From Candidatus Iainarchaeum sp. (lineage in GTDB: Archaea; Micrarchaeota; Micrarchaeia; Anstonellales; Bilamarchaeaceae): a DNA stretch of 64,000 nt. Below, piece after piece: positions 1 to 64,000 of the stretch. The position numbers were made by a program, and so were the translations under genes. The first letter of the stretch is position 1, and every line of letters starts with the position of its first letter. Below the pieces are notes generated by a model that had not been told where the DNA came from, made no database searches, and saw only the letters and a list, made by a program, of their open reading frames with translations. The stretch is taken from contig JAQTME010000005.1 of NCBI GenBank assembly GCA_028714535.1, positions 2,781 to 66,780 of the forward strand, in the 5' to 3' direction.

Positions 1-3000
1 GTTGTTCGCGCACCACTGGATGCCCGCGAGCATCGCGCTGCCGGGGCAGCTGCCGCCTGCGTTGCAGACCTTGACCATGGCTATCTTCGCGCCAGGCGCC
101 ACTCCCCTGTAAGTGGCGTCCATGGACGCCACGATGCCTGCGACGTGCGAGCCGTGGCCGTTGTCGTCCATCGGGTTGCTGTCATTGTTGATGTAGTCGT
201 AGCCGCCGACGACCTTGGCGTTGGGGAACGTGAGGTAGCCGCCGAAGTCAGGGTGCGTGTAGTTTATGCCTGTGTCGATGATGCACACGGTCTGGCCCGT
301 GCCGTTCATGCTGCTGCCGTTCACGGTGATGTTCCAGACTTCAGGCGCGTTTATGTGCGGCACGGAAACGTCCAGCGCTATGTGCAGCTCCCGGTCGTAG
401 CTCACGCTTTCCACTGCCGGATTGTCGAGGAGCTTCTGCAGCCCGTCAGGCGTTGCCCGGCCGGAGAAGCCGTTTATTATCGTGTAGCGGTAGACGGGCT
501 GGAACTCTCCTGCGGAAAGCGTGGAGAGGACGGCGGCCTGGCTGTCGCCCATCGCCGCGGCTATGCTTGCCTGGCCTGCAGGTTCCACGTCCTTCAGCTT
601 GACTATGACAGGAACTGAGCCGTCCCTGGCTGCCATGCCCTGCAGCGAAAGCTTGCCTGCCGGGGCGATGCCGGGCAGCGGGTCCAGGGTTGCGGTCACG
701 TTGCCGCACGGCCCGCCGATGCACTGCGTGGTGGTGGTGATGTTGAACGTGCCGTTCAGCCGCAGGGACGAGGATGTGACGTTGATGATGGAGGAGATGA
801 GGATGCCCTGCTGCTGGACGAAGAGGTCATAGACCCCGCCCGCGTTGCCATAGAGCTCGTCCACGCCCACGTAATACGTGCCGTTCTGCGCGGCCCTGAA
901 CATTATCCGGCTGGAGACGTTCACCCCGGTGACGATGTCGTCGCTGTATGCGAGCGCGGTCCCGGACGCGTTGAAAAGGGCCATTTCCGTGTCTATGATG
1001 CCGGAGCTGTTCCGCGTCACGGTCTGCACTATATACGTATAGCCGGCCGTTGCGTTGAACTTCACGTAATCGACGTCAGAGGTGCTGTGGAAGTTGTGCC
1101 TCTGCATGCTGCCGTTGGCCGGTATCCAGTTCGCCTGGCCCAGGGAATCGTCGGGCTCGTAGGCGTCGGGCGCGAGGGCCGTGAGCGTGAAGGTGGACAT
1201 GTTGGTGGCGTTGTTGCCAGGCGGCGGGCTTGCGAAGTCGTAGGCCAGGACCGCCATGCCGTATGCGCCCGGGGGTATGGACGTGGTGTTGAACGTGCAC
1301 CGGTAGAGCTCGCTGCCTGGGGATACCGCGCTGCAGTTGGCAGTGTTGTTGGTCACGTTGCCGCTGGATGCGTCATAGCTGTACTGGTTGCCGGTGTAGT
1401 TCAGGATTATCAGGATGTAGCTTGGCTCGGTGCCGGTGCCGTTCACTGTGAGGTTGACCGCGAGGGGCCTGGAGCCGAGCATGACCGAGCCGTTGGCCGG
1501 GCTGATTATGCTTATTATGGGGGTGAGGTTCTCGCTGACGTTGTAGCCCGAGAAGCCGCCCACGCTGAACGTGAGGTTGCCCTGGGGCACGTAGCCAGGG
1601 GACCAGAGGCACTTGCCGGTGGACATGCAGGACGGGGCGTCGATGAACGCGCTGCACGAAGGCACGATGTCCACGCATGAAGAGCCGGTCCAGTTGCACC
1701 AGGGCATGAGGTCGCACGTGACGTGGGGCTTGCCGGTGCAGGTCGGGGCGCTCGTGTTTAGGTAGCAGGTCCCGCCGCTCGGCGCCTGGGTGTAGCCAGG
1801 GCTCCAGCTGATGTTGGAGATGCCGGCCTGGCGCGACGAGTTTTCCGCTACCACCGGCGGCTGGGACGCGAACGGCAGTTTGTACATGCTGACCGTGGCG
1901 TTGGTGTCCAGCTCCTGGAAGTAGGACGTGTTGACGTATACCACCGACGGCTGGAACGAGTGCGGCGAGCCTATGTCTATCCGTATGGCAAAGCCGAGGT
2001 TGCGTAGCTTGTCCGCGGATTCCTGCGTGGAAAGGTTGACCGAGGTCAGGTTTATGACGGCCATGCTGCCGAATGACGTGGGCGCCCCGGGGTTGCCGGA
2101 CATGCACGACATGTTGCCCTCCACCTGGATGATGAAGTTTATCCGGTTGAAGTCCAGCTCGCGCGTGAAGTTGGTGGTGAGGTTGCCGAAGCGGGTGCAG
2201 TTGGTGCCGTTGCCCATGTCAGGCACGCCCAGGTTGTGCACCAGGATGCCTGTGCCGTTGACGTTCCAGTTGCCGCCGTTGTCGGTGGCGTTTATGAATA
2301 TGAACGTGAAGTTGATGCCGGTGGCGTGGGCGATGTACTGGCTTATGTTGCACGTGCCGCCCCACAGGCCCGTGGCGTTGTCGTATGTGAGGTTGAAGAT
2401 GCCGCCGCAGGCGCTGTCGTTTATTTCGGAGAAGTCCGCGGTCACCGTGGCCACGCCGCCCGGGTCCGTGGCGTTGACCGAGAGGTTGACCAGGCCGTCG
2501 TAGGAGGAGAAGAAGATGTCCGGGTTCGCCACGCGCGCGTCTATCATGGGCCCCTGGGTGTCCACTGAGACGTTCCAGGAGGCGATGTCGGCGTTCACGT
2601 AGTCGCGCGCCTCGTAGCCCATGAAGTATCCGCCGCTCGTCCAAAGCCACACCAATGGCAGGTTGGACGATGAGTTGGCAGGATAGAAGACGGTGATGTT
2701 GGAATTGTTGTTGTATGTTTTTTCGCCCGAAGTGGTGTTGAAGTGGATGAGCTGGGGGATGAATCCGGTGTCGTTGGCCGGGCTTATCAGGCTGGTGTTG
2801 AGCGCGCAGCCCGAGGGGGTGCACCACTGCTCGCTTGTTATGCCCAGGAGGGACTTGTTGTCGCCTCCGGACAGGTTGTAGATGAGCCACATGCGGTATG
2901 GCTTGCTGCAGTTTTCGCCGCAGGAGAACCAGCCTTCGCAGTCCCACGGGGCCGAGGCATTCGGCTTGAGGCAGCCCGGCACAGACGCGGTCGGGCTGTC

Positions 3001-5256
3001 GTTGCCCAGGTCAGGGAACCCGAAATTGAAGTATGCCGAGACGTTCTGGCCGTCGAGCGAGTACGTGTCCTGTCCCCAGGTGACGTTGTAGGAGCCGCTG
3101 GCCGGCAGGTCCCACGACGTGCCCTGCGACTCGTTGGCCGTGTCGCCCCAGCCGATGGCTATGTTGCTCTGGTTGTCGAGCACGAACGGCGTGACCATCC
3201 ACAGGTAGCGGTCCGTCACGTTCACGCGCAGGAGCCAGTTGCTGAAGGGCGACGTGTAGTGCTGCAGGGAAAGCAGCGAGATTGAGGGCGGGACGTTGTC
3301 TATCGTGAGGTTGGGCATGTGCGTCTCGTTATACCCGCTGCTGCCGGACGCGTTCAGCACCAGGCTGTAGTTCTCGCACTCGCCGGCGCAGAACGACGCC
3401 GTGGTCCAGTTGCACAGGAAGACCTCCATGCTGCCGTTCTCCATCGCGCCCGTCCCGTCGCATATGGTGGCGTTGTAGATGTCGTTGAGATAGGCGGAGA
3501 GCGACCAGTTCCCCACGTCAGGGCCCATGATGCGCCCCCAGACCTCGTAAACGCCGCCCACGAACTGCATGAGGGTGCCGCTTATGTTCTCATAGCCCCA
3601 GTAGCCCGGGCGGGTTATCTCCACCATGGGCGGCATGCCGCTCATGTTGCTGTCGAAAATGCCGTAGGTGCCGTTCTCAGACAGGCTGCTTGAGAGCGTG
3701 TTGGCCGACGTGTTCAGCACCGAAAAGGGCACGGAAGACCAGCCGCTGCCGTTGTGGCGGAAGAGCTGGAAGTTGGTCTCGTTGTAGCCCGCAAGCTCGC
3801 CGTCGGACCAGCTCCAGGTGGCGTTGTCTATCCAGACATTGGAGATGTTGAATAGGAGGTACTTGCCTGCGAACGATATCGCGTCGGGGGGCAGGGTGCC
3901 CGTGCCGTTGCTCCAGTTGATGGTGTAGTTCCCGATCAGGGCCTCGATGGTGTTGTTTATGGAGAGCGTGGTGTTGGCCGATGCGTTCCCGAACACCACC
4001 TGCTCCAGGTTGATCGTGAGGAAGTCTGCGAAGGCTGCCTTGTCGAGCCGGAAATCCATGCCGTTGCCCAGGAGCCGGCCGCCGCTGATGACGGTGTTGT
4101 TGGAGTCGAGGTTGTAGATGCCGAGGGTGTTGTTGTAGGCGGTGTTGTTGGCCAGGGTGTTGCTTGAGCTGTCGTACAGCTGGAAGCCGCGCGTGTTGTT
4201 CCAGGCGAGGTTGCCGCTGAGCAGGTTGCCTGACACGGAGGCGTTGAGGCTGAATCCGCTCTGGTTATTGCCATATGCGCTGTTGTTGGCCAGGGTGTTG
4301 CCGTCGCAGCCGGTGCCGTAAAGGAAGAAGCCGTTGGCGTTGTTGTAGGCGGAGTTGTTGGTGGCGTTGTTGCCGGTTGAGTCCCAGGTGAAGCTAAACC
4401 CGGAGTTGGCGTTGTTGTAGGCGGTGTTGTTGGCCACTGTGTTGGAGGGGGAGCTGTCGAAGGCGAACCCTATCCTGTTGCGGTAAGCCGTGTTGTTGAT
4501 GACGGTGTTGCCGGAGGCGTATTCGAGGTAGTAGCCCTCCATCACGTTGTCGTAGGCGCTGTTGTTGACGAGGATGCTGTCGCTGAGGGAGCTGAGGTAG
4601 AATGCGCTATCGCCGGTGGTGTTGCAGACGGTGTTGTTGATGAGGGAGTTGTTGGAGCCGGAGGCTGAAAAGGCAACGGGGCCGCTGAAGCAGACGATGT
4701 TGTTTGCGAAGGAGTTGAAGTTCCCGTTGCTCTGGACGCCGGGGCTGCCGTTGTATGCCGCATTGCCAGTGATATTGTTGCCGGAGCTCGCGACGAGGCG
4801 GAAGCCGGTGCCGGAGAGGATTGCGGTGTTGTTGGCCAGGGTGTTGTTGTTGGATGAATCGAGATAAAATCCGGTGTTGGAGTTGTTGTAGGCGTTGCTG
4901 TTGGCGACGGTTGTGTTGTTGGACTGGTAGGCATAGACGCCGGTGGTGTACTGGCTCACGTTCCGGCAGTTCCTCACCGTGACGTTGGTCAGGGAGCCGT
5001 TGAGCAGGATGCCGTAGGTCGTGCCGGCGGTGCCGTTGTTAGTGATGCTGAAGCCGGCGCAGTCGAATACCACGTTGGATGCGGCTATCTTGACGCAGGC
5101 GGTGCCTGACAGCGGCGATGCGTTGTTTGGCGCGCCGGCGTAATCATCAGTCATGTTGGCGCTGGCGGCGATAGGGGCTGGGCAGTCCGCTGCGAATGCC
5201 ACGCCGTTCAGAAGCAGGAGGGACCCCAGAAGAAAGAATATGCAGTTCATTCGCAT
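1..5256 (-). CDS. Giant secreted multidomain protein (partial, >1752 aa, runs off left edge): signal peptide, parallel beta-helix (PbH1/NosD-like) repeats, Ig-like and Cys-rich segments, PPC-like domain, I9-like prodomain, S8 subtilase
   Basis: Hand translation from ATG 5256: MRMNCIFFLLGSLLLLNGVAFA (signal). Then NNT/ANN/AYNN beta-helix repeats, DAYEPDDSLGQA...DVDYVKF (PPC-like), YTIINGFSG (I9-like), CIIDTGINYTHPD (Asp at 274-276) and DDNGHGSHVAG (His at 154-156). The frame is the same at both ends and at sampled interior points. It is absent from the ORF track, consistent with no stop inside the window. Confidence 0.9.
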   Translation of the reverse strand, partial: MRMNCIFFLLGSLLLLNGVAFAADCPAPIAASANMTDDYAGAPNNASPLSGTACVKIAASNVVFDCAGFSITNNGTAGTTYGILLNGSLTNVTVRNCRNVSQYTTGVYAYQSNNTTVANSNAYNNSNTGFYLDSSNNNTLANNTAILSGTGFRLVASSGNNITGNAAYNGSPGVQSNGNFNSFANNIVCFSGPVAFSASGSNNSLINNTVCNTTGDSAFYLSSLSDSILVNNSAYDNVMEGYYLEYASGNTVINNTAYRNRIGFAFDSSPSNTVANNTAYNNANSGFSFTWDSTGNNATNNSAYNNANGFFLYGTGCDGNTLANNSAYGNNQSGFSLNASVSGNLLSGNLAWNNTRGFQLYDSSSNTLANNTAYNNTLGIYNLDSNNTVISGGRLLGNGMDFRLDKAAFADFLTINLEQVVFGNASANTTLSINNTIEALIGNYTINWSNGTGTLPPDAISFAGKYLLFNISNVWIDNATWSWSDGELAGYNETNFQLFRHNGSGWSSVPFSVLNTSANTLSSSLSENGTYGIFDSNMSGMPPMVEITRPGYWGYENISGTLMQFVGGVYEVWGRIMGPDVGNWSLSAYLNDIYNATICDGTGAMENGSMEVFLCNWTTASFCAGECENYSLVLNASGSSGYNETHMPNLTIDNVPPSISLLSLQHYTSPFSNWLLRVNVTDRYLWMVTPFVLDNQSNIAIGWGDTANESQGTSWDLPASGSYNVTWGQDTYSLDGQNVSAYFNFGFPDLGNDSPTASVPGCLKPNASAPWDCEGWFSCGENCSKPYRMWLIYNLSGGDNKSLLGITSEQWCTPSGCALNTSLISPANDTGFIPQLIHFNTTSGEKTYNNNSNITVFYPANSSSNLPLVWLWTSGGYFMGYEARDYVNADIASWNVSVDTQGPMIDARVANPDIFFSSYDGLVNLSVNATDPGGVATVTADFSEINDSACGGIFNLTYDNATGLWGGTCNISQYIAHATGINFTFIFINATDNGGNWNVNGTGILVHNLGVPDMGNGTNCTRFGNLTTNFTRELDFNRINFIIQVEGNMSCMSGNPGAPTSFGSMAVINLTSVNLSTQESADKLRNLGFAIRIDIGSPHSFQPSVVYVNTSYFQELDTNATVSMYKLPFASQPPVVAENSSRQAGISNISWSPGYTQAPSGGTCYLNTSAPTCTGKPHVTCDLMPWCNWTGSSCVDIVPSCSAFIDAPSCMSTGKCLWSPGYVPQGNLTFSVGGFSGYNVSENLTPIISIISPANGSVMLGSRPLAVNLTVNGTGTEPSYILIILNYTGNQYSYDASSGNVTNNTANCSAVSPGSELYRCTFNTTSIPPGAYGMAVLAYDFASPPPGNNATNMSTFTLTALAPDAYEPDDSLGQANWIPANGSMQRHNFHSTSDVDYVKFNATAGYTYIVQTVTRNSSGIIDTEMALFNASGTALAYSDDIVTGVNVSSRIMFRAAQNGTYYVGVDELYGNAGGVYDLFVQQQGILISSIINVTSSSLRLNGTFNITTTTQCIGGPCGNVTATLDPLPGIAPAGKLSLQGMAARDGSVPVIVKLKDVEPAGQASIAAAMGDSQAAVLSTLSAGEFQPVYRYTIINGFSGRATPDGLQKLLDNPAVESVSYDRELHIALDVSVPHINAPEVWNITVNGSSMNGTGQTVCIIDTGINYTHPDFGGYLTFPNAKVVGGYDYINNDSNPMDDNGHGSHVAGIVASMDATYRGVAPGAKIAMVKVCNAGGSCPGSAMLAGIQWCANN

Positions 5257-5295
5257 GGCTGAAAAACCGCGGGCTATATTTATATATAGTGCCCG

Positions 5296-5958
5296 TCAGG
5301 CGCGTTTTCTCGTCTCGAAACATGCGCTTTCAATCTCTGCCACTCCGCGCACGCCGTCCCATGACTTCTTCCATTTTTTTATCCTTATGCGCTTTTTGAA
5401 GAACGGCGCGTCGGCCACGAACGTCTCCCCCTCGCCGCCTTCCAGGAACGGGTGGATGCCTGGCTTTTTGCCTGATGCCATGGCGTCTGCCAGCTTCCTG
5501 AACGGCTCGCCCAGGAATTCCGGGCCGAGCCCTTCTGCCGAGACGGCTGTGACGTAAATCTCGAAGTTGCCGAGGAGCTCTTCCATCAGGCCGCTGCCCT
5601 GGCCCTTGTGCCACAAAGGCGCGTATGTCGGTATGTGGAGCTTCTCGCCGATGGCGTCGATGCGCCTGCGCTGGTACTCGCTTTCCACCGCGCCGGTCGC
5701 GATGCCCCCGGCCTTCATGCGGCGGAACGCCTTCGTGAGCCGGGCATCCCAGTTCTTTTCGGTCACGCTGACGAAAAGTTGCTTCAGGCCCATGGCCTCT
5801 GCCTGCATCTTCGTCCACCTGATGTTCGGGTGGTGGAACATCATCGAATAGTCCGGCGGCCTGACGGTGACCAATGTCACGTCGAAGCCGTGCATCATGG
5901 CCCAGAATGCGGCCATCACGCTGTCCTTGCCCCCGGAGAAAAGAACAGCGACGCGCAT
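5296..5958 (-). CDS. dph6: Diphthine--ammonia ligase (Dph6-like PP-loop ATPase)
   Basis: N-terminal VAVLFSGGKDS PP-loop, SMMFH, GAVESEYQ and EGGEGET motifs. Confidence 0.85.
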   Translation of the reverse strand: MRVAVLFSGGKDSVMAAFWAMMHGFDVTLVTVRPPDYSMMFHHPNIRWTKMQAEAMGLKQLFVSVTEKNWDARLTKAFRRMKAGGIATGAVESEYQRRRIDAIGEKLHIPTYAPLWHKGQGSGLMEELLGNFEIYVTAVSAEGLGPEFLGEPFRKLADAMASGKKPGIHPFLEGGEGETFVADAPFFKKRIRIKKWKKSWDGVRGVAEIESACFETRKRA

Positions 5959-5991
5959 GCGTTAATAAGGAAACCGCTGTTATAAAAATAT

Positions 5992-6762
5992 ATGATAAAG
6001 GCTGTGATATTCGACCTTGACGGGACGCTCTACCGCGGCAAGACGCCATTGCCCGGCGCTGCGGAGACACTGGACGCGCTGCGCGGCAGGGGCGTGAAGG
6101 CGCTCTTCCTCACCAACGCCGCGACAATGGGCAGGGCAGAGGTCGCCGCGAAGCTCAACGGCATGGGGCTGCGCGCGAAGAAGGAGGACGTCTATTGCGG
6201 CGCGTACCTGCTCGCGCGCTACATCGCGCAGAACCACAAGGGGAACCCCGTTTACGTCGTCGGGGAGAAGGGGATTTTCGACGAGCTGAAGGAGATGGGC
6301 ATAACCACGGTGGAGGAGGGCGCGGGCGTGGTCGCGGTGGGGCTGGACAGGAGATTCACCTATGACAAGCTCGCGAAGGCGCATCTCGCGCTGAAGCGCG
6401 GCGCGGTGTTCCTCGCGTCCAACACGGACGCGACGTTCCCTGTGGAGGGCGGAGAGCTGCCCGGCGCGGGCGGCATGGTCGCTGCCATAGAGAAGGTTTC
6501 GGGGAAACGGCCGCACGTGACAGGCAAGCCCAACCCCTACGTGATGGAACTCATAGAGAAGGAGCACGGGCTTAAGAAACAGGAGATAATGGTCGTGGGC
6601 GACAGGCTGGAGACCGACATAGCGTTCGCGAGGAACTGCGGGGTCAAGTCCGCGCTGGTCCTGAGCGGAGCGTCGAAAAAGGAGGACATAAGGGAAAACG
6701 GCATGCGCCCTGACTACGTGTTCGGAAGCGTCGCCGAGCTGATCAGCGCCGTGCTGCCCTAA
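5992..6762 (+). CDS. HAD-IIA (NagD-like) hydrolase
   Basis: FDLDGTLY motif I, FLTN, GKPNP and VVGDRLETDI motifs. Confidence 0.92.
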   Translation: MIKAVIFDLDGTLYRGKTPLPGAAETLDALRGRGVKALFLTNAATMGRAEVAAKLNGMGLRAKKEDVYCGAYLLARYIAQNHKGNPVYVVGEKGIFDELKEMGITTVEEGAGVVAVGLDRRFTYDKLAKAHLALKRGAVFLASNTDATFPVEGGELPGAGGMVAAIEKVSGKRPHVTGKPNPYVMELIEKEHGLKKQEIMVVGDRLETDIAFARNCGVKSALVLSGASKKEDIRENGMRPDYVFGSVAELISAVLP

Positions 6763-7046
6763 TCTTCCATCAGGTCGCGTATGGCGTCGCTCGGGATCTC
6801 CGGCGTGAACAGGCTCTCGTCTATGTTGACAAGGGGCGCCTGGTCGCTGGACGAGCTGGACGAGGACGACGGCTGCGACGATGCTGCGTTCGGGTCCACG
6901 ATGCTGTAGTTTATCTGCATCGCGCTCCCGCACCTCGAGCACTTGCCCGAAAGGATGAGTTCCTTCATGTCGAGCTCGCTGTTTATGTTCACGTTCGCTT
7001 CAAATCCGCAGCTTGAGCACTTTATGGTCCTTCTGAGGTCGGTCAT
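6759..7046 (-). CDS. Small zinc-ribbon protein with Ser-rich linker
   Basis: CSSC...CSRC pairs, poly-Ser tract, acidic C-terminus. Start assumed at MTDLRR. Confidence 0.65.
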   Translation of the reverse strand: MTDLRRTIKCSSCGFEANVNINSELDMKELILSGKCSRCGSAMQINYSIVDPNAASSQPSSSSSSSSDQAPLVNIDESLFTPEIPSDAIRDLMED

Positions 7047-7107
7047 GCCATCACCCTGCACGCGTATCTCATGCTTATTTTATAATATTGAGCATGGGCG
7101 GGCCGTT

Positions 7108-7647
7108 TTACTTCGGCTTCCCGCCCACCTGGTCCTTCAGCATGGCCAGGAAGTGCCTGATGAAGCGCGCGATTGATGAGAGCACTGACTTGGAGGCGAA
7201 CACGATTATGGCCGCGAGCAGCCAGTTCATGGGGAACAGGAAGATGTAGACCGCTAAAAGGAGCCCGTAGAACAGGGCGAACCCGATGATCGTGCCCACG
7301 ATGTCGCCGACGAACTTGGCTGGCGCGGTCGTGTATCCCTTGCCTGAAAGCCAGAATTCCACCAGGTTGAAGAACTCCCTGCCGGCGAAAAGGAATAGTG
7401 CTGCCACGAGGGCTATGCCGCCGAAAAGCCACGCGCCGGTGGCCATGAGGAAGAACGCCGCGATGGCTGCCAGCCAGCCCAGGATCGCCAGTGCCGTGAC
7501 TATGAGCTCGCACCAGGCCTCCACAAGCCATATGATGATGCCCCAGATGCCAAGGAGGGGCTTGACAAGGAACCCTGCGATGTCCTCGACGAACTTTATC
7601 GGGCCGTTGAATATTCCGACCGCGTCCTTCGCTTCCATGGCAACCAC
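7108..7647 (-). CDS. Hypothetical multi-pass membrane protein
   Basis: About 4-5 hydrophobic helices, host-like codon usage, fills the space between neighbours. Confidence 0.7.
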   Translation of the reverse strand: MVAMEAKDAVGIFNGPIKFVEDIAGFLVKPLLGIWGIIIWLVEAWCELIVTALAILGWLAAIAAFFLMATGAWLFGGIALVAALFLFAGREFFNLVEFWLSGKGYTTAPAKFVGDIVGTIIGFALFYGLLLAVYIFLFPMNWLLAAIIVFASKSVLSSIARFIRHFLAMLKDQVGGKPK

Positions 7648-7675
7648 GTTCAGGCAAATGATTTAAGCGTTTCTC

Positions 7676-8227
7676 TCACAGCTGGATTACGCGCTTGTCA
7701 GTCACTATCTCGTCCATGCGCTCGTCATCGTCGTGCACCGGCAGCCGCTCGACCACCTGGAAGTCGAAGCATATGCCGATGCGGTAGGCGGGCGACTGCG
7801 CGAGGTAACGGTCGTAATACCCCTTGCCATAGCCGAGGCGGTGCATGCACAGCCCGAACGACACGCCCGGGACGACGACCACGTCCGGCTCGCGCGACGC
7901 CTGGCTGCACATCTTCGGCGCTGGTATGCCGAACCTGTCCGGCTCCAGCTCCTCGAACGACGTGAAGCGGCAGAAGTGGATGTCATGATTAGTGGTAGGC
8001 ACGAGCACCTCCTTGCCGGCGGCCAGCGCGTGCCTTATCATCCGCGTGGTGTCCGCCTCGTTTCCTTTCGGGACGTAGAACGCGACCGTCTTCGCCTCGG
8101 CGAAGCGCGGGCGGAGGAAGAGCCTTTCCATTATGGCCGCGCTCATGGATTCGACTGTGCCCTTCGGCAGCGCGTCCCGCGTGGAGAGCATCTTTCTGCG
8201 CAACGCCTCCTTGAGGTGCCTGACCAT
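7676..8227 (-). CDS. 5-formyltetrahydrofolate cyclo-ligase
   Basis: KEALRRKM N-terminus, VVVPGVSF...RLGYGKGYYDRYL, HDDDERMDEIVT. Start taken at MVRHLK. Confidence 0.92.
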   Translation of the reverse strand: MVRHLKEALRRKMLSTRDALPKGTVESMSAAIMERLFLRPRFAEAKTVAFYVPKGNEADTTRMIRHALAAGKEVLVPTTNHDIHFCRFTSFEELEPDRFGIPAPKMCSQASREPDVVVVPGVSFGLCMHRLGYGKGYYDRYLAQSPAYRIGICFDFQVVERLPVHDDDERMDEIVTDKRVIQL

Positions 8228-8279
8228 CGCATGATAATGCGCTCGAACAGTTAAAAAACGTTCGAGCGGAGAGGTTTGC

Positions 8280-8837
8280 ATGGACGGGACTGTGAAATAC
8301 ATATTCGAGGCAGGCATGCTCAAGCGCGTGGCGCGCAGCGGCTGGTGGGCCGAGAAAATCGGGCAGCCGGAGAGCGTCGCCGACCATTCGTTCCGCACCG
8401 CGGTGATAGCGTTCATCCTCGCACGGATGGAGAGGCTGGATGCGGAACGGCTGTGCACGGCCGCGGCCTTCCACGACATGCACGAGGCGCGGCTGTCCGA
8501 CCTGAACAAGATAACCGCGAGGTACATAACGGTCAGCGAGAAGCTGGAACGGCGCGTCGAGGCGGACCAGGCGCAGGGGCTGCCGGCAGAACTGCGCGAT
8601 TCCGTGCTCGGCATCCTCAAGCTCACGCCGCGCGAGCGGACGATACTGAAGGACGCGGACTACCTTGAATGCGCTTTCCAGGCGAAGGAGTATTACGACG
8701 TCGGCCACAAGGGAGCGGCCACGTGGATTGGCAACATCGCCGGCAGGCTGAAAACGAAGAGCGCGAAGGCGCTGCTCGCGCGCATGAAGCGCATGGACTC
8801 CAATTCCTGGTGGAAGGGGCTGAAGAAGCTGGATTAG
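8280..8837 (+). CDS. HD-domain hydrolase (YfbR/HDDC2-like 5'-deoxynucleotidase family)
   Basis: LKRVARSGW...ESVADHSFR...HDMHEARLSD...KDADYLE. Confidence 0.88.
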   Translation: MDGTVKYIFEAGMLKRVARSGWWAEKIGQPESVADHSFRTAVIAFILARMERLDAERLCTAAAFHDMHEARLSDLNKITARYITVSEKLERRVEADQAQGLPAELRDSVLGILKLTPRERTILKDADYLECAFQAKEYYDVGHKGAATWIGNIAGRLKTKSAKALLARMKRMDSNSWWKGLKKLD

Positions 8838-9457
8838 ACCTTCTTTATGATGTTTCCCCTTCCACGCTTGAACTTCCTTATTTTTCCGAGCGATTCGAGT
8901 TCAGAGAGTATGAGGCTGAGCTTTGCGTCCGAGAAACCGAGCGATTCCTTGAGCTCCTTCTGCGTGGCCCTGCCTTCGAAACCGTCCAGTGCGCGGAGCA
9001 CGGCTTCCGCATCCTCATCAGGTTCAGCGGTTTTCCGTGCCGCGGGGGCCTCCTGACGCGGCCGGGGGGGTCCACTCGGTCGTCTTGCCCACAGGAAAGC
9101 GCATGCGATTATGAATATGACGAGCAGAGCGACTGTATACGTCATGGGCCAGGCAGGCCTCAGCACCAGGTCCATCGTCTGGTCCTCACCGCCCACTTTC
9201 ACCGCCTCTTCCGCATAGAGGGCCGTGTTGCCGGATTGGTCGTACACGCTCGCAGAAATAGTGTAATTGCCTTCCGGAAGGTAGATGGAATAGTTCGCCT
9301 TGTCGGTGACGAGCTGGTAGGAGAAGGGGCCGTCCACCCTGATGAGCGTGCTGTTGACCTTTTGCAAATCGCCGGAGTAGATGCTGCCGTGGACAAATGC
9401 GGCCGAGCATAGGCTGGCCAGTAGTGCAATGAGCAGAGGTGCCTGCCATAAACGCAT
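8834..9457 (-). CDS. Membrane-anchored winged-HTH protein (signal peptide, extracellular domain, TM helix, cytoplasmic wHTH)
   Basis: N-terminal signal, central TM (VALLVIFIIACAFLW), C-terminal TQKELKESLGFSDAKLSLILSELESLGKIRKFKRGRGN. Confidence 0.8.
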   Translation of the reverse strand: MRLWQAPLLIALLASLCSAAFVHGSIYSGDLQKVNSTLIRVDGPFSYQLVTDKANYSIYLPEGNYTISASVYDQSGNTALYAEEAVKVGGEDQTMDLVLRPAWPMTYTVALLVIFIIACAFLWARRPSGPPRPRQEAPAARKTAEPDEDAEAVLRALDGFEGRATQKELKESLGFSDAKLSLILSELESLGKIRKFKRGRGNIIKKV

Positions 9458-9555
9458 ACGTCGTAATCAGCTTTCCTGATTTATAAAGATATTTTAGAAG
9501 CGTTTCCCGAAAATTTCAATATAAATAAGCGGGTGGAGGGCATAGCGTGATTGAA

Positions 9556-11031
9556 ATGAAAAAAGTCATCATAAGTTTGATCCTGTTGGCGATGCTGGCC
9601 GGCTGCCTCGGCCAGGCTGGAACCGCCCAGCCTACGAAGGAGGAGGTCGGGAAGGCACTGGGAAACGTGACGGCTGCACCCGTGAAGGAACTGATATCGG
9701 TGGGCGGCAGCGACAACCTTTCTGTTGTCAGCATAAGCGCCGTGAACCAGAATGGCAGCTGGCTGTTCCCTATGAAGGATTATGAAGGGCAGTTCCAGAG
9801 CGCAGGCCTCTACAGCACGGCGTTCATGCAGCTGAACGGTTCGCAGATCAGGTGGCTTGATGCCGGCGAGAGCATCTGGCTGACCGCGATGGTGCGTAAC
9901 GGCACCGGCGTGCTCTTCAACGCCGTATATTCCAATGACGCGGTCAACTGCAGCACGGGCAATATCAGGATTCTCGGCAGGGATTACGCGCTTTCAGGGC
10001 TGAGGAACGGCTCCAGCTTCCTCAGGGACGACAAATGGAAGGTGGCGGTCGATTCCCAGGGCGGCTGCCCGAGTCGCATTCTCATCTACATGGACGGCTA
10101 CTTCGACAGGATGAAGGATGGCGAGCAGATAAACCTTTTTAGGAACGACAACACGGTCCTGCTCTCTTTCGAAGGGCTTGCCACGTCGCCCTCGCTAAGG
10201 ATGATAGCCATAGAGCCGGGCATCACTGCAACAACGGAAAACAGAACCATGAATGCGGGTCCGAACAGGACCACGATTACGGATCGGACCAGCCAAGACA
10301 CGGTTACGCAGAGCTTCATACGTACATACAATGATGTTGATGTCTTACCGGGACAGCAGCAGGTCGTGGACACATTTCATGGCGGGAAAATAATCACGGA
10401 AACGACCACCTTTGATACGCCTCTTCAGGTCTTCACAGACAGTGCAGGGGGCAGGATGCTAAAGACAAACGGGTATCGGGCCATGAACAACCTGACTAAT
10501 GGTGCGGGAGGCAAGGCCATACCGGAGGTCCTGCAGGCCGGATTGTTCGATGTGCCTAAATGCCAGGCAACGGTGCTGGGCGAAGATTACGTCCTTCTGA
10601 GCTTTAACGACAGCGGCATAGTGCTGGCAAAGGAAAGCGCGGCGGGCATAATAGACCTGGAAAAGACCCTTACAGCCGATGGCCTCACATTCAGACTGGA
10701 CCGCGTCGGCGGGAGTGGCAGCCCCTCCAATCTCTGGTGGGCGAACGTATCCATATTGGACACGAACGGAAACGTCCTGAAGAAGGACAAGGTAGGCGAG
10801 TCGGAGACTAAGGATTACATCATAAACGGCAAAGACCACAAGTTCCACGTCTACCAGGTAGCGCCGGGTTACACCTTCGCGGCACAATGGGCCAGGGTGG
10901 CTGTCTTCTCGGAGATGGCATACGTGGAAGACGGCGGCACCTTCACCGCCTCGTCCAACCAGAGCTATTCGTTCAGCATGAACCGGAGCGGGGATACGCT
11001 GCAGGGCTGGCAGTTCAGGGCGCTCCCCTGA
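9556..11031 (+). CDS. Putative lipoprotein with S-layer-like domains
   Basis: Lipobox-like LAGC after a hydrophobic stretch, many N-x-S/T sequons. The C-terminal VYQVAPGYTFAAQWA segment recalls archaeal S-layer proteins (from memory). Confidence 0.6.
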   Translation: MKKVIISLILLAMLAGCLGQAGTAQPTKEEVGKALGNVTAAPVKELISVGGSDNLSVVSISAVNQNGSWLFPMKDYEGQFQSAGLYSTAFMQLNGSQIRWLDAGESIWLTAMVRNGTGVLFNAVYSNDAVNCSTGNIRILGRDYALSGLRNGSSFLRDDKWKVAVDSQGGCPSRILIYMDGYFDRMKDGEQINLFRNDNTVLLSFEGLATSPSLRMIAIEPGITATTENRTMNAGPNRTTITDRTSQDTVTQSFIRTYNDVDVLPGQQQVVDTFHGGKIITETTTFDTPLQVFTDSAGGRMLKTNGYRAMNNLTNGAGGKAIPEVLQAGLFDVPKCQATVLGEDYVLLSFNDSGIVLAKESAAGIIDLEKTLTADGLTFRLDRVGGSGSPSNLWWANVSILDTNGNVLKKDKVGESETKDYIINGKDHKFHVYQVAPGYTFAAQWARVAVFSEMAYVEDGGTFTASSNQSYSFSMNRSGDTLQGWQFRALP

Positions 11032-11089
11032 CCGGTGCCGCGAGCCCAATATTTGAAAAACCAACCGGTTGATGTAATACCAGAGGCAC

Positions 11090-12172
11090 ATGGGACTGCA
11101 GGAGAAACTGAAGGAGCTCGAGGAAGAGCTTGGGCGCACGCAGAAGAACAAGGCCACGGAGTACCATATCGGAATCCTCAAGTCCAAGATAGCGCAGATA
11201 CGCCGCGAATTGATTTCGCCGAAGAAGCACGGCGCGAGCGCGGGCGGGTTCGACATAAAGAAGAGCGGCGACGCGACCGTCGCCATGATGGGCCTGCCCA
11301 GCGTTGGCAAGAGCACCCTCTTGAACAAGCTGACCAAGGCTGAATCCAAGACCGCGGCGTACGCGTTCACGACTTTGAAGTGCATACCGGGCGTCATGGA
11401 ATACAACGACACCAAGATACAGATTCTTGATTTGCCGGGCATAATAGAGGGGGCCAAGGACGGCAGGGGCCGCGGGCGCGAAGTGATAGCGGTCGCGAGG
11501 AACGCGGATTTGCTGCTGCTCATGGTGGAGGCCGCGAGCCCGAGGCAGGTGCGCATAATAGAGAACGAATTGTACGGGTTCGGCATAAGGATAAACGCCA
11601 GGGCGCCGGACGTGTCCGTATCCAAGCAGGCGCGCGGCGGGGTGACCATAAACGCCACCGTGCCGCTCACCAAGATAAGCAACAGGGAGATACTCGCCGT
11701 GCTCAACGAGTACCGCATATTCAACGCCAACGTGGTGCTGCGGCAGGACATGACCCTGGACGAGTTCATAGACGCGCTCGAGGGCAACCGCGCCTACATA
11801 CCTGCGATATACCTGCTGACCAAGGCGGACCTGGTCAAGAACGTGGGGAAGCTGCCGTTCAGTTATATACCGGTGTCGGCAGAGACAGGCGCAGGCCTGG
11901 AGGACCTGAGGAGGGAGATATACCTGAAGCTGAACCTCATGCACGTCTATACGAAGAAAAGGGGCGAGCAGGCAGACATGCACGAGCCGCTGGTGGTGCG
12001 GCGCGGCACCACCGTGGCCATGGTCTGCGAGAAGCTGCACCGCGACCTGAAGAAGGAGTTCCGTTTCGCGCTTGTCTGGGGGAAGAGCGTCAAGCACCAG
12101 CCCCAGCGCGTCGGGCTCGGGCACGTGCTCACGGACGGGGACATAATACAGATTATAAAACGCCAGGGGTGA
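11090..12172 (+). CDS. drg: DRG-family GTP-binding protein with TGS domain
   Basis: GLPSVGKST (G1), AAYAFTT (G2), DLPGIIEGAKDGRGRG (G3), C-terminal TGS VWGKSVKH. Confidence 0.95.
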   Translation: MGLQEKLKELEEELGRTQKNKATEYHIGILKSKIAQIRRELISPKKHGASAGGFDIKKSGDATVAMMGLPSVGKSTLLNKLTKAESKTAAYAFTTLKCIPGVMEYNDTKIQILDLPGIIEGAKDGRGRGREVIAVARNADLLLLMVEAASPRQVRIIENELYGFGIRINARAPDVSVSKQARGGVTINATVPLTKISNREILAVLNEYRIFNANVVLRQDMTLDEFIDALEGNRAYIPAIYLLTKADLVKNVGKLPFSYIPVSAETGAGLEDLRREIYLKLNLMHVYTKKRGEQADMHEPLVVRRGTTVAMVCEKLHRDLKKEFRFALVWGKSVKHQPQRVGLGHVLTDGDIIQIIKRQG

Positions 12173-12181
12173 GATTGTCAT

Positions 12182-12763
12182 ATGGCATACGAGCAGAAGA
12201 ACTTCGACGGGTTGTTGGGGATTGAAGGGTTCAGCGACACGCTGCTGAAGAACCACTTCACGCTCTACGGCGGCTATGTCGCCAACACGAACAAGGCGGC
12301 TGACCTGCTGGCGGGCATGGCCAAGGACGGCAGGGCCGGCACGCCTGAATACGCAGAGGTGAAGCGGCGTTTTGGGTGGGAATATAACGGCATGCGGCTG
12401 CACGAATATTACTTCGGGAACATGAGGAAGGGCGGCGCTGCGATGGGGCCGGCGCTCGCGAAGGCGCTCGCCGCGGAATTCGGCTCTGCCGAGAACTGGG
12501 AGAAGGACTTCCGTGCCACTGGCGCGATGCGCGGCATCGGCTGGGTGGTATTATACTACGACGGCGCTGCGAAGCGGCTGTTCAACTGCTGGGTGAACGA
12601 GCACGACGCCGGCCACCTTTCGGGCGCCACGCCTGTGCTCGTCATGGACGTGTTCGAGCACGCGTACATGATTGATTACGGGCTGAAGAAGGCGGACTAT
12701 ATCGCCGCGTTCATGAAGAACATCGACTGGAAGGAAGCCGAGGCGCGGTTCTCGCGCGCCTAA
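12182..12763 (+). CDS. sod: Fe/Mn superoxide dismutase
   Basis: Metal ligands in NHFTLY, RLHEYYF and MDVFEHAY. Confidence 0.9.
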   Translation: MAYEQKNFDGLLGIEGFSDTLLKNHFTLYGGYVANTNKAADLLAGMAKDGRAGTPEYAEVKRRFGWEYNGMRLHEYYFGNMRKGGAAMGPALAKALAAEFGSAENWEKDFRATGAMRGIGWVVLYYDGAAKRLFNCWVNEHDAGHLSGATPVLVMDVFEHAYMIDYGLKKADYIAAFMKNIDWKEAEARFSRA

Positions 12764-13602
12764 TCCACATACAGCACGCTGATTTCCGGGCGGGTGAGGA
12801 AGCGCACGCCGCCGGGTATCACGCCGCAGGTTATGTACATGTCGTGCTGGCCGAGCTTCGCCCTCCCGCCGACCGTGTCGCCGAGCCCCAGGACGCGGGT
12901 GATGGCATCGGTCACCATCGGCAGCCGCACCTGTCCGCAGTGCGTGTGGCCGGAAAGCAGGAGCGCGCCTGCCGGGAGCTCCTCGCCGTAAAAGGCCACT
13001 GGGTTGTGCGCCAGGATTATCTGCGGCACGGCTGGGCTGATGCCCTGCTCCGCTTTCCTGAAGTCGTTGCGGCACGCCCAGTAATCGTCGATGCCGACGA
13101 TGGCGACGCGGTGCCCTGCCGCGTCTATTATGCGGTAGTCGTTGCGCAGCACCGTTATGCCCATGGACTCCAGCTTGGCCGCGACCTTGTCAGCGTAGGA
13201 GGCGTTGGCTCTCGAGCAGCCCCATTCCCGGTAGTCGTGGTTGCCGAGGACCGCGTAAACCCCGTATTTCGCCCGTATGTTCCCGAGCGGGCCGAGCTTC
13301 TCCCATGCGCCGTCATCCAGCTCCACGTAGTCGCCTGCCAGGAACACGATGTCCGGTTGCTGCGCGTTCACGAGCGCGACCGCGCCGTCGAGATAGTTCG
13401 GGTAGTCGTACGTGGTTTCCGTGTCGCTTATGAGCACCGCCTTCAGCGGCGCGCCGTGGCCGTCGAAAAGGCTGAAGTTGTTCTCGGTGACCTCGAGGTC
13501 GTAGGGCGCGATGGCGAATGAGTAGAACGCGACGACAAGCAGTACGGCTATCGCTGCGGGCAGATAGGGCATCATGCGGTCTATCATGCTGATGGCACGC
13601 AC
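12760..13602 (-). CDS. Membrane-anchored metallophosphoesterase (YkuE-like)
   Basis: LISDT, LAGDY, VLGNHD, AHNP and SGHTHCGQ calcineurin-like motifs. N-terminal TM. Confidence 0.9.
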   Translation of the reverse strand: MRAISMIDRMMPYLPAAIAVLLVVAFYSFAIAPYDLEVTENNFSLFDGHGAPLKAVLISDTETTYDYPNYLDGAVALVNAQQPDIVFLAGDYVELDDGAWEKLGPLGNIRAKYGVYAVLGNHDYREWGCSRANASYADKVAAKLESMGITVLRNDYRIIDAAGHRVAIVGIDDYWACRNDFRKAEQGISPAVPQIILAHNPVAFYGEELPAGALLLSGHTHCGQVRLPMVTDAITRVLGLGDTVGGRAKLGQHDMYITCGVIPGGVRFLTRPEISVLYVD

Positions 13603-13640
13603 CGCAGGATTTAATTTGTTTCTTTTCCAGATAGGAGCCC

Positions 13641-13904
13641 ATGGACATAGGGGCTGACATGGACAGGGTCATATCCTGGTGCGAGGATGCCAAGCGCCAG
13701 CGCGGGCGCACGCCGGTCATAGAGCGCAACCCGTTCCGCGACGAGATGCCCTGGATGCGGCGCTTCACGCTCATAGAGATAGACCGGCCCAAGGAAAGCG
13801 CGTCCAGGCACAGCCTCGTCTACGACTCCACGACCAGGTCGCTCTGGCAGTTCCTGAACGGCACCTGGCACAGGGTGGAGAGGGAGCTCAGGGTCGAGAG
13901 ATAG
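13641..13904 (+). CDS. Small hypothetical protein
   Basis: Compact ORF with host-like codon usage directly upstream of the membrane AAA gene. The true start may be 13659. Confidence 0.6.
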   Translation: MDIGADMDRVISWCEDAKRQRGRTPVIERNPFRDEMPWMRRFTLIEIDRPKESASRHSLVYDSTTRSLWQFLNGTWHRVERELRVER

Positions 13905-13940
13905 GCGCATATTAAAAAAACCCAGCACGGAAGCACTACC

Positions 13941-16634
13941 ATGCCAGCAGTGAAGCAGCAGTCCATGGGCCGGCAGAAGGTGGCGGCCTATCTCGCCATG
14001 GCCCAGCGCAGCGATTCGCTGTGGGGCGCGTTCCTCGTATTCCTCGGCGCCCTCGCGCTGCTCAGCAGCATACCGTTCTATCCCGTCTACATCGTGCTGG
14101 CGCTGGCCGCGGTGTGCGGGCTCGTCGCCCTCAGGTATCCGCCCGCTGGCGTTGTAGTCGGCGCGCTCTTCGCCTTCCCTGCGGTCGTCTACCAGTCCGC
14201 GGTCTTCGGCTGGCTCTACGTGATGATACTTTCCGCGATACTTTTCGAGGCCGTGGAGAACTGGCGGATAGTATCGACGCTGCAGGTGCTCGTGCTCGCG
14301 CCCTTCGCGTTCGGCGGCATGCCGTTCGCGGGCTGGCTCAGCATCCTCGGCATGGCCCTGGGCTCGTTCCATTTCGGCTCCCGCAAGAGCATATCCATAT
14401 CGCTCCCGGCGGTCTTCCTCATATTGTTGCTGTCGTCCCTCTGGGTCGTGCAGAACAGCGCGTACCTGCCGCTGAAGATGGACCTGTACCAGCCGGGCCA
14501 GCCGGACCTGCTGTTCGCGAAGCCGGCCCTTGACATAGGAGCAGTGGGGCCCGCGGCCGGAGGCGCGCTCGCGGCGTTCCTGGACTGGGCCAACATCCAG
14601 CGCATATGGAACGCGTTCAACTGGCTGGCTGGCAACGTGCTGCTCCTGCTCGTCAGGGACTCGCTGCTGCTGCAGCTCGCTGCCTGGGGCTTCGCGCTCT
14701 GGTTCATGAGCTGGCTCTCCAGCAGGCAGTCGCAGCTCGTGTCGTCGCTCGCCCTCCTCACCGTGCTCCCTGTGTACTTCGTCATCGGCCTGCTGTACGG
14801 GACGCAGCTGCAGCCCGGGCTTGCGGGAGGGGTCGCCTGCGCAGTGGCAGTCCTCGCGGTGCTGGGCCAGGGGGGCGTCCGCATAAGCCGCGAATCCGAG
14901 GTGGAGCGCGGCGAGAAGATGAAGGCATACGGCAAGTTCGGAATGGCCGACATCTCCATGGGCGGCGAGGAGAGGTCCATGGCCGACGTGGGCGGCTACG
15001 ATGACGTGAAGGACGAGCTGCGCGAGGCCATAATGGTCCCGCTGGAGAAGAAGGAGCTCGCCTATACCTATGGGATAAAGCCGCCGGCCGGCATACTGCT
15101 CTTCGGGCCGCCTGGAACAGGAAAGACCATGCTCATGCGCGCGCTCGCGAAGGAATTGAAATACAACTTCATAGAGGTCCGCTCGTCCCAGATAATGTCG
15201 CAATGGGTCGGCGAATCCGAGAAGAACGTGGCCGAGGTGTTCGCCAACGCGCGCAGGAGCGCGCCCACGGTGCTGTTCTTCGACGAGATAGACTCCATCG
15301 CCAAGAAGCGCAGCTCGATGGGGGACAGCCTCGACGTGGTCGGGCCGCGCGTCCTGAGCGAATTGCTCCAGCAGATAGACGGCGCGAACAAGGCGAAGGG
15401 GACCGTGATGGTGATAGGAGCGACAAACCTGCCGAACGAGCTGGACACCGCGCTGCTTCGGCCAGGGAGGCTGGACAAGATAATATACATGCACCTGCCC
15501 GACCCCGAGGCCAGGCGCGCCATACTCAAGGTGCACCTGGGCAAGCTGCCTGTCGATGAGAATATCGACATGGACGTGCTGGTGAAGAAGACGGACAGGT
15601 TCTCAGGCGCGGACCTGAAGAACGTGGTCACAGAGGCGAAGCGGCTCGCTGCGCGTGAGGCGTCGCAGAAGGGCAGCATCGTCCCGATTTCAATGGAGCA
15701 CATGCTCACCGTGCTTAAGCAGGTCAAGCCGAGCACAGGGCTGGCCCAGCTGGACAACTACGAGCAGTTCAGGATGGACTTCGAAAGGCGCGTCGGCGCC
15801 GCGAAGCCGAAAGAGGAGGAGGCCGCGAAGGAGACCGTGGTGAGGTGGGACGACGTTGCGGGCCTGGACGAGGTGAAGCAGGCGCTGCTCGAAGCGATCG
15901 AGCTGCCGCTGCTGCACGAGGCCGAGATGAAGGAGTTCAAGGTCAAGCCCAGCAAGGGCATACTGCTGTTCGGCCCGCCTGGCACGGGCAAGACGCTCAT
16001 AGCGCGCGCCGCCGCGAACGAGCTGAAGGCGTCGTTCCAGGCGCTGAGCGCAGCCGAGGTCATGAAGAAGGGCTACACGCAGGCCGTCGGCGTCATAAAG
16101 GAGGCGTTCAACCGCGCGCGGGAGAACGCGCCGGGCATAATATTCGTCGACGAGATAGAGACGTTCGCGCCGGCCAGGGGCATGGGCGGCTCGGCTGAGA
16201 TACTGGGCCAGTTCCTGACCGAGATGGACGGCGTGAAGGCGCAGAAAGGGGTCGTGGTGCTGGCCGCGACCAACAAGCCCACGCTCATGGACCCTGCCAT
16301 CATGAGGCCGGGCAGGTTCGACAAGATATTCTACCTGCCTCCGCCAGACGAGAAGGGCAGGGCGGACATGTTCAGGATACATCTCGGCACGTTCGCGGAA
16401 GGGATTGACGTTGATGCGCTCGCGGGCATGACAAACGGGTTCAGCGGCGCGGACATAGCTGAAGTGTGCCAGAGCGCGAAGATGGTGGCGCTGCGCGCCA
16501 AGCTGGGCGGCAGGCCGCAGAAGCCGACCACAGAGACCGTCGCCGCGGTCATAAAGAAGAGGAGGCCGTCCATAACGCCTGCGATGCTCGAGGAATACGA
16601 GCGCTTCATGGAAGCGTACGGCGAACGGAGATAA
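13941..16634 (+). CDS. CDC48-like tandem AAA+ ATPase with N-terminal multi-pass membrane domain
   Basis: Two AAA modules (GPPGTGKT/FFDEID/PGRLD and GPPGTGKT/FVDEIE/PGRFD) preceded by ~310 aa of largely hydrophobic helices. Confidence 0.92.
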   Translation: MPAVKQQSMGRQKVAAYLAMAQRSDSLWGAFLVFLGALALLSSIPFYPVYIVLALAAVCGLVALRYPPAGVVVGALFAFPAVVYQSAVFGWLYVMILSAILFEAVENWRIVSTLQVLVLAPFAFGGMPFAGWLSILGMALGSFHFGSRKSISISLPAVFLILLLSSLWVVQNSAYLPLKMDLYQPGQPDLLFAKPALDIGAVGPAAGGALAAFLDWANIQRIWNAFNWLAGNVLLLLVRDSLLLQLAAWGFALWFMSWLSSRQSQLVSSLALLTVLPVYFVIGLLYGTQLQPGLAGGVACAVAVLAVLGQGGVRISRESEVERGEKMKAYGKFGMADISMGGEERSMADVGGYDDVKDELREAIMVPLEKKELAYTYGIKPPAGILLFGPPGTGKTMLMRALAKELKYNFIEVRSSQIMSQWVGESEKNVAEVFANARRSAPTVLFFDEIDSIAKKRSSMGDSLDVVGPRVLSELLQQIDGANKAKGTVMVIGATNLPNELDTALLRPGRLDKIIYMHLPDPEARRAILKVHLGKLPVDENIDMDVLVKKTDRFSGADLKNVVTEAKRLAAREASQKGSIVPISMEHMLTVLKQVKPSTGLAQLDNYEQFRMDFERRVGAAKPKEEEAAKETVVRWDDVAGLDEVKQALLEAIELPLLHEAEMKEFKVKPSKGILLFGPPGTGKTLIARAAANELKASFQALSAAEVMKKGYTQAVGVIKEAFNRARENAPGIIFVDEIETFAPARGMGGSAEILGQFLTEMDGVKAQKGVVVLAATNKPTLMDPAIMRPGRFDKIFYLPPPDEKGRADMFRIHLGTFAEGIDVDALAGMTNGFSGADIAEVCQSAKMVALRAKLGGRPQKPTTETVAAVIKKRRPSITPAMLEEYERFMEAYGERR

Positions 16635-17303
16635 TCAGCTTCTTAGGGCGGCGAGGACGTTTCCTGACGCGTTTCCGCAGATTTGCTGCACCAGCTCCAG
16701 GCCGGCGGTAACCACGCGCGTGAAAGTGATGGCGAGCGCGTCCAGGTTCTTGGGGACCAGGCAGCCGAGATGGTACCGCTTGTCCAGGGGTATCACGATG
16801 TCCAGCACGGCGAACTCGGCGTATTTCCCCGGCGGGATGAACGACGACCAGATGAGCAGGTCGTAGGGATGCTTCTTACGGTCGAGGGCGGCGAACTGCT
16901 CTAGGTCTGCTTTGACGTTACGGAAATCTTCCCGCATGCCGAGGATGGATACCAGCATCGGGCCGACGAGCTCTTGGGTGAAGACCTCTATGTGCCCTGA
17001 CCTGAGCGGACGGCAGCCCATGCCGAGCGCGTTGAGCCTGTCCGCGTTGCGCATGAGCAGGCCGGCGGCCTGCGGCTCCACAAGGTCAAAGCCCCTGATG
17101 CCGATCGCCGACAGGGCGATGTGGAGGTGGAACTCGCCCGGCTCGCGCGAGAGCGCGCGTATCAGGTCGTAGGAATCGGCGAAATGGCCTTGGAACAGGT
17201 CCCTTACCCTCGGCTGGAGGTGCGGCAGGACCTGGCTGGTGAAATTCTTCCTGCACAGCTCCAGGTGGGTTTTGCTGCCCGGGAACGCTTGCGTTGTTGC
17301 CAT
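16635..17303 (-). CDS. Hypothetical protein, paralog of 17306-18004
   Basis: Shares HFxDSYxL, GLLxRxADRL and LxSILG blocks with its neighbour. Confidence 0.7.
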   Translation of the reverse strand: MATTQAFPGSKTHLELCRKNFTSQVLPHLQPRVRDLFQGHFADSYDLIRALSREPGEFHLHIALSAIGIRGFDLVEPQAAGLLMRNADRLNALGMGCRPLRSGHIEVFTQELVGPMLVSILGMREDFRNVKADLEQFAALDRKKHPYDLLIWSSFIPPGKYAEFAVLDIVIPLDKRYHLGCLVPKNLDALAITFTRVVTAGLELVQQICGNASGNVLAALRS

Positions 17304-17305
17304 AA

Positions 17306-18004
17306 TCATGCCCACATTTCACAGGCCGGCTGCGCCACGGTGTTTTCGGTGAGAAACCTGGTTTTCAGCATTTCAGGTATGGATTTCAGCCTTCCCATGA
17401 CCTGCTCCACGACCGCGACTGCCGCGGCGACCAGCGGTGCCGTCTTCAGGAATCCGTCCTGCTCTGAGGGGAATTGCATCATGCCCGTGCAGGTATCTAT
17501 CTGGTTTATGACAAATATATTGTCCGGGGCGACCAGCGAGGGCCAGCCCAGCCGCGCGTATGGGTATGCCAGTGGCTTGGCCAGGTTGAGCCTCGCGAAC
17601 TCCGTGAGGCCTGCATTCATGGCCCCCCAATTGCGGATGCGCTTGCCGAGGATGGATGCAAGCTGCGGCATGAGGGTTTCGGGGTTGAACGCCTCCACCG
17701 TTCCGGGTTCCTTGATGTGGAAGGCCAGGCCCAGCGTCTTGAGCCGGTCAGCGTGGCGCTGGAGCAGCCCGTAGAATGACGCGGGAAGCAGCTCGTGGCA
17801 CTTTACGCCGAACGAAAGCAGGCCGAAGCCGACCGGCAATTGATCGCCGGATTCCTTGGACAGCGAGTTCACCAGAAGGTAGGAATCGCAGAAGTGCCGC
17901 TCGAACGCCCTGGTTGCCGGGAAAGACGGCACGACGTTGCGGATGTAATTCGCCCTGCATGCCAACAGATGCTGCGCTGAAACGGTTGCTTGTGGTGTTG
18001 CCAT
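17306..18004 (-). CDS. Hypothetical protein, paralog of 16635-17303
   Basis: Same shared blocks. Its stop lies 2 nt before the next ATG. Confidence 0.7.
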   Translation of the reverse strand: MATPQATVSAQHLLACRANYIRNVVPSFPATRAFERHFCDSYLLVNSLSKESGDQLPVGFGLLSFGVKCHELLPASFYGLLQRHADRLKTLGLAFHIKEPGTVEAFNPETLMPQLASILGKRIRNWGAMNAGLTEFARLNLAKPLAYPYARLGWPSLVAPDNIFVINQIDTCTGMMQFPSEQDGFLKTAPLVAAAVAVVEQVMGRLKSIPEMLKTRFLTENTVAQPACEMWA

Positions 18005-18029
18005 AAGAAAGACTTTATGTAAGTAGGAT

Positions 18030-18602
18030 TTAAATGGCTTTTGCCTGCAGGACGATGCTGAGGACGCGCTTCCCGGCGTCGTCGGATTCTTCGGACGCGG
18101 CTGCGGTGAAGCCGGAGAATTCTTTTGCGATGCGGATGGCGGCAGCGCCCGGGGAAGCTGGAGGGGGCGCAGGCACGCAGAGAAGATAATATCCGCCTGG
18201 CTTCAGCGTCCGTTTCAGCTCGCGCCTGTAGAATCGTTTCCCTTCTGCATCCTGCTCCTGCCCGTAGCAGAGGACGTCTATGGCGAAGTCGAAGAACGCG
18301 TCTTCGAACAGCCATGCGTCCATGGCGCTGTGGCAGTGCACCCTCACGCTGTGCATGTCAAGGCCCTCGGTGACTGAGCTGTCCCGGTCTATCGCATGGA
18401 CCTCGAACCCGTTCCTGGCGAAAAATACGGAATCACGCCCGCTGCCGCAGCCTATGTCGGCGAGCGTCGCGCCTGCGGTGCGCGCGCCCTTCGATTCCAG
18501 GAACTTCAGGAAGAATACCGCTGCAGGGCTGGGCGGCTGTGTGAAGGGCTTCGGGCTGCGGCCCTCGTATTCCCTCAGCCAGGGCGTGTCCGGGTTCTCC
18601 AT
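18030..18602 (-). CDS. Class I SAM-dependent methyltransferase
   Basis: LADIGCGSGRD motif I, FDFAID, LKPGG. Start taken at MENPD. Confidence 0.85.
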   Translation of the reverse strand: MENPDTPWLREYEGRSPKPFTQPPSPAAVFFLKFLESKGARTAGATLADIGCGSGRDSVFFARNGFEVHAIDRDSSVTEGLDMHSVRVHCHSAMDAWLFEDAFFDFAIDVLCYGQEQDAEGKRFYRRELKRTLKPGGYYLLCVPAPPPASPGAAAIRIAKEFSGFTAAASEESDDAGKRVLSIVLQAKAI

Positions 18603-18646
18603 GGGGAATACTAAGATAAAAGAGAATAAAAATATGAAGAAAAAAA

Positions 18647-20644
18647 TCAGAGGATGTTCAGGCTCTTCGCGACTATCAGGCCCGCGAACACCAGCGAAAT
18701 CGTGTTCACGACCTTGATGAGCGCGTTCAGCGCCGGGCCTGCGGTGTCCTTCAATGGGTCGCCGACCGTGTCGCCGACCACCGCCGCCTTGTGCGTGTCG
18801 CTGCCCTTGCCGCCGAAGTTGCCGAGCTCTATGTACTTCTTGGCGTTGTCCCAGGCCGCGCCCGAGGTCGTCATCATGAGCGCGAGCATGAGCCCGCTCG
18901 CTATGACCCCTGCGAGCAGCCCGCCGAGCGCTGCAGGCCCGAACACCAGCCCGATGACCAGCGGCGTGAGCACCGCGAGCAGGCCTGGCACAGCCAGTTC
19001 GCGCAGCGCGGTGGCAGTGGATATGTCCACGCACTTCGCGTAGTCTGCGCGGCCCGTGCCTTCCATAAGGCCCTTGATTTCCCTGAACTGCCTGCGGACC
19101 TCCTCGACTATCTGGAACGCAGCGCGCCCGACCGCCAGCATCAGGAAGCTGGAGAACAGGAACGGCAGCATCGCGCCTATGAACAGGCCGATGACCACCG
19201 CGGGGTCGAGCAGGTTGAATACCGTCAGGTGCACCGCCTCGGCATACGCCACGAACAGCGCCAGCGCGCCGAGCGCCGCGCCGCCGATTGCGTATCCCTT
19301 TGTCGTCGCCTTGGTGGTGTTGCCCACCGCGTCGAGCGCGTCAGTGACCTTCCTGACCTTGTCAGGGAGGCCGGACATCTCAGCTATGCCTCCTGCGTTG
19401 TCTGTTATCGGCCCGTATGAGTCGATGGCTATTATCATCGCGCTCAGCGAGAGCATCGCCGCTGCTGCGAGCGCCACGCCGTAGAGCCCTGCTGCCATGT
19501 AGGACACGAGTATCGCGCCCACTATGACCAGCACCGGCAATGCGGTCGCCTCCATGCCGACCGCGAGCCCGGATATTATATTGGTGCCCGCGCCCGTTTT
19601 TGCCGCGGTCGCGACGTCGCGCACCGGCTTGTGCTCGGTGGCAGTATAATACTCCGTTATCATGAACAGGAGCAGCGTGACGGCCACGCCTATTATGACA
19701 GTGGCGAACAGCGATGCCGGGGCTATGCTCAGCCCGACCGCCATGTTCGTCAGGTAGATGTAGGACAGGGCGAGCATCACGAACGCCGTTGCGAGCAGGC
19801 CCTTGTAGAAGGCGGGCATTATCCTGTTGTCCCGGCCTATCGATACGAACAGCGAGCCCACCACGCCGGAGATGCCTCCGAGCGCTGCGATGGCGAGCGG
19901 TATCTGCACGAAGCCGCTGCCCAGCGAGAGCCCGATGAGCATCGCCGCGATTACTGTGACCACGAACGATTCGAAGACGTCGGCCGCCATGCCTGCGCAG
20001 TCGCCCACGTTGTCGCCCACGTTGTCAGCTATGACGGCAGGGTTGCGCGGGTCGTCCTCAGGTATGCCTTTTTCCACCTTGCCCACCAGGTCGGCGCCGA
20101 CGTCGGCTGCCTTGGTGTATATGCCTCCGCCCACACGGGCGAACAGGGATATGAGCGACGCGCCGAACCCGTAGCCTATGAGCGGCATGAGGGTGCCGAA
20201 CACGTAGTAGAGCGATGCGACGCCGATGAGGCCGAGCCCGACCAGGGCCATGCCTGTGACAGCGCCTCCCTTGAATGCCACGGACAGCGCCTGGGCGATG
20301 CCGCCCTTGGCCGCCTCTGCCACGCGCACGTTGCCGCGCACCGAGACCTGCATGCCCACGTAGCCCGCGAGCGCGGACGAGAGCACGCCTGCCAGGAATG
20401 CGATGGCCGTATCCACGCCCACTCCCACGGCTATGACCAGCAGGAGCACCGCCACTATCGGTGCGAGCGTCTTGTACTGCCTCGTGAGGAACGCGTTCGC
20501 GCCCTCCTGTATGGCCCTGGATATCTCCTGCATCTTCGCGCTGCCGGCCGGCGAGCGCACCACCCTGTATGAGAGGTACGCCGCGTAGAGCAGGGCGAGG
20601 ATGCCGGCCACCATTGCCAGCAAAACCGATTGCATTTCAACCAT
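18647..20644 (-). CDS. hppA: Membrane-bound ion-translocating pyrophosphatase
   Basis: [54 protein letters not shown] signature motifs. Confidence 0.97.
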
Positions 20645-20762
20645 TCATGTTCACCTTTTTTTATCTGAAGAAAAACAGTTCAGACCAGATACAACAGGTA
20701 AATGTTTAAAAAGCAGGCGCAACGGCAACGCGCGGCCGGGGCGCAGACGACGCGCACACAGA

Positions 20763-20770
20763 TATATAAA
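20763..20770 (+). promoter_or_regulatory. TATA box in the divergent hppA/sepF intergenic region
   Basis: TATATAAA about 50 nt upstream of the sepF ATG in a GC-rich genome. Confidence 0.55.
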
Positions 20771-20822
20771 AGTAATTGCACTATTGAATGAATAGAAAAG
20801 CACTCCATGCAAAGGTGGTATA

Positions 20823-21206
20823 ATGGGACTTTTTGACAAGATTTTGGGAAAAGGAGAACAATCGGACGTACCAGACCTGGAAGAAGTGATGCAGTCAGCA
20901 GATGGCGACGCGGTGAGCCCCCCGGCGGACTTCTACGTCAAGAGGGTGGACCTCAGGAACGAGGGTGACGCGGACCTGGTTTTGAAAGAGCTCGGTTCGA
21001 AGAACATCATAATCCTGAACGTTATCCCGCTGTCAAAGCAGCCGAACAGGCTCAAGGGCATCGTGTCGAAGCTGAAGACGCACTCCGGAAGGATAAACGG
21101 CGACATCGCACTGCTTTCGAACGACATGATAATACTGACGCCTTCGAACGTGAAGATAGTCAAGTCGAAGCCGAAGGCGAAGCCGGGCGCGACGATAATC
21201 TCCTGA
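20823..21206 (+). CDS. sepF: Cell division protein SepF
   Basis: KRVDLRNEGDADLVLKEL...NIIILNV...INGDIALLSNDMIILTPSNVKI matches the archaeal SepF pattern. Confidence 0.85.
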   Translation: MGLFDKILGKGEQSDVPDLEEVMQSADGDAVSPPADFYVKRVDLRNEGDADLVLKELGSKNIIILNVIPLSKQPNRLKGIVSKLKTHSGRINGDIALLSNDMIILTPSNVKIVKSKPKAKPGATIIS

Positions 21207-21243
21207 TTTTTTTATTTTATAATTTTAGTTTTTCTCTTTTTAT
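21207..21243. terminator. T-rich tract between convergent genes
   Basis: Long oligo-T runs immediately after the sepF stop. Confidence 0.5.
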
Positions 21244-21261
21244 CCTGCCCCAGCGCTTGCC

Positions 21262-21795
21262 CTAATCCTTCTTTTGGGCCCGCTTTTTTGGGATTGTGGC
21301 CGCCAGCTCGTCAGTTTTCGCAGGCGCCAGTTCACTGGCTTTCTGGGCCTCGCCCATGTTGCTGGCAGGGCCCTGGAATAATCGCGCCGTCTTCTTCGAC
21401 CATTCAGCATAGCCCACTTCATACCTGAAGTCTATGGCCTTCACGGCATTCTGGACCTTGTCGGCCTTGAGCGGCACCACGTTGTGGGCCATCCTGGACG
21501 GGTCCTTGCTGAGCGTGAGCGGGGCCAGCTTGAAAATCGCCTTGTGCAGCCTCACCCTCCCGGCGTTGTCATCCGGAATCGCCTTGTTCGCGAGGTCGGC
21601 CACCGCTGCCTTCCATCCGTCCCCGGTCAGCTTCCCTTCAGCATAGGCGGCATTGAACTTCTGGACGTCCGCGACCAGCTTCCTTGCGGTGGCTTCGCTT
21701 CCGGTCAGGCTGGTGAGCCTCTGCAGCATCACTGCGTCAGCCCGCGTCTCGTAGGTCACCGTATCCTTTTTCGGTTCCAGAGTTTTTTCAGCCAC
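21262..21795 (-). CDS. Hypothetical protein
   Basis: 177-aa ORF with natural composition and no recognised motif. Confidence 0.65.
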   Translation of the reverse strand: MAEKTLEPKKDTVTYETRADAVMLQRLTSLTGSEATARKLVADVQKFNAAYAEGKLTGDGWKAAVADLANKAIPDDNAGRVRLHKAIFKLAPLTLSKDPSRMAHNVVPLKADKVQNAVKAIDFRYEVGYAEWSKKTARLFQGPASNMGEAQKASELAPAKTDELAATIPKKRAQKKD

Positions 21796-21848
21796 ATTAT
21801 CCCCAGTTGGTTATTGCATCAAAACATTTTTATCCTGCGTTAGCCAGG

Positions 21849-22172
21849 TCATTGGACTATCATGCCGCCCTCGGCCAGGACCTTGTATCTCTCGAACGCG
21901 GCCTGGCTTTTCCGGTATTCTGATTCAGTATACGGCGCGGATCCGACGATGCTCCCCTTCCCAAGGTTCGCATATTCGGCCATCGTGCTCGCCCTGTCGA
22001 GCTCCACGTCATAATAGTGCGGGCACTCCTGCCCCTGCGACTGGGCGCGGTAGAGGACGACGGCGCGCTGGGTATCGTTGCTCATGGTCAATATGCGCAC
22101 TAACGAGCCTGGATTGCCCTTCGACCACTCTATCGCCTTTTGCACGTTTTCCTGCGGAGGCGGCCTTGCCAT
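21849..22172 (-). CDS. Hypothetical protein
   Basis: ~107-aa ORF closely following its upstream neighbour. Start taken at MARPPP. Confidence 0.55.
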   Translation of the reverse strand: MARPPPQENVQKAIEWSKGNPGSLVRILTMSNDTQRAVVLYRAQSQGQECPHYYDVELDRASTMAEYANLGKGSIVGSAPYTESEYRKSQAAFERYKVLAEGGMIVQ

Positions 22173-22182
22173 GCGCTGCATG

Positions 22183-22686
22183 TCAGTCCAGCCTCCCGGG
22201 CATGAACGGCGGCCGGATTACGCCCCTCTCTATGAGGTCCATCGCATCCACTGCCTCGCCCATGCCACCGCCAAAGAAGCGCTTCTTCGTGACCATCAGG
22301 TGCAGGAGCAGCGGCGGGGCCAATTCCGGGCGCAGGGCCTCCACCGCCCCTATGACACTGCCCGCCCTTATGGGCCTGGTGGACATGCCGCTGTGGAAAT
22401 CGAGGTGGTAGAAGCTGAACACGTAATGCCGGCCTGTGAAGACCGCCCACGAGCCATACCAAGGATTGCCGGCTTCGGTCAGCCACAGGTCGGCAGGCGC
22501 AAGCACTGGCGTGCCCGGAGCCAGGCTCAGCCTGAGCCCTTCCCCTGCGGACGCGTCAAGGCGGCATTTCCTGACGCCCTCTATGAGCAGCTGGTGGCGC
22601 TTGTCCTTCTTCAGGAGCATGGACCTGAACGGCTGCGGGACAAGCCTGTAGCTGGTGAAAATTTCCTTTGCGGCCAAGGTAGCCAT
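22183..22686 (-). CDS. M23/LytM peptidase-like fold protein, Zn ligands degenerate
   Basis: PGTPVLAPAD...WYG...YHL...AGSVIGAV...LLHL...AVDA follows the M23 consensus order, but HxxxD is absent. Confidence 0.6.
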   Translation of the reverse strand: MATLAAKEIFTSYRLVPQPFRSMLLKKDKRHQLLIEGVRKCRLDASAGEGLRLSLAPGTPVLAPADLWLTEAGNPWYGSWAVFTGRHYVFSFYHLDFHSGMSTRPIRAGSVIGAVEALRPELAPPLLLHLMVTKKRFFGGGMGEAVDAMDLIERGVIRPPFMPGRLD

Positions 22687-22755
22687 AAAATACTATCTTA
22701 TGAAACAGTTTAAAAATCAGGCAGGCGCGGCACCAGGGCGCAGGGGCATCAAGCA

Positions 22756-23319
22756 TCAATCTGCCAACAGGGCTTCTGGCGGGAATGGGATTTCAATCCT
22801 GCCATTCCTTATGAGCTTCAGCGGGTCAAGCGGCTTCTCTGAAAATCTTTTCCTGACGATGAACTGGAAGCTGGCGGCCTTATCCTCCACAGCGCCTATG
22901 GATTCGCCTGGCGCCTTCAGCGCCATCTCACGGACGGAAAAGGAGCGGCGGATGAAGACTGGGAACACCGGGATTATATGGCGCACAACGACATCCTCCA
23001 TCTTCATGATGGAATCCGCAGGATGGCAGGGGGCAAAGTGAAAGCTGTATTTCTCGCCAATCATGACGACGGTCGTCGTGGTGTTGCAGTCCATCATGCT
23101 CAGCCGCACGTGAGCGGGCGCCAGCAGCGGCGTGCCAGCCGGGAGCGGGACTGACAGGACATGGCTTCGCAGCTTGCCCGGCTCCGCACGGCTCTCGAGC
23201 AGGTCCACGAGGCACTGGTACAATTCGTTTTTCCTCAGAAGACCGGGCCTGAAGAAATCATGGATGCTCCTGGTGCTTTCCATCAGCTTCTTGGCGCGCA
23301 GCACTTCAGATCGTTCCAT
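22756..23319 (-). CDS. Second M23-like degenerate paralog
   Basis: AGTPLLAPAH...PGESIGAVE...FQF...PLDPLKLI aligns with its neighbour. Confidence 0.55.
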   Translation of the reverse strand: MERSEVLRAKKLMESTRSIHDFFRPGLLRKNELYQCLVDLLESRAEPGKLRSHVLSVPLPAGTPLLAPAHVRLSMMDCNTTTTVVMIGEKYSFHFAPCHPADSIMKMEDVVVRHIIPVFPVFIRRSFSVREMALKAPGESIGAVEDKAASFQFIVRKRFSEKPLDPLKLIRNGRIEIPFPPEALLAD

Positions 23320-23343
23320 AATCTGCCATCCAGGAGAAGTAAT

Positions 23344-24111
23344 TTAAACCGCGGCCGGCGGGACGGTGCCTGCCATCTTTATGAAAAGCTCGCCGAAGAT
23401 CACGTCCTGGCGCAGGACCACGCTCTCGTTCTGCATGAGGTGGAGCAGGCACAGCAGCGTATAAACCGTCTTCCGCAGGTCGCAGCCGTCCGTGAGCCGC
23501 GAGAAGAGCGACCATCCCTCGCTGTCGCTGCCTGCGCGCACGCGGTCCAGCACGTCCGCCATGTCATGCTCTATGTCGTGCTCCGGCAGCTCCAGGTCGA
23601 CAACCTCGGTTATCGAGCCCCGGGGCACGCTGACGCGCTCGGTGGCGTCGTATTTTATCATGCGCTCCATCTCGCCCAGCAGGTCGTCTATGGTTATCTG
23701 CCTCTTGGGCGGGATGCGGGACGACAGCGTGAGCACGGGCAGCTGCTCCACGCCAACGCCCGCCGCGTCGGCCTCGGGGATGAACTCCGGCAGCTCTGAC
23801 TGGTAGTTGAGGAACTTGAGGTAGTTGCTCTTGTACTTGAGGAGTATGGCCGCGGCCAGTATCACGTTCGCGGGCACCACGAAGTCCATCTTCTCCATCT
23901 CCTTTATGCGCTTCAGGAACGCATCCGAGAGCACCGTGAGGTCTATGTTCCAGGGGTCCACGGCGTCCGATGCGATGAGGTCGAGCAGTATCTCCTTCCA
24001 GGTGGGCTTCGCCACCATGCGCTCGAGGTAGGAGAACGACTGTATGGGAGGGGCGTGCGCGCGGCCCTCCCTCCCGTGGCTGGACGCTTGGTCGATGGGA
24101 GGTTCGTCCAT
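23344..24111 (-). CDS. scpA: Segregation and condensation protein A (SMC kleisin)
   Basis: VDPWNIDL...ANVILAAAILLKYKS, RQITIDDLL, C-terminal LLHLMQNE..V.LRQ..IFGEL. Confidence 0.9.
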   Translation of the reverse strand: MDEPPIDQASSHGREGRAHAPPIQSFSYLERMVAKPTWKEILLDLIASDAVDPWNIDLTVLSDAFLKRIKEMEKMDFVVPANVILAAAILLKYKSNYLKFLNYQSELPEFIPEADAAGVGVEQLPVLTLSSRIPPKRQITIDDLLGEMERMIKYDATERVSVPRGSITEVVDLELPEHDIEHDMADVLDRVRAGSDSEGWSLFSRLTDGCDLRKTVYTLLCLLHLMQNESVVLRQDVIFGELFIKMAGTVPPAAV

Positions 24112-24176
24112 GCTCGTTTTATATACCTTTATTTTTATATAGTTAGCGGGGGCAACAAAAACACCGAGGTAGCCAC

Positions 24177-25265
24177 ATGGAGATTAAAAAAACGCTGATA
24201 CTGGACTGCGCCGAAACCGCATCGAAGGCCATCCCGCGCCTGATGGACGTGCCCGCGGTCATAGTGACCAGGAACGGGAAATACCTGGGCCTCATAGACC
24301 ACAGGAGCTTCGCCGGCCAGGGCATAAGGGACACGAGCGTCATCAAGTGCGAGAACGTCATAGTCAAGCCGCCGGTCCTCACCGAGTCGGCAGGCGTCAT
24401 CGAGCTGATAGGCGCGTTCATGCTCGGCCACTTCAAGGCGCTGCCCATCGTGGGCGACAACGACAGGCCGCTCGGCATAACCACGCGCGTGGAGCTGGTC
24501 AAGGAGCTGCTCAGCGAGAAGCTCATACCGGCCGAGAGCGTGCCCGAGCTGATGAGCTCGCCGGTCTACATCATCGCGGCCAACGACACCTTGGGCGCGG
24601 CCATGGGCGCCATGAAGGAGAAGAACACCAACAAGCTGGTGGTGATGGCGAACGGCTATCCCATCGGCATCGTGTCCGACTTCGACATCGGCTCCTGGGT
24701 AACGCGGTCGAACATCCCGTCGGACAGGAAGAACAGGGAGCAGACCAACATAAACGTGGCAGACCTGCGCATATCCGAGTTCCTCAGGCCCGACATCACG
24801 ACGATGGAGCAGAGCGCGACCATGCAGGAGGCCATGGAGCGCATGGTGCAGAAGGGAGTGTCCGCAGTGGTGGTCACCGCCAACAAGAAGCCGGTCGGCG
24901 TGCTCTCGGCATTGGACATATTCAAGAGGATACGGGAGATGGCCGAGGCGCCCGACGGGATAAACATCTCGGGGCTCAGCGGCGACAACGCAGGCATGTA
25001 CCCGCACATGAGCGAGAAGATAGGCCACGTCCTCGGCAAGTTCACGAAGACCTTCACGGTCAGCAACGTGAACGTGCACGTGAAGGAGCAGAAATCCACG
25101 TTCACGGTCAGCGTCCACCTGGACACGGAAGAGGGCCCGCTCAGCATAAAGGAGGAGCGGAAGTCGCTGCGGGAGACCGTGGACGAGGTGGCGTCCGAGC
25201 TGGAAAAGGCGCTCCGCAAGAGGAAGGACATGCGCAAGGCAAAGCCGAGGGCAACTTCGTACTAA
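24177..25265 (+). CDS. Four-CBS-domain protein with C-terminal HPF/RaiA-like domain (HibA-like ribosome hibernation factor)
   Basis: Four CBS repeats, then ~100 aa NISGL...VNVHVKE..STFTVSVHLDT...SIKEERKSLRETVDEVASELEKALRKRK resembling the HPF fold. Confidence 0.75.
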   Translation: MEIKKTLILDCAETASKAIPRLMDVPAVIVTRNGKYLGLIDHRSFAGQGIRDTSVIKCENVIVKPPVLTESAGVIELIGAFMLGHFKALPIVGDNDRPLGITTRVELVKELLSEKLIPAESVPELMSSPVYIIAANDTLGAAMGAMKEKNTNKLVVMANGYPIGIVSDFDIGSWVTRSNIPSDRKNREQTNINVADLRISEFLRPDITTMEQSATMQEAMERMVQKGVSAVVVTANKKPVGVLSALDIFKRIREMAEAPDGINISGLSGDNAGMYPHMSEKIGHVLGKFTKTFTVSNVNVHVKEQKSTFTVSVHLDTEEGPLSIKEERKSLRETVDEVASELEKALRKRKDMRKAKPRATSY

Positions 25266-25283
25266 CTAAGGGAGGGGAATGAA

Positions 25284-25733
25284 ATGAAAGGACAGATTAG
25301 CACGGAACTGATGGTCATCGTGGCGCTGGTGCTGCTGATTTTCATCCCGCTTCTTGTCATGGTCTATTTCAAGGCCAATGAAGCGAACCAGCAGATAGGG
25401 TCCTACCAGGCTGAGCTGGCGGTGTTCAGGATAGCATACCTGGCCAACTCGGTCGGGAGCCTCGGCACGAACACGTCGATAACGACCGACATACAGGTGC
25501 CGAAGAACGTCAGGTACTTCGGGACTAACAATTCGGGCATGGGCGGCGAGATAACGATGCTGGTCGATACGACCGAGGGCACGAACGACCTTTCCACGCC
25601 CATAAAGTACGTCATCGCCAACCCGGGCAAGCTGGCCGACCAGACCAACGCCGGCGGCTGGATGCGGGTACGCATAACCTCGGAATACATTGACAACCAG
25701 GCCAGGCTCAGGATAGAGAAGGTATCCGGCTGA
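25284..25733 (+). CDS. Class III signal peptide (pilin-like) protein
   Basis: MKGQISTELMVIVALVLLIF: K-G/Q-x-S-x-E prepilin peptidase motif followed by a hydrophobic helix. Confidence 0.8.
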   Translation: MKGQISTELMVIVALVLLIFIPLLVMVYFKANEANQQIGSYQAELAVFRIAYLANSVGSLGTNTSITTDIQVPKNVRYFGTNNSGMGGEITMLVDTTEGTNDLSTPIKYVIANPGKLADQTNAGGWMRVRITSEYIDNQARLRIEKVSG

Positions 25734-25889
25734 AGCTGGGCTTTTTCTTTTATTTACTTATTTCACTTATTTTTCCCAGGCCTTAGAATGGCCTCGGAGG
25801 CCGACGTGGCCTGAGAACGGCAGATGTCCACGTCCATCTTGTTTGTAATAAGAGAAGCAGGGTAGCGTCTGAGGTATCGAAGTTGAATC

Positions 25890-27089
25890 TCAATCCCAGA
25901 ACTCGTTATCGACGTATAGCTGCTTTCCGCCCCGTATCACAGTGCGGACCTTGCCCTTGAGCGCCTTCCCGTCGAACGGGCTCCATTTGCACTTCGTCTG
26001 GAATTCCGACGCGTCAACGCTCCATTCCTTCTTCGGGTCGAAGATGGTGACGTCGCCGGCGCATCCCTTTTCCAGCACGCCTACGCCCTTCAGGCCGAAC
26101 GTGCCGGCCACGCGGCCGCTCATGCGCTCCGCGACCCATATCCTGTCCAGCAGCCCCTTCGCGCAGGCGTCGAACATGAGCGCAACGCTCGTCTCGAGGC
26201 CGGGGTAGCCGGCCGCGCCGTTCTCCTTGTCCTCGGGCGTGTGGGGCGCGTGGTCCGTGGCTATGCAGTCAGCGCCTTCCAGCATCTTCCACAGCCCGAT
26301 GCGCATCTGCTCGCTGCGCAGCTGCGGATACACCTTCCCGTACGGGCCGAGCCGCTCCAAATCGTTCTTGGAAAGGAACAGGTGGTGCGGCGCGACCTCC
26401 ACGGTGCAGCCCTTCCATCTTTTCGCGAGGAGCAGCTCATGGCCTGTGGAGGCGTGCGCGATGTGTATGCGTCGCTGCATCTTTTGCGCCAGCGACACGC
26501 AGTTCTCGATATTGGCATAGGTCCTTTCCAGGTCCTTCGCCTCGTCAGGGCTGTCGCCGCAGGCATGGAGCACGATTGGCCTGTCCTTATGGAAATTGGC
26601 GAAGTGCCTTTCCAGGGCCGTGGGGTCGTGGAGCATCAGTTCCCCGGTCGTCTTCCCCAGGTAGAGCTTCAATGACTGCGGGTCGGCCTTCCTGACTTCC
26701 GCGAAGTTGGAGTCGGTCCCGCCGAAATGGAACAAAACATTGCAGGGTGCCTTCTCCCTGGCGAGGCGCGCCTTCTCGTCCAGCCGCTCCCTGGTCACCG
26801 TGGGCAGCCTGTTGTTCGGCATGTCCATGACGGTCGTGAAGCCGCCGGCTATCGCGGCGCGGCCGCCGGTCCTGAAGTCCTCCTTGTAGGTGTCGCCGGG
26901 CTCGCGCAGGTGCACGTGCGGGTCGATGAGGCCCGGGAGCACCAGGCAGCCGGGCGCGTAGACGGTTTCGTCCGCCTTCTGCGCATCTGCGCTTGTGGAT
27001 GCGATCACGCCATCTTCGATGAGGATGTCCTTCTGTGAGAAAGAGCCGTTTATGAACGCGAGGCCGCCCCTTACCGCCAGCGTTGTCAT
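25890..27089 (-). CDS. pyrC: Dihydroorotase
   Basis: PGLIDPHVHLREPG, AAIAGGFTTVMDMPN, EVAPHHL, IATDHAPH, KCKWSPFDG. Confidence 0.92.
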   Translation of the reverse strand: MTTLAVRGGLAFINGSFSQKDILIEDGVIASTSADAQKADETVYAPGCLVLPGLIDPHVHLREPGDTYKEDFRTGGRAAIAGGFTTVMDMPNNRLPTVTRERLDEKARLAREKAPCNVLFHFGGTDSNFAEVRKADPQSLKLYLGKTTGELMLHDPTALERHFANFHKDRPIVLHACGDSPDEAKDLERTYANIENCVSLAQKMQRRIHIAHASTGHELLLAKRWKGCTVEVAPHHLFLSKNDLERLGPYGKVYPQLRSEQMRIGLWKMLEGADCIATDHAPHTPEDKENGAAGYPGLETSVALMFDACAKGLLDRIWVAERMSGRVAGTFGLKGVGVLEKGCAGDVTIFDPKKEWSVDASEFQTKCKWSPFDGKALKGKVRTVIRGGKQLYVDNEFWD

Positions 27090-28822
27090 TTTATCCTGCC
27101 CGCTTCGGTGATGAAGACCACGAAACGCAGGAAAAACAGCGATGTGTGCTTGATTATCGCCACGGCCATCTTGTCATACCACTGGTTGCGCTTGTTGATG
27201 ACGCTCAGCAGGTCGCGGAAGGCCTCCTTCTCGCCGGGGCCCATCTTGCTGTCTGTGATCTTCTTGTGCTCCTTGCCGTCTATGATGGTGAGCTCCTCCT
27301 GCTTGCCAATCTGCTTCTTGGCCTGCTCGTACCAGGGCGGGAGCGACGAGCGCTTCTTGGCCACGGCGGTGACGAAGTCGCCGAGTGTGACAGGCCTCTG
27401 CTTGACCTGCTTCTTCGCGAGCTCCTCGGCCTGCTCCTTGGCCATGCCGCCCTTCATGAGCCCCTCGGTCTTCTTCTCGATGCCCATGAAGGCCTCCCTC
27501 CAGGGTATCGTGGCCGCGTCGTCCACTATGGACTTGAGGTCTGCCGAGGCGTAGCCTTCGGTCGCCAGGCCGAGGAAGAAGAACGGCACCCACAGGCCGA
27601 GCGGCCTCTTCTTGGAATGCATCCTGAGTATGGCTATGCGCGAGGTGCGGTCGGGCTCGGGCAGGTATATGGTCTTGCCGAAACGGCCGGACCTCCTGAG
27701 CGCCGGGTCCACGTCCCAGGGCGCGTTGGTCGCGGCGATGATGAGCACGTTCTGGTTGTTGGCCTCGACCCCGTCCATCTCGTAGAGCATCTGGTTGACG
27801 GCCATCTTCATGTACTGCTGGCCCTCCTGCTGGTCCCTGCGGCCGCCGATGGCGTCCACTTCGTCGAAGAACAGTATGCACGGCGTGTTCTTGCGCGCGA
27901 GCTCGAACACCTTGTGGATGTTCTTCTCGGTGTTGCCCACGTACATGTCCAGCAGGTCGGACAGCTTCGCGTTGATGAAGCCGGACTGGCACTCGCCGGC
28001 CGCGGCCTTGACGATGAAAGTTTTTCCACAGCCTGGAGGCCCGTACATCAGTATGCCGCCTCCGCCGAGCTTGCCGTACTTGCGCGCGAGCTCCGGGTTG
28101 CGCATCGGGTAGACCACCGCCTCGCGGATGTCCTCCTTCATCTTGGCCATGCCCGCGACGTCGTTGAACGTCATGTTGGGCTTCGTGAGCATCTTTATGT
28201 CCGCGGTGCCGCCCTCGCCGCCGCCCTTGCCCTCCTGGTCCTTCTTGGCCTTGGCGCTCTCGAGGTGCGTCTTCGCCTCCGTGAGCTCCGGGTTGAGTTC
28301 GAGGGCCTTCTGGTAGTCAGTGATCGCGCTGGATATGGAGCCTGCGTATTCGAATGCCAGGCCGCGCAGGTGGTACGCCTCAGCGAAGTCGGCCTTGAGC
28401 TTGATGACCTTTGTGAAGTCCTCCACGGCTTTTTCGTATTCCTCCACCGACGCGTATGAGAGGCCGCGGTTGTAGAACGCCTTGAGGTAGTTCGGGTTGA
28501 GCGCGATGGCCTTGTCGTAGTCCTTTATGGCGCTCTGGAAGTCCTGCTTGCGGTAGAACGCGTCGCCCCGGTTATTGTATATTATCGGGTTCTGGGGGTC
28601 CAGCTCCATGGACTTCGTGTAGTCGGCGACCGACTTGTCGAAGTTCTTCAGCTGGTAGTAGGACAATGCGCGGTTGAAGTAGGCCTCTGAGAACACCGGG
28701 TTGAGCAGTATGGCCATGTTGTAGTTCTCTATGGCCTTGTCGTAGTCGCCCTTCTCGTAGTAGTCGTTGCCCATCTGGTAGTATGTCTTCGCGTCAGTAG
28801 GATTTGGCTTGCGGTCAACCAT
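27086..28822 (-). CDS. TPR-repeat AAA+ ATPase
   Basis: Several TPRs (AYFNRA, IYNNRG, AFYNRG), GPPGCGKT, FFDEVD, ALRRSGRF. Its stop overlaps the pyrC start (ATGA). Confidence 0.9.
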   Translation of the reverse strand: MVDRKPNPTDAKTYYQMGNDYYEKGDYDKAIENYNMAILLNPVFSEAYFNRALSYYQLKNFDKSVADYTKSMELDPQNPIIYNNRGDAFYRKQDFQSAIKDYDKAIALNPNYLKAFYNRGLSYASVEEYEKAVEDFTKVIKLKADFAEAYHLRGLAFEYAGSISSAITDYQKALELNPELTEAKTHLESAKAKKDQEGKGGGEGGTADIKMLTKPNMTFNDVAGMAKMKEDIREAVVYPMRNPELARKYGKLGGGGILMYGPPGCGKTFIVKAAAGECQSGFINAKLSDLLDMYVGNTEKNIHKVFELARKNTPCILFFDEVDAIGGRRDQQEGQQYMKMAVNQMLYEMDGVEANNQNVLIIAATNAPWDVDPALRRSGRFGKTIYLPEPDRTSRIAILRMHSKKRPLGLWVPFFFLGLATEGYASADLKSIVDDAATIPWREAFMGIEKKTEGLMKGGMAKEQAEELAKKQVKQRPVTLGDFVTAVAKKRSSLPPWYEQAKKQIGKQEELTIIDGKEHKKITDSKMGPGEKEAFRDLLSVINKRNQWYDKMAVAIIKHTSLFFLRFVVFITEAGRIK

Positions 28823-28881
28823 CAGGGTCACTTTCCAATAACGATGTTCGGGTAACTTTTTAAGCCTGATTTATGACTGGC

Positions 28882-30111
28882 TCATTGCCTGGAGGCGCCG
28901 CCTGCAGCTATGCGCTCCTCTATGCGGAGCAGCTGGTTGTACTTGGCCGTGCGCTCGCCCCTTGCTGGCGCGCCTGTCTTTATCTGCCCTGCGTCTATGC
29001 CGACCGCGAAATCCGCTATGAAGCAGTCTTCCGTCTCGCCTGACCTGTGGCTGACCACGATGTCCAGGCGGCTGTCCCTGCACATCTTCGCCGCGTCGAG
29101 CGCCTCGCTCACGGTGCCTATCTGGTTTATCTTCAGCAATAGCGCGGTCATGGATTTTGCGTCTATGGCCCTGCGGATGCGCTCCACGTTGGTGACAACG
29201 AGGTCGTCGCCCACTACCTGCACGTCGGGAAGCTCCTTCACCAGCGCGGCGAATGCGCCGAAGCTCTCCTCGTAGAACGGGTCCTCTATGCTCTTGATGG
29301 GGTATGCCTTGGCCAAATCCGCGTAGTAGTCTATGAGCTCGTTCTCCCTGAGCTTCTTGCCGTCTATGGAATACGAGCCGTTGTCATGGAACGACGACGC
29401 CGCGGCGTCCAATGCAAGCCCGCACCTGCCGGTATATCCTGTTTCCTCTATCGCCATGACGAGCGAGTCCAATGCCACGTAGGTGTTGTCTATGGGCGGG
29501 GCGTAGCCGCCCTCGTCGCCCACGTTCCTTGCCACGGGCCCGTGCTTCGCCGACAGCTGCTTGCCGAGCACGTGGTATATCTCTGATGCCATCCTCAGGC
29601 GCTCGGAGAACGTGTCGGCTTCTGGGATAATCATGAATTCCTGCACCGCCAGCTTGCCGCCGGCATGCTTGCCGCCGTTTATGATGTTGAACATGGCCCG
29701 CGGAAGCGTCGTGCCGCCGAGGTATTCGTGCAGCATCTTGCCTGACGCCGAGCACGCGGCGCGCACCACTGCCATGGATACCGCGACCATCGCGTTCGCG
29801 CCGAGCCTGCTCTTGTCCTTGGTGCCGTCAAGCTCGCGCATCTTCAGGTCCACCGCGGCCGGCTCGTCCAGGTCCATGCCGACCAGCGCTGGCCCGATGA
29901 TGGAATTTACGTTGTCCACGGCCTTGAGGACGCCCTTGCCCATGTAGCGCGCGCCGCCGTCGCGCATCTCGTGCGCCTCGTGCTTTCCTGTGGAAGCGCC
30001 GCTGGGCGCAGCCGCGCTGCCGAACCCGCCCTCGGCCACCACGTCGACCTCCACTGTCGGGTTGCCGCGCGAATCCAGTATCTCCCGTGCCCATACGGCT
30101 TCAATCTTCAT
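28882..30111 (-). CDS. eno: Enolase
   Basis: ILDSRGNPTVE, PSGASTG, NVGDEGG, LLKINQIGT, SHRSGETED, GQIKTG, AKYNQLLRIEE. Confidence 0.97.
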   Translation of the reverse strand: MKIEAVWAREILDSRGNPTVEVDVVAEGGFGSAAAPSGASTGKHEAHEMRDGGARYMGKGVLKAVDNVNSIIGPALVGMDLDEPAAVDLKMRELDGTKDKSRLGANAMVAVSMAVVRAACSASGKMLHEYLGGTTLPRAMFNIINGGKHAGGKLAVQEFMIIPEADTFSERLRMASEIYHVLGKQLSAKHGPVARNVGDEGGYAPPIDNTYVALDSLVMAIEETGYTGRCGLALDAAASSFHDNGSYSIDGKKLRENELIDYYADLAKAYPIKSIEDPFYEESFGAFAALVKELPDVQVVGDDLVVTNVERIRRAIDAKSMTALLLKINQIGTVSEALDAAKMCRDSRLDIVVSHRSGETEDCFIADFAVGIDAGQIKTGAPARGERTAKYNQLLRIEERIAAGGASRQ

Positions 30112-30171
30112 GGAAAGCGCTTCTCCGATAACGCTTATTTACCTTGCGCCCAAAGTCACCAGCGGATAGAC

Positions 30172-30360
30172 ATGGAACTCATCGTGGACAGCGAGAGGAA
30201 GAGGGTGCGGCACTCGGGCAGCGTGGGCGCATTGCTGAGGAAGCTCGGCGTCATGCGCGAAGAAGTCGTCGTCAAGGTGAACGGGAAGCTCGCGCCCGAA
30301 ACCCACAACATCGGCGCACGCGACCGCGTCGAGATAATAAAGGTCGTCTTTGGCGGATAG
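30172..30360 (+). CDS. Ubiquitin-like sulfur carrier (SAMP/ThiS/MoaD family)
   Basis: 62 aa, VVVKVNG, C-terminal VVFGG diglycine, adjacent to the tRNA thiolase. Confidence 0.88.
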   Translation: MELIVDSERKRVRHSGSVGALLRKLGVMREEVVVKVNGKLAPETHNIGARDRVEIIKVVFGG

Positions 30361-31266
30361 ATGCACATGGAAAAATGCAGGTGCGGCAGGGATGCCGTGG
30401 CTTATCTCCATTATTCGTGCCAGCACATGTGCGCCGCGCACTTCATCCGCATGTTCGACAAGCGGTTCCGCAAGACAGTGCGCCAGTTCTCCATGCTGAA
30501 GAAGGGCGACCGCGTCGCGGTCGGCCTGTCAGGAGGCAAGGACAGCTGCGTGCTCCTGCACTCGCTCGCGGAACTGAAGAAGGATTTGCCGTTCGAATTG
30601 GTGGCGATAACCATAGACGAGGGAATCGCAGGCTATCGAAGCCGCACGCTGCGCATCGCCAGGCGCGAATGCGAGCGGCTCGGCGTGGAGCACGTGGTGC
30701 ACAGATTCGAAGACGAAGCCGGGAAAACGCTCGACCGGCTCGTGAAACGGAAGGATAGTGCGCTGCCGTGCACCCAGTGCGGCGTCCTGCGGCGCTACAT
30801 GCTCAACAAGGGCGCGCGCGAGGCGGACGCCAACAAGCTCGCCACCGGGCACAACCTGGACGACGTGGCGCAGACGGTCCTGATGAACATCATGCGCAAC
30901 GAGCCGTCGCGGCTCGCGCGCTTCAACGAGCCGCTGGTGAAAAGCGGCCGGTTCGTGCGCAGGATACGGCCGCTCATGCTCACGCCGGAGAAGGAGAACG
31001 CTATTTACGCGATGCTGAAAGGCATCGAGCTGGAGCGCGTGGAATGCCCGTACGCGCACACCGCGTTCCGCAGCCACGTGCGGAAGATGCTCAACGGGAG
31101 CGAGGAGACGTATCCCGGCACGAAATTCAAGGTCGTGAACAGTTTTTTGGAGATCGAGGGCGCGCTGAGAAGCAGGTACGCCAAGGGCGCGGCAGTGGCG
31201 GAGTGCGGAACGTGCGGCGAGCCGTGCTCCAAGGGGCAGTGCATGTTCTGCAGGATAGTCCGGTGA
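30361..31266 (+). CDS. ncsA: tRNA 2-thiolation enzyme (TtuA/NcsA family)
   Basis: VGLSGGKDS, CTQCGVLRR, ATGHNLDD, ECPYA, C-terminal CxxC...CxxC zinc finger. Confidence 0.9.
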   Translation: MHMEKCRCGRDAVAYLHYSCQHMCAAHFIRMFDKRFRKTVRQFSMLKKGDRVAVGLSGGKDSCVLLHSLAELKKDLPFELVAITIDEGIAGYRSRTLRIARRECERLGVEHVVHRFEDEAGKTLDRLVKRKDSALPCTQCGVLRRYMLNKGAREADANKLATGHNLDDVAQTVLMNIMRNEPSRLARFNEPLVKSGRFVRRIRPLMLTPEKENAIYAMLKGIELERVECPYAHTAFRSHVRKMLNGSEETYPGTKFKVVNSFLEIEGALRSRYAKGAAVAECGTCGEPCSKGQCMFCRIVR

Positions 31267-31314
31267 CTAGTATTAAAATACATCTTATACAACATCTCCC
31301 CGGGTGGTAGGGAG

Positions 31315-32271
31315 ATGAAGCTCACGCATGACACGGCGCGGCAGGAAGGCGCGCCGAAGAGGCCGTTCAGGAAGCTGAAGGCAGCTGCCGGCGTACTTGT
31401 AACCGCAGCCAAATGCGTGCTCTGGGTTTCGCCTTTGCTTGGGCTAACTGCACTCGTTATGTTATACAAGAGTGGATATGATGGGGAGAAGAAGGAACGT
31501 GCAGAGGTAGTTGCCTACTGGGATGAGCGGGATTCGTTTGCACGCGCAAAGGGATGGGCTCCCATAAGTGACGGGGCTGATGTCCGCAGCCAATGCATAA
31601 TCCACCGATGGTCTAAGCTACAGGATGCCACAACTGCCGAACGCAGGTTACTAATCCGTGATGCGGTGGACGAATATGAATGGAAGGCCCGGATGGACTT
31701 TGATTTGGACATACAAAACCATCACATAGATTCGAATGCCAGGAGAGAAGATTCGTTATTCATTGTAGCTGGCATGCGCAAAGAGGATGACGCGGGTCTT
31801 GCAGAAGTGGCAGAGTACCTGAGCAAGCCGAATCTGCACATGAGTGCAAGGAGGCGGGATTCGCTGATAAGCGCCACCCTCAATCGCTTCAAACCGATGC
31901 TCCCTGAGGCGAGGGAACGCAAATCGGATTCGCTATGGTTGCACGGGGCAGCCAAAGCTGGCGAAGCGGCGACTTTGAGAGAAGACAATTCAAAGAAACT
32001 CAAGGCCATTGTGGCGAATACCCTGGCACAGGGAGAGACTGCAGCGGGGTGGAAGGCGATGATACGCAGCGCCCTGCGCAAGTATGAGAAAGTGAAGGCA
32101 CCGGATGGCTGCTCAAGGGAAAGTGATTCCATCACGGTATCTCGCGCCTTGAGGTGGCAGTGTACGTGTGATGTGGACTGTTACAAACGCTGGCTGAAGC
32201 CGGCAGAACCATTGTCGGAGAAGGGGTTCAAGGAGAAATGGGGGAATGTAAGCGGCATACCGCGGTTCTGA
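31315..32271 (+). CDS. Orphan membrane-anchored protein with shared N-terminal leader
   Basis: MKLTHDTARQEGAPKRPFRKL plus hydrophobic helix, and repeated IR..L..YE / R.DSL motifs. Confidence 0.7.
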   Translation: MKLTHDTARQEGAPKRPFRKLKAAAGVLVTAAKCVLWVSPLLGLTALVMLYKSGYDGEKKERAEVVAYWDERDSFARAKGWAPISDGADVRSQCIIHRWSKLQDATTAERRLLIRDAVDEYEWKARMDFDLDIQNHHIDSNARREDSLFIVAGMRKEDDAGLAEVAEYLSKPNLHMSARRRDSLISATLNRFKPMLPEARERKSDSLWLHGAAKAGEAATLREDNSKKLKAIVANTLAQGETAAGWKAMIRSALRKYEKVKAPDGCSRESDSITVSRALRWQCTCDVDCYKRWLKPAEPLSEKGFKEKWGNVSGIPRF

Positions 32272-32347
32272 CAGGAGAGGCATACGCGGCAACGGAATAG
32301 GATTTTCAGCCGGGGCCGGAAGGGACTGAATTGAGGAGGATGGGGAC

Positions 32348-33259
32348 ATGAAACTGATGCGTGAAGCGCGCGGGCAGGAAGGCGCGCAGAGGAGGCCGTT
32401 CAGGAAGCTTGCCATAGCAGCCGCGGTGCTCCTGTCAGCCGCATCCCTTTCCCTGGTCGGAATCTGCGCCAAGAGCGCGCTGGAAGCCGCGGACGCCAGG
32501 CGGGAGGCGGTGTGCCGGGCTGAGAAGCTGGAGCGTGCCGAGTGGAAGCGGGAGAGGTGGAGGGAGTTCGATTCGGCTGAGGTCGTTCGCATCGCGCTCA
32601 CGCTGCAGGCCAGGGAACTTGCGGCGGGAAGGCGCGTTTCAGACGCGGCTGGCGACGGGATGCGCATCCGCGCGGCGCTCGACGAATATGAGCGCGAGTG
32701 GGATGAATTTACAGGAGGGTGTAGAAAAGACAGGGGGGACGAAGATCCGTCCCTTCAAATCACGCGGTTTTACTCCATTCCGGAATCCATGGACGGCCCC
32801 GCGGCGACTGATCTTGGTCCCAGGCAAAGGGTGCGGGATTCGCTGCTGCTCCTGAAACTGATGAAGGGGGAGGGATGGGCAGGGGAAGTGAAGCGGGGGC
32901 TGGAGCAGGAGAAGATAATACTGTGGAACATGGACGCCCACAGCCTCCGCGAACTGGCACGGGACCTGAGGATTGCAAGGTTCGAGAATGTGGAGGACTC
33001 GCTGGAGAAACACGATTCGATGTGCATGTTTTCCTATGTCGGCATGATGCCGACTGTATATACCGTGAGGCGCTTCATAGGGACGCCCGCGGATGTCAGG
33101 CTGCAAAAAAGGCAGATACGCGGGATACTGGATGGATTCGAAGCGCGGGCGCCCCGCCAGAGGGCCGAAGACTCCGTGATGCTCCTGAGGGTGATGGAAA
33201 TCTGCTGGAATGACTGGTTTACGAAGAGGGAGAATGACCACTACGAGTACTATAAATAG
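32348..33259 (+). CDS. Orphan membrane-anchored protein, paralog of 31315
   Basis: MKLMREARGQEGAQRRPFRKL plus hydrophobic helix, and the same internal motifs. Confidence 0.7.
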   Translation: MKLMREARGQEGAQRRPFRKLAIAAAVLLSAASLSLVGICAKSALEAADARREAVCRAEKLERAEWKRERWREFDSAEVVRIALTLQARELAAGRRVSDAAGDGMRIRAALDEYEREWDEFTGGCRKDRGDEDPSLQITRFYSIPESMDGPAATDLGPRQRVRDSLLLLKLMKGEGWAGEVKRGLEQEKIILWNMDAHSLRELARDLRIARFENVEDSLEKHDSMCMFSYVGMMPTVYTVRRFIGTPADVRLQKRQIRGILDGFEARAPRQRAEDSVMLLRVMEICWNDWFTKRENDHYEYYK

Positions 33260-33318
33260 CTGGCGCAGGTTTCAGCCCCGGCAGTAAAACAATGCCGCAC
33301 CGGGCCGGGCGTGGACGG

Positions 33319-33915
33319 TCAGGCCATGACATCGACGTCTTTCGGCGGCCCCTGCCGATTCTTCCTCATCTGGGCCACGCGCGTTTTCACATGGTTGATG
33401 TATTTCCTGGCTGCGGCATCGGCGTCCAGGATGTCGAACCCCAGAAGCTTAAAGGACGCCTTGATTCCGTTGTAATGGAACAGCACCACGTGTTGCGGCT
33501 CAGTGAAAAACGGTTTTTCCAGCAGGTCCATCACCGCCTGCAGCACAGGCCAGAGATCGGCTGGAACGTAGTCCGCCGTCTTGCGTATGATGGTGCCTGC
33601 CCTGCCGAGCAGGTACATGGCGATTGAGACGCGCTCCATCTGCAGGCCGCATTCCGGGACTTCCGCATCCCTGGGCTTCGCGGCGATTGAGGCGAGTTCC
33701 CCCTGTATGAGGAGCCGCTTCGCAGCCAGGAGGTTGGACCAGGTGGACTTCAGGTTCAGGTCTCCTGCCCTCTTATTCCCGTGACTGCCAGCCTCAGGGT
33801 CCCTGAAGAAACGCCTGAACCAGCGAACCCGTGTGGGGTCCTTGTTGACAAGGTTCGGGGGCTTCACCGGGCGGACAAGCTGCCTGCGGGCGGGCGGCGT
33901 TTGGTATAAGAACAC
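33319..33915 (-). CDS. Hypothetical protein
   Basis: 198-aa ORF (GTG start) with no recognised motif. Confidence 0.55.
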   Translation of the reverse strand: MFLYQTPPARRQLVRPVKPPNLVNKDPTRVRWFRRFFRDPEAGSHGNKRAGDLNLKSTWSNLLAAKRLLIQGELASIAAKPRDAEVPECGLQMERVSIAMYLLGRAGTIIRKTADYVPADLWPVLQAVMDLLEKPFFTEPQHVVLFHYNGIKASFKLLGFDILDADAAARKYINHVKTRVAQMRKNRQGPPKDVDVMA

Positions 33916-33972
33916 GGATTTCTTTTTGTAAAGAATGTATTAAAATGGCTATTCTTCAAGCGGCGGGGCCCT

Positions 33973-35427
33973 TCACTTCAGCGCTGCCTTTACCAGCTTT
34001 GCGGGTATCCTGGTCTCATGGCCCGGGCGGATGAGCGCCTTTTCCCTGAATTCCGTGTTGAGGATCCTGGCCGAGAGTTCCTTGATGTCAAGCTGCGCTG
34101 TTTTCGAATCAGGCGAAGACCATACCTCGGTCGTTTTCGGCCGCGAGACGTTCATATCATAACCTATGACGTGCATCTCCAGATAGCTCGAATCGTCCAG
34201 GATGGTGAGCATGAACGCGTTGGCCAATGCAGTGCTCCGCTTTTGGAAGATGGAGGACATGCTGCGGAGCAGGCCTTCAGGCGTGTTTATCTCTCCCATG
34301 GAGGGCTTGAATTCACCCTTCCCTGTCATCGTGACTGTCGGGGTGAATGCGTCCAGTCGCCTTCCCAACGCAGCCTTGGTCTTCTGGAGGAGGATGACGT
34401 TGGTCGTCTGGTCCATCTTCTGCTTCACGCGCTCTGCATCGCCTACGCCGGCGGCCCTGAGCTCCTGGAGGCTCAGCGTCCTTGTCATGAGCGTGCCTTC
34501 TGTCTTGATCTCGAAGCCGAAATCCTGCACCTGGTTCTCGAAGACATGCGTGCGCCAATAGTCGCAGGGCAGGGAGATGAGGGCTGTGCCTCCATCGACC
34601 AGGAGCCGGTTCGCCTCGTTGACGGCGCTCACCAGGGATTCCTGGGGGATGCGGTGGCAGAACTGGAGCAGGGCCAGGGTTTCAAACCTGGCAGTGGGCT
34701 CTGCCATGACCTCCGGCCTCGTGAATTCATGCGCCCTGATGAAGCTGCGGCTCATGCCGATGTCGAGCATGGCTGCGGCCCTTCCGAGCGGCTCAGGATA
34801 GAAGGAGACCTCAAGGACCTTCCTGTTTTCGAAGGTGTCACGCAACTGCCTGAGGAGGCCGAGGGCCTCCCTGAAGACGCGCGTGTTCGGCAGCCTCCGC
34901 CTGATGCTCTCCACGAAGGATGGCGCCTGCACGTCGTGCTCCACCTCCAGCGCGTTCATCTGGTCCTCTGTAAGGCCGCGCTTGAGGTACATGGCTTTCC
35001 TGAGTTCAGGGTTCGCTTCGATGCGTTCTCCGATAGAATTATTGCCATACGGAAGAGGGCCTTTGCCTGCTTTGCTGAGATTGAAGGGATTTGGGACACC
35101 GTCAAAAGAGTTGATGGCATCCAGGAGTATGTTGCCAAGGCGCTTATTTTTTGCGATGAGGGCTTTTCCTTCCAAGTTATTCCACTCGGTGCCGGAGACA
35201 AACTTGTCAAAGACGTCACGGGGGCACGTTTCGATGAATGTTACGCTACGCTTTTCAAGAGCCCGTTTGAGGGTTGGATTTGCTTCGATGTGGCCCTTAA
35301 CAAGGGGCCGATAGTACGGGAGAGGGCCGTTGCGGTTTTTGCTGAGATTGGTGGGATTTGGGACGCCTTCGTAGGACTGGATCGCCAGGAGTATCTCGGC
35401 ATCTATGCGTGAGTAGTCTTTTGGCAT
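33973..35427 (-). CDS. Hypothetical protein with duplicated N-terminal repeat and methyltransferase-like central domain
   Basis: Two copies of I..F/Y.GVPNP.NLSK...GPLPY....I...IEANP.L. KVLEVS...EANRLLVDGGTALISLP resembles a class I MTase core. Confidence 0.7.
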   Translation of the reverse strand: MPKDYSRIDAEILLAIQSYEGVPNPTNLSKNRNGPLPYYRPLVKGHIEANPTLKRALEKRSVTFIETCPRDVFDKFVSGTEWNNLEGKALIAKNKRLGNILLDAINSFDGVPNPFNLSKAGKGPLPYGNNSIGERIEANPELRKAMYLKRGLTEDQMNALEVEHDVQAPSFVESIRRRLPNTRVFREALGLLRQLRDTFENRKVLEVSFYPEPLGRAAAMLDIGMSRSFIRAHEFTRPEVMAEPTARFETLALLQFCHRIPQESLVSAVNEANRLLVDGGTALISLPCDYWRTHVFENQVQDFGFEIKTEGTLMTRTLSLQELRAAGVGDAERVKQKMDQTTNVILLQKTKAALGRRLDAFTPTVTMTGKGEFKPSMGEINTPEGLLRSMSSIFQKRSTALANAFMLTILDDSSYLEMHVIGYDMNVSRPKTTEVWSSPDSKTAQLDIKELSARILNTEFREKALIRPGHETRIPAKLVKAALK

Positions 35428-35549
35428 TTATACCGTTATAGTCTATGGGGATAACTGTTTAAATAAGTGCGCATTCGCGGCTTGCGGCGCCTTCAAGGGC
35501 ACAACACCCGGAACAGAAAACCGTGCTTCCGCTGAAACGGCGGGGTAAA

Positions 35550-36119
35550 TCACCTACAGCCTAATAGACCGCAACCCCCTGTGGCCTCCTGGATAAATGC
35601 GCCAATACCGCTGGCCGTGGCCGGCGCCACCACGAAAATGAGGGAAGATAGCAGGGCCAATACGGCCATCATCAGCGGGGTGAAAAGAAGGGCGGCAATC
35701 AGGGAGTTCCAACCGCTGGTTTCGGCATAATACTTCCGGCAAAGATAAACCGCGATGAGCAGCGGCGCCAGAATAAGAGCCAAGCCCGCGATTATCGCGC
35801 CCCCTTCAATGTCGCCGATGACCTGGCCCAATCCGAGGGAGATGATGGCGAAGGCGATGGCGCAGGAGATTGCCAGCATCGAATTGATTGCTGCCACCGG
35901 AACGGAGATTTCCGCCAGGCGTTTTTTGAGGCTGCCCTTTTTTTCTTTGCGCCACAGGGCGATCGCAGCAACGGACAGGATGAGCGATGCGATGACGGCC
36001 CCGAGGAAGTCCATTGCAAAAAATAGCAGGGCGTATGCTTCAGCTGCATCGTTCGGACCTGCGAAAGCAACCCCGCAAAGCGATACAAGAATCGCGAATG
36101 CGATGCGCGCTGGTTTCAT
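35550..36119 (-). CDS. Hypothetical multi-pass membrane protein
   Basis: About 5 hydrophobic helices. Confidence 0.65.
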   Translation of the reverse strand: MKPARIAFAILVSLCGVAFAGPNDAAEAYALLFFAMDFLGAVIASLILSVAAIALWRKEKKGSLKKRLAEISVPVAAINSMLAISCAIAFAIISLGLGQVIGDIEGGAIIAGLALILAPLLIAVYLCRKYYAETSGWNSLIAALLFTPLMMAVLALLSSLIFVVAPATASGIGAFIQEATGGCGLLGCR

Positions 36120-36204
36120 ACGGTGTTTTTTCGTCTCCAGTTTAAATTATTTGCGTTCAGGCCGCGGAGATATGTATTTATTCCTGATGCCGCTAAATAC
36201 AGGC

Positions 36205-36999
36205 ATGGCTGATTTTGGGAGTCTGGTGTGCTGCGGGGGGGCATTCGTCATGATCGGCATCCCGCTCCTCTCCATGTTCATACGCGTCATATACGACTAC
36301 CAGAAGGGCCTTGTCCTGACGCTGGGGAAATATTCAGGCATGCGGGGCAGCGGGCTCCAGCTCATCATACCCGGCATTCAGGACATGAACGTCGTGGACA
36401 TGCGCATACAGACCATAGACATACCGAAGCAGGAGGTGCTCTCCAAGGACAACGTGAGCGCCTTCATCAACGCCGTGGTCTATTTCAGGATAACCAACCC
36501 CGAGGCGGCCATATTCAAGGTGCAGGACTACCGCGCGGCGGTGTTCCAGCACGCCCAGACCGCGATACGCGACGTCGTGGGGAGCAGGACGCTCGACCAG
36601 CTGCTGACCGACAGGAAGTCCATAGCCGATTCCATCTCCACGGTGGTGGACAAGGACGCCAAGGAATGGGGCGTCGACATAAGCGGCATAAAGATACAGG
36701 ACATCGGGCTGCCGGACTCCATGAAGAAGGCCATGGCGAGGCAGGCCCAGGCCGAGAGGGAGAAGCGCGCGGCGATAATCATATCCCAGGGCGAGAGCAT
36801 GGCCGCGGACAAGCTCGCCGCTGCCGCGAAGGTGCTGAGCGAGTCGCCCGGGGCATTGCACCTGAGGACGCTGCAGATGATATCCAGCGTGGCGGCGGAC
36901 AAGACGAACATAATGAACTTCGTGCTGCCCATAGAGGGCGTGCAGGTGTCCGGGAGAGAGGACGCGGCGGCAAAGCCGGCTAAGAAGGCACAGGTGTAG
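36205..36999 (+). CDS. SPFH/band 7 (stomatin-like) protein
   Basis: N-terminal TM, QEVLSKDNVS, AQTAIRDVVG, AMARQAQAEREKRA, ALHLRTLQ. Confidence 0.93.
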   Translation: MADFGSLVCCGGAFVMIGIPLLSMFIRVIYDYQKGLVLTLGKYSGMRGSGLQLIIPGIQDMNVVDMRIQTIDIPKQEVLSKDNVSAFINAVVYFRITNPEAAIFKVQDYRAAVFQHAQTAIRDVVGSRTLDQLLTDRKSIADSISTVVDKDAKEWGVDISGIKIQDIGLPDSMKKAMARQAQAEREKRAAIIISQGESMAADKLAAAAKVLSESPGALHLRTLQMISSVAADKTNIMNFVLPIEGVQVSGREDAAAKPAKKAQV

Positions 37000-37002
37000 C
37001 TC

Positions 37003-37695
37003 ATGGTATTCTCAATCATAAACCAGTACGAGAAGGGCGTGCGCTTCGTATGGGGCAGGTACGACGCGGTCGTCGGCCCGGGCTTCGTGTGGAACATCCC
37101 GCTGTACCATAACATCCGCACGCTCGACATGCGCACCAAGACCATACCCATCCCGCCGCAGGAGGCGATGACCAAGGACAACGTGCCTGTGAAGATAACC
37201 GCGGTGGTGTACTACAGGATAGTCGACCCGCTCAAGGTGGTCATGGCCATAGTCGACTACAATTTCGCGATATCGCAGTACGCGCAGACGGCCGTGCGCG
37301 ACGTAGTCGGCAACAACGAGCTGGATTTCGTGCTCGCGGACAGGGACAAGATAGCCGAGGAGATAGAGAAGCTCGTGGACGAGGAGACCAAGGGCTGGGG
37401 GCTCGACGTTTCTGCCATTAAATTGCAGGACATCGAGCTGCCCGAGGACATGAAGCGGGCCATGGCACGCCAGGCCGAGGCCGAGAGGGAGAAGCGGGCG
37501 ACGATAATACTCAGCGAGGCGGAATTCCAGTCCTCGAACAACTACGCTGACGCAGCGCGCAAGCTGTCGAAGATAGAGGGCGCCCTGCACCTTCGCACGT
37601 TGCAGACTCTCGCCACCAACGTCTCGTCAGAGGACTCGCCGACGCACCTCTGGATGCTTCCGACCCAGATAATGAAGTTCTTCGAGAAGAAATAG
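37003..37695 (+). CDS. Second SPFH/stomatin-like protein lacking the N-terminal membrane segment
   Basis: QYEKGVRF, QEAMTKDNVP, AQTAVRDVVG, AMARQAEAEREKRA. It starts directly at the SPFH core. Confidence 0.9.
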   Translation: MVFSIINQYEKGVRFVWGRYDAVVGPGFVWNIPLYHNIRTLDMRTKTIPIPPQEAMTKDNVPVKITAVVYYRIVDPLKVVMAIVDYNFAISQYAQTAVRDVVGNNELDFVLADRDKIAEEIEKLVDEETKGWGLDVSAIKLQDIELPEDMKRAMARQAEAEREKRATIILSEAEFQSSNNYADAARKLSKIEGALHLRTLQTLATNVSSEDSPTHLWMLPTQIMKFFEKK

Positions 37696-37696
37696 C

Positions 37697-37777
37697 TCAT
37701 TCTTCAAGCGGCGGGCAATAGGACAGGAACGAGAGCAAGAAGACGAAGATGCCTAATGCAAGGGAAACTGACACTGC
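37697..37777 (-). pseudogene. Possible 3' remnant of a membrane-protein gene at the island's left edge
   Basis: In frame after the ATPase TGA the sequence reads AVSVSLALGIFVFLLSFLSYCPPLEE-stop. Confidence 0.35.
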
Positions 37778-39979
37778 TCAAATTTTAGCATTGGCGGCAG
37801 TTTTTGACAGTGATCTAAGTGTCACAACGACAACATTTTTGAGTCCTGCCAAAGCCGTTTCGTAGCGTTTTTTCTGCTTTTTGTTTATGACAACGACGAT
37901 GACCGCCCCATAGCCCTGGGCAAACCTCTTTCTAACCTGTGAAAGGAATTGATCTAGCTTACTTACGCCGGTTTCGACTTCTATTGCGATTTTTTCGTTG
38001 AAAATAAGGTCGGGGTTGCCCCAGCTATTTAGAATCTTGACCGAACCGATTTTGTTGAGTTCGTTGCAGGTCTTTTCAATAAGGATTTTATGGAAACTGG
38101 TTTCCTGACGTGAGGGGCTGGGAAGTTCATAGAATATTTCAACGCCATAAGGGATTTCCACGGGTTCATACTGGATAACCTTGCCCTCTTTTATGAGACC
38201 TTGTAGATACATCCACGCATGCCTGGGGGTACAATTAAGCTTCAGATGGATAGTAGTAGTTGTTAACGCTCCAGTTTCTTTCAACAACTGCAAAATCTTC
38301 TCCTTTTGAGGGACGTGGGGTATGACTGGCGCGCCGTCCAACACTTCTAGAGGGGATATCTCTGGCTCTTTGGTTTTGGAGGGTAGATTAGACTGGGGGC
38401 GTGGAAATTCACCGGCCAGTGTAATTTTGATTATAGAGTAATGATTGTGCGGGCCTATCAGCAGTGCCTCGCCCTTCCTGAGCCCATTCATGACCGATTG
38501 CAGCAACCCTGGAACTATCCCCGTCATGCGCTCCAAAACGGCCATATCAGCGCCTGAAGGCGTCCTGAAGCAGATGATGTTGCCGAAATTGGCTGAAAAC
38601 CCCGGCGGGAAGTCCGTCAGGTTCTGCGATGCGACGATGAGCCTGCCGTCGAACTTGCCTGATTCCCTAGCTATGCGCACGGTGCTGGTCTCGCAGCCCT
38701 TTTCCGAAAGGAACCGGGTATTGAGCCGGTGTGCCTCGTCTATGACAATGTTCGTCGGCTGCCTTGCCTCGATGAGAAGAGCCAGATAGCGGCGCAGGAT
38801 ACTTTCGGCGTAGAAATCAGCAGCATCCCTGTCGCGTATGCCCGAGAAGTCAAAGATTACGTTTCGGTTTCCCTTAGTGAATTGCCATAGCGCATTTATT
38901 CCTTCGGCATAGCGAGCCAATTTTTCTAGACGAAGGGACAACCCTGTGAGCCGGTCTTTATCTGTGAAGGACTTGGCAGTCGCCGCATCCCTGTCTATAC
39001 TAGCAAGTGCAGCTGCCTGATTCTGGTATTCTTCGAGTTTATTCTTCAAGATGGCGAGTTGGACCTCGCCGGTGGCTTCAAAAGCTACCAAAAACGCATC
39101 TACGAAATCCGAAACGATATTTTCAACTTTTTCGTCCGGATAGTTGGGGGCCAGAGGATTGTAATCCCGAGCATCAACCACAACAAATCCATGATCAGTC
39201 AGGAAACGGTACTCCCCGTGGTAGTCCAGGATGGCATTGCCACGGCCTTCTTTCGTAACGGCCTTATAGTGGTTTCGCAGATACAACCAAAGCCAGCCGG
39301 AGATGGCAAGGCTCACAACGATATCCAGCACCCAGCCTGCATACACGTCCGTCTGGGTCATAGGTCCAAACTGGAGCAGGTATATGACAAGCATAATCGG
39401 TGTGATCAGCATCGCCACAAGCACAAAAAAGACAACCAGTGGAATCAGATGAGGTACGGTCGAAAGTAATAACAGCCGCAGAGCGTCCGAAGATGACGTA
39501 TTTCCCAGCAGTTTCAGGAGGAGGGTTTTCACTGTGCTACTCTTGCCAGTCTGGCTCCCTCCTATTACAAGGATGTGTGGGCTTGAACTTTTCGTGTCAA
39601 GGGTTATTTTTCGGCCTGCAATGTACCTACTGAACTTCCAGCCGTCGTCCGTATGCTCGAATCTACCCAGCTCTTGGGCAACCTGGAGACCCTGCGAGGA
39701 GTAAAAATGGCTTGAAGCATGCCACAACAACCATGACAACGCAGTAAGTAGGATGGCAGGGATAATGGCTATAATCAGAAAAATAGGGAAGCATAAGCAC
39801 ATGCTAGGCTGGATAGCGGGAGTGGGGGAAAAAATGAAAAGCAGGATGATCGAAACAGCGTAAAACACGAAAAACAGCAGGCCCCACCTACCGACCCTTA
39901 TCGGCTTGCCAGGTCTGTTGCCGTGGACTGGAGATGAGCGAGGTTTGAAAACGTGGAAGTACATATCTTGAATACGCAT
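37778..39979 (-). CDS. Membrane-bound HerA/VirB4-like ATPase fused to wHTH and PD-(D/E)xK-like domain
   Basis: PHILVIGGSQTGKS (Walker A), ILDYHGEY, IVIDEAH (Walker B), IVASQ. Hydrophobic helices occur at the N-terminus and inside the ATPase. C-terminal FH...PDLIFNEKIAIEVETG. Confidence 0.8.
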   Translation of the reverse strand: MRIQDMYFHVFKPRSSPVHGNRPGKPIRVGRWGLLFFVFYAVSIILLFIFSPTPAIQPSMCLCFPIFLIIAIIPAILLTALSWLLWHASSHFYSSQGLQVAQELGRFEHTDDGWKFSRYIAGRKITLDTKSSSPHILVIGGSQTGKSSTVKTLLLKLLGNTSSSDALRLLLLSTVPHLIPLVVFFVLVAMLITPIMLVIYLLQFGPMTQTDVYAGWVLDIVVSLAISGWLWLYLRNHYKAVTKEGRGNAILDYHGEYRFLTDHGFVVVDARDYNPLAPNYPDEKVENIVSDFVDAFLVAFEATGEVQLAILKNKLEEYQNQAAALASIDRDAATAKSFTDKDRLTGLSLRLEKLARYAEGINALWQFTKGNRNVIFDFSGIRDRDAADFYAESILRRYLALLIEARQPTNIVIDEAHRLNTRFLSEKGCETSTVRIARESGKFDGRLIVASQNLTDFPPGFSANFGNIICFRTPSGADMAVLERMTGIVPGLLQSVMNGLRKGEALLIGPHNHYSIIKITLAGEFPRPQSNLPSKTKEPEISPLEVLDGAPVIPHVPQKEKILQLLKETGALTTTTIHLKLNCTPRHAWMYLQGLIKEGKVIQYEPVEIPYGVEIFYELPSPSRQETSFHKILIEKTCNELNKIGSVKILNSWGNPDLIFNEKIAIEVETGVSKLDQFLSQVRKRFAQGYGAVIVVVINKKQKKRYETALAGLKNVVVVTLRSLSKTAANAKI

Positions 39980-39988
39980 AGTTACTGT

Positions 39989-40126
39989 TTATTTAGCTAA
40001 AATATTATTAACCACAGCTAAGCGACCCAAGTGGGCTAATTGGTTTATTCCAATCAGCTGGATTGAGCCGTCTTTTATCTCAGCCATGTTTCGGGAATCG
40101 CCCATAACCACGGTGGTTTTTGCCAT
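39989..40126 (-). pseudogene. Truncated N4/N6 DNA methyltransferase relic
   Basis: MAKTTVVMGDSRNMAEIKDGSIQLI matches the usual beta-class MTase N-terminus (GDSR.M.E..D.S..LI), breaks off just before the expected VTSPPY motif and stops after 45 codons. Confidence 0.7.
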
Positions 40127-40280
40127 GGTTGAAGTTATTTCTCAGGGGGCTATTTTATGCGAAGTGCCCAATTGGGCAGAAAATGACCAATCTAAGAAGA
40201 TCTGTTTGACGAATCAAGCAGAAACTTAAAAAAAATCAATAAGATTAAGAAGTTGATAGACGTAAATCGAATCTGTTTCA

Positions 40281-41234
40281 ATGATACCCGATACGATATA
40301 TAACAAAATAATTAAACGAATTCGAGTTGACGACAGTTGGATTAAAAAAAATCTCGTTGAGCATGGTGTAAGCACCGCGTCTAAAGTCAAAATAAGGATA
40401 TACAGTATTGCATTTTCTGGAAATCAAGAGGAATATCTTGGTTTTATAGGCACCATCTTGGGGAAGATATCAGATTATGTTTTCAGTCAAAAGGAAATAA
40501 AAAAAATTAAAAAGGAAGGGGGGAGTCCGGATATAAACGCCGCATCTTTCTTTGGAGATATTGACCCCCAGAAAGATGGTAAATACGGAGAATTCATACT
40601 GTTTTTGTTTGTGGAGGCAGTCCTAAAGTGCCCTATGATTGCGCATAAGATTCAAACATACAACCCCAATGATCAAGTTAAAGGTAGCGATGGATTGTTT
40701 TTTGGAAAGTATGATGGCCAACAAGCGTTACTAATCGGAGAAGCAAAAATGGGATTGGATAATTCAACGTACATTAACAACGCGCTTACGTCACTTGATA
40801 GGTTTTATATAAGTCATGGCGGAGGATCAACTTTAGACCATGAGTTGTTAGTGACAAGAAGTAATATATCCACTGATTTTTCTAAAGATGAATTAGATTA
40901 TTTATATGAAGTGCTTAGCCCTGGATCTCAAGAATATAAAAACAATGTCAAGGTACATCCGATATTAATTATATACAATGATACAAACCTAAATCGAATA
41001 GAAACCGAATCTAAAAACAAAGCTGAAGCTGAACAAAAAGTTAAGGGAATCATGCCCGGGTTATTTGAAGAACTAACAAAAAAAGTCAAAACAAAGATAG
41101 CTGAAAACCATACTGAGTTATCAAAAGTTTATCTCGACTTCTTTTTTATCCCGACTAGCGACGTAACCCGACTTAGAGGAGAATTTTATCGAAAATTACA
41201 CGGTGCAGCGTATAAAGAAGGGAAGACTGATTAA
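40281..41234 (+). CDS. hamA: Hachiman nuclease subunit HamA (DUF1837)
   Basis: GKYGEFILFLFVE...PMIAHKI...VKGSDGLF...LIGEAK, coupled to a downstream SF2 helicase. Confidence 0.85.
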   Translation: MIPDTIYNKIIKRIRVDDSWIKKNLVEHGVSTASKVKIRIYSIAFSGNQEEYLGFIGTILGKISDYVFSQKEIKKIKKEGGSPDINAASFFGDIDPQKDGKYGEFILFLFVEAVLKCPMIAHKIQTYNPNDQVKGSDGLFFGKYDGQQALLIGEAKMGLDNSTYINNALTSLDRFYISHGGGSTLDHELLVTRSNISTDFSKDELDYLYEVLSPGSQEYKNNVKVHPILIIYNDTNLNRIETESKNKAEAEQKVKGIMPGLFEELTKKVKTKIAENHTELSKVYLDFFFIPTSDVTRLRGEFYRKLHGAAYKEGKTD

Positions 41235-43871
41235 ATGACCGATACATATGATTCGGCATATGAACATGCAACATTGAATGATCTCCTGGATAAATTAATT
41301 ACTAATCAATTCTACCGTGATTTGAAAATTAATGCTAGAGAAACTATCAGCGACGAAGAATTACTTAAAGCTGCTTGGCTCGCTTCAATTCTTTCTTTAA
41401 GTGAAGAGGATAAACACAAATCCAAGGCTTTGGCCTTTGCAGTCTTAGCTTATTTGCAAAAAACTAAGGATTCCAGGTTCACAAAGCTATGTTTTGTTAT
41501 TATCTCCAGAGTGGGGAACGCCCCGTTAAGTGATCATCTAAAAGAGTTCAACGATATCGATCGTTTGATTCAATTTGGTTTTGACAACATTTTAAGCATG
41601 GAATTGAAATTAGAAAACGACCTTTCAAAATTAGATGTGGGAGATAAAACGATTCGGGTTTCTGAATACCAACATAACATCTGGGAATTGATAAATGAAA
41701 AACAGTACATAACCATCTCTGGGCCAACTTCTTCGGGAAAATCATTTATTATCCAAAATTATTTAGCAAAAACTTTTAGGGGGCAGGAGGAATACAAGTG
41801 TATCTACGTGGTGCCAACTAAAGCATTAATATACGAGGTTACTTCTAAACTAAAAAATAGACTAAGAGACTGTGGGGTGAGAATAAAGAATGCCATTAAA
41901 CCTGGGAATGAAGAACAATTTAGCAAAAAAGAGATATTAGTACTTACCCCCGAACGATGCTTGAAATTACTGGAAGGTGAGGGTAAGAATTTTGTTCCAA
42001 ACATTGTATTTTTTGATGAAGTTCAAAAAATTGAAGACGGAGAAAGAGGCGTCTTATTTGAGTATATTCTAAATAGTCTAGCGGTAAATTGGAAAAACAC
42101 AAAATTCATAGTTGCAGGGCCATATTTAAGCGGGTTAGAGGGGACTTTCAAGGATTTAAGTGGTTTTGATGCTCAAGAAATAAAAACCAAATTCGCTTCA
42201 GTTTTTCAAATAATCGCAACTTTACAGTATTATAAAAGAGAAAGAAAAATTTCAGTAATTCTAAAAAGCCCTTCTGGGAGATATATCGAAAAGGACATTC
42301 CTTCCGATAAAAATTTATATGCCAAAGTAAAAAAGGATAAAGGATCTGCAATTTCACAGATTATACGTGAACATTTTAACGATAGTTTTAATTTGATCTA
42401 TTCATATAAGCGAAGCAGCGCAGAGGGTTGGGCAATAAAAATCTCAGATGCCGTAATCTTGCCTGAGGGGTATCACGAGAATGAAAAAATAAGGGAGCTT
42501 AACGAGTATTTGTCTAAAGAAGTCCATCCAAACTACTCTTTAGTTCGATGCCTAGGAAAAAGAGTAGCTTTTCACCATGCTTGCGTGCCGGAAATTGCAC
42601 GTTTGGAATTAGAGGATTTGTATCGTGAGGGACTGATTACTAACATCGTATGTACAACTACCTTACTTGAAGGAATAAATCTTCCAGCAGAAAACATTCT
42701 GGTAATCACCGATAAAAAAGGTGAAAATAATCTTTTAGAAAATTTTGAATTTGGGAATTTAATTGGTCGTGCGGGCAGATTGGATTCACACATTTATGGT
42801 TCTGTTTACTGTATTGAGCTAAATGATGACCAGTGGGCACTGGAGAAAATTAAAACTAACCCAGAGAAAACACTTATTCCTGTGACCACAAAAGCGCTGA
42901 CTGAAATGAAAACCGATTTAATCGAAGCTATTGACAAATCACCAACCCAAATAAAAAACAAAACGGTAAGGTATACGCTTTGTTTGTTGAGACATAAAAT
43001 GTTAAGAAATAGGAGTGACTTTTCGGAATACTTAACAAGTAAGGGATTGGATCAAATGGAGGTGCGTGAGATAAGCGAAAAGATTCAATCGACGTTAAGC
43101 GGGTTAAAAATCCCAGAAACTGTTTTAAAATTAAATCCGACGATAGACCCGCTACTACAAGAACAATTATACCTCCGAATTAAAAACGAAGGAACTCGGG
43201 AATGGTTAATCACTTCGAACCAAAGAAAGTTTCGGCATATAAGTTCAGACAGAGCGCTACCTTTTAGCGATCGGACTTTTTACGGGCAATTCGAAAGTGT
43301 CGCGGATCGGCTGGATGAAATATTTGATATACGTGACGCAAATAATCAAAATGATGAAGATGAAGGCTATTATTTTACGATTACCATGAGGCAGATAACC
43401 CGGTATGCAATCCCTTGGCTACGGGGGTATCCGTATAAAAGTTTAATTGAAAAGGATATTGAAAGTACAAAAATAAAAAGAAAAAAGAACGAACTGTCCG
43501 ATACAGAAATTGATACGATTATCCGAAACGTAATCGATAATGTTAATGAATATGTACGATTTGAACTTGTAAAATATTTTAAACTATGGTCAGATCTCTT
43601 GAAATATATCCTAGAAGAAGAAACGGTTGGACAAAAAAAGTATTATTATCTCTCATTGGATCAGATGCTAGAGTTCGGGTCAGTTAACCCAGCAGTTCTT
43701 GAGCTTATGTCTGAAGGGATTAATCGTTCGGTAGCGCATGAAATTGCCAAACAGATACCTAAGGGCTACAAGGGCTCTGCATTGAAATGGATGAATGAGA
43801 ATCCGCAACTGAAGTTATCCCCGTTATATATACGGCATTTAAAAAATCAGGGATTTTATAGGTTAAATTGA
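41235..43871 (+). CDS. hamB: Hachiman helicase HamB (Ski2-like DEAD/H)
   Basis: SGPTSSGKS, VVPTKAL, LTPER, FFDEVQ, VAFHHA, CTTTLLEGINLPA, NLIGRAGR. Confidence 0.85.
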   Translation: MTDTYDSAYEHATLNDLLDKLITNQFYRDLKINARETISDEELLKAAWLASILSLSEEDKHKSKALAFAVLAYLQKTKDSRFTKLCFVIISRVGNAPLSDHLKEFNDIDRLIQFGFDNILSMELKLENDLSKLDVGDKTIRVSEYQHNIWELINEKQYITISGPTSSGKSFIIQNYLAKTFRGQEEYKCIYVVPTKALIYEVTSKLKNRLRDCGVRIKNAIKPGNEEQFSKKEILVLTPERCLKLLEGEGKNFVPNIVFFDEVQKIEDGERGVLFEYILNSLAVNWKNTKFIVAGPYLSGLEGTFKDLSGFDAQEIKTKFASVFQIIATLQYYKRERKISVILKSPSGRYIEKDIPSDKNLYAKVKKDKGSAISQIIREHFNDSFNLIYSYKRSSAEGWAIKISDAVILPEGYHENEKIRELNEYLSKEVHPNYSLVRCLGKRVAFHHACVPEIARLELEDLYREGLITNIVCTTTLLEGINLPAENILVITDKKGENNLLENFEFGNLIGRAGRLDSHIYGSVYCIELNDDQWALEKIKTNPEKTLIPVTTKALTEMKTDLIEAIDKSPTQIKNKTVRYTLCLLRHKMLRNRSDFSEYLTSKGLDQMEVREISEKIQSTLSGLKIPETVLKLNPTIDPLLQEQLYLRIKNEGTREWLITSNQRKFRHISSDRALPFSDRTFYGQFESVADRLDEIFDIRDANNQNDEDEGYYFTITMRQITRYAIPWLRGYPYKSLIEKDIESTKIKRKKNELSDTEIDTIIRNVIDNVNEYVRFELVKYFKLWSDLLKYILEEETVGQKKYYYLSLDQMLEFGSVNPAVLELMSEGINRSVAHEIAKQIPKGYKGSALKWMNENPQLKLSPLYIRHLKNQGFYRLN

Positions 43872-43929
43872 TGCGTGTGAAACGAGTTATTCGTCAAACG
43901 AAATATTGCTTTTAATTATTTGCAGTATG

Positions 43930-46320
43930 TCAACTAAACGGGAGCGAAGACGCAGCGCTAATGGCCTGATAGAAACTCAAATGTGGTTTTACCTCAGTAC
44001 TGGGGATGAGCTTGTATTCCCACTTATCTCCAGTTTCGCGACTAACATCGGCACACCAGTCTAGAGCTGCTTTCGCTTTCTTCATAACAATTGAACTTTT
44101 ATCGCTAAGATTGATCTCGTCAGCGCGTTTTATCTCAACAATATAATGATGGTTCTTTCTACATTCAACGAAAAAGTCTGGGTTGTAATCCTTAAGTCCG
44201 ATATTTTCATAGGTAATGGGTGATTGCCGTAGTGGTGGTTTTACCCACTTTACAACCTCGCCATCTTTCTCTAAAATGTCGGAAAAAAGCTTCTCTTCTC
44301 TACTATCGAAAATATTCTTTCGGAAAATACTTTTTTGATAGCCTGCAATAACCCTGTCCACACACTCTTGTTGTGTTGATGCCGCTTCACGAGCAATTTC
44401 TGGTTTATCCTTACTGATTTTTCTCTGGAAGACTCTGAACTCTATTGCACTCTCGTTAGTAACATAACGGTTACGTGTAACCCCTGTCTTGGCGATAGAG
44501 ATCTGATTCGATATGTCCACCATGATTTTTCTAAAATGGTTGACTAAAATACGGTTTATGTCCTCTGCACTATGCTGTTTTCTCAACAGTGCAACATACT
44601 CATTAGCAACCCGTCTTGCAAACTCCAGATCCATTTTGTCATTTACATTCAATTCTGTAACGTACCTGAGTATTTTTCTAAAAAGAAATTCCTCCGGTGA
44701 ACCATATTTTCCAATTTCTGGTTTAATGATGTTGATGAGCTCATCTTCTTTGCCGATTATCCCGAGTTGGGTCCCAATGATCTCTACGTCCTGTGCTACG
44801 AGTTTATCATGGCTTAGCTTAGGATGAAATTGAGCCCTGAAATCCTTAATTTCGGTTGTGCCGGCAAAGCTAACCTGGGGGATCCTCATTTTAGATTCTG
44901 GTGTGCCGTCAGGTGAAATGATACTAGTGACCAACTCTGGCTTCTCCTCATCGGCCGTCTGAACTATAATTTCTTCTCCATACTCTTTTTTTGCCTTTTG
45001 TACTATTTCTTCATACTTTTCGTGGGATATGACTTCGAAAGTGTCAATTTCTTCATTGCCAGTTCGTTGATTAGTAAACGGCAATCTGAGACCTCGTCCT
45101 AGTGTTTGTTCAGCCAGTATCTCGCTCGCAGTTTCACGCAATGGGATTAGGGTATACAAATTTTTCACGTCCCAGCCTTCTTTGAGCTTGTTTACGTGGA
45201 TAACAATTTCAGTAGCGTCTGGATTGTTTAATCGTTCAAGTTCTAGAAACTTCTGGATGTCATCTTCATTTTCAGTTTTCGAATGTATCTCTATTGTTTT
45301 GGTTGCATAGTATGGGAACTCGGTACCGATTAATCTTCTTAAACCAGAAGCATGTTCTGTATCTTTGGCACTAATCAGTACGAATGGCGTTACTAACGGA
45401 AGGGCATTCTGTTCGCAGTACTCTCTGATGAGTTCTCGCTTTCTCTCATGCTGCCTTAAGCCCCGTGCAATCTTGGCTCTCTCGAAAGTAGACTCATCGA
45501 AAGATGAGAGTTCATCGTTCCTCCACGCAATGACCCGAGGTATTTTGACATATCCTTTGCTTATTGCATCCTTCAGTCTGAACTCATGCAGAATATTCTT
45601 GAATCTTTTAGGAGTCGCACCGGTAGTTATTGGAGTGGCTGTGAATTCCAGGCAGATTCTTGGCTTGAGATCATTGACAGAATTAAACGAAACCTCAGCT
45701 TTATATCGATGAGATTCGTCCAGCATGACCGCCAACTTACGTTCTGTAAGGAGCTTATACTGACTTAGGCCAAGTTCTTCATCTGGTGCATAGAACTTTC
45801 GTGCATCTTTTTTTGCGGCAAACTTCTCAACGTTTATTATGAATATGTTTACTTCATTCTCATCGAATCTGTAAAGAGCACGTTTGAAATCGTCCGGAAG
45901 TATGACATTGTATCTAAACATGTCAGAAAGCCCAAAAAATAGGTATCTGTCTGTTTTGTTGTTTGGGTCGAGTTCGGTCTTAAGTTTCTCGAACAATGTT
46001 TCTCCTTTAACTACTATGAGAAAGTTCTTGAATTCCTGCTTTTTGTTGAGATAGTAGATGCATGAACCCATCAAGCGCGTTTTTCCTACACCTGTAGCGA
46101 GGGCAAATGTATAGGATGGGAACTGAGTTTCAAACTTGAATCCGGGTACCGCGCTGACCTGTGAGATTGTCTCTATTCTTTCTAATGATTCTTTGCTATA
46201 GTCAAATTCATAGAAGTTGAATTGGTCGCATATTGTAGCGAGTTTTTTTAGTGAAACCTCCTGCGGCTGCCGCCTACTGAGACCCATCTGGGACACTATC
46301 CTATCGACTAGCTCACTCAT
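43930..46320 (-). CDS. res: Type III restriction endonuclease subunit (Res)
   Basis: LATGVGKT, DESH, EFTATP, VNKLKEGWDVKN, EQTLGRGLRLP, C-terminal YNPDF...IVEIK nuclease. Confidence 0.88.
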   Translation of the reverse strand: MSELVDRIVSQMGLSRRQPQEVSLKKLATICDQFNFYEFDYSKESLERIETISQVSAVPGFKFETQFPSYTFALATGVGKTRLMGSCIYYLNKKQEFKNFLIVVKGETLFEKLKTELDPNNKTDRYLFFGLSDMFRYNVILPDDFKRALYRFDENEVNIFIINVEKFAAKKDARKFYAPDEELGLSQYKLLTERKLAVMLDESHRYKAEVSFNSVNDLKPRICLEFTATPITTGATPKRFKNILHEFRLKDAISKGYVKIPRVIAWRNDELSSFDESTFERAKIARGLRQHERKRELIREYCEQNALPLVTPFVLISAKDTEHASGLRRLIGTEFPYYATKTIEIHSKTENEDDIQKFLELERLNNPDATEIVIHVNKLKEGWDVKNLYTLIPLRETASEILAEQTLGRGLRLPFTNQRTGNEEIDTFEVISHEKYEEIVQKAKKEYGEEIIVQTADEEKPELVTSIISPDGTPESKMRIPQVSFAGTTEIKDFRAQFHPKLSHDKLVAQDVEIIGTQLGIIGKEDELINIIKPEIGKYGSPEEFLFRKILRYVTELNVNDKMDLEFARRVANEYVALLRKQHSAEDINRILVNHFRKIMVDISNQISIAKTGVTRNRYVTNESAIEFRVFQRKISKDKPEIAREAASTQQECVDRVIAGYQKSIFRKNIFDSREEKLFSDILEKDGEVVKWVKPPLRQSPITYENIGLKDYNPDFFVECRKNHHYIVEIKRADEINLSDKSSIVMKKAKAALDWCADVSRETGDKWEYKLIPSTEVKPHLSFYQAISAASSLPFS

Positions 46321-48136
46321 TAGAATCACCATCCTTGTTGCTCAGTTGGTCCGGCATCCTTCGTACCTCGACATTCTTTGGCAGTTTTAGCTTTGAAGTG
46401 TGTGCATAGCAGTAGATGATCAACTTTTGGTCTTCATCCACTTCCTTAGTCAGATGGTTTAGATATTCTTGAGTTACGTAAAACTCAGTCACGTGAGCGA
46501 ACGTCATTCCACGCTTTCCGTGCAGAACTCGTTTTCCCTTACTCATCAGCTTGAAACCTTCAAGTTTGCAGATGGCCAGGATCAGGTCACCGTTATTGTA
46601 CTTCGGATTTATGCGCTGTATTCCAAGTTCTTTGTCGGTAATCACAAGTGGATCTCCCAGTTCGCAGTAGGCGAAGCCTCCGCCGCCTTTCCAGTTGACC
46701 TGCTTGCTTATGCCCGTTTGATCTTCTCCCGAAACTACTCGTCTTAGGCGAGGCTTGCAGAGTGTTTCTGCGTGTTTACCTATCTCAATAGTCAACCATC
46801 GCCTACCTAGCTTATGTGCAACTGCAGCAGTAGTACCAGAACCGGCGAATGAGTCTAGAACGAGTTCTCCAGGTTCTGAAGCCATCTCAATTATTCTTTT
46901 AAGAAGCATTTCTGGTTTTTTGCTATTCTTAAATTTTACCTCCCCCTCTTGAGCTATTCCGGCATAATTGATATCATCCCACAGGTCTGTAATCAGTTCT
47001 GTTGGCCCCGTAACCCCGTCTATTGTCCTTATTTTATTGCTATAAAAAGAAAGCGCTCCACCATTTAGAATGTAGATATCATCATGCTCTTTCCTCGGAA
47101 TAATTAATATCCTATCCGGTTGTTTTTTTGATTCGGCAATCTTTTGTTTAATCAGTTCTGAGGGTTTATGCGGGTCTCTAACACTAACAATCCGGGGTGC
47201 ATTTTCCAATGCGAACGTTCCAGCCAAACTTGCGCGAATTGATTTCCATTCACTCCCCCATGTATTTTTAGCATCTTTCCACGAATGAAATCCTAACTTC
47301 TCTAACACTAAATCGTTTATCCTCTTAAATTTCCATTCCTCTGGTTTAGCCTCTGGATTCAAGATAAATAAATCATAATTTTCATCATAATTTACAAGCC
47401 TATACTGCGGTTTAAATTTATGCAATTCTTTGTTCTTGCAGTACATGAGTATGTAGTCTGTAACTGTAATTGGCCCTGGATTAATCGTCTTGAATCCGGC
47501 AGGGGATGCTCTCTTTTCTGAGATGATTTGAACGAAATTTTTCCTTAGAAAAACATCATTCATGAGCAGAATCAAATACCCCAATTCACGATTATCTATA
47601 TGAACAAAAATAACGCCATCCTGAGAGAGAAGTTTTTTCAATATCTCTAATCTTGGCCGCATCATGGAAAGCCAGGTGGATTGTTCTAAATTGTCTTCAT
47701 AGTGCTCAAATGCAGCGCCAGTATTGAAAGGCGGATCTATATAGATAAGTTTAACTTCCCCTGCAAAATCTTCTTCTAAAGCTTTCAGGGCCAATAAGTT
47801 ATCCCCCCTAATGAGCAGGTTTTCTGATTGTATGGGTGCATCACGTCTTACCCATTCTTTTTTTTCTGAGTTATAAACACAGTTACTCTGTCCGATAATT
47901 TCTCGCTGTCTAATGATCCTGAGTGGTATGTCTTTATTTCTTTTCCACACGGGCTGCCCATTATAGATATCCCAAAATACATAATCCTTACTCGGCCACA
48001 CCAGTTCAATGCGGCCATTCAGCTTGTTATCTTCGTACTTTGGAGCTGTCCGTCCCCCATCTGATTCAGAATTTTCCAAGTCACTACGCTCTGTTTCTTC
48101 AGCTTTGACCTCCTCAGCCTTCTTCGTTACCATCAT
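46313..48136 (-). CDS. mod: Type III adenine DNA methyltransferase (Mod)
   Basis: LIRGDNL, IYIDPPFNTG (motif IV), KKPEMLLKRII, VLDSFAGSGTT (motif I). Overlaps the res start by 8 nt. Confidence 0.92.
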   Translation of the reverse strand: MMVTKKAEEVKAEETERSDLENSESDGGRTAPKYEDNKLNGRIELVWPSKDYVFWDIYNGQPVWKRNKDIPLRIIRQREIIGQSNCVYNSEKKEWVRRDAPIQSENLLIRGDNLLALKALEEDFAGEVKLIYIDPPFNTGAAFEHYEDNLEQSTWLSMMRPRLEILKKLLSQDGVIFVHIDNRELGYLILLMNDVFLRKNFVQIISEKRASPAGFKTINPGPITVTDYILMYCKNKELHKFKPQYRLVNYDENYDLFILNPEAKPEEWKFKRINDLVLEKLGFHSWKDAKNTWGSEWKSIRASLAGTFALENAPRIVSVRDPHKPSELIKQKIAESKKQPDRILIIPRKEHDDIYILNGGALSFYSNKIRTIDGVTGPTELITDLWDDINYAGIAQEGEVKFKNSKKPEMLLKRIIEMASEPGELVLDSFAGSGTTAAVAHKLGRRWLTIEIGKHAETLCKPRLRRVVSGEDQTGISKQVNWKGGGGFAYCELGDPLVITDKELGIQRINPKYNNGDLILAICKLEGFKLMSKGKRVLHGKRGMTFAHVTEFYVTQEYLNHLTKEVDEDQKLIIYCYAHTSKLKLPKNVEVRRMPDQLSNKDGDSNE

Positions 48137-48223
48137 GAACCCCTACGAACAATTATTCTTCCAATCACACTCTTCTTGCGGCCATACGAACCACGGACCC
48201 CAGATATTATTGTTCCATTGTTT

Positions 48224-48553
48224 CTAGCGTACCTCTCTACTTTCTTCATTGCTTTTATTTACCTCATTATAGAGCTGTTCTAATCGGCATAGCATTTTGG
48301 CCTGTGTTTCGGAGGGAATCCAAAATTTCCACACGTCATTTCCAACTGAGTTTTTAAACACGATATAGAAGGATTTTGTGTTATCTGATTTTTTTATTGT
48401 AACAACTTTTAGATCTGGCGTATCAAATATTACGGATTTCTCATTTGCTGTTATCCCATGTTTCCTTTCATGGTGAGTGGGTTTTCCGATAAATTCTAAT
48501 ACTTCTTCGAAACTTTCGAAAATCCATTCGCCCGCTATTTTCATATCAACCAT
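48224..48553 (-). CDS. Hypothetical protein upstream of mod
   Basis: 109-aa AT-rich ORF co-oriented with mod-res. Confidence 0.6.
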   Translation of the reverse strand: MVDMKIAGEWIFESFEEVLEFIGKPTHHERKHGITANEKSVIFDTPDLKVVTIKKSDNTKSFYIVFKNSVGNDVWKFWIPSETQAKMLCRLEQLYNEVNKSNEESREVR

Positions 48554-48851
48554 AACCCATTTGCTCGAATTAATGCAAATTGTAATATCAGACCTAGTTT
48601 TATATGGTTCTCTTCTCAGAACAGCACTCGGTAACGGAGGTCAAAACGGGGTTCTGTTCTGACCTGAATTTGACGTAGAGTTCTTAAGGGAAGAATTGAA
48701 CTTCCAGCTCAGGCCTGAAACGGGTCTGTTCCGAACCGAAGGATCAGTTCTGAGCATTAATCGATTATCGGTTGGTTTGTCCGGTCCGCCTTCGAGTTTC
48801 CTACGTTTCCATATCGCCAGCAATAAATATGCTTTGCCTCAAACCGTCATC

Positions 48852-49610
48852 ATGGAAATCGTATTCCTCGGCACGGGCGGGGGCCGCATAAACCTCATAA
48901 AGCAGATACGGGGGACGGGCGGCTTCAGGATAAACTCCCGCTCGGCCAACATCCACGTGGACCCGGGCCCGGGCGCGCTCATCCATTCAATCGAGCAGAG
49001 GCAGAACCCGCTCGAGCTCGACGCCGTGATAGTGACGCACAACCACGTCGACCACATCTCGGACTCCATGGTGCTCATCGAGGCCATGACCAACTACGGG
49101 CTGAAGAAGAGGGGCGTGCTCATAGCGAGCAGGAACGCCATAGAGGAGAAGGGCGTGAGCGCCTACCACCAGTCGCGCGCGGGGACGGTCTACGCTGCGC
49201 AATACGGCGAGAGGAAGACGTTCACGAACGAGAAGGGCTCGTTTGAGATTGAAAGTTTCCCGATGAGGCACGAGGAACCGACGACGTTCGGGTTCAAGCT
49301 CTACCTGGACGGCGGCGTGCTCGGCTACATAAGCGACACCGAACTGACCGAAAGCCTTGGCAGGGACTTCGCCGGCTGCGACCTGCTCATAATAAACTGC
49401 ATAAAGCCCGAGGGCGACCCGTACAAGGGCCACCTCAAGACCGCGGAGGTCGCCACGATACTCAAGGCGGCGAGGCCCAAGGCGTGCATAATGACGCACA
49501 TGGGCCTGAAGATGCTCAAGGCAGGGCCGTCCGCAGAGGCTGAGAAGATAGAGAAGGAGAGCGGCGTGAAGACCACGGCGGCCCGCGACGGGATGAAGGT
49601 CACGGTCTGA
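48852..49610 (+). CDS. MBL-fold metallo-hydrolase
   Basis: FLGTGGG, VDPGPG, THNHVDH, YISDT, THMG. Host-like codon usage resumes here. Confidence 0.92.
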   Translation: MEIVFLGTGGGRINLIKQIRGTGGFRINSRSANIHVDPGPGALIHSIEQRQNPLELDAVIVTHNHVDHISDSMVLIEAMTNYGLKKRGVLIASRNAIEEKGVSAYHQSRAGTVYAAQYGERKTFTNEKGSFEIESFPMRHEEPTTFGFKLYLDGGVLGYISDTELTESLGRDFAGCDLLIINCIKPEGDPYKGHLKTAEVATILKAARPKACIMTHMGLKMLKAGPSAEAEKIEKESGVKTTAARDGMKVTV

Positions 49611-49678
49611 CACCATCTTTTTTAAACACTGGTTCGCACTAATAGGCAAAATAGGCAAATGATGAGAGGGAAACCCAT

Positions 49679-49921
49679 ATGCTGATTAGACACTATGCAG
49701 CGCAGTATCTCAGGAACTTCTTCCCGAAAGTGCACGAGGCGGCCAGGACAGCCGGGCATGTTGATTTTCTACGGCATCTAAAGACTCCGCCGGATTTAGG
49801 GCTGGAGCCGCCCATGCTAAAGGAGCTTCCAAGGCCGCAGTCGGCCATCCCGCCTTCCGGCGCAACTACTGATGGGAAGAGGCCGGCCATCATGCGCACG
49901 CCGATAAATGAAAACCAGTAG
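49679..49921 (+). CDS. Small hypothetical protein
   Basis: 80-aa ORF filling the gap before the SRP RNA. No motif recognised. Confidence 0.4.
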   Translation: MLIRHYAAQYLRNFFPKVHEAARTAGHVDFLRHLKTPPDLGLEPPMLKELPRPQSAIPPSGATTDGKRPAIMRTPINENQ

Positions 49922-49922
49922 G

Positions 49923-49930
49923 TTTAAAAT
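49923..49930 (+). promoter_or_regulatory. TATA box for the SRP RNA
   Basis: TTTAAAAT about 25 nt upstream of GGGCTAG. Confidence 0.55.
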
Positions 49931-49951
49931 ATCCCGAAGCGATAATATAAC

Positions 49952-50201
49952 GGGCTAGAGCGGGGCCAGGGGTCCCGGCATCGCAAATCCCCTTAGGCGA
50001 CTCGAATGCCCGGGGCGTTCTGTCATACTTGCATGCCCTGCGCCTTATGCGCTGAAGTCCTGCCTTGCGTGGCGGGACAATATGTGAACCGGGTCAGGCC
50101 GAAAGGAGCAGCCCTAAACTTATTGTACCGTGCTTGTAAGATACAGGGCCGAGCTGACGGCGTAGGCTCCTTGCACTTGTGCCATGGCTAACCGGGTGCC
50201 C
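49952..50201 (+). ncRNA. ffs: Signal recognition particle (7S) RNA
   Basis: Helix 8 motif GGGTCAGGCCGAAAGGAGCAGCCC (~50091-50114), helix 6 hairpin GTCCTGCC/GGCGGGAC, 5' GGGC pairing with 3' GCCC. Confidence 0.88.
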
Positions 50202-50237
50202 ATCTTCCCTTAGTTTTCATTTTGGAATCCGCCTTTC

Positions 50238-51491
50238 TTAGGCGCTCAATCTCCTGATTAGCTCGTTGCTTTTTTTCATCCCTTCGGGAATCCTGTCCTT
50301 GAAGAACTCTTTTGTCGCGTCAAACTGCTGTCCGTACCCTTCAATGTCCCCGTGCCCTATTACCGACGCCCATTCCCTCACGGCGCTGTGGAACTCGAGG
50401 TCATCGCCCCGGATGGTCTTGTCGAACAGGGCAGCATCCAGGGATTCGCCAAGAAGCCCTTCGTTCCTGAAAAGGTACTCGGCGATGCCCAGCCGCAGCC
50501 TGAACAACGGGGTCTGGCATATGAGGTTCCGGTACGGGTTTATCCCCAGCTGGTGCCAGGCGTCGACCATTGCCAGCAGGCTGAGGTGGGAGTTGGGCTT
50601 CCTCTGCCGCTCCCCGCCCAGCCTGAACTCGCCCATGACCGCATCGTCCAGAAGCACAGGCGAGTCCCCAGTTCCGAATACGGTATCAGACGCCCTCAGC
50701 AGCCTCTCCCTGAACTTCTGTTCTTCCTCCCGGATCATCAGCTTGAACAGCTCGGATTCAGATTTTGCGTATTGCTCTATTTGCCTCCTGGCAAATGGGT
50801 TCAATATCGCCAGGCCGGAGTAAACGTGCGCCTTGCCGCCATAAATCCTCAGCGCCATCAGTATCTTCACGTTGTCTATGCCGCCGGCATAGGATGCATC
50901 CTCCCAGGGGAATATGCCGGCATTCTTCCACCCCGTCCCCATGCTCTCGAACCCAAGGTGCGTAACCGCCTGGGTATCGGCAGTAATCCTGTCGTGCTCC
51001 ATGTAATCTGGGATTTCTATGATTTTCGAGCCGAGCGCCCCGAAGGTTTCTAGCGCCAGATGGTAAGCCTCATCCGAGCTCCTGTGCCTGATTACCGCCA
51101 GGCTCTGCCCGGCAAGGCCGACGCTCGGCCCATGAAGCGAGTGGCAGGTGACGATGTTCGCATCATCCGGCAGGTATTTTTCAAATGCTGCGATTTCAGG
51201 GGTTTTAACCGACGTCTGGCCTGCGACTATGGCGCCTGCTTTTGTCGACGGGCCGCACTCTTTCGCGACCTTGCCCATGTTCCCTGCTTCCACCGAATAG
51301 ATTATCAGGTCGCTTCTCCTGGAAACCGCAATCCCGTTAGCCAGGACATTGATGCCGGTTTTTTGCAATTCCTGCCTCAACTGGGGTATTTTTTCAGGCA
51401 GGTCGCACCCGTTTACCCTGTAGCCCTGCTTGGCGAATTCCCTGGCATATAATTTGCCCATGTCGCCTAAGCCGATGATTCCAATCTCCAT
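50238..51491 (-). CDS. tyrA: Prephenate dehydrogenase, fungal Tyr1-like long form
   Basis: IGIIGLGDMG, SDLIIYSVEA, GQTSVKTPEI, HSLHGP, HDRITADTQAVTH, PNSHLSLLA, DDLEF. Confidence 0.92.
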   Translation of the reverse strand: MEIGIIGLGDMGKLYAREFAKQGYRVNGCDLPEKIPQLRQELQKTGINVLANGIAVSRRSDLIIYSVEAGNMGKVAKECGPSTKAGAIVAGQTSVKTPEIAAFEKYLPDDANIVTCHSLHGPSVGLAGQSLAVIRHRSSDEAYHLALETFGALGSKIIEIPDYMEHDRITADTQAVTHLGFESMGTGWKNAGIFPWEDASYAGGIDNVKILMALRIYGGKAHVYSGLAILNPFARRQIEQYAKSESELFKLMIREEEQKFRERLLRASDTVFGTGDSPVLLDDAVMGEFRLGGERQRKPNSHLSLLAMVDAWHQLGINPYRNLICQTPLFRLRLGIAEYLFRNEGLLGESLDAALFDKTIRGDDLEFHSAVREWASVIGHGDIEGYGQQFDATKEFFKDRIPEGMKKSNELIRRLSA

Positions 51492-51654
51492 AATTATATG
51501 GATATGACACCATCGCATTAAAAATCAATAGTGGCTGCCCACTCGTCAGTTCGGCGGGGCATTGCGGGTCCCGGCCCTGCGTTTTCCCAGGCAGCCCGGA
51601 CACCAGCCATTTATAACACATTCTTCACAACTACACCACAGGATGGGTGGGAAT

Positions 51655-52845
51655 GTGAAACTCAGGCAGGCAGGGTTGGATGGGAAGGATAGGCAGCCGC
51701 ATGCGAAAGCGGCAGCCGCGGCGTTCGCCGCATTCACAGTGATGGCATGCTCCGTCGCTGCGGCCGGAAAGCCGCCGAATGCCCCGGGCTGCGATTGCAG
51801 TGGCGCGTTCCAGAAGGCGACGCCGGCGCAGGTGATGAAGGCGGACAGCGCAGCCGCGGCATTCAGGGATTCGGCAGGGGCGGTTGCCGTGCCCATGATG
51901 AATTCCAAGGGGCATGGGATGCCGTGGGACACTATATACGCCAGGGTCGGGGAGCTGCCTGACGGGAGGAGGGCCGTGATATCAGGGAGCAGGAGATACA
52001 ATACCGCAGACACGTTCATGCTCGACAGCGTGGAAATCGCGTATGGGCGCATTGCAGGGAAGAAGCCGGCGGGCTTCAGGCTCATCCCGGAAACATACAT
52101 CTACCCGTTCGACTACCCGTCGGTCAAGATACGAGCGGTGCCGGCCGGGAAGGGCGGCATGAGCCTGGGCGTCCGGCCGCTGCCTTACGCGGTAATCAAG
52201 CAGAGATATATGGGCAGGGCCAACGAGCCGCGCTGGATAGGATATGGCTGCACCGGCCTCATCTGCAGACCCGGGCCGGCCCAGAAGGTGCCTGACCCGG
52301 CTTCGCTGCCTACAATCCGGTTCGCAGAGCTGGAGCGGATGTGGAAGGGGATAGCCGGCGAACTTGGCCGCGGCGACGCCGCCCAGGCCAGGAGTCTCCT
52401 GAGCCGCTTCAGGGGCCACTCCAGAAACACCCCCACGGGATACGGCGCTTATTCCTCGCACCTCGAATACGGCGCATACAGGTTCGCCCACGACAGGGAG
52501 TATCCAGGCGGCGCCTCGGTGAGCGCCTACGCGAGCATCTGCGGCGACAGCGCGTGCACCGACAACGCTGAGAATGACGAGCCGGACAGGCACCTGCTCC
52601 TTTCCGCGGGCAATGGCATCGCGGTGCAGGTCGACCTCGCGCTCCTGGCCTCGCTATTCAGGAAGGTGGCCGGCAAGGAGCTCGGCAACGCGAGCGTGAT
52701 GGTGGACACCGCCTCCGGCGGCGGTGCGTGCGCCATCCTCGTGCCGAACACTGCGGACAACCACATGATGAAGGACGTGCCTGCCATCCGCGTGACCGCC
52801 TCGGCCAAGGGCGTGAAGACGGAATACCTGATGGTCAGGGAGTGA
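51655..52845 (+). CDS. Orphan exported protein
   Basis: GTG start after GGTGG. MKLRQAGLDGKDRQPHAK plus Ala-rich hydrophobic segment, and several Cys pairs. Confidence 0.65.
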   Translation: MKLRQAGLDGKDRQPHAKAAAAAFAAFTVMACSVAAAGKPPNAPGCDCSGAFQKATPAQVMKADSAAAAFRDSAGAVAVPMMNSKGHGMPWDTIYARVGELPDGRRAVISGSRRYNTADTFMLDSVEIAYGRIAGKKPAGFRLIPETYIYPFDYPSVKIRAVPAGKGGMSLGVRPLPYAVIKQRYMGRANEPRWIGYGCTGLICRPGPAQKVPDPASLPTIRFAELERMWKGIAGELGRGDAAQARSLLSRFRGHSRNTPTGYGAYSSHLEYGAYRFAHDREYPGGASVSAYASICGDSACTDNAENDEPDRHLLLSAGNGIAVQVDLALLASLFRKVAGKELGNASVMVDTASGGGACAILVPNTADNHMMKDVPAIRVTASAKGVKTEYLMVRE

Positions 52846-53740
52846 CGCGCGCAAGGCGCAGGGCCGGGAACGCGGCAGCCAATGCGGCCAGCAGGGCTGC
52901 TGCGGCGCAGCCGGCTGGCTTTTCAGGCGATGCTGGCGGGGCGCTCTCGTTTTTCGTGGCGTTCACCAACGGCGCGGGCGGCGCAGGGATGGGCTCGCAC
53001 GTCCTGTTCATGCAACGCAGCGACACGTTTTTGCAATCGCTGTCAGAGCAGCAGGCATACCGCACCCACAGGTGGTTCTCGGCATAGCCGCAGATGCCGG
53101 TCAGGTTCATGCATATCCCGTCCACGCAATACGTGTCAGTCGCGCAGTCGTCGTGGCTGCGGCACTCTGGCGGGGTGCAGTTCACGCTCTCGTAAAGCGC
53201 GCTTGCCGCATAGCCGGCTTTTTCAGCCGTGACGATGATGTCGCCGTCGCCGAACGGGAACGACGCGTTGCCGGACGCGCCCGTGAGCGATGACCAGTTC
53301 TGGGTGCGGACGAGGACGCCGTCCAGCGGCGCGCCGCCGGACGTGACCGACACCAGCATGAAGCTGGTGTTGCAGTCGTGGCTGATGCTGAGCTCCATGG
53401 TTTTCGGGGGCGGCGGCGGGCAGGCCGTGAACGTGAACTCTTCGTAATCGTCGTATTCGTATCCCTCGGCAAGGATGTAGATGCGGTAGGTGCCGCTGCG
53501 CTTCAGTGCCACGGATGCCGTGCCGTCTGCCGCCGTGTGCTGTAGCGCCACCAGCCCCTGGTAGGGCTCGTAAAGCACGATGCGCAGCTCCACGTCCGCC
53601 ACCGGCTGGCCGTCCGATGCCGCGGTCATCTGCAGGAGGTTGCCAGGGCACTGCTTCGCTGCGCTGAGCGTGAGGGTCGGCACAGTGTCGGCCGCAGACG
53701 CGAGCGAAACCAGCAGGGCGATGATCAGCAGGCGTTTCAT
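52835..53740 (-). CDS. Secreted surface protein with Cys-rich module and C-terminal anchor
   Basis: Signal MKRLLIIALLVSLASA, CRSHDDC..DTYC...C...C...CCSDSDC module, Pro-rich linker, GC followed by a hydrophobic tail. Confidence 0.8.
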   Translation of the reverse strand: MKRLLIIALLVSLASAADTVPTLTLSAAKQCPGNLLQMTAASDGQPVADVELRIVLYEPYQGLVALQHTAADGTASVALKRSGTYRIYILAEGYEYDDYEEFTFTACPPPPPKTMELSISHDCNTSFMLVSVTSGGAPLDGVLVRTQNWSSLTGASGNASFPFGDGDIIVTAEKAGYAASALYESVNCTPPECRSHDDCATDTYCVDGICMNLTGICGYAENHLWVRYACCSDSDCKNVSLRCMNRTCEPIPAPPAPLVNATKNESAPPASPEKPAGCAAAALLAALAAAFPALRLARVTP

Positions 53741-53874
53741 TGCATCAACTTTGCATTTTTCGCGAGAGCGAAAAATTAGCAAAACAATTTTGAAAGGAAC
53801 GGATTGCTTTTAATGCTTGCCTCGGTCGTCCTTTGGGGTGCGATGGCAGAAAATCTCACCCGCGAGGTGTAAGC

Positions 53875-53994
53875 ATGGCGAAAAAAAGCAGAGGCGGAAG
53901 GATGACCGCGGCCAAAGGGCGCGCGGCAAAGGGCAAGGGTGGAAAGGGCAGGGTCAAGAACCGCCCGGCAGGAAAAAGGATCATGAGGACCTAG
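53875..53994 (+). CDS. 39-aa Lys/Arg/Gly-rich basic peptide (not in ORF track)
   Basis: GAGGTG SD motif 5 nt before the ATG. MAKKSRGGRMTAAKGRAAKGKGGKGRVKNRPAGKRIMRT-stop. Confidence 0.6.
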   Translation: MAKKSRGGRMTAAKGRAAKGKGGKGRVKNRPAGKRIMRT

Positions 53995-54049
53995 GCGCAT
54001 TCCTAGGCTCAACGCAACTTTATTTGGGATATAACGGGGATGGTTTGAT

Positions 54050-54484
54050 ATGGGTAAACATAATGTAGTGTCTGGAATTCTCGTATTGATAGTAATTGCG
54101 ATGATTGTGGTATCCACCTATGCGGTGCTGAGTTACACCACCGGCGTTCTTAATGCGGCCGTGGCCTTTGCGTCATCTGACCAGGCCGGCAAGCTCACGT
54201 CTTGCGGGATAACGCCTCCGCCCGAGCTGTTCAAGCTTCAGGCAGACGTTCCAACCCTCATACTTCCGGCAGTCTATCTTGGCTTGCCAGGCCTGGCGAT
54301 ACTCATCGCGATACTGATGTTCATCGCCGGGTACTACTATGGCGGAGGGGAAGCGCGCAGCAGCAGCGAAACATCGGTCACGACAAGCACCCCGAACAGG
54401 AGCCGTGACACTGGCAAGTACCAGCCGGGCAGGCGCGTCGAGAAGACCATAACGGAGAAATCCTCCAGCAGCGGGGAGAAGTAA
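54050..54484 (+). CDS. Hypothetical two-TM membrane protein
   Basis: Two hydrophobic helices and a Ser/Thr/charged tail. Confidence 0.7.
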   Translation: MGKHNVVSGILVLIVIAMIVVSTYAVLSYTTGVLNAAVAFASSDQAGKLTSCGITPPPELFKLQADVPTLILPAVYLGLPGLAILIAILMFIAGYYYGGGEARSSSETSVTTSTPNRSRDTGKYQPGRRVEKTITEKSSSSGEK

Positions 54485-54556
54485 TCCCTCTTTTTTATTT
54501 TTTATAGCTTCCAACCGCGCAGAAGCGCGTTTAAACCTTTGCTGGGGCGTCTAAGC

Positions 54557-54814
54557 ATGTCAAAAACGTACATCGAAGTCGGGACCCTCATAGTCGCCCT
54601 GGTCGTGCTCTGGCTGCTGCTCGTGTTCATCCAGAACCCGGTTGCTCTGATCGTCAACTCGATAATAGCGTTCGCCATCCTGTTCCTCCTCAACGCCATC
54701 TTCGGCCTGGGGATCCCGATCAACATAATCACCATCCTGATAGTGGCCATCGGCGGCATCGTCGGCCTTCTGCTGGTAATCATACTGAGACTGATGAGGA
54801 TAGCATTCGTCTGA
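54557..54814 (+). CDS. BofA-like small membrane protein
   Basis: LIVNSIIA..ILFLLN..FG.GIPINIITILIVAIGGIVG pattern. Confidence 0.75.
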   Translation: MSKTYIEVGTLIVALVVLWLLLVFIQNPVALIVNSIIAFAILFLLNAIFGLGIPINIITILIVAIGGIVGLLLVIILRLMRIAFV

Positions 54815-54824
54815 GGCGCATGCC

Positions 54825-55082
54825 ATGGCTGAAGCTCTTGGATTTGTCGGTTTGTTCGGGTTATTGGTAGCGCTTTTGATAGTCTACCTGGTATATAGGT
54901 TCCTGAAGAACCCCGGCTACATAATAGCGAACTCGATCATGGGCATCGTGATATTCTTCATCCTGAATCTCATCGGGGCCGGCATACCCATCAATATCTT
55001 TTCGGTCGGGATTGTCGCGATAGGCGGCATCCCCGGCGTAGTGCTGGTCCTGCTCATCCACTTCCTAGGGCTTGGATTCTGA
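54825..55082 (+). CDS. Second BofA-like small membrane protein
   Basis: IIANSIMG..IFFILNLIG.GIPIN..SVGIVAIGGIPG pattern. Confidence 0.78.
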   Translation: MAEALGFVGLFGLLVALLIVYLVYRFLKNPGYIIANSIMGIVIFFILNLIGAGIPINIFSVGIVAIGGIPGVVLVLLIHFLGLGF

Positions 55083-55107
55083 GGCCGGATGGCAAAATGC
55101 CCGTGAT

Positions 55108-55482
55108 TCAGCCTGTCCCAGGGGCGCCGAACACCGAAACGCAGTAAGACTTCTGCGTGGCGTTGGAGAACGCGTCGCAGATGGAGAGGTCGCCCGCGGC
55201 CTTGGCGACAGTGCCGTAGCACGATGGCCGGTTCGCCTGGTTGACGAGAGAATCGCACAGCGAGGTGCTCTTCGTGTCTGCTGCCTCCTGCACGCGGCAC
55301 CCGTCCATGCATAGCGTGCCGTTCCCCGCGTTGCCTGTCCCGCATTGGCTCACGCACCGCTGGAAATTGGCGCTGCCTGCTGCCGGGGGCTCGTTTCCGG
55401 CCCCGGGCGCAGATGGTTGTTGCAGGCAACCGGCAAACAACAGGACAAACGCCAATGTCATAATCCCTAATATTTTTCTCAT
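55108..55482 (-). CDS. Cys-rich lipoprotein
   Basis: Lipobox FAGC, repeated D.S(L/I)C..L......CY motifs. Confidence 0.75.
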   Translation of the reverse strand: MRKILGIMTLAFVLLFAGCLQQPSAPGAGNEPPAAGSANFQRCVSQCGTGNAGNGTLCMDGCRVQEAADTKSTSLCDSLVNQANRPSCYGTVAKAAGDLSICDAFSNATQKSYCVSVFGAPGTG

Positions 55483-55852
55483 AGGTATCCCCTTGATTTG
55501 GGATAATGCCGGGTAGCAATAAATAGGTTGGCCCCGGCCCGGCCCCGGCTGCAATGTCGTAAAAACTCTGGTTCTGGGGCCAGTGAAAAAAGTTTTCGCG
55601 CGCGTGCGTTTTGCGAAATTTTCGCTTACGATTGTAGTTTTGCGATTTTCCTTATATGCACGTTTTGCATTTTTCGTGCCATCCTTAAAAACAAACCTTT
55701 CATGATTAGCGCTAAGCTGATGGCGAAGTCCGTCAAGGGCGAGGTAAACGGGGCCATTTATCCAGAGTTCTCTTCACAGAACTCATTCGGTGGGAAAGCA
55801 TAGATTTTAAGGAGGTTGTAGTACAATTCAACCTTAATAGCCAGGTGTAATC

Positions 55853-56398
55853 ATGGGTTCAATAGCAGTTCAGGCTAAATACGAAAAAACAGCCGATCCA
55901 AAGAGGATGCTGACTCACGCGTTACTTAACGAAGCCATTCTTAAGGACTTGAAAAATGTCGGGGGCTTCTTGCCTGCCAGGACAGCTACCTTTCTCGAAT
56001 ACAAGGCAGGCGCGACAACGGCAATGGCCTGGAACGAAGGAGAGGGAAAAATCAGCATAAACCTGCCTCTTCAAAACGGCTGGTATGTGCCTGATGGGAA
56101 TCCGTTCGCTATTCCAAACGGCAGGCCAACTAAGGCCTATGAGCAAGACGCTCTTTGTTTATATCGTTATCAAGACAGGGATTTCAGCGGCCCTCTTTGG
56201 CGTGTCGGCTGGGCTGGAATCAAGAGGTTTGACGTCATGGCCTACAACTACGGGTCCACTGTTTTGGGGGTGGCGTTGATTGGCTGCGACGCCACTGTCG
56301 GCCTGCAACTGGTAAGAAATCCGACCGAGCTCATCGTAAAAGGAACGCCGGAGCAGCTCGATGCGGCAGTGAGACTGCTTGAGTCGCTCAAACAATAA
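55853..56398 (+). CDS. Hypothetical protein next to the tRNA 3' end
   Basis: 181-aa ORF with AGGTG SD motif, more AT-rich than the host core. Confidence 0.7.
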   Translation: MGSIAVQAKYEKTADPKRMLTHALLNEAILKDLKNVGGFLPARTATFLEYKAGATTAMAWNEGEGKISINLPLQNGWYVPDGNPFAIPNGRPTKAYEQDALCLYRYQDRDFSGPLWRVGWAGIKRFDVMAYNYGSTVLGVALIGCDATVGLQLVRNPTELIVKGTPEQLDAAVRLLESLKQ

Positions 56399-56471
56399 CA
56401 GCCCCTCTTCTTCAAGGGCGGGGAAAATCGTTTTCACGCCAGGCGCTTTGCGCCTAGCCAGTGAAAAAATA

Positions 56472-56598
56472 TGCTCCGTCTGGGATTTGAACCCAGGTCG
56501 ATGGAGGACTTCAAACTTTTCAGGCAGTTTTTGATGAAACTTTTTCCCAAAAAGTTTCTGAAAGTCCACAATCCTTGGCCGGACTAGACGAACGGAGC
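56472..56598 (-). tRNA. tRNA-Glu(UUC) with 52-nt intron (56507-56558) at position 37/38
   Basis: Acceptor GCTCCGT/ACGGAGC, T arm CTGGG TTCAAAT CCCAG, anticodon stem GTGGA/TCCAT, anticodon TTC. BHB: central CTTT/GAAG helix, two 3-nt bulges, outer AAACTTTT/AAAAGTTT. Confidence 0.93.
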
Positions 56599-56600
56599 TG

Positions 56601-57164
56601 CTAGAACAGCTTCATTATGCCGGCATGGACCTCGTCTATGCCCCTGCCCGCGTCAATCTTATGCCAATTCGGCGTTAAAAATCTTTCCCCGTGGAGCTTC
56701 AGGAAATTCGAGCGCACGGTGCCCAGGTAGGCGGCGTTTTCCTCGTAGCGGTCCAGCTCCTTCTGCTTCCTCTTGCGCGCCTGCGACACTTCGGGCGCTA
56801 TGTCCAGCAGTATGACCTTGTCCGGCTTCAGGAAGCCGACATTCTCGACTATGCGCTTCCCGTGCTCGTAGCTGATGCCGTTGACCTCGTAGGCGATTGT
56901 GGAGAAAACATAGCGGTCAAGGATGACCAGCTTGCCCTGGGCGAGCGCCGCCTTCACCTTCTCCTGCTCCTGGGCGATGTCGGCCAGGAAAAGCAGGAAC
57001 AGCGACTTAGAGTCTATGGAAACCTTCTTCTCCAGGTAGTCGTTCAGCATCTGGTAGTTCCTTGTGGGGTACTTGAACACGACGGCGTCCGGCCGCTCGG
57101 CCTTGAGGAGCTGGATCTGGGCCCCCTTCCCTCCCCCGTCCGGACCCTCAAAGACAACCAGCAT
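56601..57164 (-). CDS. tmk: Thymidylate kinase
   Basis: VFEGPDGGGKG P-loop, LFLAD, ILDRYVFSTIAYE, KPDKVILLD. Confidence 0.92.
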   Translation of the reverse strand: MLVVFEGPDGGGKGAQIQLLKAERPDAVVFKYPTRNYQMLNDYLEKKVSIDSKSLFLLFLADIAQEQEKVKAALAQGKLVILDRYVFSTIAYEVNGISYEHGKRIVENVGFLKPDKVILLDIAPEVSQARKRKQKELDRYEENAAYLGTVRSNFLKLHGERFLTPNWHKIDAGRGIDEVHAGIMKLF

Positions 57165-57276
57165 GAGCTAGCAAATGCGCCCCAACTTTTATAATACGAT
57201 TTTTCGCGCGCCTCCAACCCTTTATAATACTTTTTAAATGTTTCTAAATATAGAAATATGTGGAGGGGATATAGAT

Positions 57277-58578
57277 ATGACGATCAAATTGACACATGCA
57301 GACATGCGGCAGGGCAAGGCCCGTTCTGCCATTTTACCAATCGTTGCGAAGATGGCGATCGCGGCGCTGCCGCTGGTTTCCGCGCTGCCCGCCGGGGCTC
57401 AGACCAGCGCCGACTCGGGCGCCACCAACTGGCTGCGGAAGCTGGGGTGCTCAACGAAACAGCTTGTGGACGAAGCCCTCGCAAAGGACAGCGGCTATAG
57501 CGAGATGAAGGACACCACCAAGGAGAAGAAGACCTCGATCACACAGGCACTTGGCGTCTCTCTGGGTGCCAAGGCTCTGGGTGCCAAGGGCACCGCAAGA
57601 GGCGGTTCAGATGAGGACTCTCTGCGCAACGCGCTCAACTACCTCGGCCGGAAGACGGGCATGCCCAGCGACAAGCCCGCAAAGCTGCCGTACAAATACG
57701 GCGAAGCGGAGAACATCGTCGCAAAGGACACCATCTGCAATCAAAATCCTGCTATAAACACGATGACGCTGGTGCAGACATCCAAGCCGGCCGTTGTGAA
57801 GGTCGGCGACATAGTCGCGCAGCTGAGCGTTGAGTATTTTGGGGAAACTGCAAAATTCTTTACGGCTGGGTGGAAGGTCGTTGGAATCGACTCCAAGGGC
57901 ATCGAGCTTGCCCAGACGGTCAGGAAGGGGATATTCATGAGCGAGCACGCTTTAGTTACGATGCCTCGGATAAGAGTGCCATATGGCAGACTGGATACCG
58001 TGGATTATGCGAAAGCGGGCATCGCCATACCCATTACCATGCCCATAGATGTGCTCGTCCTGCTGAAGTCCATCGTTGTGAGGGCCGAGAAGGGCAGCGC
58101 GCCAGGCACGGCAACAGTGACTGCGACGTTCAAGGACCCGCAGCGGTTCTTGGATTCCTGCACGAAGACTGACGCTGAAGCGGCTAAGGCGCTTGCCCGC
58201 TACGAAGAGATGGGAGACGGGGAGTATATGCGCATGATGAACGCAAGGGATACGACCGTGACAAGGATTGTCAAGGTCGGCTCCGAAGCGGAAGGCTTCG
58301 GGAAGGTCGTCGCCATAGGGAAGAATGGTGTCACTTTCAGGGATGAATTCGACCCGCTCGCTGCCTCCCGGGACTCGGCCAATATCGCGATGCTGCTGGT
58401 GGGCGCGGACAAGCTACCGAAATGGGACACCACGTACACGATCGGCTACGGGCAGAAGCGCACCATCGGCGAATACGTCCTCCATCAGACCATAACCGTG
58501 GAAAAGGGCAAGGCGCCTGGCACGGCAATCCTGACCATCACGATGCCGGTAGTGCCGAAGGACACGGCAAAGCAGTGA
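57277..58578 (+). CDS. Orphan exported protein with internal domain duplication
   Basis: MTIKLTHADMRQGK leader plus hydrophobic segment. Two copies of VKVG...KVV.I...G...YG...V.(A)EKG.APGTA. Confidence 0.72.
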   Translation: MTIKLTHADMRQGKARSAILPIVAKMAIAALPLVSALPAGAQTSADSGATNWLRKLGCSTKQLVDEALAKDSGYSEMKDTTKEKKTSITQALGVSLGAKALGAKGTARGGSDEDSLRNALNYLGRKTGMPSDKPAKLPYKYGEAENIVAKDTICNQNPAINTMTLVQTSKPAVVKVGDIVAQLSVEYFGETAKFFTAGWKVVGIDSKGIELAQTVRKGIFMSEHALVTMPRIRVPYGRLDTVDYAKAGIAIPITMPIDVLVLLKSIVVRAEKGSAPGTATVTATFKDPQRFLDSCTKTDAEAAKALARYEEMGDGEYMRMMNARDTTVTRIVKVGSEAEGFGKVVAIGKNGVTFRDEFDPLAASRDSANIAMLLVGADKLPKWDTTYTIGYGQKRTIGEYVLHQTITVEKGKAPGTAILTITMPVVPKDTAKQ

Positions 58579-58610
58579 TTTTTTCCTTTTTCAAAATTCC
58601 TTTTTTTCAG

Positions 58611-58737
58611 CCGCGCGCCCGACCGCCCTTGCGGGGCGGGCAGGGCCCATCCGATTATGGCGGACCGCGCGGGCCACGGCATCCTGGCGCCGGCATCGCC
58701 GTGGTTTGCCATCTGCGCCGCATTTCATTGCGGCGGC
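58611..58737. other. GC-rich, extensively base-paired intergenic element (candidate ncRNA)
   Basis: Stems CCGCGC/GCGCGG, CCGCCC/GGGCGG, CCACGGC/GCCGTGG and GCCGCA/TGCGGC. Confidence 0.4.
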
Positions 58738-58773
58738 ATTATAATACTTATTTCGCAAGGATAATCGGTGCAT

Positions 58774-59661
58774 ATGGACCTCATTTCTATAAGGGACCTG
58801 GACAGGAAGACGGTGGAGAGGCTGCTCGATTCCGCCGACGCCATCGCGAACGGGAAGAAGAAGCCGGACATGGGCGGGAAGATACTCGCCACGCTCTTCT
58901 TCGAGCCGTCGACGCGCACGAAACTGTCGTTCCAGTCCGCCGCGCTCCGCTCGCACATGGGATACCTGGACTTCGACCCGGAAACGAGTTCGCTGCGCAA
59001 GGGCGAGAGCTTCGCCGATACGGTGCGCACGGTCGAAGGCTACGCGGACGTGCTCGCGATACGCCACCCGAAAGAGGGCGCGGCGCGGCTGGCTGCGGAT
59101 TTCGCGTCCAAGCCGGTGATAAACTGCGGGGACGGCGCGAACCAGCACCCGACCCAGACGCTCATAGACCTCTTCACCATAAGGCGGTGCAAGGGCAGGA
59201 TAAGCGGGCTCAACGTGACGCTCCTGGGCGATTTGAAGCACGCGCGCACCATGCGCTCGCTTGTGTGCGGGCTCGCCATGTTCGGCGCGAACGTGACGCT
59301 CGTATCGCCCGAGGGCCTGGAGATGGACCAGGCGTACGTGGACGAGGTCAAGGGCAGGTTCGACTTCAAGGTGACCGCCAGGAACGAGCCGGATTACAGG
59401 AACGCGGACGTGCTCTACGTGTGCAGGATACAGCAGGAGAGGTTCGCAGACCCGTACGAGGCGAAGAAAATCACGGAGAAGTTCATGGTGAAGAAGGAGG
59501 CCATAGAGGCGGCCAGGGAGGACCTCGTGATACTCCACCCGCTCCCGAAGGTGAACGAGATAGAGGCCGCGATAGACGGCATGAAGCAGGCGAAATACTT
59601 CGACCAGGCGCACTACGGCATACCTGTGCGCGAGGCGATACTGGAATACGCGCTAGGGTGA
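58774..59661 (+). CDS. pyrB: Aspartate carbamoyltransferase catalytic subunit
   Basis: FFEPSTRT, KGESFADT, IRHP, NQHPTQTLID, LHPLP. Confidence 0.96.
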   Translation: MDLISIRDLDRKTVERLLDSADAIANGKKKPDMGGKILATLFFEPSTRTKLSFQSAALRSHMGYLDFDPETSSLRKGESFADTVRTVEGYADVLAIRHPKEGAARLAADFASKPVINCGDGANQHPTQTLIDLFTIRRCKGRISGLNVTLLGDLKHARTMRSLVCGLAMFGANVTLVSPEGLEMDQAYVDEVKGRFDFKVTARNEPDYRNADVLYVCRIQQERFADPYEAKKITEKFMVKKEAIEAAREDLVILHPLPKVNEIEAAIDGMKQAKYFDQAHYGIPVREAILEYALG

Positions 59662-59711
59662 TTGGATGGACTCCGTTCATCGCCCACCTTTCGCGGGCTC
59701 AAGGTGAAAAC

Positions 59712-60137
59712 ATGCAGGTTGACAAGATAGAGATGGGCACGGTCATAGACCACATACAGGCGGGGAAGGCGTCGAAGGTCATGCGGCTGCTGGACATAGG
59801 CGAGGGCTACCAGCACCGCGTCGCGGTCGTGCTGAACGTGTCCAGCAAGAAGATGGGCACAAAGGACATACTCAAGATACAGGGCAAGCTCGTATCTCCC
59901 GAGGTGGCGAACCTCATCGCGCTCGTGTCGCCCACGGCGACCATAAACATAATAAAGGGCGGGAAGCTGGAGAAGAAATACAAGGTGAGCATGCCGAAGG
60001 AGGTGCACGGCCACGGGAAATGCCCCAACCCGAACTGCATAAGCGGGGAGAACGTGGAGCGGTTCTTCACCATAGACCGGGGCGGCTACCGCTGCCACTA
60101 CTGCGAGCGGCTCTTCAAGGCAGAGGAGTTGGTGTGA
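59712..60137 (+). CDS. pyrI: Aspartate carbamoyltransferase regulatory subunit
   Basis: IEMGTVIDHI, KDILKI, ATINII, CPNPNCIS...CHYCE. Confidence 0.95.
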   Translation: MQVDKIEMGTVIDHIQAGKASKVMRLLDIGEGYQHRVAVVLNVSSKKMGTKDILKIQGKLVSPEVANLIALVSPTATINIIKGGKLEKKYKVSMPKEVHGHGKCPNPNCISGENVERFFTIDRGGYRCHYCERLFKAEELV

Positions 60138-60575
60138 ATGGTGCTTGGCATAGGGGAAGGCAAGATAGACATCGTCGTGGGGAAGACGGCGTTCATGCGC
60201 GGCGAGACGATAGGCGGGAAGGTCGTATTGACGCTCAACCAGCCGAAGCAGGCGCGCGGGCTCAGGATCGCGCTCATAGCGGAAAGGGAAATCTGGAGGC
60301 ACGACGCCCGCGGCCACAGGACAAGGCACACCGAGACGGTGTTCTCGTCCCCGCTCAGGCTCGGCGAGGAGAAGGAATACCCTGCCGGGCAGAGCACGTA
60401 CGACTTTTCGATAGCTGTGCCTGACCTGCCGATGCCCACGGGCACGAAAGTGGGCCTTGGCCCGCTCAGCTTCACCATCGGGGGCGCGCCGCCCCTGAAA
60501 TGGCGGCTGGAGTCGTCGCTGGACCTGTCGATGTCGTTCGACATCAACAAAAAATTGCCCATAACCGTAGGCTAG
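60138..60575 (+). CDS. Arrestin-N/SpoOM-like protein
   Basis: MVLGIGEGKIDI...GETIGGKVVL...YDFSIAVP...WRLESSLDLSMSFDI pattern. Confidence 0.6.
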   Translation: MVLGIGEGKIDIVVGKTAFMRGETIGGKVVLTLNQPKQARGLRIALIAEREIWRHDARGHRTRHTETVFSSPLRLGEEKEYPAGQSTYDFSIAVPDLPMPTGTKVGLGPLSFTIGGAPPLKWRLESSLDLSMSFDINKKLPITVG

Positions 60576-60578
60576 CCC

Positions 60579-61001
60579 ATGGAATACAGGAAAAGCGGCA
60601 GCACGCTGGTCGTGCGCTTTGAAGACGGGGAGGAGCTCGTTTCCTCATTCACGAAGCTCTGCAGCAGCGAGCGGATAACCGGCGGCGTGGTGACCGCCAT
60701 CGGCGCGGTGAGGGACGCGGAGATATCCGTGTTCAACCCTGCGACGAAAACGTATGCGTATGTTACCGTCAAGGAGAACTGCGAGATAGTTTCGCTGGCC
60801 GGGTCCGCGTCAGTGCTCGATGGCGCGCCATGGCCGCACCTGCACATCGCGCTGGCAAGGCAGGATTTCAGCGTCGTGGGCGGGCACCTGAAAAAGGCAA
60901 CCGTCAGCCCGACGTGCGAGATGGCGATAACGCTCGTTGACAGATTGGAAAGGAAGAGGGACGCGAAGAGCGGGCTCGCGCTGCTTGATTTGAAAAAATG
61001 A
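60579..61001 (+). CDS. PPC/DUF296 domain protein
   Basis: VVRFEDGEEL, AIGAV, EIVSLAG, HLHIAL, VVGGHL, TCE. Confidence 0.9.
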   Translation: MEYRKSGSTLVVRFEDGEELVSSFTKLCSSERITGGVVTAIGAVRDAEISVFNPATKTYAYVTVKENCEIVSLAGSASVLDGAPWPHLHIALARQDFSVVGGHLKKATVSPTCEMAITLVDRLERKRDAKSGLALLDLKK

Positions 61002-61002
61002 T

Positions 61003-61668
61003 TCAGCCCCTGAACTTCAGGACCACGAACAGATGGTCCTTGTCGAACGGCTCGAGGCGTATCTTCTCCAGTATCTCGAACGCTGTTTCCAGCTTCTTCA
61101 CGACCGCGTCGAAGACGAGCTTCGGGTCCTTGGTCACGTCTATGCTCTGGCTCTTTATGCATATCATGGCGATGCCGCCGGGCTTCAGGAACATCCTCGC
61201 GTTCTTGATTATTATGTCGTCCTGGTCCGGCTGTGCGACGTCCTGGTAGAGGGCGTCCACCTGCCCGACCTCCTCGTATTGCTGCGGCTGGCGCGCGTCC
61301 GCATGTATCGGGATTATGTTCTGCCGCCGGTCAGAGAGCGCGATGAGCGACTTCATGCACTGCGGCGCGATTTCAACTGCGAATAACTCGCCGCTTTCGC
61401 CGACGATGTCGGAAAGGTGCGATATGGTCGTGCCTGTCGAGGCGCCGAGGTAGAGCGTCTTGCTGCCGGGCGCGAACGGGAAGTTCTTCAGCTCCTTCCT
61501 CATGGCAGCGCAGAGCTTGCTGCGGAACGGGTCCCAGAAGCGGTATTCCTTCCCGTCTATCTTGGAGCACCGCTCGCCGTATACCTTGTGCCCGGGGTCC
61601 GCGCTCAGGGTGGCGAAGCTGTTGTCGAGCAGCGATACGCCTTCGTAGGATGACTTTGAGACGTTCAT
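61003..61668 (-). CDS. flpA: Fibrillarin (box C/D rRNA methyltransferase)
   Basis: VYGE, YRFWDPFRSKL, LYLGASTGTTISH, DVAQPDQ, LEPFDKDH. Confidence 0.96.
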   Translation of the reverse strand: MNVSKSSYEGVSLLDNSFATLSADPGHKVYGERCSKIDGKEYRFWDPFRSKLCAAMRKELKNFPFAPGSKTLYLGASTGTTISHLSDIVGESGELFAVEIAPQCMKSLIALSDRRQNIIPIHADARQPQQYEEVGQVDALYQDVAQPDQDDIIIKNARMFLKPGGIAMICIKSQSIDVTKDPKLVFDAVVKKLETAFEILEKIRLEPFDKDHLFVVLKFRG

Positions 61669-61762
61669 GAGCGGCTTTTGCCTGCAATATTATTAAATAA
61701 CGGGCGGCTGTAAAGCACGGCCGGGGCGGCCCGTGCAGGCCGCGCACCGGCGGAATGAAGGG

Positions 61763-61770
61763 TTTAAATA
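61763..61770 (+). promoter_or_regulatory. TATA box of the ribosomal protein operon
   Basis: TTTAAATA upstream of rps19e, with a GAGGTG SD motif before the ATG. Confidence 0.55.
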
Positions 61771-61834
61771 GCATATGCTCATAATTTCCTCTGCAAATCG
61801 TTCAAATTTTCCGTCGCGATAGCGAGGTGTATGA

Positions 61835-62242
61835 ATGGTTACGGTATTTGATGTTGAACCAAACAAGCTCATAGCCAAGGCGGCTGATAAGCTTAAGGGG
61901 ATGAAGCTGCCCAAGCCGGCGTTCGTCGGCCTGGTGAAGACCGGCCCGCACGTGCAGAGGCCACCGATACAGGAGGACTTCTGGTACACGCGCTGCGCCT
62001 CCATACTCAGGCAGGCGTACATCAACGGCACGGTCGGCATCAACAGGCTCAGGAGGCACTACGGCGGCAGGAAGCGCAGGGGCGTGAAGCCTCCGGCGCA
62101 CTCGGCTTCCGGCGGCTCGACCATAAGGAAGGCGATGCAGGAGCTTGAGAGGGCAGGCCTGCTCATAAAGCAGAAGGCAGGCAGGACCCTTTCCCCCAAG
62201 GGAAGGAAGCTCCTCGACAGCGCCGCCAAAGAGAGCGGCTGA
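61835..62242 (+). CDS. rps19e: 30S ribosomal protein S19e
   Basis: VKTG...RPP..EDFWYTRCASILR, LRRHYGG, IRKAMQELE. Confidence 0.96.
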   Translation: MVTVFDVEPNKLIAKAADKLKGMKLPKPAFVGLVKTGPHVQRPPIQEDFWYTRCASILRQAYINGTVGINRLRRHYGGRKRRGVKPPAHSASGGSTIRKAMQELERAGLLIKQKAGRTLSPKGRKLLDSAAKESG

Positions 62243-62244
62243 AC

Positions 62245-62535
62245 ATGGAGGGCGAGGAAGGGCTCGAGGAGGCCCGCAAGAAGAGGATGGAGGCGCGCAG
62301 GGCGGAGGAGCAGATAAAGACTTCGCTCCGGGTCGCCCTGGAGGACAGCGCCTACGACCGCATGATGAACGTCTCGCACGCGAACAGGGAGCTGTTCGTC
62401 AACGCGGCGAGGCACGTGTTCGCGGTGTACAAGCGCGCCGGGCGGAAGCTCACCGAGAGCGAGCTGCTCGCGGTGCTCAGGGCCGTGAAGGGCCAGACCG
62501 AGACGGAAACCACGATAACGTTCCACAAGAAGTGA
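62245..62535 (+). CDS. PDCD5-like DNA-binding protein
   Basis: Conserved position after rps19e. L...A..R..NV and LTE.EL..VL patterns. Confidence 0.85.
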   Translation: MEGEEGLEEARKKRMEARRAEEQIKTSLRVALEDSAYDRMMNVSHANRELFVNAARHVFAVYKRAGRKLTESELLAVLRAVKGQTETETTITFHKK

Positions 62536-62539
62536 TCAT

Positions 62540-62698
62540 ATGGGCAAGAAAGGACTGGTGAAGAAGATGAGGCTCGCGAAAGCGGGCAGGAAGATAAGGC
62601 GCATACCGGCCTTCGTCATGATAAGGACGAAGAGGAGGGTCACCTATAACAGGAGGCGCAGGGACTGGCGCACGGCCAAGCTCGGCATAAAGGAGTGA
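62540..62698 (+). CDS. rpl39e: 50S ribosomal protein L39e (not in ORF track)
   Basis: KKMRLAKA...RIPAFV..RT..RV.YN.RRR.WR..KL. Confidence 0.93.
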   Translation: MGKKGLVKKMRLAKAGRKIRRIPAFVMIRTKRRVTYNRRRRDWRTAKLGIKE

Positions 62699-62703
62699 TT
62701 TTC

Positions 62704-63159
62704 ATGAAACTTGAAAGGGTCTATACTGTTCCGCTCGGGAAGGCAAGCGACGTCGCGAGGCAGAAGAGGGTGCCGCGCGCGGTCAAAATCCTCAGGCAGT
62801 TCATCTCCAGGCACATGAAGCAGGAGGACGAGAGGATAACCATCAGCGCGATGCTCAACGAATACTTCTGGGCGCGCAGCATAAAGAAGCCGCCCAGGCG
62901 CGTGAAGGTCAGGCTCATCAAGGACGCCGGCTTCATCAGGGCGTACCTCGCGGACGAGAAGGTAACCGAGCCGAAGAAGAAAACGGAGGAGAAGAAGGAA
63001 GAGCCGAAAAAGGCAGAGGCGAAGAAAGAGGAGCCCAAGCCGGCTCATGCGCCTGCCGCTCCGAAGCCGGCGGCCGCTGGCAAAGCGCCATCTGCTCCCG
63101 CACCCAAAACAGCCGCGCCCAAGCCGGCAGCGCCGGCCCACACCGGAGAGAAAAAATAA
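62704..63159 (+). CDS. rpl31e: 50S ribosomal protein L31e with long low-complexity C-terminal tail
   Basis: ERVYTVPL...RAVKILRQFISRHMK...WARSIKKPPRRVKV. Confidence 0.93.
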   Translation: MKLERVYTVPLGKASDVARQKRVPRAVKILRQFISRHMKQEDERITISAMLNEYFWARSIKKPPRRVKVRLIKDAGFIRAYLADEKVTEPKKKTEEKKEEPKKAEAKKEEPKPAHAPAAPKPAAAGKAPSAPAPKTAAPKPAAPAHTGEKK

Positions 63160-63160
63160 G

Positions 63161-63823
63161 ATGGAACGGTGCGCATATTTCGGGAACCCCTGGATAGGGA
63201 TGTTCATAAAAACAAACGACAGCGTCACCATGCTGCCCATTGACAGCATGAAAAAGCTCGAGGAGGCCGCCGAGGCCAGCCTTAAGACGAAGATACTGAA
63301 GGTCAGCGCCGGGGGCTCAAACCTCATCGGCGTCTACGTGGCATTGAATTCCAACGGCGCCATACTGCCGAACATCATGAACGAGGCCGAGGTCGCGGAG
63401 ATAAAGAAGGCCGGCCTCAACGTGCACGTCTCGGCGGAGAGGAACAACGCCCACGGCAACAACCTGGCGGTCAACGACAAGGGGGGCATAATCAACCCCT
63501 ACGTGGACCGCGCCGAGGCGAGGAAGATGGAGGACGTGCTCGGCGTGGAGCTCGTGCCCATGGGAATCGGCGGATATACCACGGTCGGAAGTGCGTGCAT
63601 AGCCACGAACACCGGATTCCTGGCGCACTACAAGGCGAGCGAGGACGACATCGCGCGCCTGAAGGGCGCGCTGAAGGTCGACGGCAGCAGGGGCACGGTG
63701 AACACAGGCACGGGATTCGTCGCGTACGGCATCGTGGTCAACAGGAACGGATACATAGCAGGGGACGGGACGACCGCCTTCGAGCTGGGGAGGCTCGAGG
63801 AGGCGCTCGGCCTGATTAAATAG
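63161..63823 (+). CDS. eif6: Translation initiation factor 6
   Basis: GNPWIG, SNLIG, GNNLAVNDKG, TVGS, GTVNTG, TTAFEL. Confidence 0.95.
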   Translation: MERCAYFGNPWIGMFIKTNDSVTMLPIDSMKKLEEAAEASLKTKILKVSAGGSNLIGVYVALNSNGAILPNIMNEAEVAEIKKAGLNVHVSAERNNAHGNNLAVNDKGGIINPYVDRAEARKMEDVLGVELVPMGIGGYTTVGSACIATNTGFLAHYKASEDDIARLKGALKVDGSRGTVNTGTGFVAYGIVVNRNGYIAGDGTTAFELGRLEEALGLIK

Positions 63824-63858
63824 ATTATGCTTGACTAATGGAATGGAGGAAGATTGGC

Positions 63859-64000
63859 ATGAAGTTCACGGTTTCAGGGAAGATATTGCTCGGCTCGGAA
63901 GAGCGCACGTTCGTGAAGGAGATCGAGGCGGCCAGCGAGAACGCCGCCAGGCACAAGGCCTACGGGCTTTTCGGCTCGCAGAACGGCCTGCAGAGGAACA
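63859..64000 (+). CDS. rplX: 50S ribosomal protein LX/L18Ae (partial)
   Basis: KF.VSG...F.KEIEA.SE..A....Y..FGS.NGL.R, in the conserved position after eif6. Confidence 0.85.
   Translation, partial: MKFTVSGKILLGSEERTFVKEIEAASENAARHKAYGLFGSQNGLQRN

Follow-up and report, generated by a model that had tools for sequence, protein, structure and literature searches.

The 64,000-nucleotide window analysed here, from an assembly of the micrarchaeote Candidatus Iainarchaeum sp., contains a gene for a tandem AAA ATPase with a long hydrophobic N-terminal region, and the question it raises is what such a motor does when it is built into the membrane. A first, sequence-only reading had called the protein CDC48-like and proposed a self-contained membrane-protein extractor. 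To our knowledge, how archaea clear faulty membrane proteins is poorly understood, and we know of no FtsH in archaea, which implies that a functional gap exists. In eukaryotic ERAD, the coupling of a membrane module with Cdc48 depends on many subunits. A natural single-chain fusion, joining a conserved polytopic membrane domain to a double-ring Cdc48-type motor, would provide a minimal and tractable model of ATP-driven extraction or translocation at membranes, and its membrane domain would add a new membrane-protein fold.

The gene is complete (13941..16634, + strand) and encodes 897 amino acids followed by a TAA stop, in the order membrane domain, linker, AAA module D1, linker, AAA module D2. 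Pfam AAA matched the product with an E-value of 6.8e-79, in two AAA and two AAA_lid_3 stretches, and the GC3 of 0.87 resembles that of other real genes in this window of ~62% GC. The Pfam match and GC3 identify this as the true coding frame; a 641-residue antisense ORF that overlaps it (13611..15536, - strand) is a GC-rich artefact. A single 897-residue chain in which a double AAA motor is fused to a polytopic membrane domain of orphan fold is confirmed. No description of the same architecture was found in the portions of the searched literature that were accessible.

The chain begins with a basic amphipathic helix (aa 9-23, DSSP helix H9-23; 13965..14009, + strand) that is predicted to be cytoplasmic. 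It is followed by the polytopic domain (aa 25-310; 14013..14870, + strand), for which hydropathy, AlphaFold helices and conservation predict 10-12 spans. In a Kyte-Doolittle plot, ~10 segments within residues 1-315 exceed 1.6, and charged residues are nearly absent. An AlphaFold2 monomer model, built from an alignment of 20 sequences with the translations of L001-L003 left out, is all-helical, with a pLDDT of 88.1 and a pTM of 0.84. Its helices span residues 25-43, 49-65, 67-85, 87-125, 128-145 and 147-168 in the first half of the domain, and 199-213, 216-220, 222-239, 242-260, 265-286 and 292-310 in the second. The model treats aa 87-125 as one 39-residue helix, but insertions in homologues at this position suggest a hairpin. 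The multi-pass domain claimed to stand in place of a soluble N-domain is therefore borne out by the hydropathy, the all-helical model and the absence of a CDC48_N match on aa 1-330. The helix-rich hydrophobic stretch of ~310 residues first proposed is present, although it is better divided into a membrane part, aa 25-310, and a conserved cytosolic linker that extends to ~aa 345.

Conserved motifs are distributed throughout the membrane domain: P45-F-Y-P, P80-A-x-x-Y-Q85-S, W108 and A120-P-F-A, followed by G146-S-[KR]-K-S, L163-L-L-S, N172 and D240-S-x-L-x-Q. Residues Q85, W108, F122, G146 and S147 are invariant or nearly so. Averaged over the family, the net charge in a positive-inside count is +3.1 for the N-terminal tail, +1.7 for L6 and +2.0 for L9, and the loops within 169-241 are negative. 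In the distant relative P0043, the K/R-rich segment equivalent to aa 9-23 lies after an extracellular domain and one TM, which argues for its cytoplasmic placement. From the positive-inside pattern and P0043, both ends of the membrane domain are predicted to be cytoplasmic.

The domain lies outside every characterised family covered by our Pfam, PDB and Foldseek searches. Pfam returned no family at E<=1 for aa 1-330, CDC48_N included, and no match for any of the 20 aligned N-domains. The N-domain profile gave 0 matches at E<=10 against PDB sequences. Foldseek found no match for the pLDDT-88 model among 350,542 PDB chains (lowest E-value 0.8, no TM-score above 0.2) or in BFVD; the top matches were ABC exporters, with E of at least 0.95 and TM-scores of at most 0.18. 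A comparison of the N- and C-terminal halves with hhalign found no internal repeat. Family-wide motifs, together with a confident model from only 20 sequences, indicate that the domain is more than a mere anchor. Known extractors are anchored by only 1-2 helices, so a conserved 10-helix domain may do something in its own right, for instance as a channel, receptor or enzyme.

A cytosolic linker (aa 311-345; 14871..14975, + strand), with a helix at 318-340 and the conserved sequence K-x-F-G-K-F-G-x-x-D-L-S, joins the last TM helix to D1 (aa 346-616; 14976..15788, + strand; Pfam AAA at 385-518 and motif conservation). D1 contains Walker A GPPGTGKT (389-396), Walker B D448-E449, sensor-1 N496 and the arginine fingers R507 and R510. 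Its lid ends in Y607-x-x-F610-x-x-x-F-E-R-R, and Pfam places a Vps4_C-like element after the module. A charged, poorly conserved linker (aa 617-636; 15789..15848, + strand) with a mean pairwise identity of 25.5% leads to D2 (aa 637-897; 15849..16631, + strand; Pfam and motif conservation), in which Walker A GPPGTGKT (678-685), Walker B D737-E738, sensor-1 N778 and the arginine fingers R789 and R792 are all invariant. Alignment places D1 pore loop-1 at W422-V423-G424 (15204..15212, + strand), within S420-Q-W-V-G-E-S-E427, and an aromatic residue precedes the glycine by one or two positions in 15 of the 15 aligned members. The equivalent position in D2, K709-K-G-Y712 (16065..16076, + strand) within M708-K-K-G-Y-T-Q-A, is degenerate throughout the family: the loop reads [KR]-x-G and the conserved aromatic is absent. 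The canonical D1 loop, divergent D2 loop and intact Walker A/B motifs reported at the outset are all present in the sequence.

Comparison of the AAA modules with PDB sequences returned Cdc48, p97 and VAT as the best matches (E ~1e-113 to 1e-117). By sequence, both modules fall within the classical Cdc48/p97/VAT-like group, with which they share two tandem classical AAA modules, AAA_lid_3 and intact Walker A/B, sensor-1 and arginine finger residues. We take the D1 loop S-Q-W-V-G-E-S-E to resemble the D2 loops of VAT and p97. D1 and D2 each have their best stretch on the D2 of p97, Cdc48 and VAT, and colinear D1/D2 orthology is therefore not apparent; in the p97 alignment, D1 pairs with p97 D2 at 218.5 bits and D2 with p97 D1 at 177.3 bits. 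The CDC48 family model TIGR01243 scored 505.5 bits against a cut-off of 802.65, and its best stretch places aa 342-616 on profile positions 447-731, the D2 part. The grip is also reversed: here it lies in D1 with a degenerate loop in D2, while p97 has the opposite arrangement. Cdc48, p97 and VAT carry a double-psi-barrel/beta-clam N-domain (Pfam CDC48_N/CDC48_2) that binds substrates and adaptors, in contrast to the all-helical hydrophobic polytopic domain found here. Family members end in a conserved YGER[RK], here Y-G-E-R-R, which does not fit the HbYX definition of [hydrophobic/small]-[Y/F]-x at the extreme C-terminus (PMC3493965). The N-domain, the TIGR01243 score, the D2-like modules and the missing HbYX indicate that the protein is not a Cdc48 orthologue, so the label CDC48-like holds for the AAA modules and not for the whole protein. 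Proteasome docking through HbYX, of the PAN or Cdc48/AMA type, was rejected in view of this C-terminus and PAN model scores under the cut-off.

Other self-anchored AAA proteins offer parallels in layout. In FtsH, Yme1 and the m-AAA proteases, N-terminal helices of the protein itself likewise hold a classical AAA motor so that its entry face points toward the bilayer, and the same job, membrane-protein extraction, is proposed here. FtsH, however, combines 2 TM helices with a single AAA ring and an M41 zinc protease at its C-terminus; the present protein has ~10 helices and two rings and lacks a protease. TIGR01241, the FtsH model, scored 396.5 bits against a cut-off of 600 and matched in its AAA part only (profile positions 130-389 of 598), and Peptidase_M41 was not among the best 25 of the 59 Pfam families matched. 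Because the two AAA modules reach the C-terminus, no space is left for a protease domain. Msp1/ATAD1 and Bcs1, an extractase and a translocase, are self-anchored classical AAA proteins; they remove proteins from the bilayer or carry them across it. They share the absence of a protease domain with the present protein, but each has a single TM helix and a single AAA module in place of ~10 helices and a second ring. Msp1 is described as a self-anchored AAA extractase (PMC12624790).

The membrane-bound AAA proteins (MBA) of Sulfolobales are, like the Micrarchaeota ATPase, archaeal and membrane-bound. By contrast, MBA1 and MBA2, from the 2009 work of Serek-Heuberger et al., are said to have a single AAA domain and different N-terminal regions and to be confined to Sulfolobales. 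MBA is listed as an archaeal, deeply branching group of classical AAA proteins, for which Serek-Heuberger et al. 2009 is cited (PMC3493965). ERAD (Hrd1/Derlin with Cdc48) and SELMA also combine a membrane module with a double-ring motor that pulls to the cytosol, but they depend on ubiquitin, consist of many subunits and use a soluble Cdc48, while the Micrarchaeota ATPase is one chain. The likeness is a functional analogy, and the designation ERAD-like proposed earlier does not extend further: no Derlin, rhomboid or Hrd1 fold was among the Foldseek matches listed for the membrane domain in the 350,542 PDB chains, a library that presumably includes Derlin, Hrd1, rhomboid, SecY and TatC entries. 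Membership of a defence system was also rejected: there is only generic AAA likeness to IetA and TRIP13 and no adjacent protease. NCBIfam IteA scored 216.5 against a cut-off of 510, and the PADLOC IetA matches cover the generic AAA core only.

An exhaustive search of 1.84 billion representatives with the N-domain alone (aa 1-330) returned 42 matching clusters, and all named sources were Micrarchaeota. In the complete matches (887-926 aa) the domain occupies aa ~5-340 and is followed by two Walker A/B pairs; AAA modules also lie downstream of the matched region in the weakest matches, P0037, P0039, P0042 and P0043. Every complete member has the membrane domain at its N-terminus and one or two AAA modules after it. 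The N-terminal region is thus a fused, membrane-integral (10-12 predicted spans) and previously uncharacterised domain in this family, rather than a separate gene in most homologues. Word-indexed searches that used the N-domain as one sequence or as a profile found only 3-4 contig-end fragments, because hydrophobic words swamp the candidate list. The single-AAA relatives P0039 and P0043 keep the polytopic domain, and their AAA modules are 45-48% identical to D1 versus 40% to D2, which suggests that the core unit consists of the membrane domain and D1. P0043 carries in addition a ~330-residue extracellular domain ahead of the membrane domain, and inteins interrupt D1 in three family members; the present gene is intein-free. 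As a small family confined to one lineage, it does not represent a solution common to archaea in general.

The observed architecture and its conservation, the retained catalytic motifs, the asymmetric pore loops and the orphan status of the membrane domain are consistent with a self-anchored, membrane-embedded type-II AAA unfoldase, specific to Micrarchaeota, that would extract or disassemble membrane proteins, a reading to which we give an even chance. We infer a hexamer, in which each protomer would bring a conserved ~10-helix membrane domain with cytoplasmic N- and C-ends, placing 60-72 helices around the pore. The ~35-residue linker would keep the N-terminal entry face of the D1 ring directly beneath the membrane. 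Cdc48/p97/VAT-like classical AAA proteins thread polypeptides from the N-terminal face, and with the D1 entry face tied to the membrane, the geometry would suit an extractor role. The D1 aromatic pore loop would grip a polypeptide segment offered at or by the membrane domain, and ATP hydrolysis would draw it cytoplasm-ward through D1 and then D2. D2 would itself hydrolyse ATP, probably supplying power or ring stability rather than grip, as its aromatic pore loop is lost. This asymmetry, with grip in the membrane-proximal ring and none in the distal one, would offer a natural experiment on how the two rings of type-II AAA proteins divide their work. The likeliest substrates would be integral or membrane-associated proteins, extracted or disassembled for quality control, as is done elsewhere by FtsH or Msp1. 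With no protease domain and no HbYX tail, products would presumably be released and not passed straight to a docked protease.

The same geometry might serve other ends. The N-domain could simply anchor and oligomerise a Cdc48-type unfoldase acting as a general segregase, which would take apart peripheral complexes (machinery for division, ESCRT-like or surface-layer assembly, for instance) instead of extracting integral proteins. The generic Cdc48/Vps4/PAN-like character of the AAA modules and the Vps4_C-like element after D1 agree with this, as does the mean identity across the family, which is lowest in the N-domain (29.8%, against 54.5% in D1 and 49.0% in D2). Known membrane AAA anchors, however, are only 1-2 poorly conserved helices, whereas this domain has ~10 helices with invariant or near-invariant residues and a confident common fold, and it stays with the AAA modules even in very distant relatives; we consider a segregase of this kind rather unlikely. 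Somewhat less probable again is a translocon with a built-in motor, in which six membrane domains would form or gate a conduit and the AAA rings would pull unfolded polypeptides across the membrane to the inside, among them perhaps proteins that the symbiont acquires from its host or surroundings (compare SELMA/ERAD-derived import and the Ycf2-FtsHi motor). Micrarchaeota are host-dependent DPANN archaea with reduced biosynthesis, and the confinement of the family to them would suit such a role, as would the tethering of the D1 entry face to the membrane domain, the extracellular domain of P0043 and a large, conserved membrane domain of novel fold that exceeds the needs of an anchor. Against it, Foldseek found no channel-like fold among PDB chains, a conserved charged or polar pore-lining pattern was not identified, and the neighbourhoods show no conserved linkage to extracellular or surface genes. 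A single-chain retrotranslocon whose six membrane domains would make a lateral-gated or central conduit while D1/D2 pull, similar to ERAD/SELMA but evolved independently of ubiquitin, Derlins and Hrd1, and which would dislocate membrane proteins or import host proteins, strikes us as improbable to a slightly greater degree. The Micrarchaeota ATPase may bear on membrane-protein upkeep or exchange in genome-reduced DPANN symbionts.

The conserved loop motifs YQS, GSKKS and DS..Q of the orphan domain could also reflect an ATP-driven transporter or enzyme, whose AAA rings would remodel their own membrane domain to handle a lipid, glycan or small molecule. We find this very doubtful: D1 retains the substrate-threading aromatic pore loop, catalytic-type His, Asp, Glu or Cys residues are not conserved in the membrane domain, the weak ABC exporter scores reveal no transporter or enzyme fold, and we know of no classical-clade AAA protein that acts in this way. 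The last explanation, that sequencing error joined a membrane-protein gene to an AAA ATPase gene, draws on the metagenomic contig L004, where the gene was called as two pieces. The break there comes from one in-frame TAG where a W/Y codon is conserved, after which homology resumes in the same frame, and at least 14 independent assemblies (NCBI, ENA, JGI and Logan) contain the gene as an unbroken ORF of 887-926 aa; such an artefact is refuted, with next to no probability left to it.

The suggestion that the small upstream ORF encodes a partner of the ATPase did not hold. The 87-residue ORF is a real gene that is widespread in Micrarchaeota and far commoner than the ATPase; it occurs without the ATPase in L011, L012 and L015, and is missing beside distant ATPase family members. 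A fold search with its product gave no match. Around the distant ATPase members, no conserved operon partner was found and no substrate or partner was identifiable; the neighbourhoods differ, with ribosomal proteins, an aminotransferase, ankyrin proteins and PIN toxins among them. The ATPase gene has its own AT-rich box, gCATATTAAAAAAA (13908..13920, + strand), read from the sequence as a putative TATA/BRE promoter and centred ~26 nt upstream of the ATG. The box ACATTAAAAAA(A)C lies at the same distance in L001, L002, L003, L013 and L014, similar boxes precede the gene in L004 and L005, and the box is present regardless of the upstream gene. It is a putative archaeal promoter of a leaderless or short-leader monocistronic mRNA. 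The local order DRG GTPase, SOD, 87-residue gene, ATPase, H+-PPase is a conserved core-genome synteny, and these core neighbours include no protease. The core synteny, the promoter-like box and the D1 inteins suggest that the ATPase gene is housekeeping in character.

The 897-aa protein studied here (the ATPase), with an N-terminal membrane domain, a linker and two AAA modules, D1 and D2, is encoded by one ORF of 897 codons at 13941..16634 (+) of the window, exactly the coordinates assigned in the sequence-only reading. The GC content of the region is 62-64%, so long spurious ORFs are abundant, and an antisense ORF of 641 aa overlaps the gene. The + frame is the real one because its product contains two AAA (E = 6.8e-79) and two AAA_lid_3 domains in Pfam, its third-codon-position GC (GC3) of 0.87 matches that of the window's other genuine genes, and it has homologues. 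Residues 1-315 are very hydrophobic: roughly ten of their segments exceed 1.6 on the Kyte-Doolittle scale, and charged residues are almost absent. Walker A (GPPGTGKT) lies at aa 389 in D1 and aa 678 in D2, and the Walker B D-E pairs lie at aa 448/449 and 737/738. The sequence and the family alignment place the D1 pore loop, S-Q-W-V-G-E-S-E, at aa 420-427 and the corresponding D2 position, M-K-K-G-Y-T-Q-A, at aa 708-715. All Walker and pore-loop motifs quoted in the earlier reading are present.

Scanning GTDB with each species represented by one genome returned three loci (L001-L003), all from Candidatus Micrarchaeota archaeon and each with a single unbroken 900-aa ORF. We also ran an exhaustive phmmer search of 1.84 billion cluster representatives with the N-domain alone (aa 1-330) as the query, which gave 42 matches. 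In all complete matches (887-926 aa) the domain is N-terminal and is followed by two Walker A/B pairs. The short matches end within the N-domain, one (P0002) lacks a start Met, and judging from their sequences they look like contig-end fragments. Three longer proteins, P0004 (1080 aa), P0005 (1403 aa) and P0012 (1912 aa), have the usual architecture plus one or two inteins in D1. These sit between the D1 Walker A and Walker B motifs, as a mini-intein in P0004 and as LAGLIDADG-containing inteins in P0005 and P0012; none was seen in D2 of these three proteins. Even the weakest matches have downstream AAA modules (two in P0037; one each in P0039, P0042 and P0043), and the query that retrieved them contained no AAA sequence. 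The sole 'split' homologue, on an ENA metagenome contig (L004, 2803-3987), was called as two pieces. Its break is a lone in-frame TAG where relatives have W or Y, after which homology resumes in the same frame; the TAG may mark a pseudogene, be read through or stem from a sequencing error. Set against these matches, the idea that the fusion is an artefact is refuted and retains a negligible probability. The named member MEM4366516.1 ('AAA family ATPase [Candidatus Anstonellales archaeon]') lies on a 558-kb contig, and we take Anstonellales to be an order within Micrarchaeota. Because the complete N-domain matches all keep AAA modules and the named sources are Micrarchaeota, the comparisons indicate a fusion that is ancient, obligate and, as far as sources are named, limited to Micrarchaeota. 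On a Ca. Anstonellales contig (L007), ankyrin-repeat proteins, unusual in archaea, flank the family member at 5252-6859, 10826-11581 and 12699-13304.

No Pfam family matched the membrane domain (aa 25-310) of the ATPase or of 20 aligned family members, a profile search against PDB sequences returned no match to it, and no internal repeat was found. From only 20 aligned sequences, AlphaFold2 produced a confident, all-helical model of the domain (pLDDT 88.1, pTM 0.84) with helices at aa 9-23, 25-43, 49-65, 67-85, 87-125, 128-145, 147-168, 199-213, 216-220, 222-239, 242-260, 265-286 and 292-310, and a linker helix at aa 318-340. Foldseek searches with this model gave no similar structure: over 350,542 PDB chains the best E was 0.8 with TM-scores <=0.2, and in BFVD the best E was 1.4. 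Mean pairwise identity is lowest in the membrane domain, at 29.8% versus 49.0% in D2 and 54.5% in D1. Motifs at helix ends are kept family-wide (PFYP, PA..YQS, APFA, GS[KR]KS, LLLS and DS.L.Q), as are the single residues Q85 (invariant, within PA..YQS), W108 and N172.

Topology was assigned from a positive-inside charge count over the family. The N-tail (+3.1), loops 65-68 (+0.7), 145-150 (+1.7) and 260-265 (+2.0), and the C-linker are net positive; 169-198, 199-221 and 239-241 are net negative. The metagenomic protein P0043 (987 aa) begins with a signal-like N-terminus and ~330 probably extracellular residues that contain N-glycosylation sequons. A single TM helix and a loop rich in K/R follow, then the homologous membrane domain and one D1-like AAA module. 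This layout places the N-end of the membrane domain in the cytoplasm. The AAA modules are necessarily cytoplasmic, so the number of spans must be even: ten are predicted if aa 199-239 form an outside or re-entrant hairpin, and twelve if this segment crosses twice. AlphaFold2 shows aa 87-125 as an unbroken 39-residue helix, but P0016, P0027 and P0032 carry polar insertions of 10-20 residues in its polar middle (E102-R109), which argue for a hairpin and against a single helix.

Taken separately, D1 and D2 both had D2 of p97/Cdc48/VAT as their best match (E ~1e-113 to 1e-117). In the alignment to the p97 chain, D1 paired with p97 D2 (218.5 bits) and D2 with p97 D1 (177.3 bits). D1 and D2 are 40% identical, and their lids end alike, in Y..F...[FY]-x-E-R-R. 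Because of this shared motif, and because single-AAA relatives are nearer D1 than D2, D2 may be a later duplication. In both modules Walker A and B, the sensor-1 Asn and the two arginine fingers vary little or not at all; with these catalytic motifs conserved, both rings should be competent for ATP binding and hydrolysis and should form as other classical AAA rings do, and we infer that the ATPase is hexameric. In the family alignment, the D1 pore loop always has an aromatic in one of two positions preceding the Gly, and the D2 loop is [KR]-x-G and has no conserved aromatic. The C-terminus is YGER[RK] across the family and does not match the HbYX motif, defined in PMC3493965, which opens the 20S proteasome for archaeal PAN, Cdc48 and AMA. 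No protease domain appeared among the best 25 of 59 Pfam matches or in the NCBIfam FtsH alignment.

Classical-clade AAA proteins (Cdc48, PAN/Rpt, FtsH, Msp1, Vps4) are ring translocases whose pore-loop aromatics thread polypeptides from the N-terminal to the C-terminal face. In the alignment and the AlphaFold2 model, ~35 residues join the last membrane helix to the N-terminal face of D1. With the D1 entry face tethered in this way, a substrate of the pore must arrive from the membrane side. The best-supported reading, which we hold at about an even chance, is that the ATPase anchors itself in the membrane and extracts or segregates proteins lying in or close to it. The grip on the polypeptide would come from D1, D2 would be a second, non-gripping ATP-driven ring, and products would go free into the cytosol, not into a docked protease.

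A general unfoldase merely localised at the membrane could use the same motor, but the family-wide motifs of the membrane domain go far beyond what a simple anchor needs, and we consider it unlikely. A true protein conduit with its motor, for import or dislocation, would also take its substrate from the membrane side and is somewhat less likely again; the PDB library in which the domain found no counterpart presumably includes Derlin, Hrd1, rhomboid, SecY, YidC and TatC entries. An ATP-driven transporter of a non-protein substrate, or an enzyme, is improbable beside a D1 that keeps its pore-loop aromatic. Extraction is a plausible function for the ATPase. The architecture and its novelty, as first proposed from the sequence, stand; the labels 'CDC48' and 'ERAD' attached to them are analogies, and the data do not support the proposed partner ORF.

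Self-anchored extraction would liken the ATPase to FtsH and Msp1, but the defining features of both were looked for in it and not found. The same holds for the Cdc48-Derlin/Hrd1 couple of ERAD, to which the likeness is by analogy. In sequence, the motor is nearest to Cdc48/p97/VAT. The ATPase is nevertheless not a Cdc48-family member, because it lacks the Cdc48 N-domain and HbYX and its TIGR01243 score of 505 is under the cut-off of 802.65. The literature searched describes no polytopic-domain double-AAA protein in archaea. Among membrane-bound AAA groups of archaea, this literature names one, MBA of Sulfolobales (listed in PMC3493965). MBA proteins have a single AAA module. Membrane-anchored AAA unfoldases are already known; what is new is that one carries an orphan membrane fold. 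The ATPase is lineage-restricted, yet it is a clean, conserved and experimentally tractable single-chain design that specialists in AAA+ proteins and membrane proteostasis would not have foreseen.

The ATPase lies in a core-genome block that runs, in order, DRG-type GTPase, Fe/Mn SOD, metallophosphoesterase, an 87-aa ORF and the ATPase, followed by a pair of paralogues (226 and 232 aa) on the opposite strand and by H+-pyrophosphatase; the block is found again at two other loci, L013 and L014. The paralogues, at 16635-17315 (-) and 17306-18004 (-), are in tandem, convergent with the ATPase and abut it with no spacer. Neither matches Pfam or PADLOC, and homologues hold this position in L001-L003, L014 and also the ATPase-free L011. 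For the ATPase itself, PADLOC gave generic AAA matches and nothing more specific.

The 87-aa ORF, at 13641-13904 (+), has a GC3 of 0.90 and homologues in >200 clusters (55-70% identity, nearly all 85-93 aa; named ones all Micrarchaeota). AlphaFold models it confidently as an alpha+beta protein (pLDDT 91.2); the fold found no counterpart in the PDB, and no Pfam family matches the sequence. It is a real gene, encoding a highly conserved, Micrarchaeota-wide orphan protein. The sequence-only reading had suggested that this ORF could be a partner of the ATPase. L011, L012 and L015 have it at the same syntenic position but lack the ATPase, and it is missing beside the ATPase in L003-L007 and L009; in loci without it, a class I/II aminotransferase is often upstream. 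An AT-rich box, ACATTAAAAAA, is conserved 20-31 nt before the start codon of the ATPase regardless of the preceding gene, and would fit an archaeal TATA-type promoter of the ATPase's own, with a leaderless mRNA. Separate occurrence and this box rule against a dedicated partner.

Another AAA protein of unusual make-up, 581 aa long, is encoded at 27086-28831 (-). Its N-terminal TPR repeats are fused to a single AAA module of the classical type, which is 37% identical to D1, and the protein scores under the cut-offs of the Cdc48, PAN, FtsH and CdvC models. The segment at 37778-48553 is a low-GC island (36-41% versus ~60% GC; GC3 0.32-0.41 versus 0.8-0.9) and resembles a defence island gained by horizontal transfer. 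Encoded there are a Hachiman pair (HamA, 40281-41234; DEAD-box HamB-like helicase, 41235-43871), a type III restriction-modification pair (Res-like helicase-endonuclease, 43930-46332; N6/N4 methylase, 46313-48136) and a HerA/FtsK-like ATPase. A short way downstream of the island is an SRP RNA gene, at 49950-50203 (+), for which the 'bacterial large SRP' model scored best (73.3 bits) despite the archaeal genome.

What the first reader, a model, noticed from the sequence alone, without database searches (positions are those of the whole stretch)
40281..48136. Hachiman plus Type III RM stacked convergently in a DPANN-like archaeon
Seen: hamA-hamB (+) and mod-res (-) converge with a gap of under 60 nt, both strongly AT-rich relative to the host. 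Known: Hachiman is a DNA-damage-sensing nuclease-helicase abortive system characterised in bacteria. Inference: a horizontally acquired layered defence in which RM cleavage products might trigger Hachiman. An archaeal symbiont example is worth testing.
Basis: partly seen in the sequence, partly recalled or inferred. Interest (0 to 1): 0.62.

Follow-up and report, generated by a model that had tools for sequence, protein, structure and literature searches.

The report
Imported Hachiman plus restriction defence island
A tiny symbiotic archaeon (Micrarchaeota) carries a foreign, AT-rich stretch of DNA with two well-known, apparently intact anti-virus systems side by side (Hachiman and a Type III restriction-modification system); I found no sign that they form a new combined machine.

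Summary
hamA-hamB (40281-43871, +) and mod-res (48136-43930, -) are four intact genes that converge on a 58-nt gap. They lie in a low-GC island (GC3 0.32-0.41, against 0.77-0.87 in host genes).

- **Gene identity:** all four match PADLOC profiles strongly (HamA 6e-97, HamB 6e-276, Mod 9e-123, Res 9e-84) and keep their catalytic motifs.
- **Host:** it is a Micrarchaeota (DPANN) archaeon.
- **Foreign origin:** four related Micrarchaeota loci (80-90% nucleotide identity in the flanks) lack the whole 33957-48814 segment. Independent contigs at even depth span both GC junctions.
- **No conserved pairing:** the two systems differ in composition. None of 5 close HamB relatives, nor the nearest Res relative, shows the pairing. 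Only 3 of 80 named HamB loci have a Type III pair within 10 kb, each oriented differently.
- **Not unique to this archaeon:** the nearest named HamB relatives are other DPANN archaea. The Aenigmatarchaeota copy sits beside a Type I RM system.

Hachiman in archaea and a Hachiman+RM island are already published. The idea that restriction cuts trigger Hachiman is compatible with published biochemistry but gets no specific support here.

Verdict: an ordinary two-system defence island, a new instance of known kinds. Interest is low.

The parts
40281..41234 (+). hamA, the Hachiman effector nuclease (DUF1837, PD-(D/E)xK core D137...E154-x-K156)
   Evidence: Pfam PF08878 at 1.5e-27, 97.4 bits against a cut-off of 25. 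PADLOC HamA1 PDLC00154 at 6e-97, covering 12-311 of 313 profile positions. D137, E154 and K156 are invariant in 7 HamA sequences. GC3 is 0.318.
41235..43871 (+). hamB, the Hachiman Ski2/Hel308-like SF2 sensor helicase; its ATG directly follows the hamA stop
   Evidence: PADLOC HamB1 PDLC00185 at 6e-276, covering 2-870 of 871 profile positions. Best solved relative is the helicase chain of Hachiman complex 9wh1_B at 5.6e-41; 8zue_B and 8vx9_B also hit. GPTSSGKS, DEVQ and GRAGR are present, and these columns are invariant in 37 homologues. GC3 is 0.331.
43872..43929 (.). 58-nt convergent intergenic gap between the hamB and res stop codons
   Evidence: Sequence read. GC is 0.33. No significant hairpin on either strand, z = -0.07 and -0.35. 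The T-rich tract gcTTTTaaTTaTTTg could serve as an archaeal oligo-T terminator; that is an inference.
43930..46332 (-). res, the Type III restriction subunit (N-terminal SF2 ATPase, C-terminal PD-(D/E)xK endonuclease)
   Evidence: PADLOC REase_III PDLC03648 at 9e-84. Pfam ResIII at 1.2e-19, SWI2_SNF2, and TnsA-like/RE_endonuc at residues 666-762. Motifs ATGVGKT, DESH, TAT, QTLGRGLR and C-terminal NPD...VEIK read directly. No sequence match to any solved structure. GC3 is 0.414.
46313..48136 (-). mod, the Type III beta-class N6/N4 DNA methyltransferase with a central variable recognition region; its end overlaps the res start
   Evidence: PADLOC MTase_III PDLC03636 at 9e-123 and Pfam N6_N4_Mtase at 1.4e-38. 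Best solved relative is EcoP15I Mod, 4zcf_A, at 1.2e-21. DPPF comes before FAGSGTT. Residues about 246-381 do not align with the nearest relative, as expected of a target-recognition domain. GC3 is 0.405.
48224..48553 (-). orf109, an island-encoded small protein of unknown function, upstream of mod on the same strand
   Evidence: GC3 is 0.345. No hit in Pfam, PADLOC, NCBIfam (one weak hit below cut-off) or PHROGs. 88 homologue clusters, 26 at E<=1e-10. AlphaFold mean pLDDT is 94.6, with no significant fold match. Absent from the 93 other loci held.
39980..48814 (.). Low-GC foreign island (hamAB, res-mod, orf109 and their intergenic DNA)
   Evidence: GC profile. Homology to relatives resumes at 48815-48821. 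No tRNA gene, integrase or flanking direct repeat.
33957..48814 (.). Whole strain-specific variable segment, absent from the syntenic relatives L005-L008
   Evidence: blastn and tblastn against L005-L008. The same slot holds an S8 peptidase plus a 125-aa ORF in L005, a 709-aa unknown protein in L008, and nothing in L006/L007.
37778..39979 (-). Neighbouring HerA/FtsK-like ATPase gene of intermediate composition, next to the island but not part of either defence system
Evidence: Pfam FtsK_SpoIIIE and DUF87; PADLOC mad8 at 2.7e-17 and HerA. GC3 is 0.56.

Best explanation
The region is a horizontally acquired defence island in a variable chromosomal slot of a Micrarchaeota (DPANN) archaeon. It holds two independent, complete, canonical immune systems.

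1. A type I Hachiman system (HamA nuclease plus HamB helicase). By analogy with the characterised E. coli complex, HamB holds HamA in check while surveying intact DNA. It releases the nuclease when it loads on damaged, nicked or 3'-ssDNA-ended DNA, and DNA in the cell is then degraded indiscriminately (abortive infection).

2. A Type III restriction-modification system. Mod methylates a short asymmetric site on host DNA, and the Mod-Res complex uses ATP to cleave unmethylated invading DNA.

The two systems probably arrived separately, or from different low-GC donors. The Hachiman copy belongs to a lineage circulating among DPANN archaea. They sit together because defence genes accumulate in the same permissive, variable slots, not because they form one machine.

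Shown here: gene identities, intact motifs, foreign composition, absence from relatives, physical linkage to host DNA, and lack of a conserved pairing. Inferred: the biochemical mechanisms (by homology), activity in this host, and separate arrival.
For: - Identity and completeness.
- Foreign composition with two distinct classes (GC3 0.32-0.33 against 0.41; the standard error, computed by hand from codon counts, is about 0.016-0.017).
- Host is Micrarchaeota.
- Segment 33957-48814 is absent from four relatives whose flanks are 80-90% identical, and the slot holds different cargo in each.
- Even depth, with contigs spanning both junctions.
- hamA-hamB are always paired, but no Type III RM lies beside them in 5 of 5 close relatives.
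- The nearest Res relative (49% identity) has mod-res and no Ham genes.
- 3 of 80 named HamB loci have a Type III pair and 3 of 80 have a Type I system within 10 kb, in varying orientations.
- The HamB clade (SH-aLRT 98) has only DPANN archaea as named members.
- The Aenigmatarchaeota copy lies beside a Type I RM system.
- Mechanism by homology: PMC12278908.
- Hachiman is widespread in bacteria and archaea: PMC13064477.
Against: - No expression, methylation or phenotype data exist for this organism, so activity is only inferred.
- No integrase, att repeats or tRNA target were found, so the route of acquisition is unknown.
- The GC3 difference could reflect gene-specific constraints rather than different donors.
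- The RM adjacency counts used only a few sequence probes, so they are lower bounds. No background rate was computed.
- Hachiman next to some RM system recurs (L014; the S. thermophilus island in PMC12322248; unchecked earlier notes). A selected partnership at the level of 'any RM' is therefore not excluded.
Confidence: 0.85

Rival explanations
1. The pair is a functionally coupled two-tier unit. Type III Res cleavage of unmethylated invader DNA creates the DNA ends or nicks on which HamB loads. Restriction then acts as the sensor that fires the HamA nuclease, and the pairing is selected for that reason.
For: Published biochemistry shows that nicked or cut DNA triggers HamB ATPase and HamA degradation, while intact DNA does not (PMC12278908). 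A native Hachiman plus type II RM island in S. thermophilus protected far better than Hachiman alone expressed from a plasmid (PMC12322248). Hachiman lies beside an RM system in at least 6 of 80 named loci and in the closest named DPANN relative. Several unchecked earlier notes report Hachiman+RM cassettes elsewhere.
Against: At this locus the systems are convergent rather than co-transcribed, and they differ in composition. Neither system's closest relatives keep the pairing. The RM partner, when there is one, is of varying type and orientation. That pattern is what defence-island clustering with the commonest defence system would give. Firing an abortive nuclease every time restriction succeeds would turn a survivable defence into cell death, which argues against obligate coupling (my inference). 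The S. thermophilus comparison differs in expression context and did not test a mechanism.
Confidence: 0.12
2. The whole low-GC block, together with the adjacent HerA/FtsK-like ATPase gene, is the cargo of a single mobile element that integrated here in one event.
For: The HerA-like gene abuts the island. HamAB relatives sit beside serine or tyrosine recombinases in L011 and L013.
Against: There are three compositional classes (GC3 0.56, 0.32-0.33 and 0.41). No integrase, att-like direct repeats or tRNA gene were found. The variable segment also includes host-like-GC genes at 33973-37695.
Confidence: 0.2
3. The systems are silent or decaying passengers with no present function in this host.
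For: There are no expression or methylation data. Codon usage is very unlike the host's (GC3 0.32-0.41 against about 0.8), which may limit translation. Published surveys report RM and multi-gene systems as under-represented in DPANN (PMC12988326).
Against: All four ORFs are full length against their profiles, without frameshifts or stops, and every catalytic motif is kept. An unexpressed toxic nuclease pair would be expected to decay. An active Res without an active Mod would be lethal, so intact res implies functional mod (established RM logic).
Confidence: 0.1
4. The low-GC block belongs to another organism and was joined to Micrarchaeota DNA by mis-assembly.
For: The GC shift is abrupt, and only one public run holds the sequence.
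Against: An independent assembly (Logan) of that run gives contigs crossing both junctions, 99.99-100% identical and at the same depth as the flanks.
Confidence: 0.02

Closest known systems
Hachiman type I (HamA-HamB), e.g. E. coli ECOR31 HamAB (PDB 8VX9/8VXA/8VXC/8VXY; Tuck et al., Cell 2024, PMC12278908) and the solved complex 9wh1
   Same: Two-gene hamA>hamB operon. HamA is a DUF1837 protein with a D...ExK nuclease core. HamB is a Ski2/Hel308-like SF2 helicase with intact ATPase motifs. There is no hamC gene, so it is type I in the PADLOC sense (PMC8565338).
   Different: Sequence is distant from the solved complexes (HamB 5.6e-41 to 9wh1_B and 2.5e-13 to 8vx9_B; HamA only 2.4e-3 to 9wh1_A). 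HamB here is compact, at 878 aa against 1174 aa in ECOR31. The host is archaeal, and nothing has been tested experimentally.
Hachiman of other DPANN archaea: Aenigmatarchaeota MAG JAUVLW010000005.1 (L014) and Woesearchaeota MAG DUGD01000093.1 (L003/L016)
   Same: Same HamA subfamily (PDLC00154, 1e-101 in L014). HamB is 43-46% identical and falls in the same supported clade. In L014 the system also lies beside an RM system.
   Different: The L014 partner is a Type I RM (hsdM/S/R), divergently oriented. The Woesearchaeota locus has no RM nearby.
Type III restriction-modification systems, e.g. EcoP15I (PDB 4ZCF)
   Same: mod precedes and overlaps res. Mod is a beta-class MTase (DPPF before FxGxG) with a central variable region. 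Res is an SF2 ATPase plus a C-terminal PD-(D/E)xK nuclease.
   Different: Res is so diverged from EcoP15I Res that phmmer finds no solved relative. It belongs to a large, mostly uncultured family: nearest relative 49% identical, named members in Omnitrophica, Zixibacteria, Pacebacteria and Nanoarchaeota at 34-37%. The recognition site is unknown.
Native 7.2-kb Hachiman + type II RM island of Streptococcus thermophilus (PMC12322248)
   Same: Hachiman and an RM system are adjacent in a small island. That island has been shown to give strong phage resistance when integrated.
   Different: It is bacterial, the RM is type II, and the Hachiman subfamily differs. No mechanistic coupling was shown there either.

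Membership tests
Hachiman (type I) | HamA carries the DUF1837/HamA domain above the curated threshold | tested here: met
   PF08878 at 97.4 bits against a cut-off of 25. PADLOC HamA1 at 6e-97 over nearly the full length.
Hachiman (type I) | HamB is an SF2 Ski2/Hel308-like helicase that matches HamB profiles over its full length | tested here: met
   PDLC00185 at 6e-276, covering 2-870 of 871 positions. Solved HamB chains 9wh1_B, 8zue_B and 8vx9_B are hit.
Hachiman (type I) | hamA lies immediately upstream of hamB in one operon, with no hamC (DUF3223) | tested here: met
   The hamA stop ends at 41234 and the hamB ATG starts at 41235. No further Ham component was found among the neighbours scanned. 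The pair is conserved in all relatives examined.
Hachiman (type I) | Catalytic residues are kept: the HamA D...ExK core and HamB Walker A, DExx and motif VI | tested here: met
   D137, E154 and K156 are invariant in 7 HamA sequences. G168-K169-S170, D261-E262-x-Q264 and G511-R512-x-G514-R515 are invariant in 37 HamB sequences. I could not align directly to ECOR31 E138/K140.
Hachiman (type I) | Confers anti-virus protection by DNA-damage-triggered DNA degradation | not testable with these tools
   Needs expression and virus challenge; known only for bacterial homologues (PMC12278908).
Type III restriction-modification | Mod is a beta-class N6-adenine/N4-cytosine MTase with motif IV (DPPY/F) before motif I (FxGxG) and a central recognition domain | tested here: met
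   DPPF lies near residue 130 and FAGSGTT near residue 430. The best solved match is EcoP15I Mod at 1.2e-21. MTase_III at 9e-123. The central region is not conserved with the nearest relative.
Type III restriction-modification | Res is an SF2 helicase-like ATPase plus a C-terminal PD-(D/E)xK endonuclease | tested here: met
   ATGVGKT, DESH, QTLGRGLR and NPD...VEIK are present. REase_III at 9e-84, with ResIII and RE_endonuc/TnsA-like domains.
Type III restriction-modification | Two-gene mod>res operon with no separate specificity subunit | tested here: met
   mod ends at 46313 and res starts at 46332 or 46320, so they overlap on the same strand. No hsdS-like gene is nearby.
Type III restriction-modification | ATP-dependent cleavage that needs two inversely oriented unmethylated sites, with hemimethylation of an asymmetric site | not testable with these tools
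   Needs biochemistry or methylome data.
Single composite Hachiman-RM system (hypothetical) | Conserved co-occurrence and gene order of hamAB with Type III mod-res across relatives | tested here: not met
   0 of 5 closest HamB loci and 0 of 2 closest Res loci show the pair. 3 of 80 named loci have it, in differing orientations.

The most novel reading that the evidence does not exclude
Hachiman and restriction-modification systems of any type may form a recurrent, selected two-tier partnership across bacteria and archaea, including DPANN symbionts. In this reading, DNA ends made by restriction on unmethylated invader DNA load HamB and release HamA. Hachiman would then act as a back-up when restriction is overwhelmed, and this Micrarchaeota island and the Aenigmatarchaeota Hachiman+Type I island would be two archaeal instances.
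Probability: 0.12. Interest if true: 0.55.

Novelty: new member of a known kind. Interest (0 to 1): 0.2.

Why it matters
The result adds a clean, intact example of two multi-gene defence systems in a Micrarchaeota genome. Published surveys report RM, CRISPR-Cas and defence islands as under-represented in DPANN (PMC12988326, PMC12259885).

It also suggests that one Hachiman lineage circulates among DPANN archaea (Aenigmatarchaeota, Woesearchaeota and this Micrarchaeota). That is a modest data point on gene flow and virus pressure in these symbionts.

It does not reveal a new mechanism. The idea of RM-triggered Hachiman remains a generic hypothesis, better tested in tractable bacterial systems.

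Tried and rejected
- **'Host might be bacterial'.** The SRP RNA passes only the Bacteria_large_SRP threshold. I rejected this reading because it scores almost the same on the archaeal model, the housekeeping genes are archaeal in type and the flank-gene homologues are Micrarchaeota.
- **Integration signatures.** There are no tRNA genes, no convincing flanking direct or inverted repeats and no integrase.
- **Terminator hairpin in the 58-nt gap.** Not significant.
- **HamB fragment next to the nearest Res relative.** The convergent partial ORFs in L009/L010 are not HamB.
No HMM support in PADLOC or NCBIfam even at E<=10. The peptide is too short to decide.
- **'Dedicated defence hotspot'.** Cargo in the relatives' slots has no defence-profile hit apart from a generic subtilase match.
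- **orf109 as an RM controller or anti-defence protein.** No family hit and no significant fold match.
- **Island-free variants or expression.** Only one landfill-metagenome DNA run holds the locus, and no alternative joint was seen.
Full report
**Observation.** The hamB ATG follows the hamA stop directly. mod overlaps the start of res. The two operons converge on a 58-nt gap. One-kilobase GC falls from about 0.55-0.66 to 0.35-0.44 between 40 and 49 kb. GC3 makes the contrast sharper: host genes are 0.77-0.87, HamA/HamB 0.32/0.33, Res/Mod 0.41/0.41, a small extra ORF (48224-48553) 0.345, and the adjacent HerA-like gene 0.56.

**Identity and integrity.**
- HamA passes the Pfam HamA/DUF1837 model (97.4 bits, cut-off 25) and PADLOC HamA1 PDLC00154 at 6e-97.
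- HamB matches PADLOC HamB1 PDLC00185 at 6e-276 from end to end.
- Mod matches MTase_III at 9e-123 and Res matches REase_III at 9e-84.
- HamB aligns best to the helicase chain of the solved Hachiman complex 9wh1 (5.6e-41). It keeps GPTSSGKS, DEVQ and GRAGR, and those columns are invariant in 37 homologues.
- HamA keeps D137...E154-x-K156, invariant in seven family members.
- Mod has DPPF before FAGSGTT, and its best solved relative is EcoP15I Mod.
- Res has ATGVGKT, DESH, QTLGRGLR and a C-terminal NPD...VEIK nuclease motif, although it is too diverged to hit any solved structure by sequence.

**Host.** The SRP RNA next to the island passes only the bacterial large-SRP threshold (73.3 bits against 60). 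It scores almost the same on the archaeal model (71.2 bits, below that model's 96.5 threshold), so it does not decide the domain. Housekeeping genes in the window are archaeal in type (CDC48/PAN-like ATPases, PyrI). Every named homologue of the MBL-fold gene bordering the island is Candidatus Micrarchaeota or Candidatus Bilamarchaeum (57-68% identity; unnamed ones reach 90%). NCBI taxonomy places these in Nanobdellati/Micrarchaeia, that is DPANN. This agrees with earlier, unchecked notes on the same genome.

**Foreign origin and boundaries.** Four related Micrarchaeota loci (L005 from GCA_964490215.1, L006, L007, and L008 from GCA_964647575.1) share the following with the window, at 76-90% nucleotide identity:
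- the block from pyrC through TPR-AAA, enolase and ThiS to the PP-loop gene (window 25890-31263);
- a small ORF (33318-33956);
- the MBL gene (from 48815).

They lack everything in between. The strain-specific segment is therefore 33957-48814. Its right 8.8 kb (39980-48814) is the low-GC island. In the relatives the slot is empty (L006/L007) or holds unrelated cargo: an S8 peptidase in L005 and a 709-aa unknown protein in L008. None of that cargo has a defence-profile hit beyond a generic subtilase match. It is a general variable slot, not a dedicated defence hotspot.

I found no tRNA gene, integrase or flanking repeats, so the insertion mechanism is unknown. The island is not an assembly artefact. 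An independent assembly of the one public run that holds it (a landfill metagenome) yields contigs at even depth (7.5-8.8) that cross both GC junctions.

**Where the systems come from.** HamB's nearest relatives are uncultured (59, 56 and 47% identity). The first named ones are a Woesearchaeota MAG and Paenibacillus, and many haloarchaea follow at 33-37%. A scan of species-representative genomes found more than 555 relatives. The best was an Aenigmatarchaeota MAG (46%). In a quick maximum-likelihood tree (SH-aLRT support only), the window's HamB lies in a 17-member clade (support 98). The only named members of that clade are the Aenigmatarchaeota and Woesearchaeota copies, and a Paenibacillus clade is the next neighbour. 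Contigs carrying the closest relatives are low in GC (30-39%). A low-GC donor, possibly another DPANN archaeon, is therefore plausible but not proven.

Res belongs to a very large family (7,613 hits at E<=1e-20). Its nearest relative is only 49% identical, and named members (Omnitrophica, Zixibacteria, Pacebacteria, Nanoarchaeota) are at 34-37%. No donor can be named.

**One machine or two neighbours?** Five contexts of close HamB relatives all keep hamA-hamB, and none has a Type III RM. The nearest Res relative has mod-res but no Ham gene, and the convergent ORF beside it is not HamB. I probed 80 named HamB loci (median 22 kb held) with a Res profile and the Mod sequence. Three had an adjacent Mod+Res pair (a Pedobacter, a Chloroflexota and a Thaumarchaeota), each oriented differently from the window. 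Three more had a Type I system. One of these is the Aenigmatarchaeota relative, where the same HamA subfamily sits divergently beside hsdM/S/R. These counts are lower bounds, because they come from only a few probes.

The convergent orientation and the significantly different GC3 of the two operons add to the picture. Together they fit defence-island neighbourhood with the commonest class of defence system, not a conserved composite.

In the characterised E. coli system, nicked or cut DNA switches on HamB ATPase and HamA degradation, whereas intact DNA does not (PMC12278908). Restriction-generated ends could therefore, in principle, activate any Hachiman in the same cell, whether or not the genes are adjacent. 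A native Hachiman plus type II RM island of S. thermophilus protects strongly (PMC12322248). Earlier, unchecked notes of this scan list several Hachiman+RM cassettes in bacteria. The idea is therefore neither new nor specific to this locus, and nothing here tests it. Obligate coupling would also convert survivable restriction into abortive death (my inference). I give the coupled reading about 0.12.

**Comparison with what is known.** Both systems meet every sequence-level defining feature of their families (see the membership table). Activities cannot be tested here. Hachiman is described as widespread in bacteria and archaea (PMC13064477), and PADLOC type I is hamAB without hamC (PMC8565338). 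Surveys report RM, CRISPR-Cas and defence islands as under-represented in DPANN (PMC12988326; PMC12259885). A two-system island in a Micrarchaeota is therefore somewhat uncommon, but it is not a new kind of thing.

**Side observations.** orf109 (48224-48553) is island-encoded and lies upstream of mod. It belongs to an unannotated family of about 100-aa proteins (88 clusters). Its predicted alpha/beta fold is very confident (pLDDT 94.6) but has no significant structural match. The claimed methyltransferase relic at 39989-40126 has no statistical support.

**Verdict.** This is an ordinary, apparently intact, horizontally acquired Hachiman plus Type III RM defence island in a Micrarchaeota genome: a new instance of known kinds, of low interest.

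Noticed in passing
window 48224-48553 (-): orf109 is a low-GC small ORF upstream of mod. It has no hit above any curated family cut-off, but it belongs to a real family (88 clusters at 50% identity, 26 at E<=1e-10; conserved W75, W78, P80, Q84). The AlphaFold model is very confident (pLDDT 94.6), with no significant PDB match. The best viral match is an unnamed protein at TM 0.63, E = 5e-3. Function is unknown.
   Followed up: partly
L014:3481-8912 (Aenigmatarchaeota MAG JAUVLW010000005.1): In the closest named relative, Hachiman lies divergently beside a Type I RM system. hsdM is split into 290-aa and 147-aa pieces with a 149-aa ORF between them, followed by hsdS and hsdR. A PDC-S13 gene and a DrmA-like fragment also lie nearby.
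   Followed up: partly
window 49950-50203 (+): The SRP RNA is short (about 255 nt). It passes the gathering score only for the bacterial large-SRP model (73.3 against 60) and fails the archaeal model (71.2 against 96.5). A roughly 40-nt model segment is missing.
   Followed up: partly
window 48815-51518 compared with L005-L008: The MBL gene sits at a synteny break. In all four relatives a class I tRNA synthetase follows it. In the window it is followed by an 80-aa ORF, the SRP RNA and prephenate dehydrogenase.
   Followed up: no
window 31264-33317: Two tandem ORFs (31315-32271 and 32348-33259) are inserted between the PP-loop gene and orf198. In L005 those two genes are adjacent, so this is a second strain-specific insertion, with host-like GC.
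   Followed up: no
window 39989-40126 (-): A 45-aa ORF at the island's left edge looks by eye like the start of a beta-class DNA methyltransferase (..VVMGDSRNMAEIKDGSIQLIG..). No PADLOC or NCBIfam model matches it even at E<=10, so it is unconfirmed.
   Followed up: yes
window 37778-39979 (-): The HerA/FtsK-like ATPase next to the island also hits PADLOC mad8 of the MADS system (2.7e-17). Its GC3 (0.56) is intermediate between host and island.
   Followed up: no
L009:4823-6594: In the nearest Res relative, mod is split into two ORFs (266 and 281 aa). The central recognition region does not align with the window's Mod. This could be a frameshifted or phase-variable mod, or a different specificity.
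   Followed up: no
L011:7138-8721 and L013:4151-5614: Close HamAB relatives sit directly beside a serine recombinase (L011) or a tyrosine integrase (L013), which is consistent with carriage on mobile elements.
   Followed up: no
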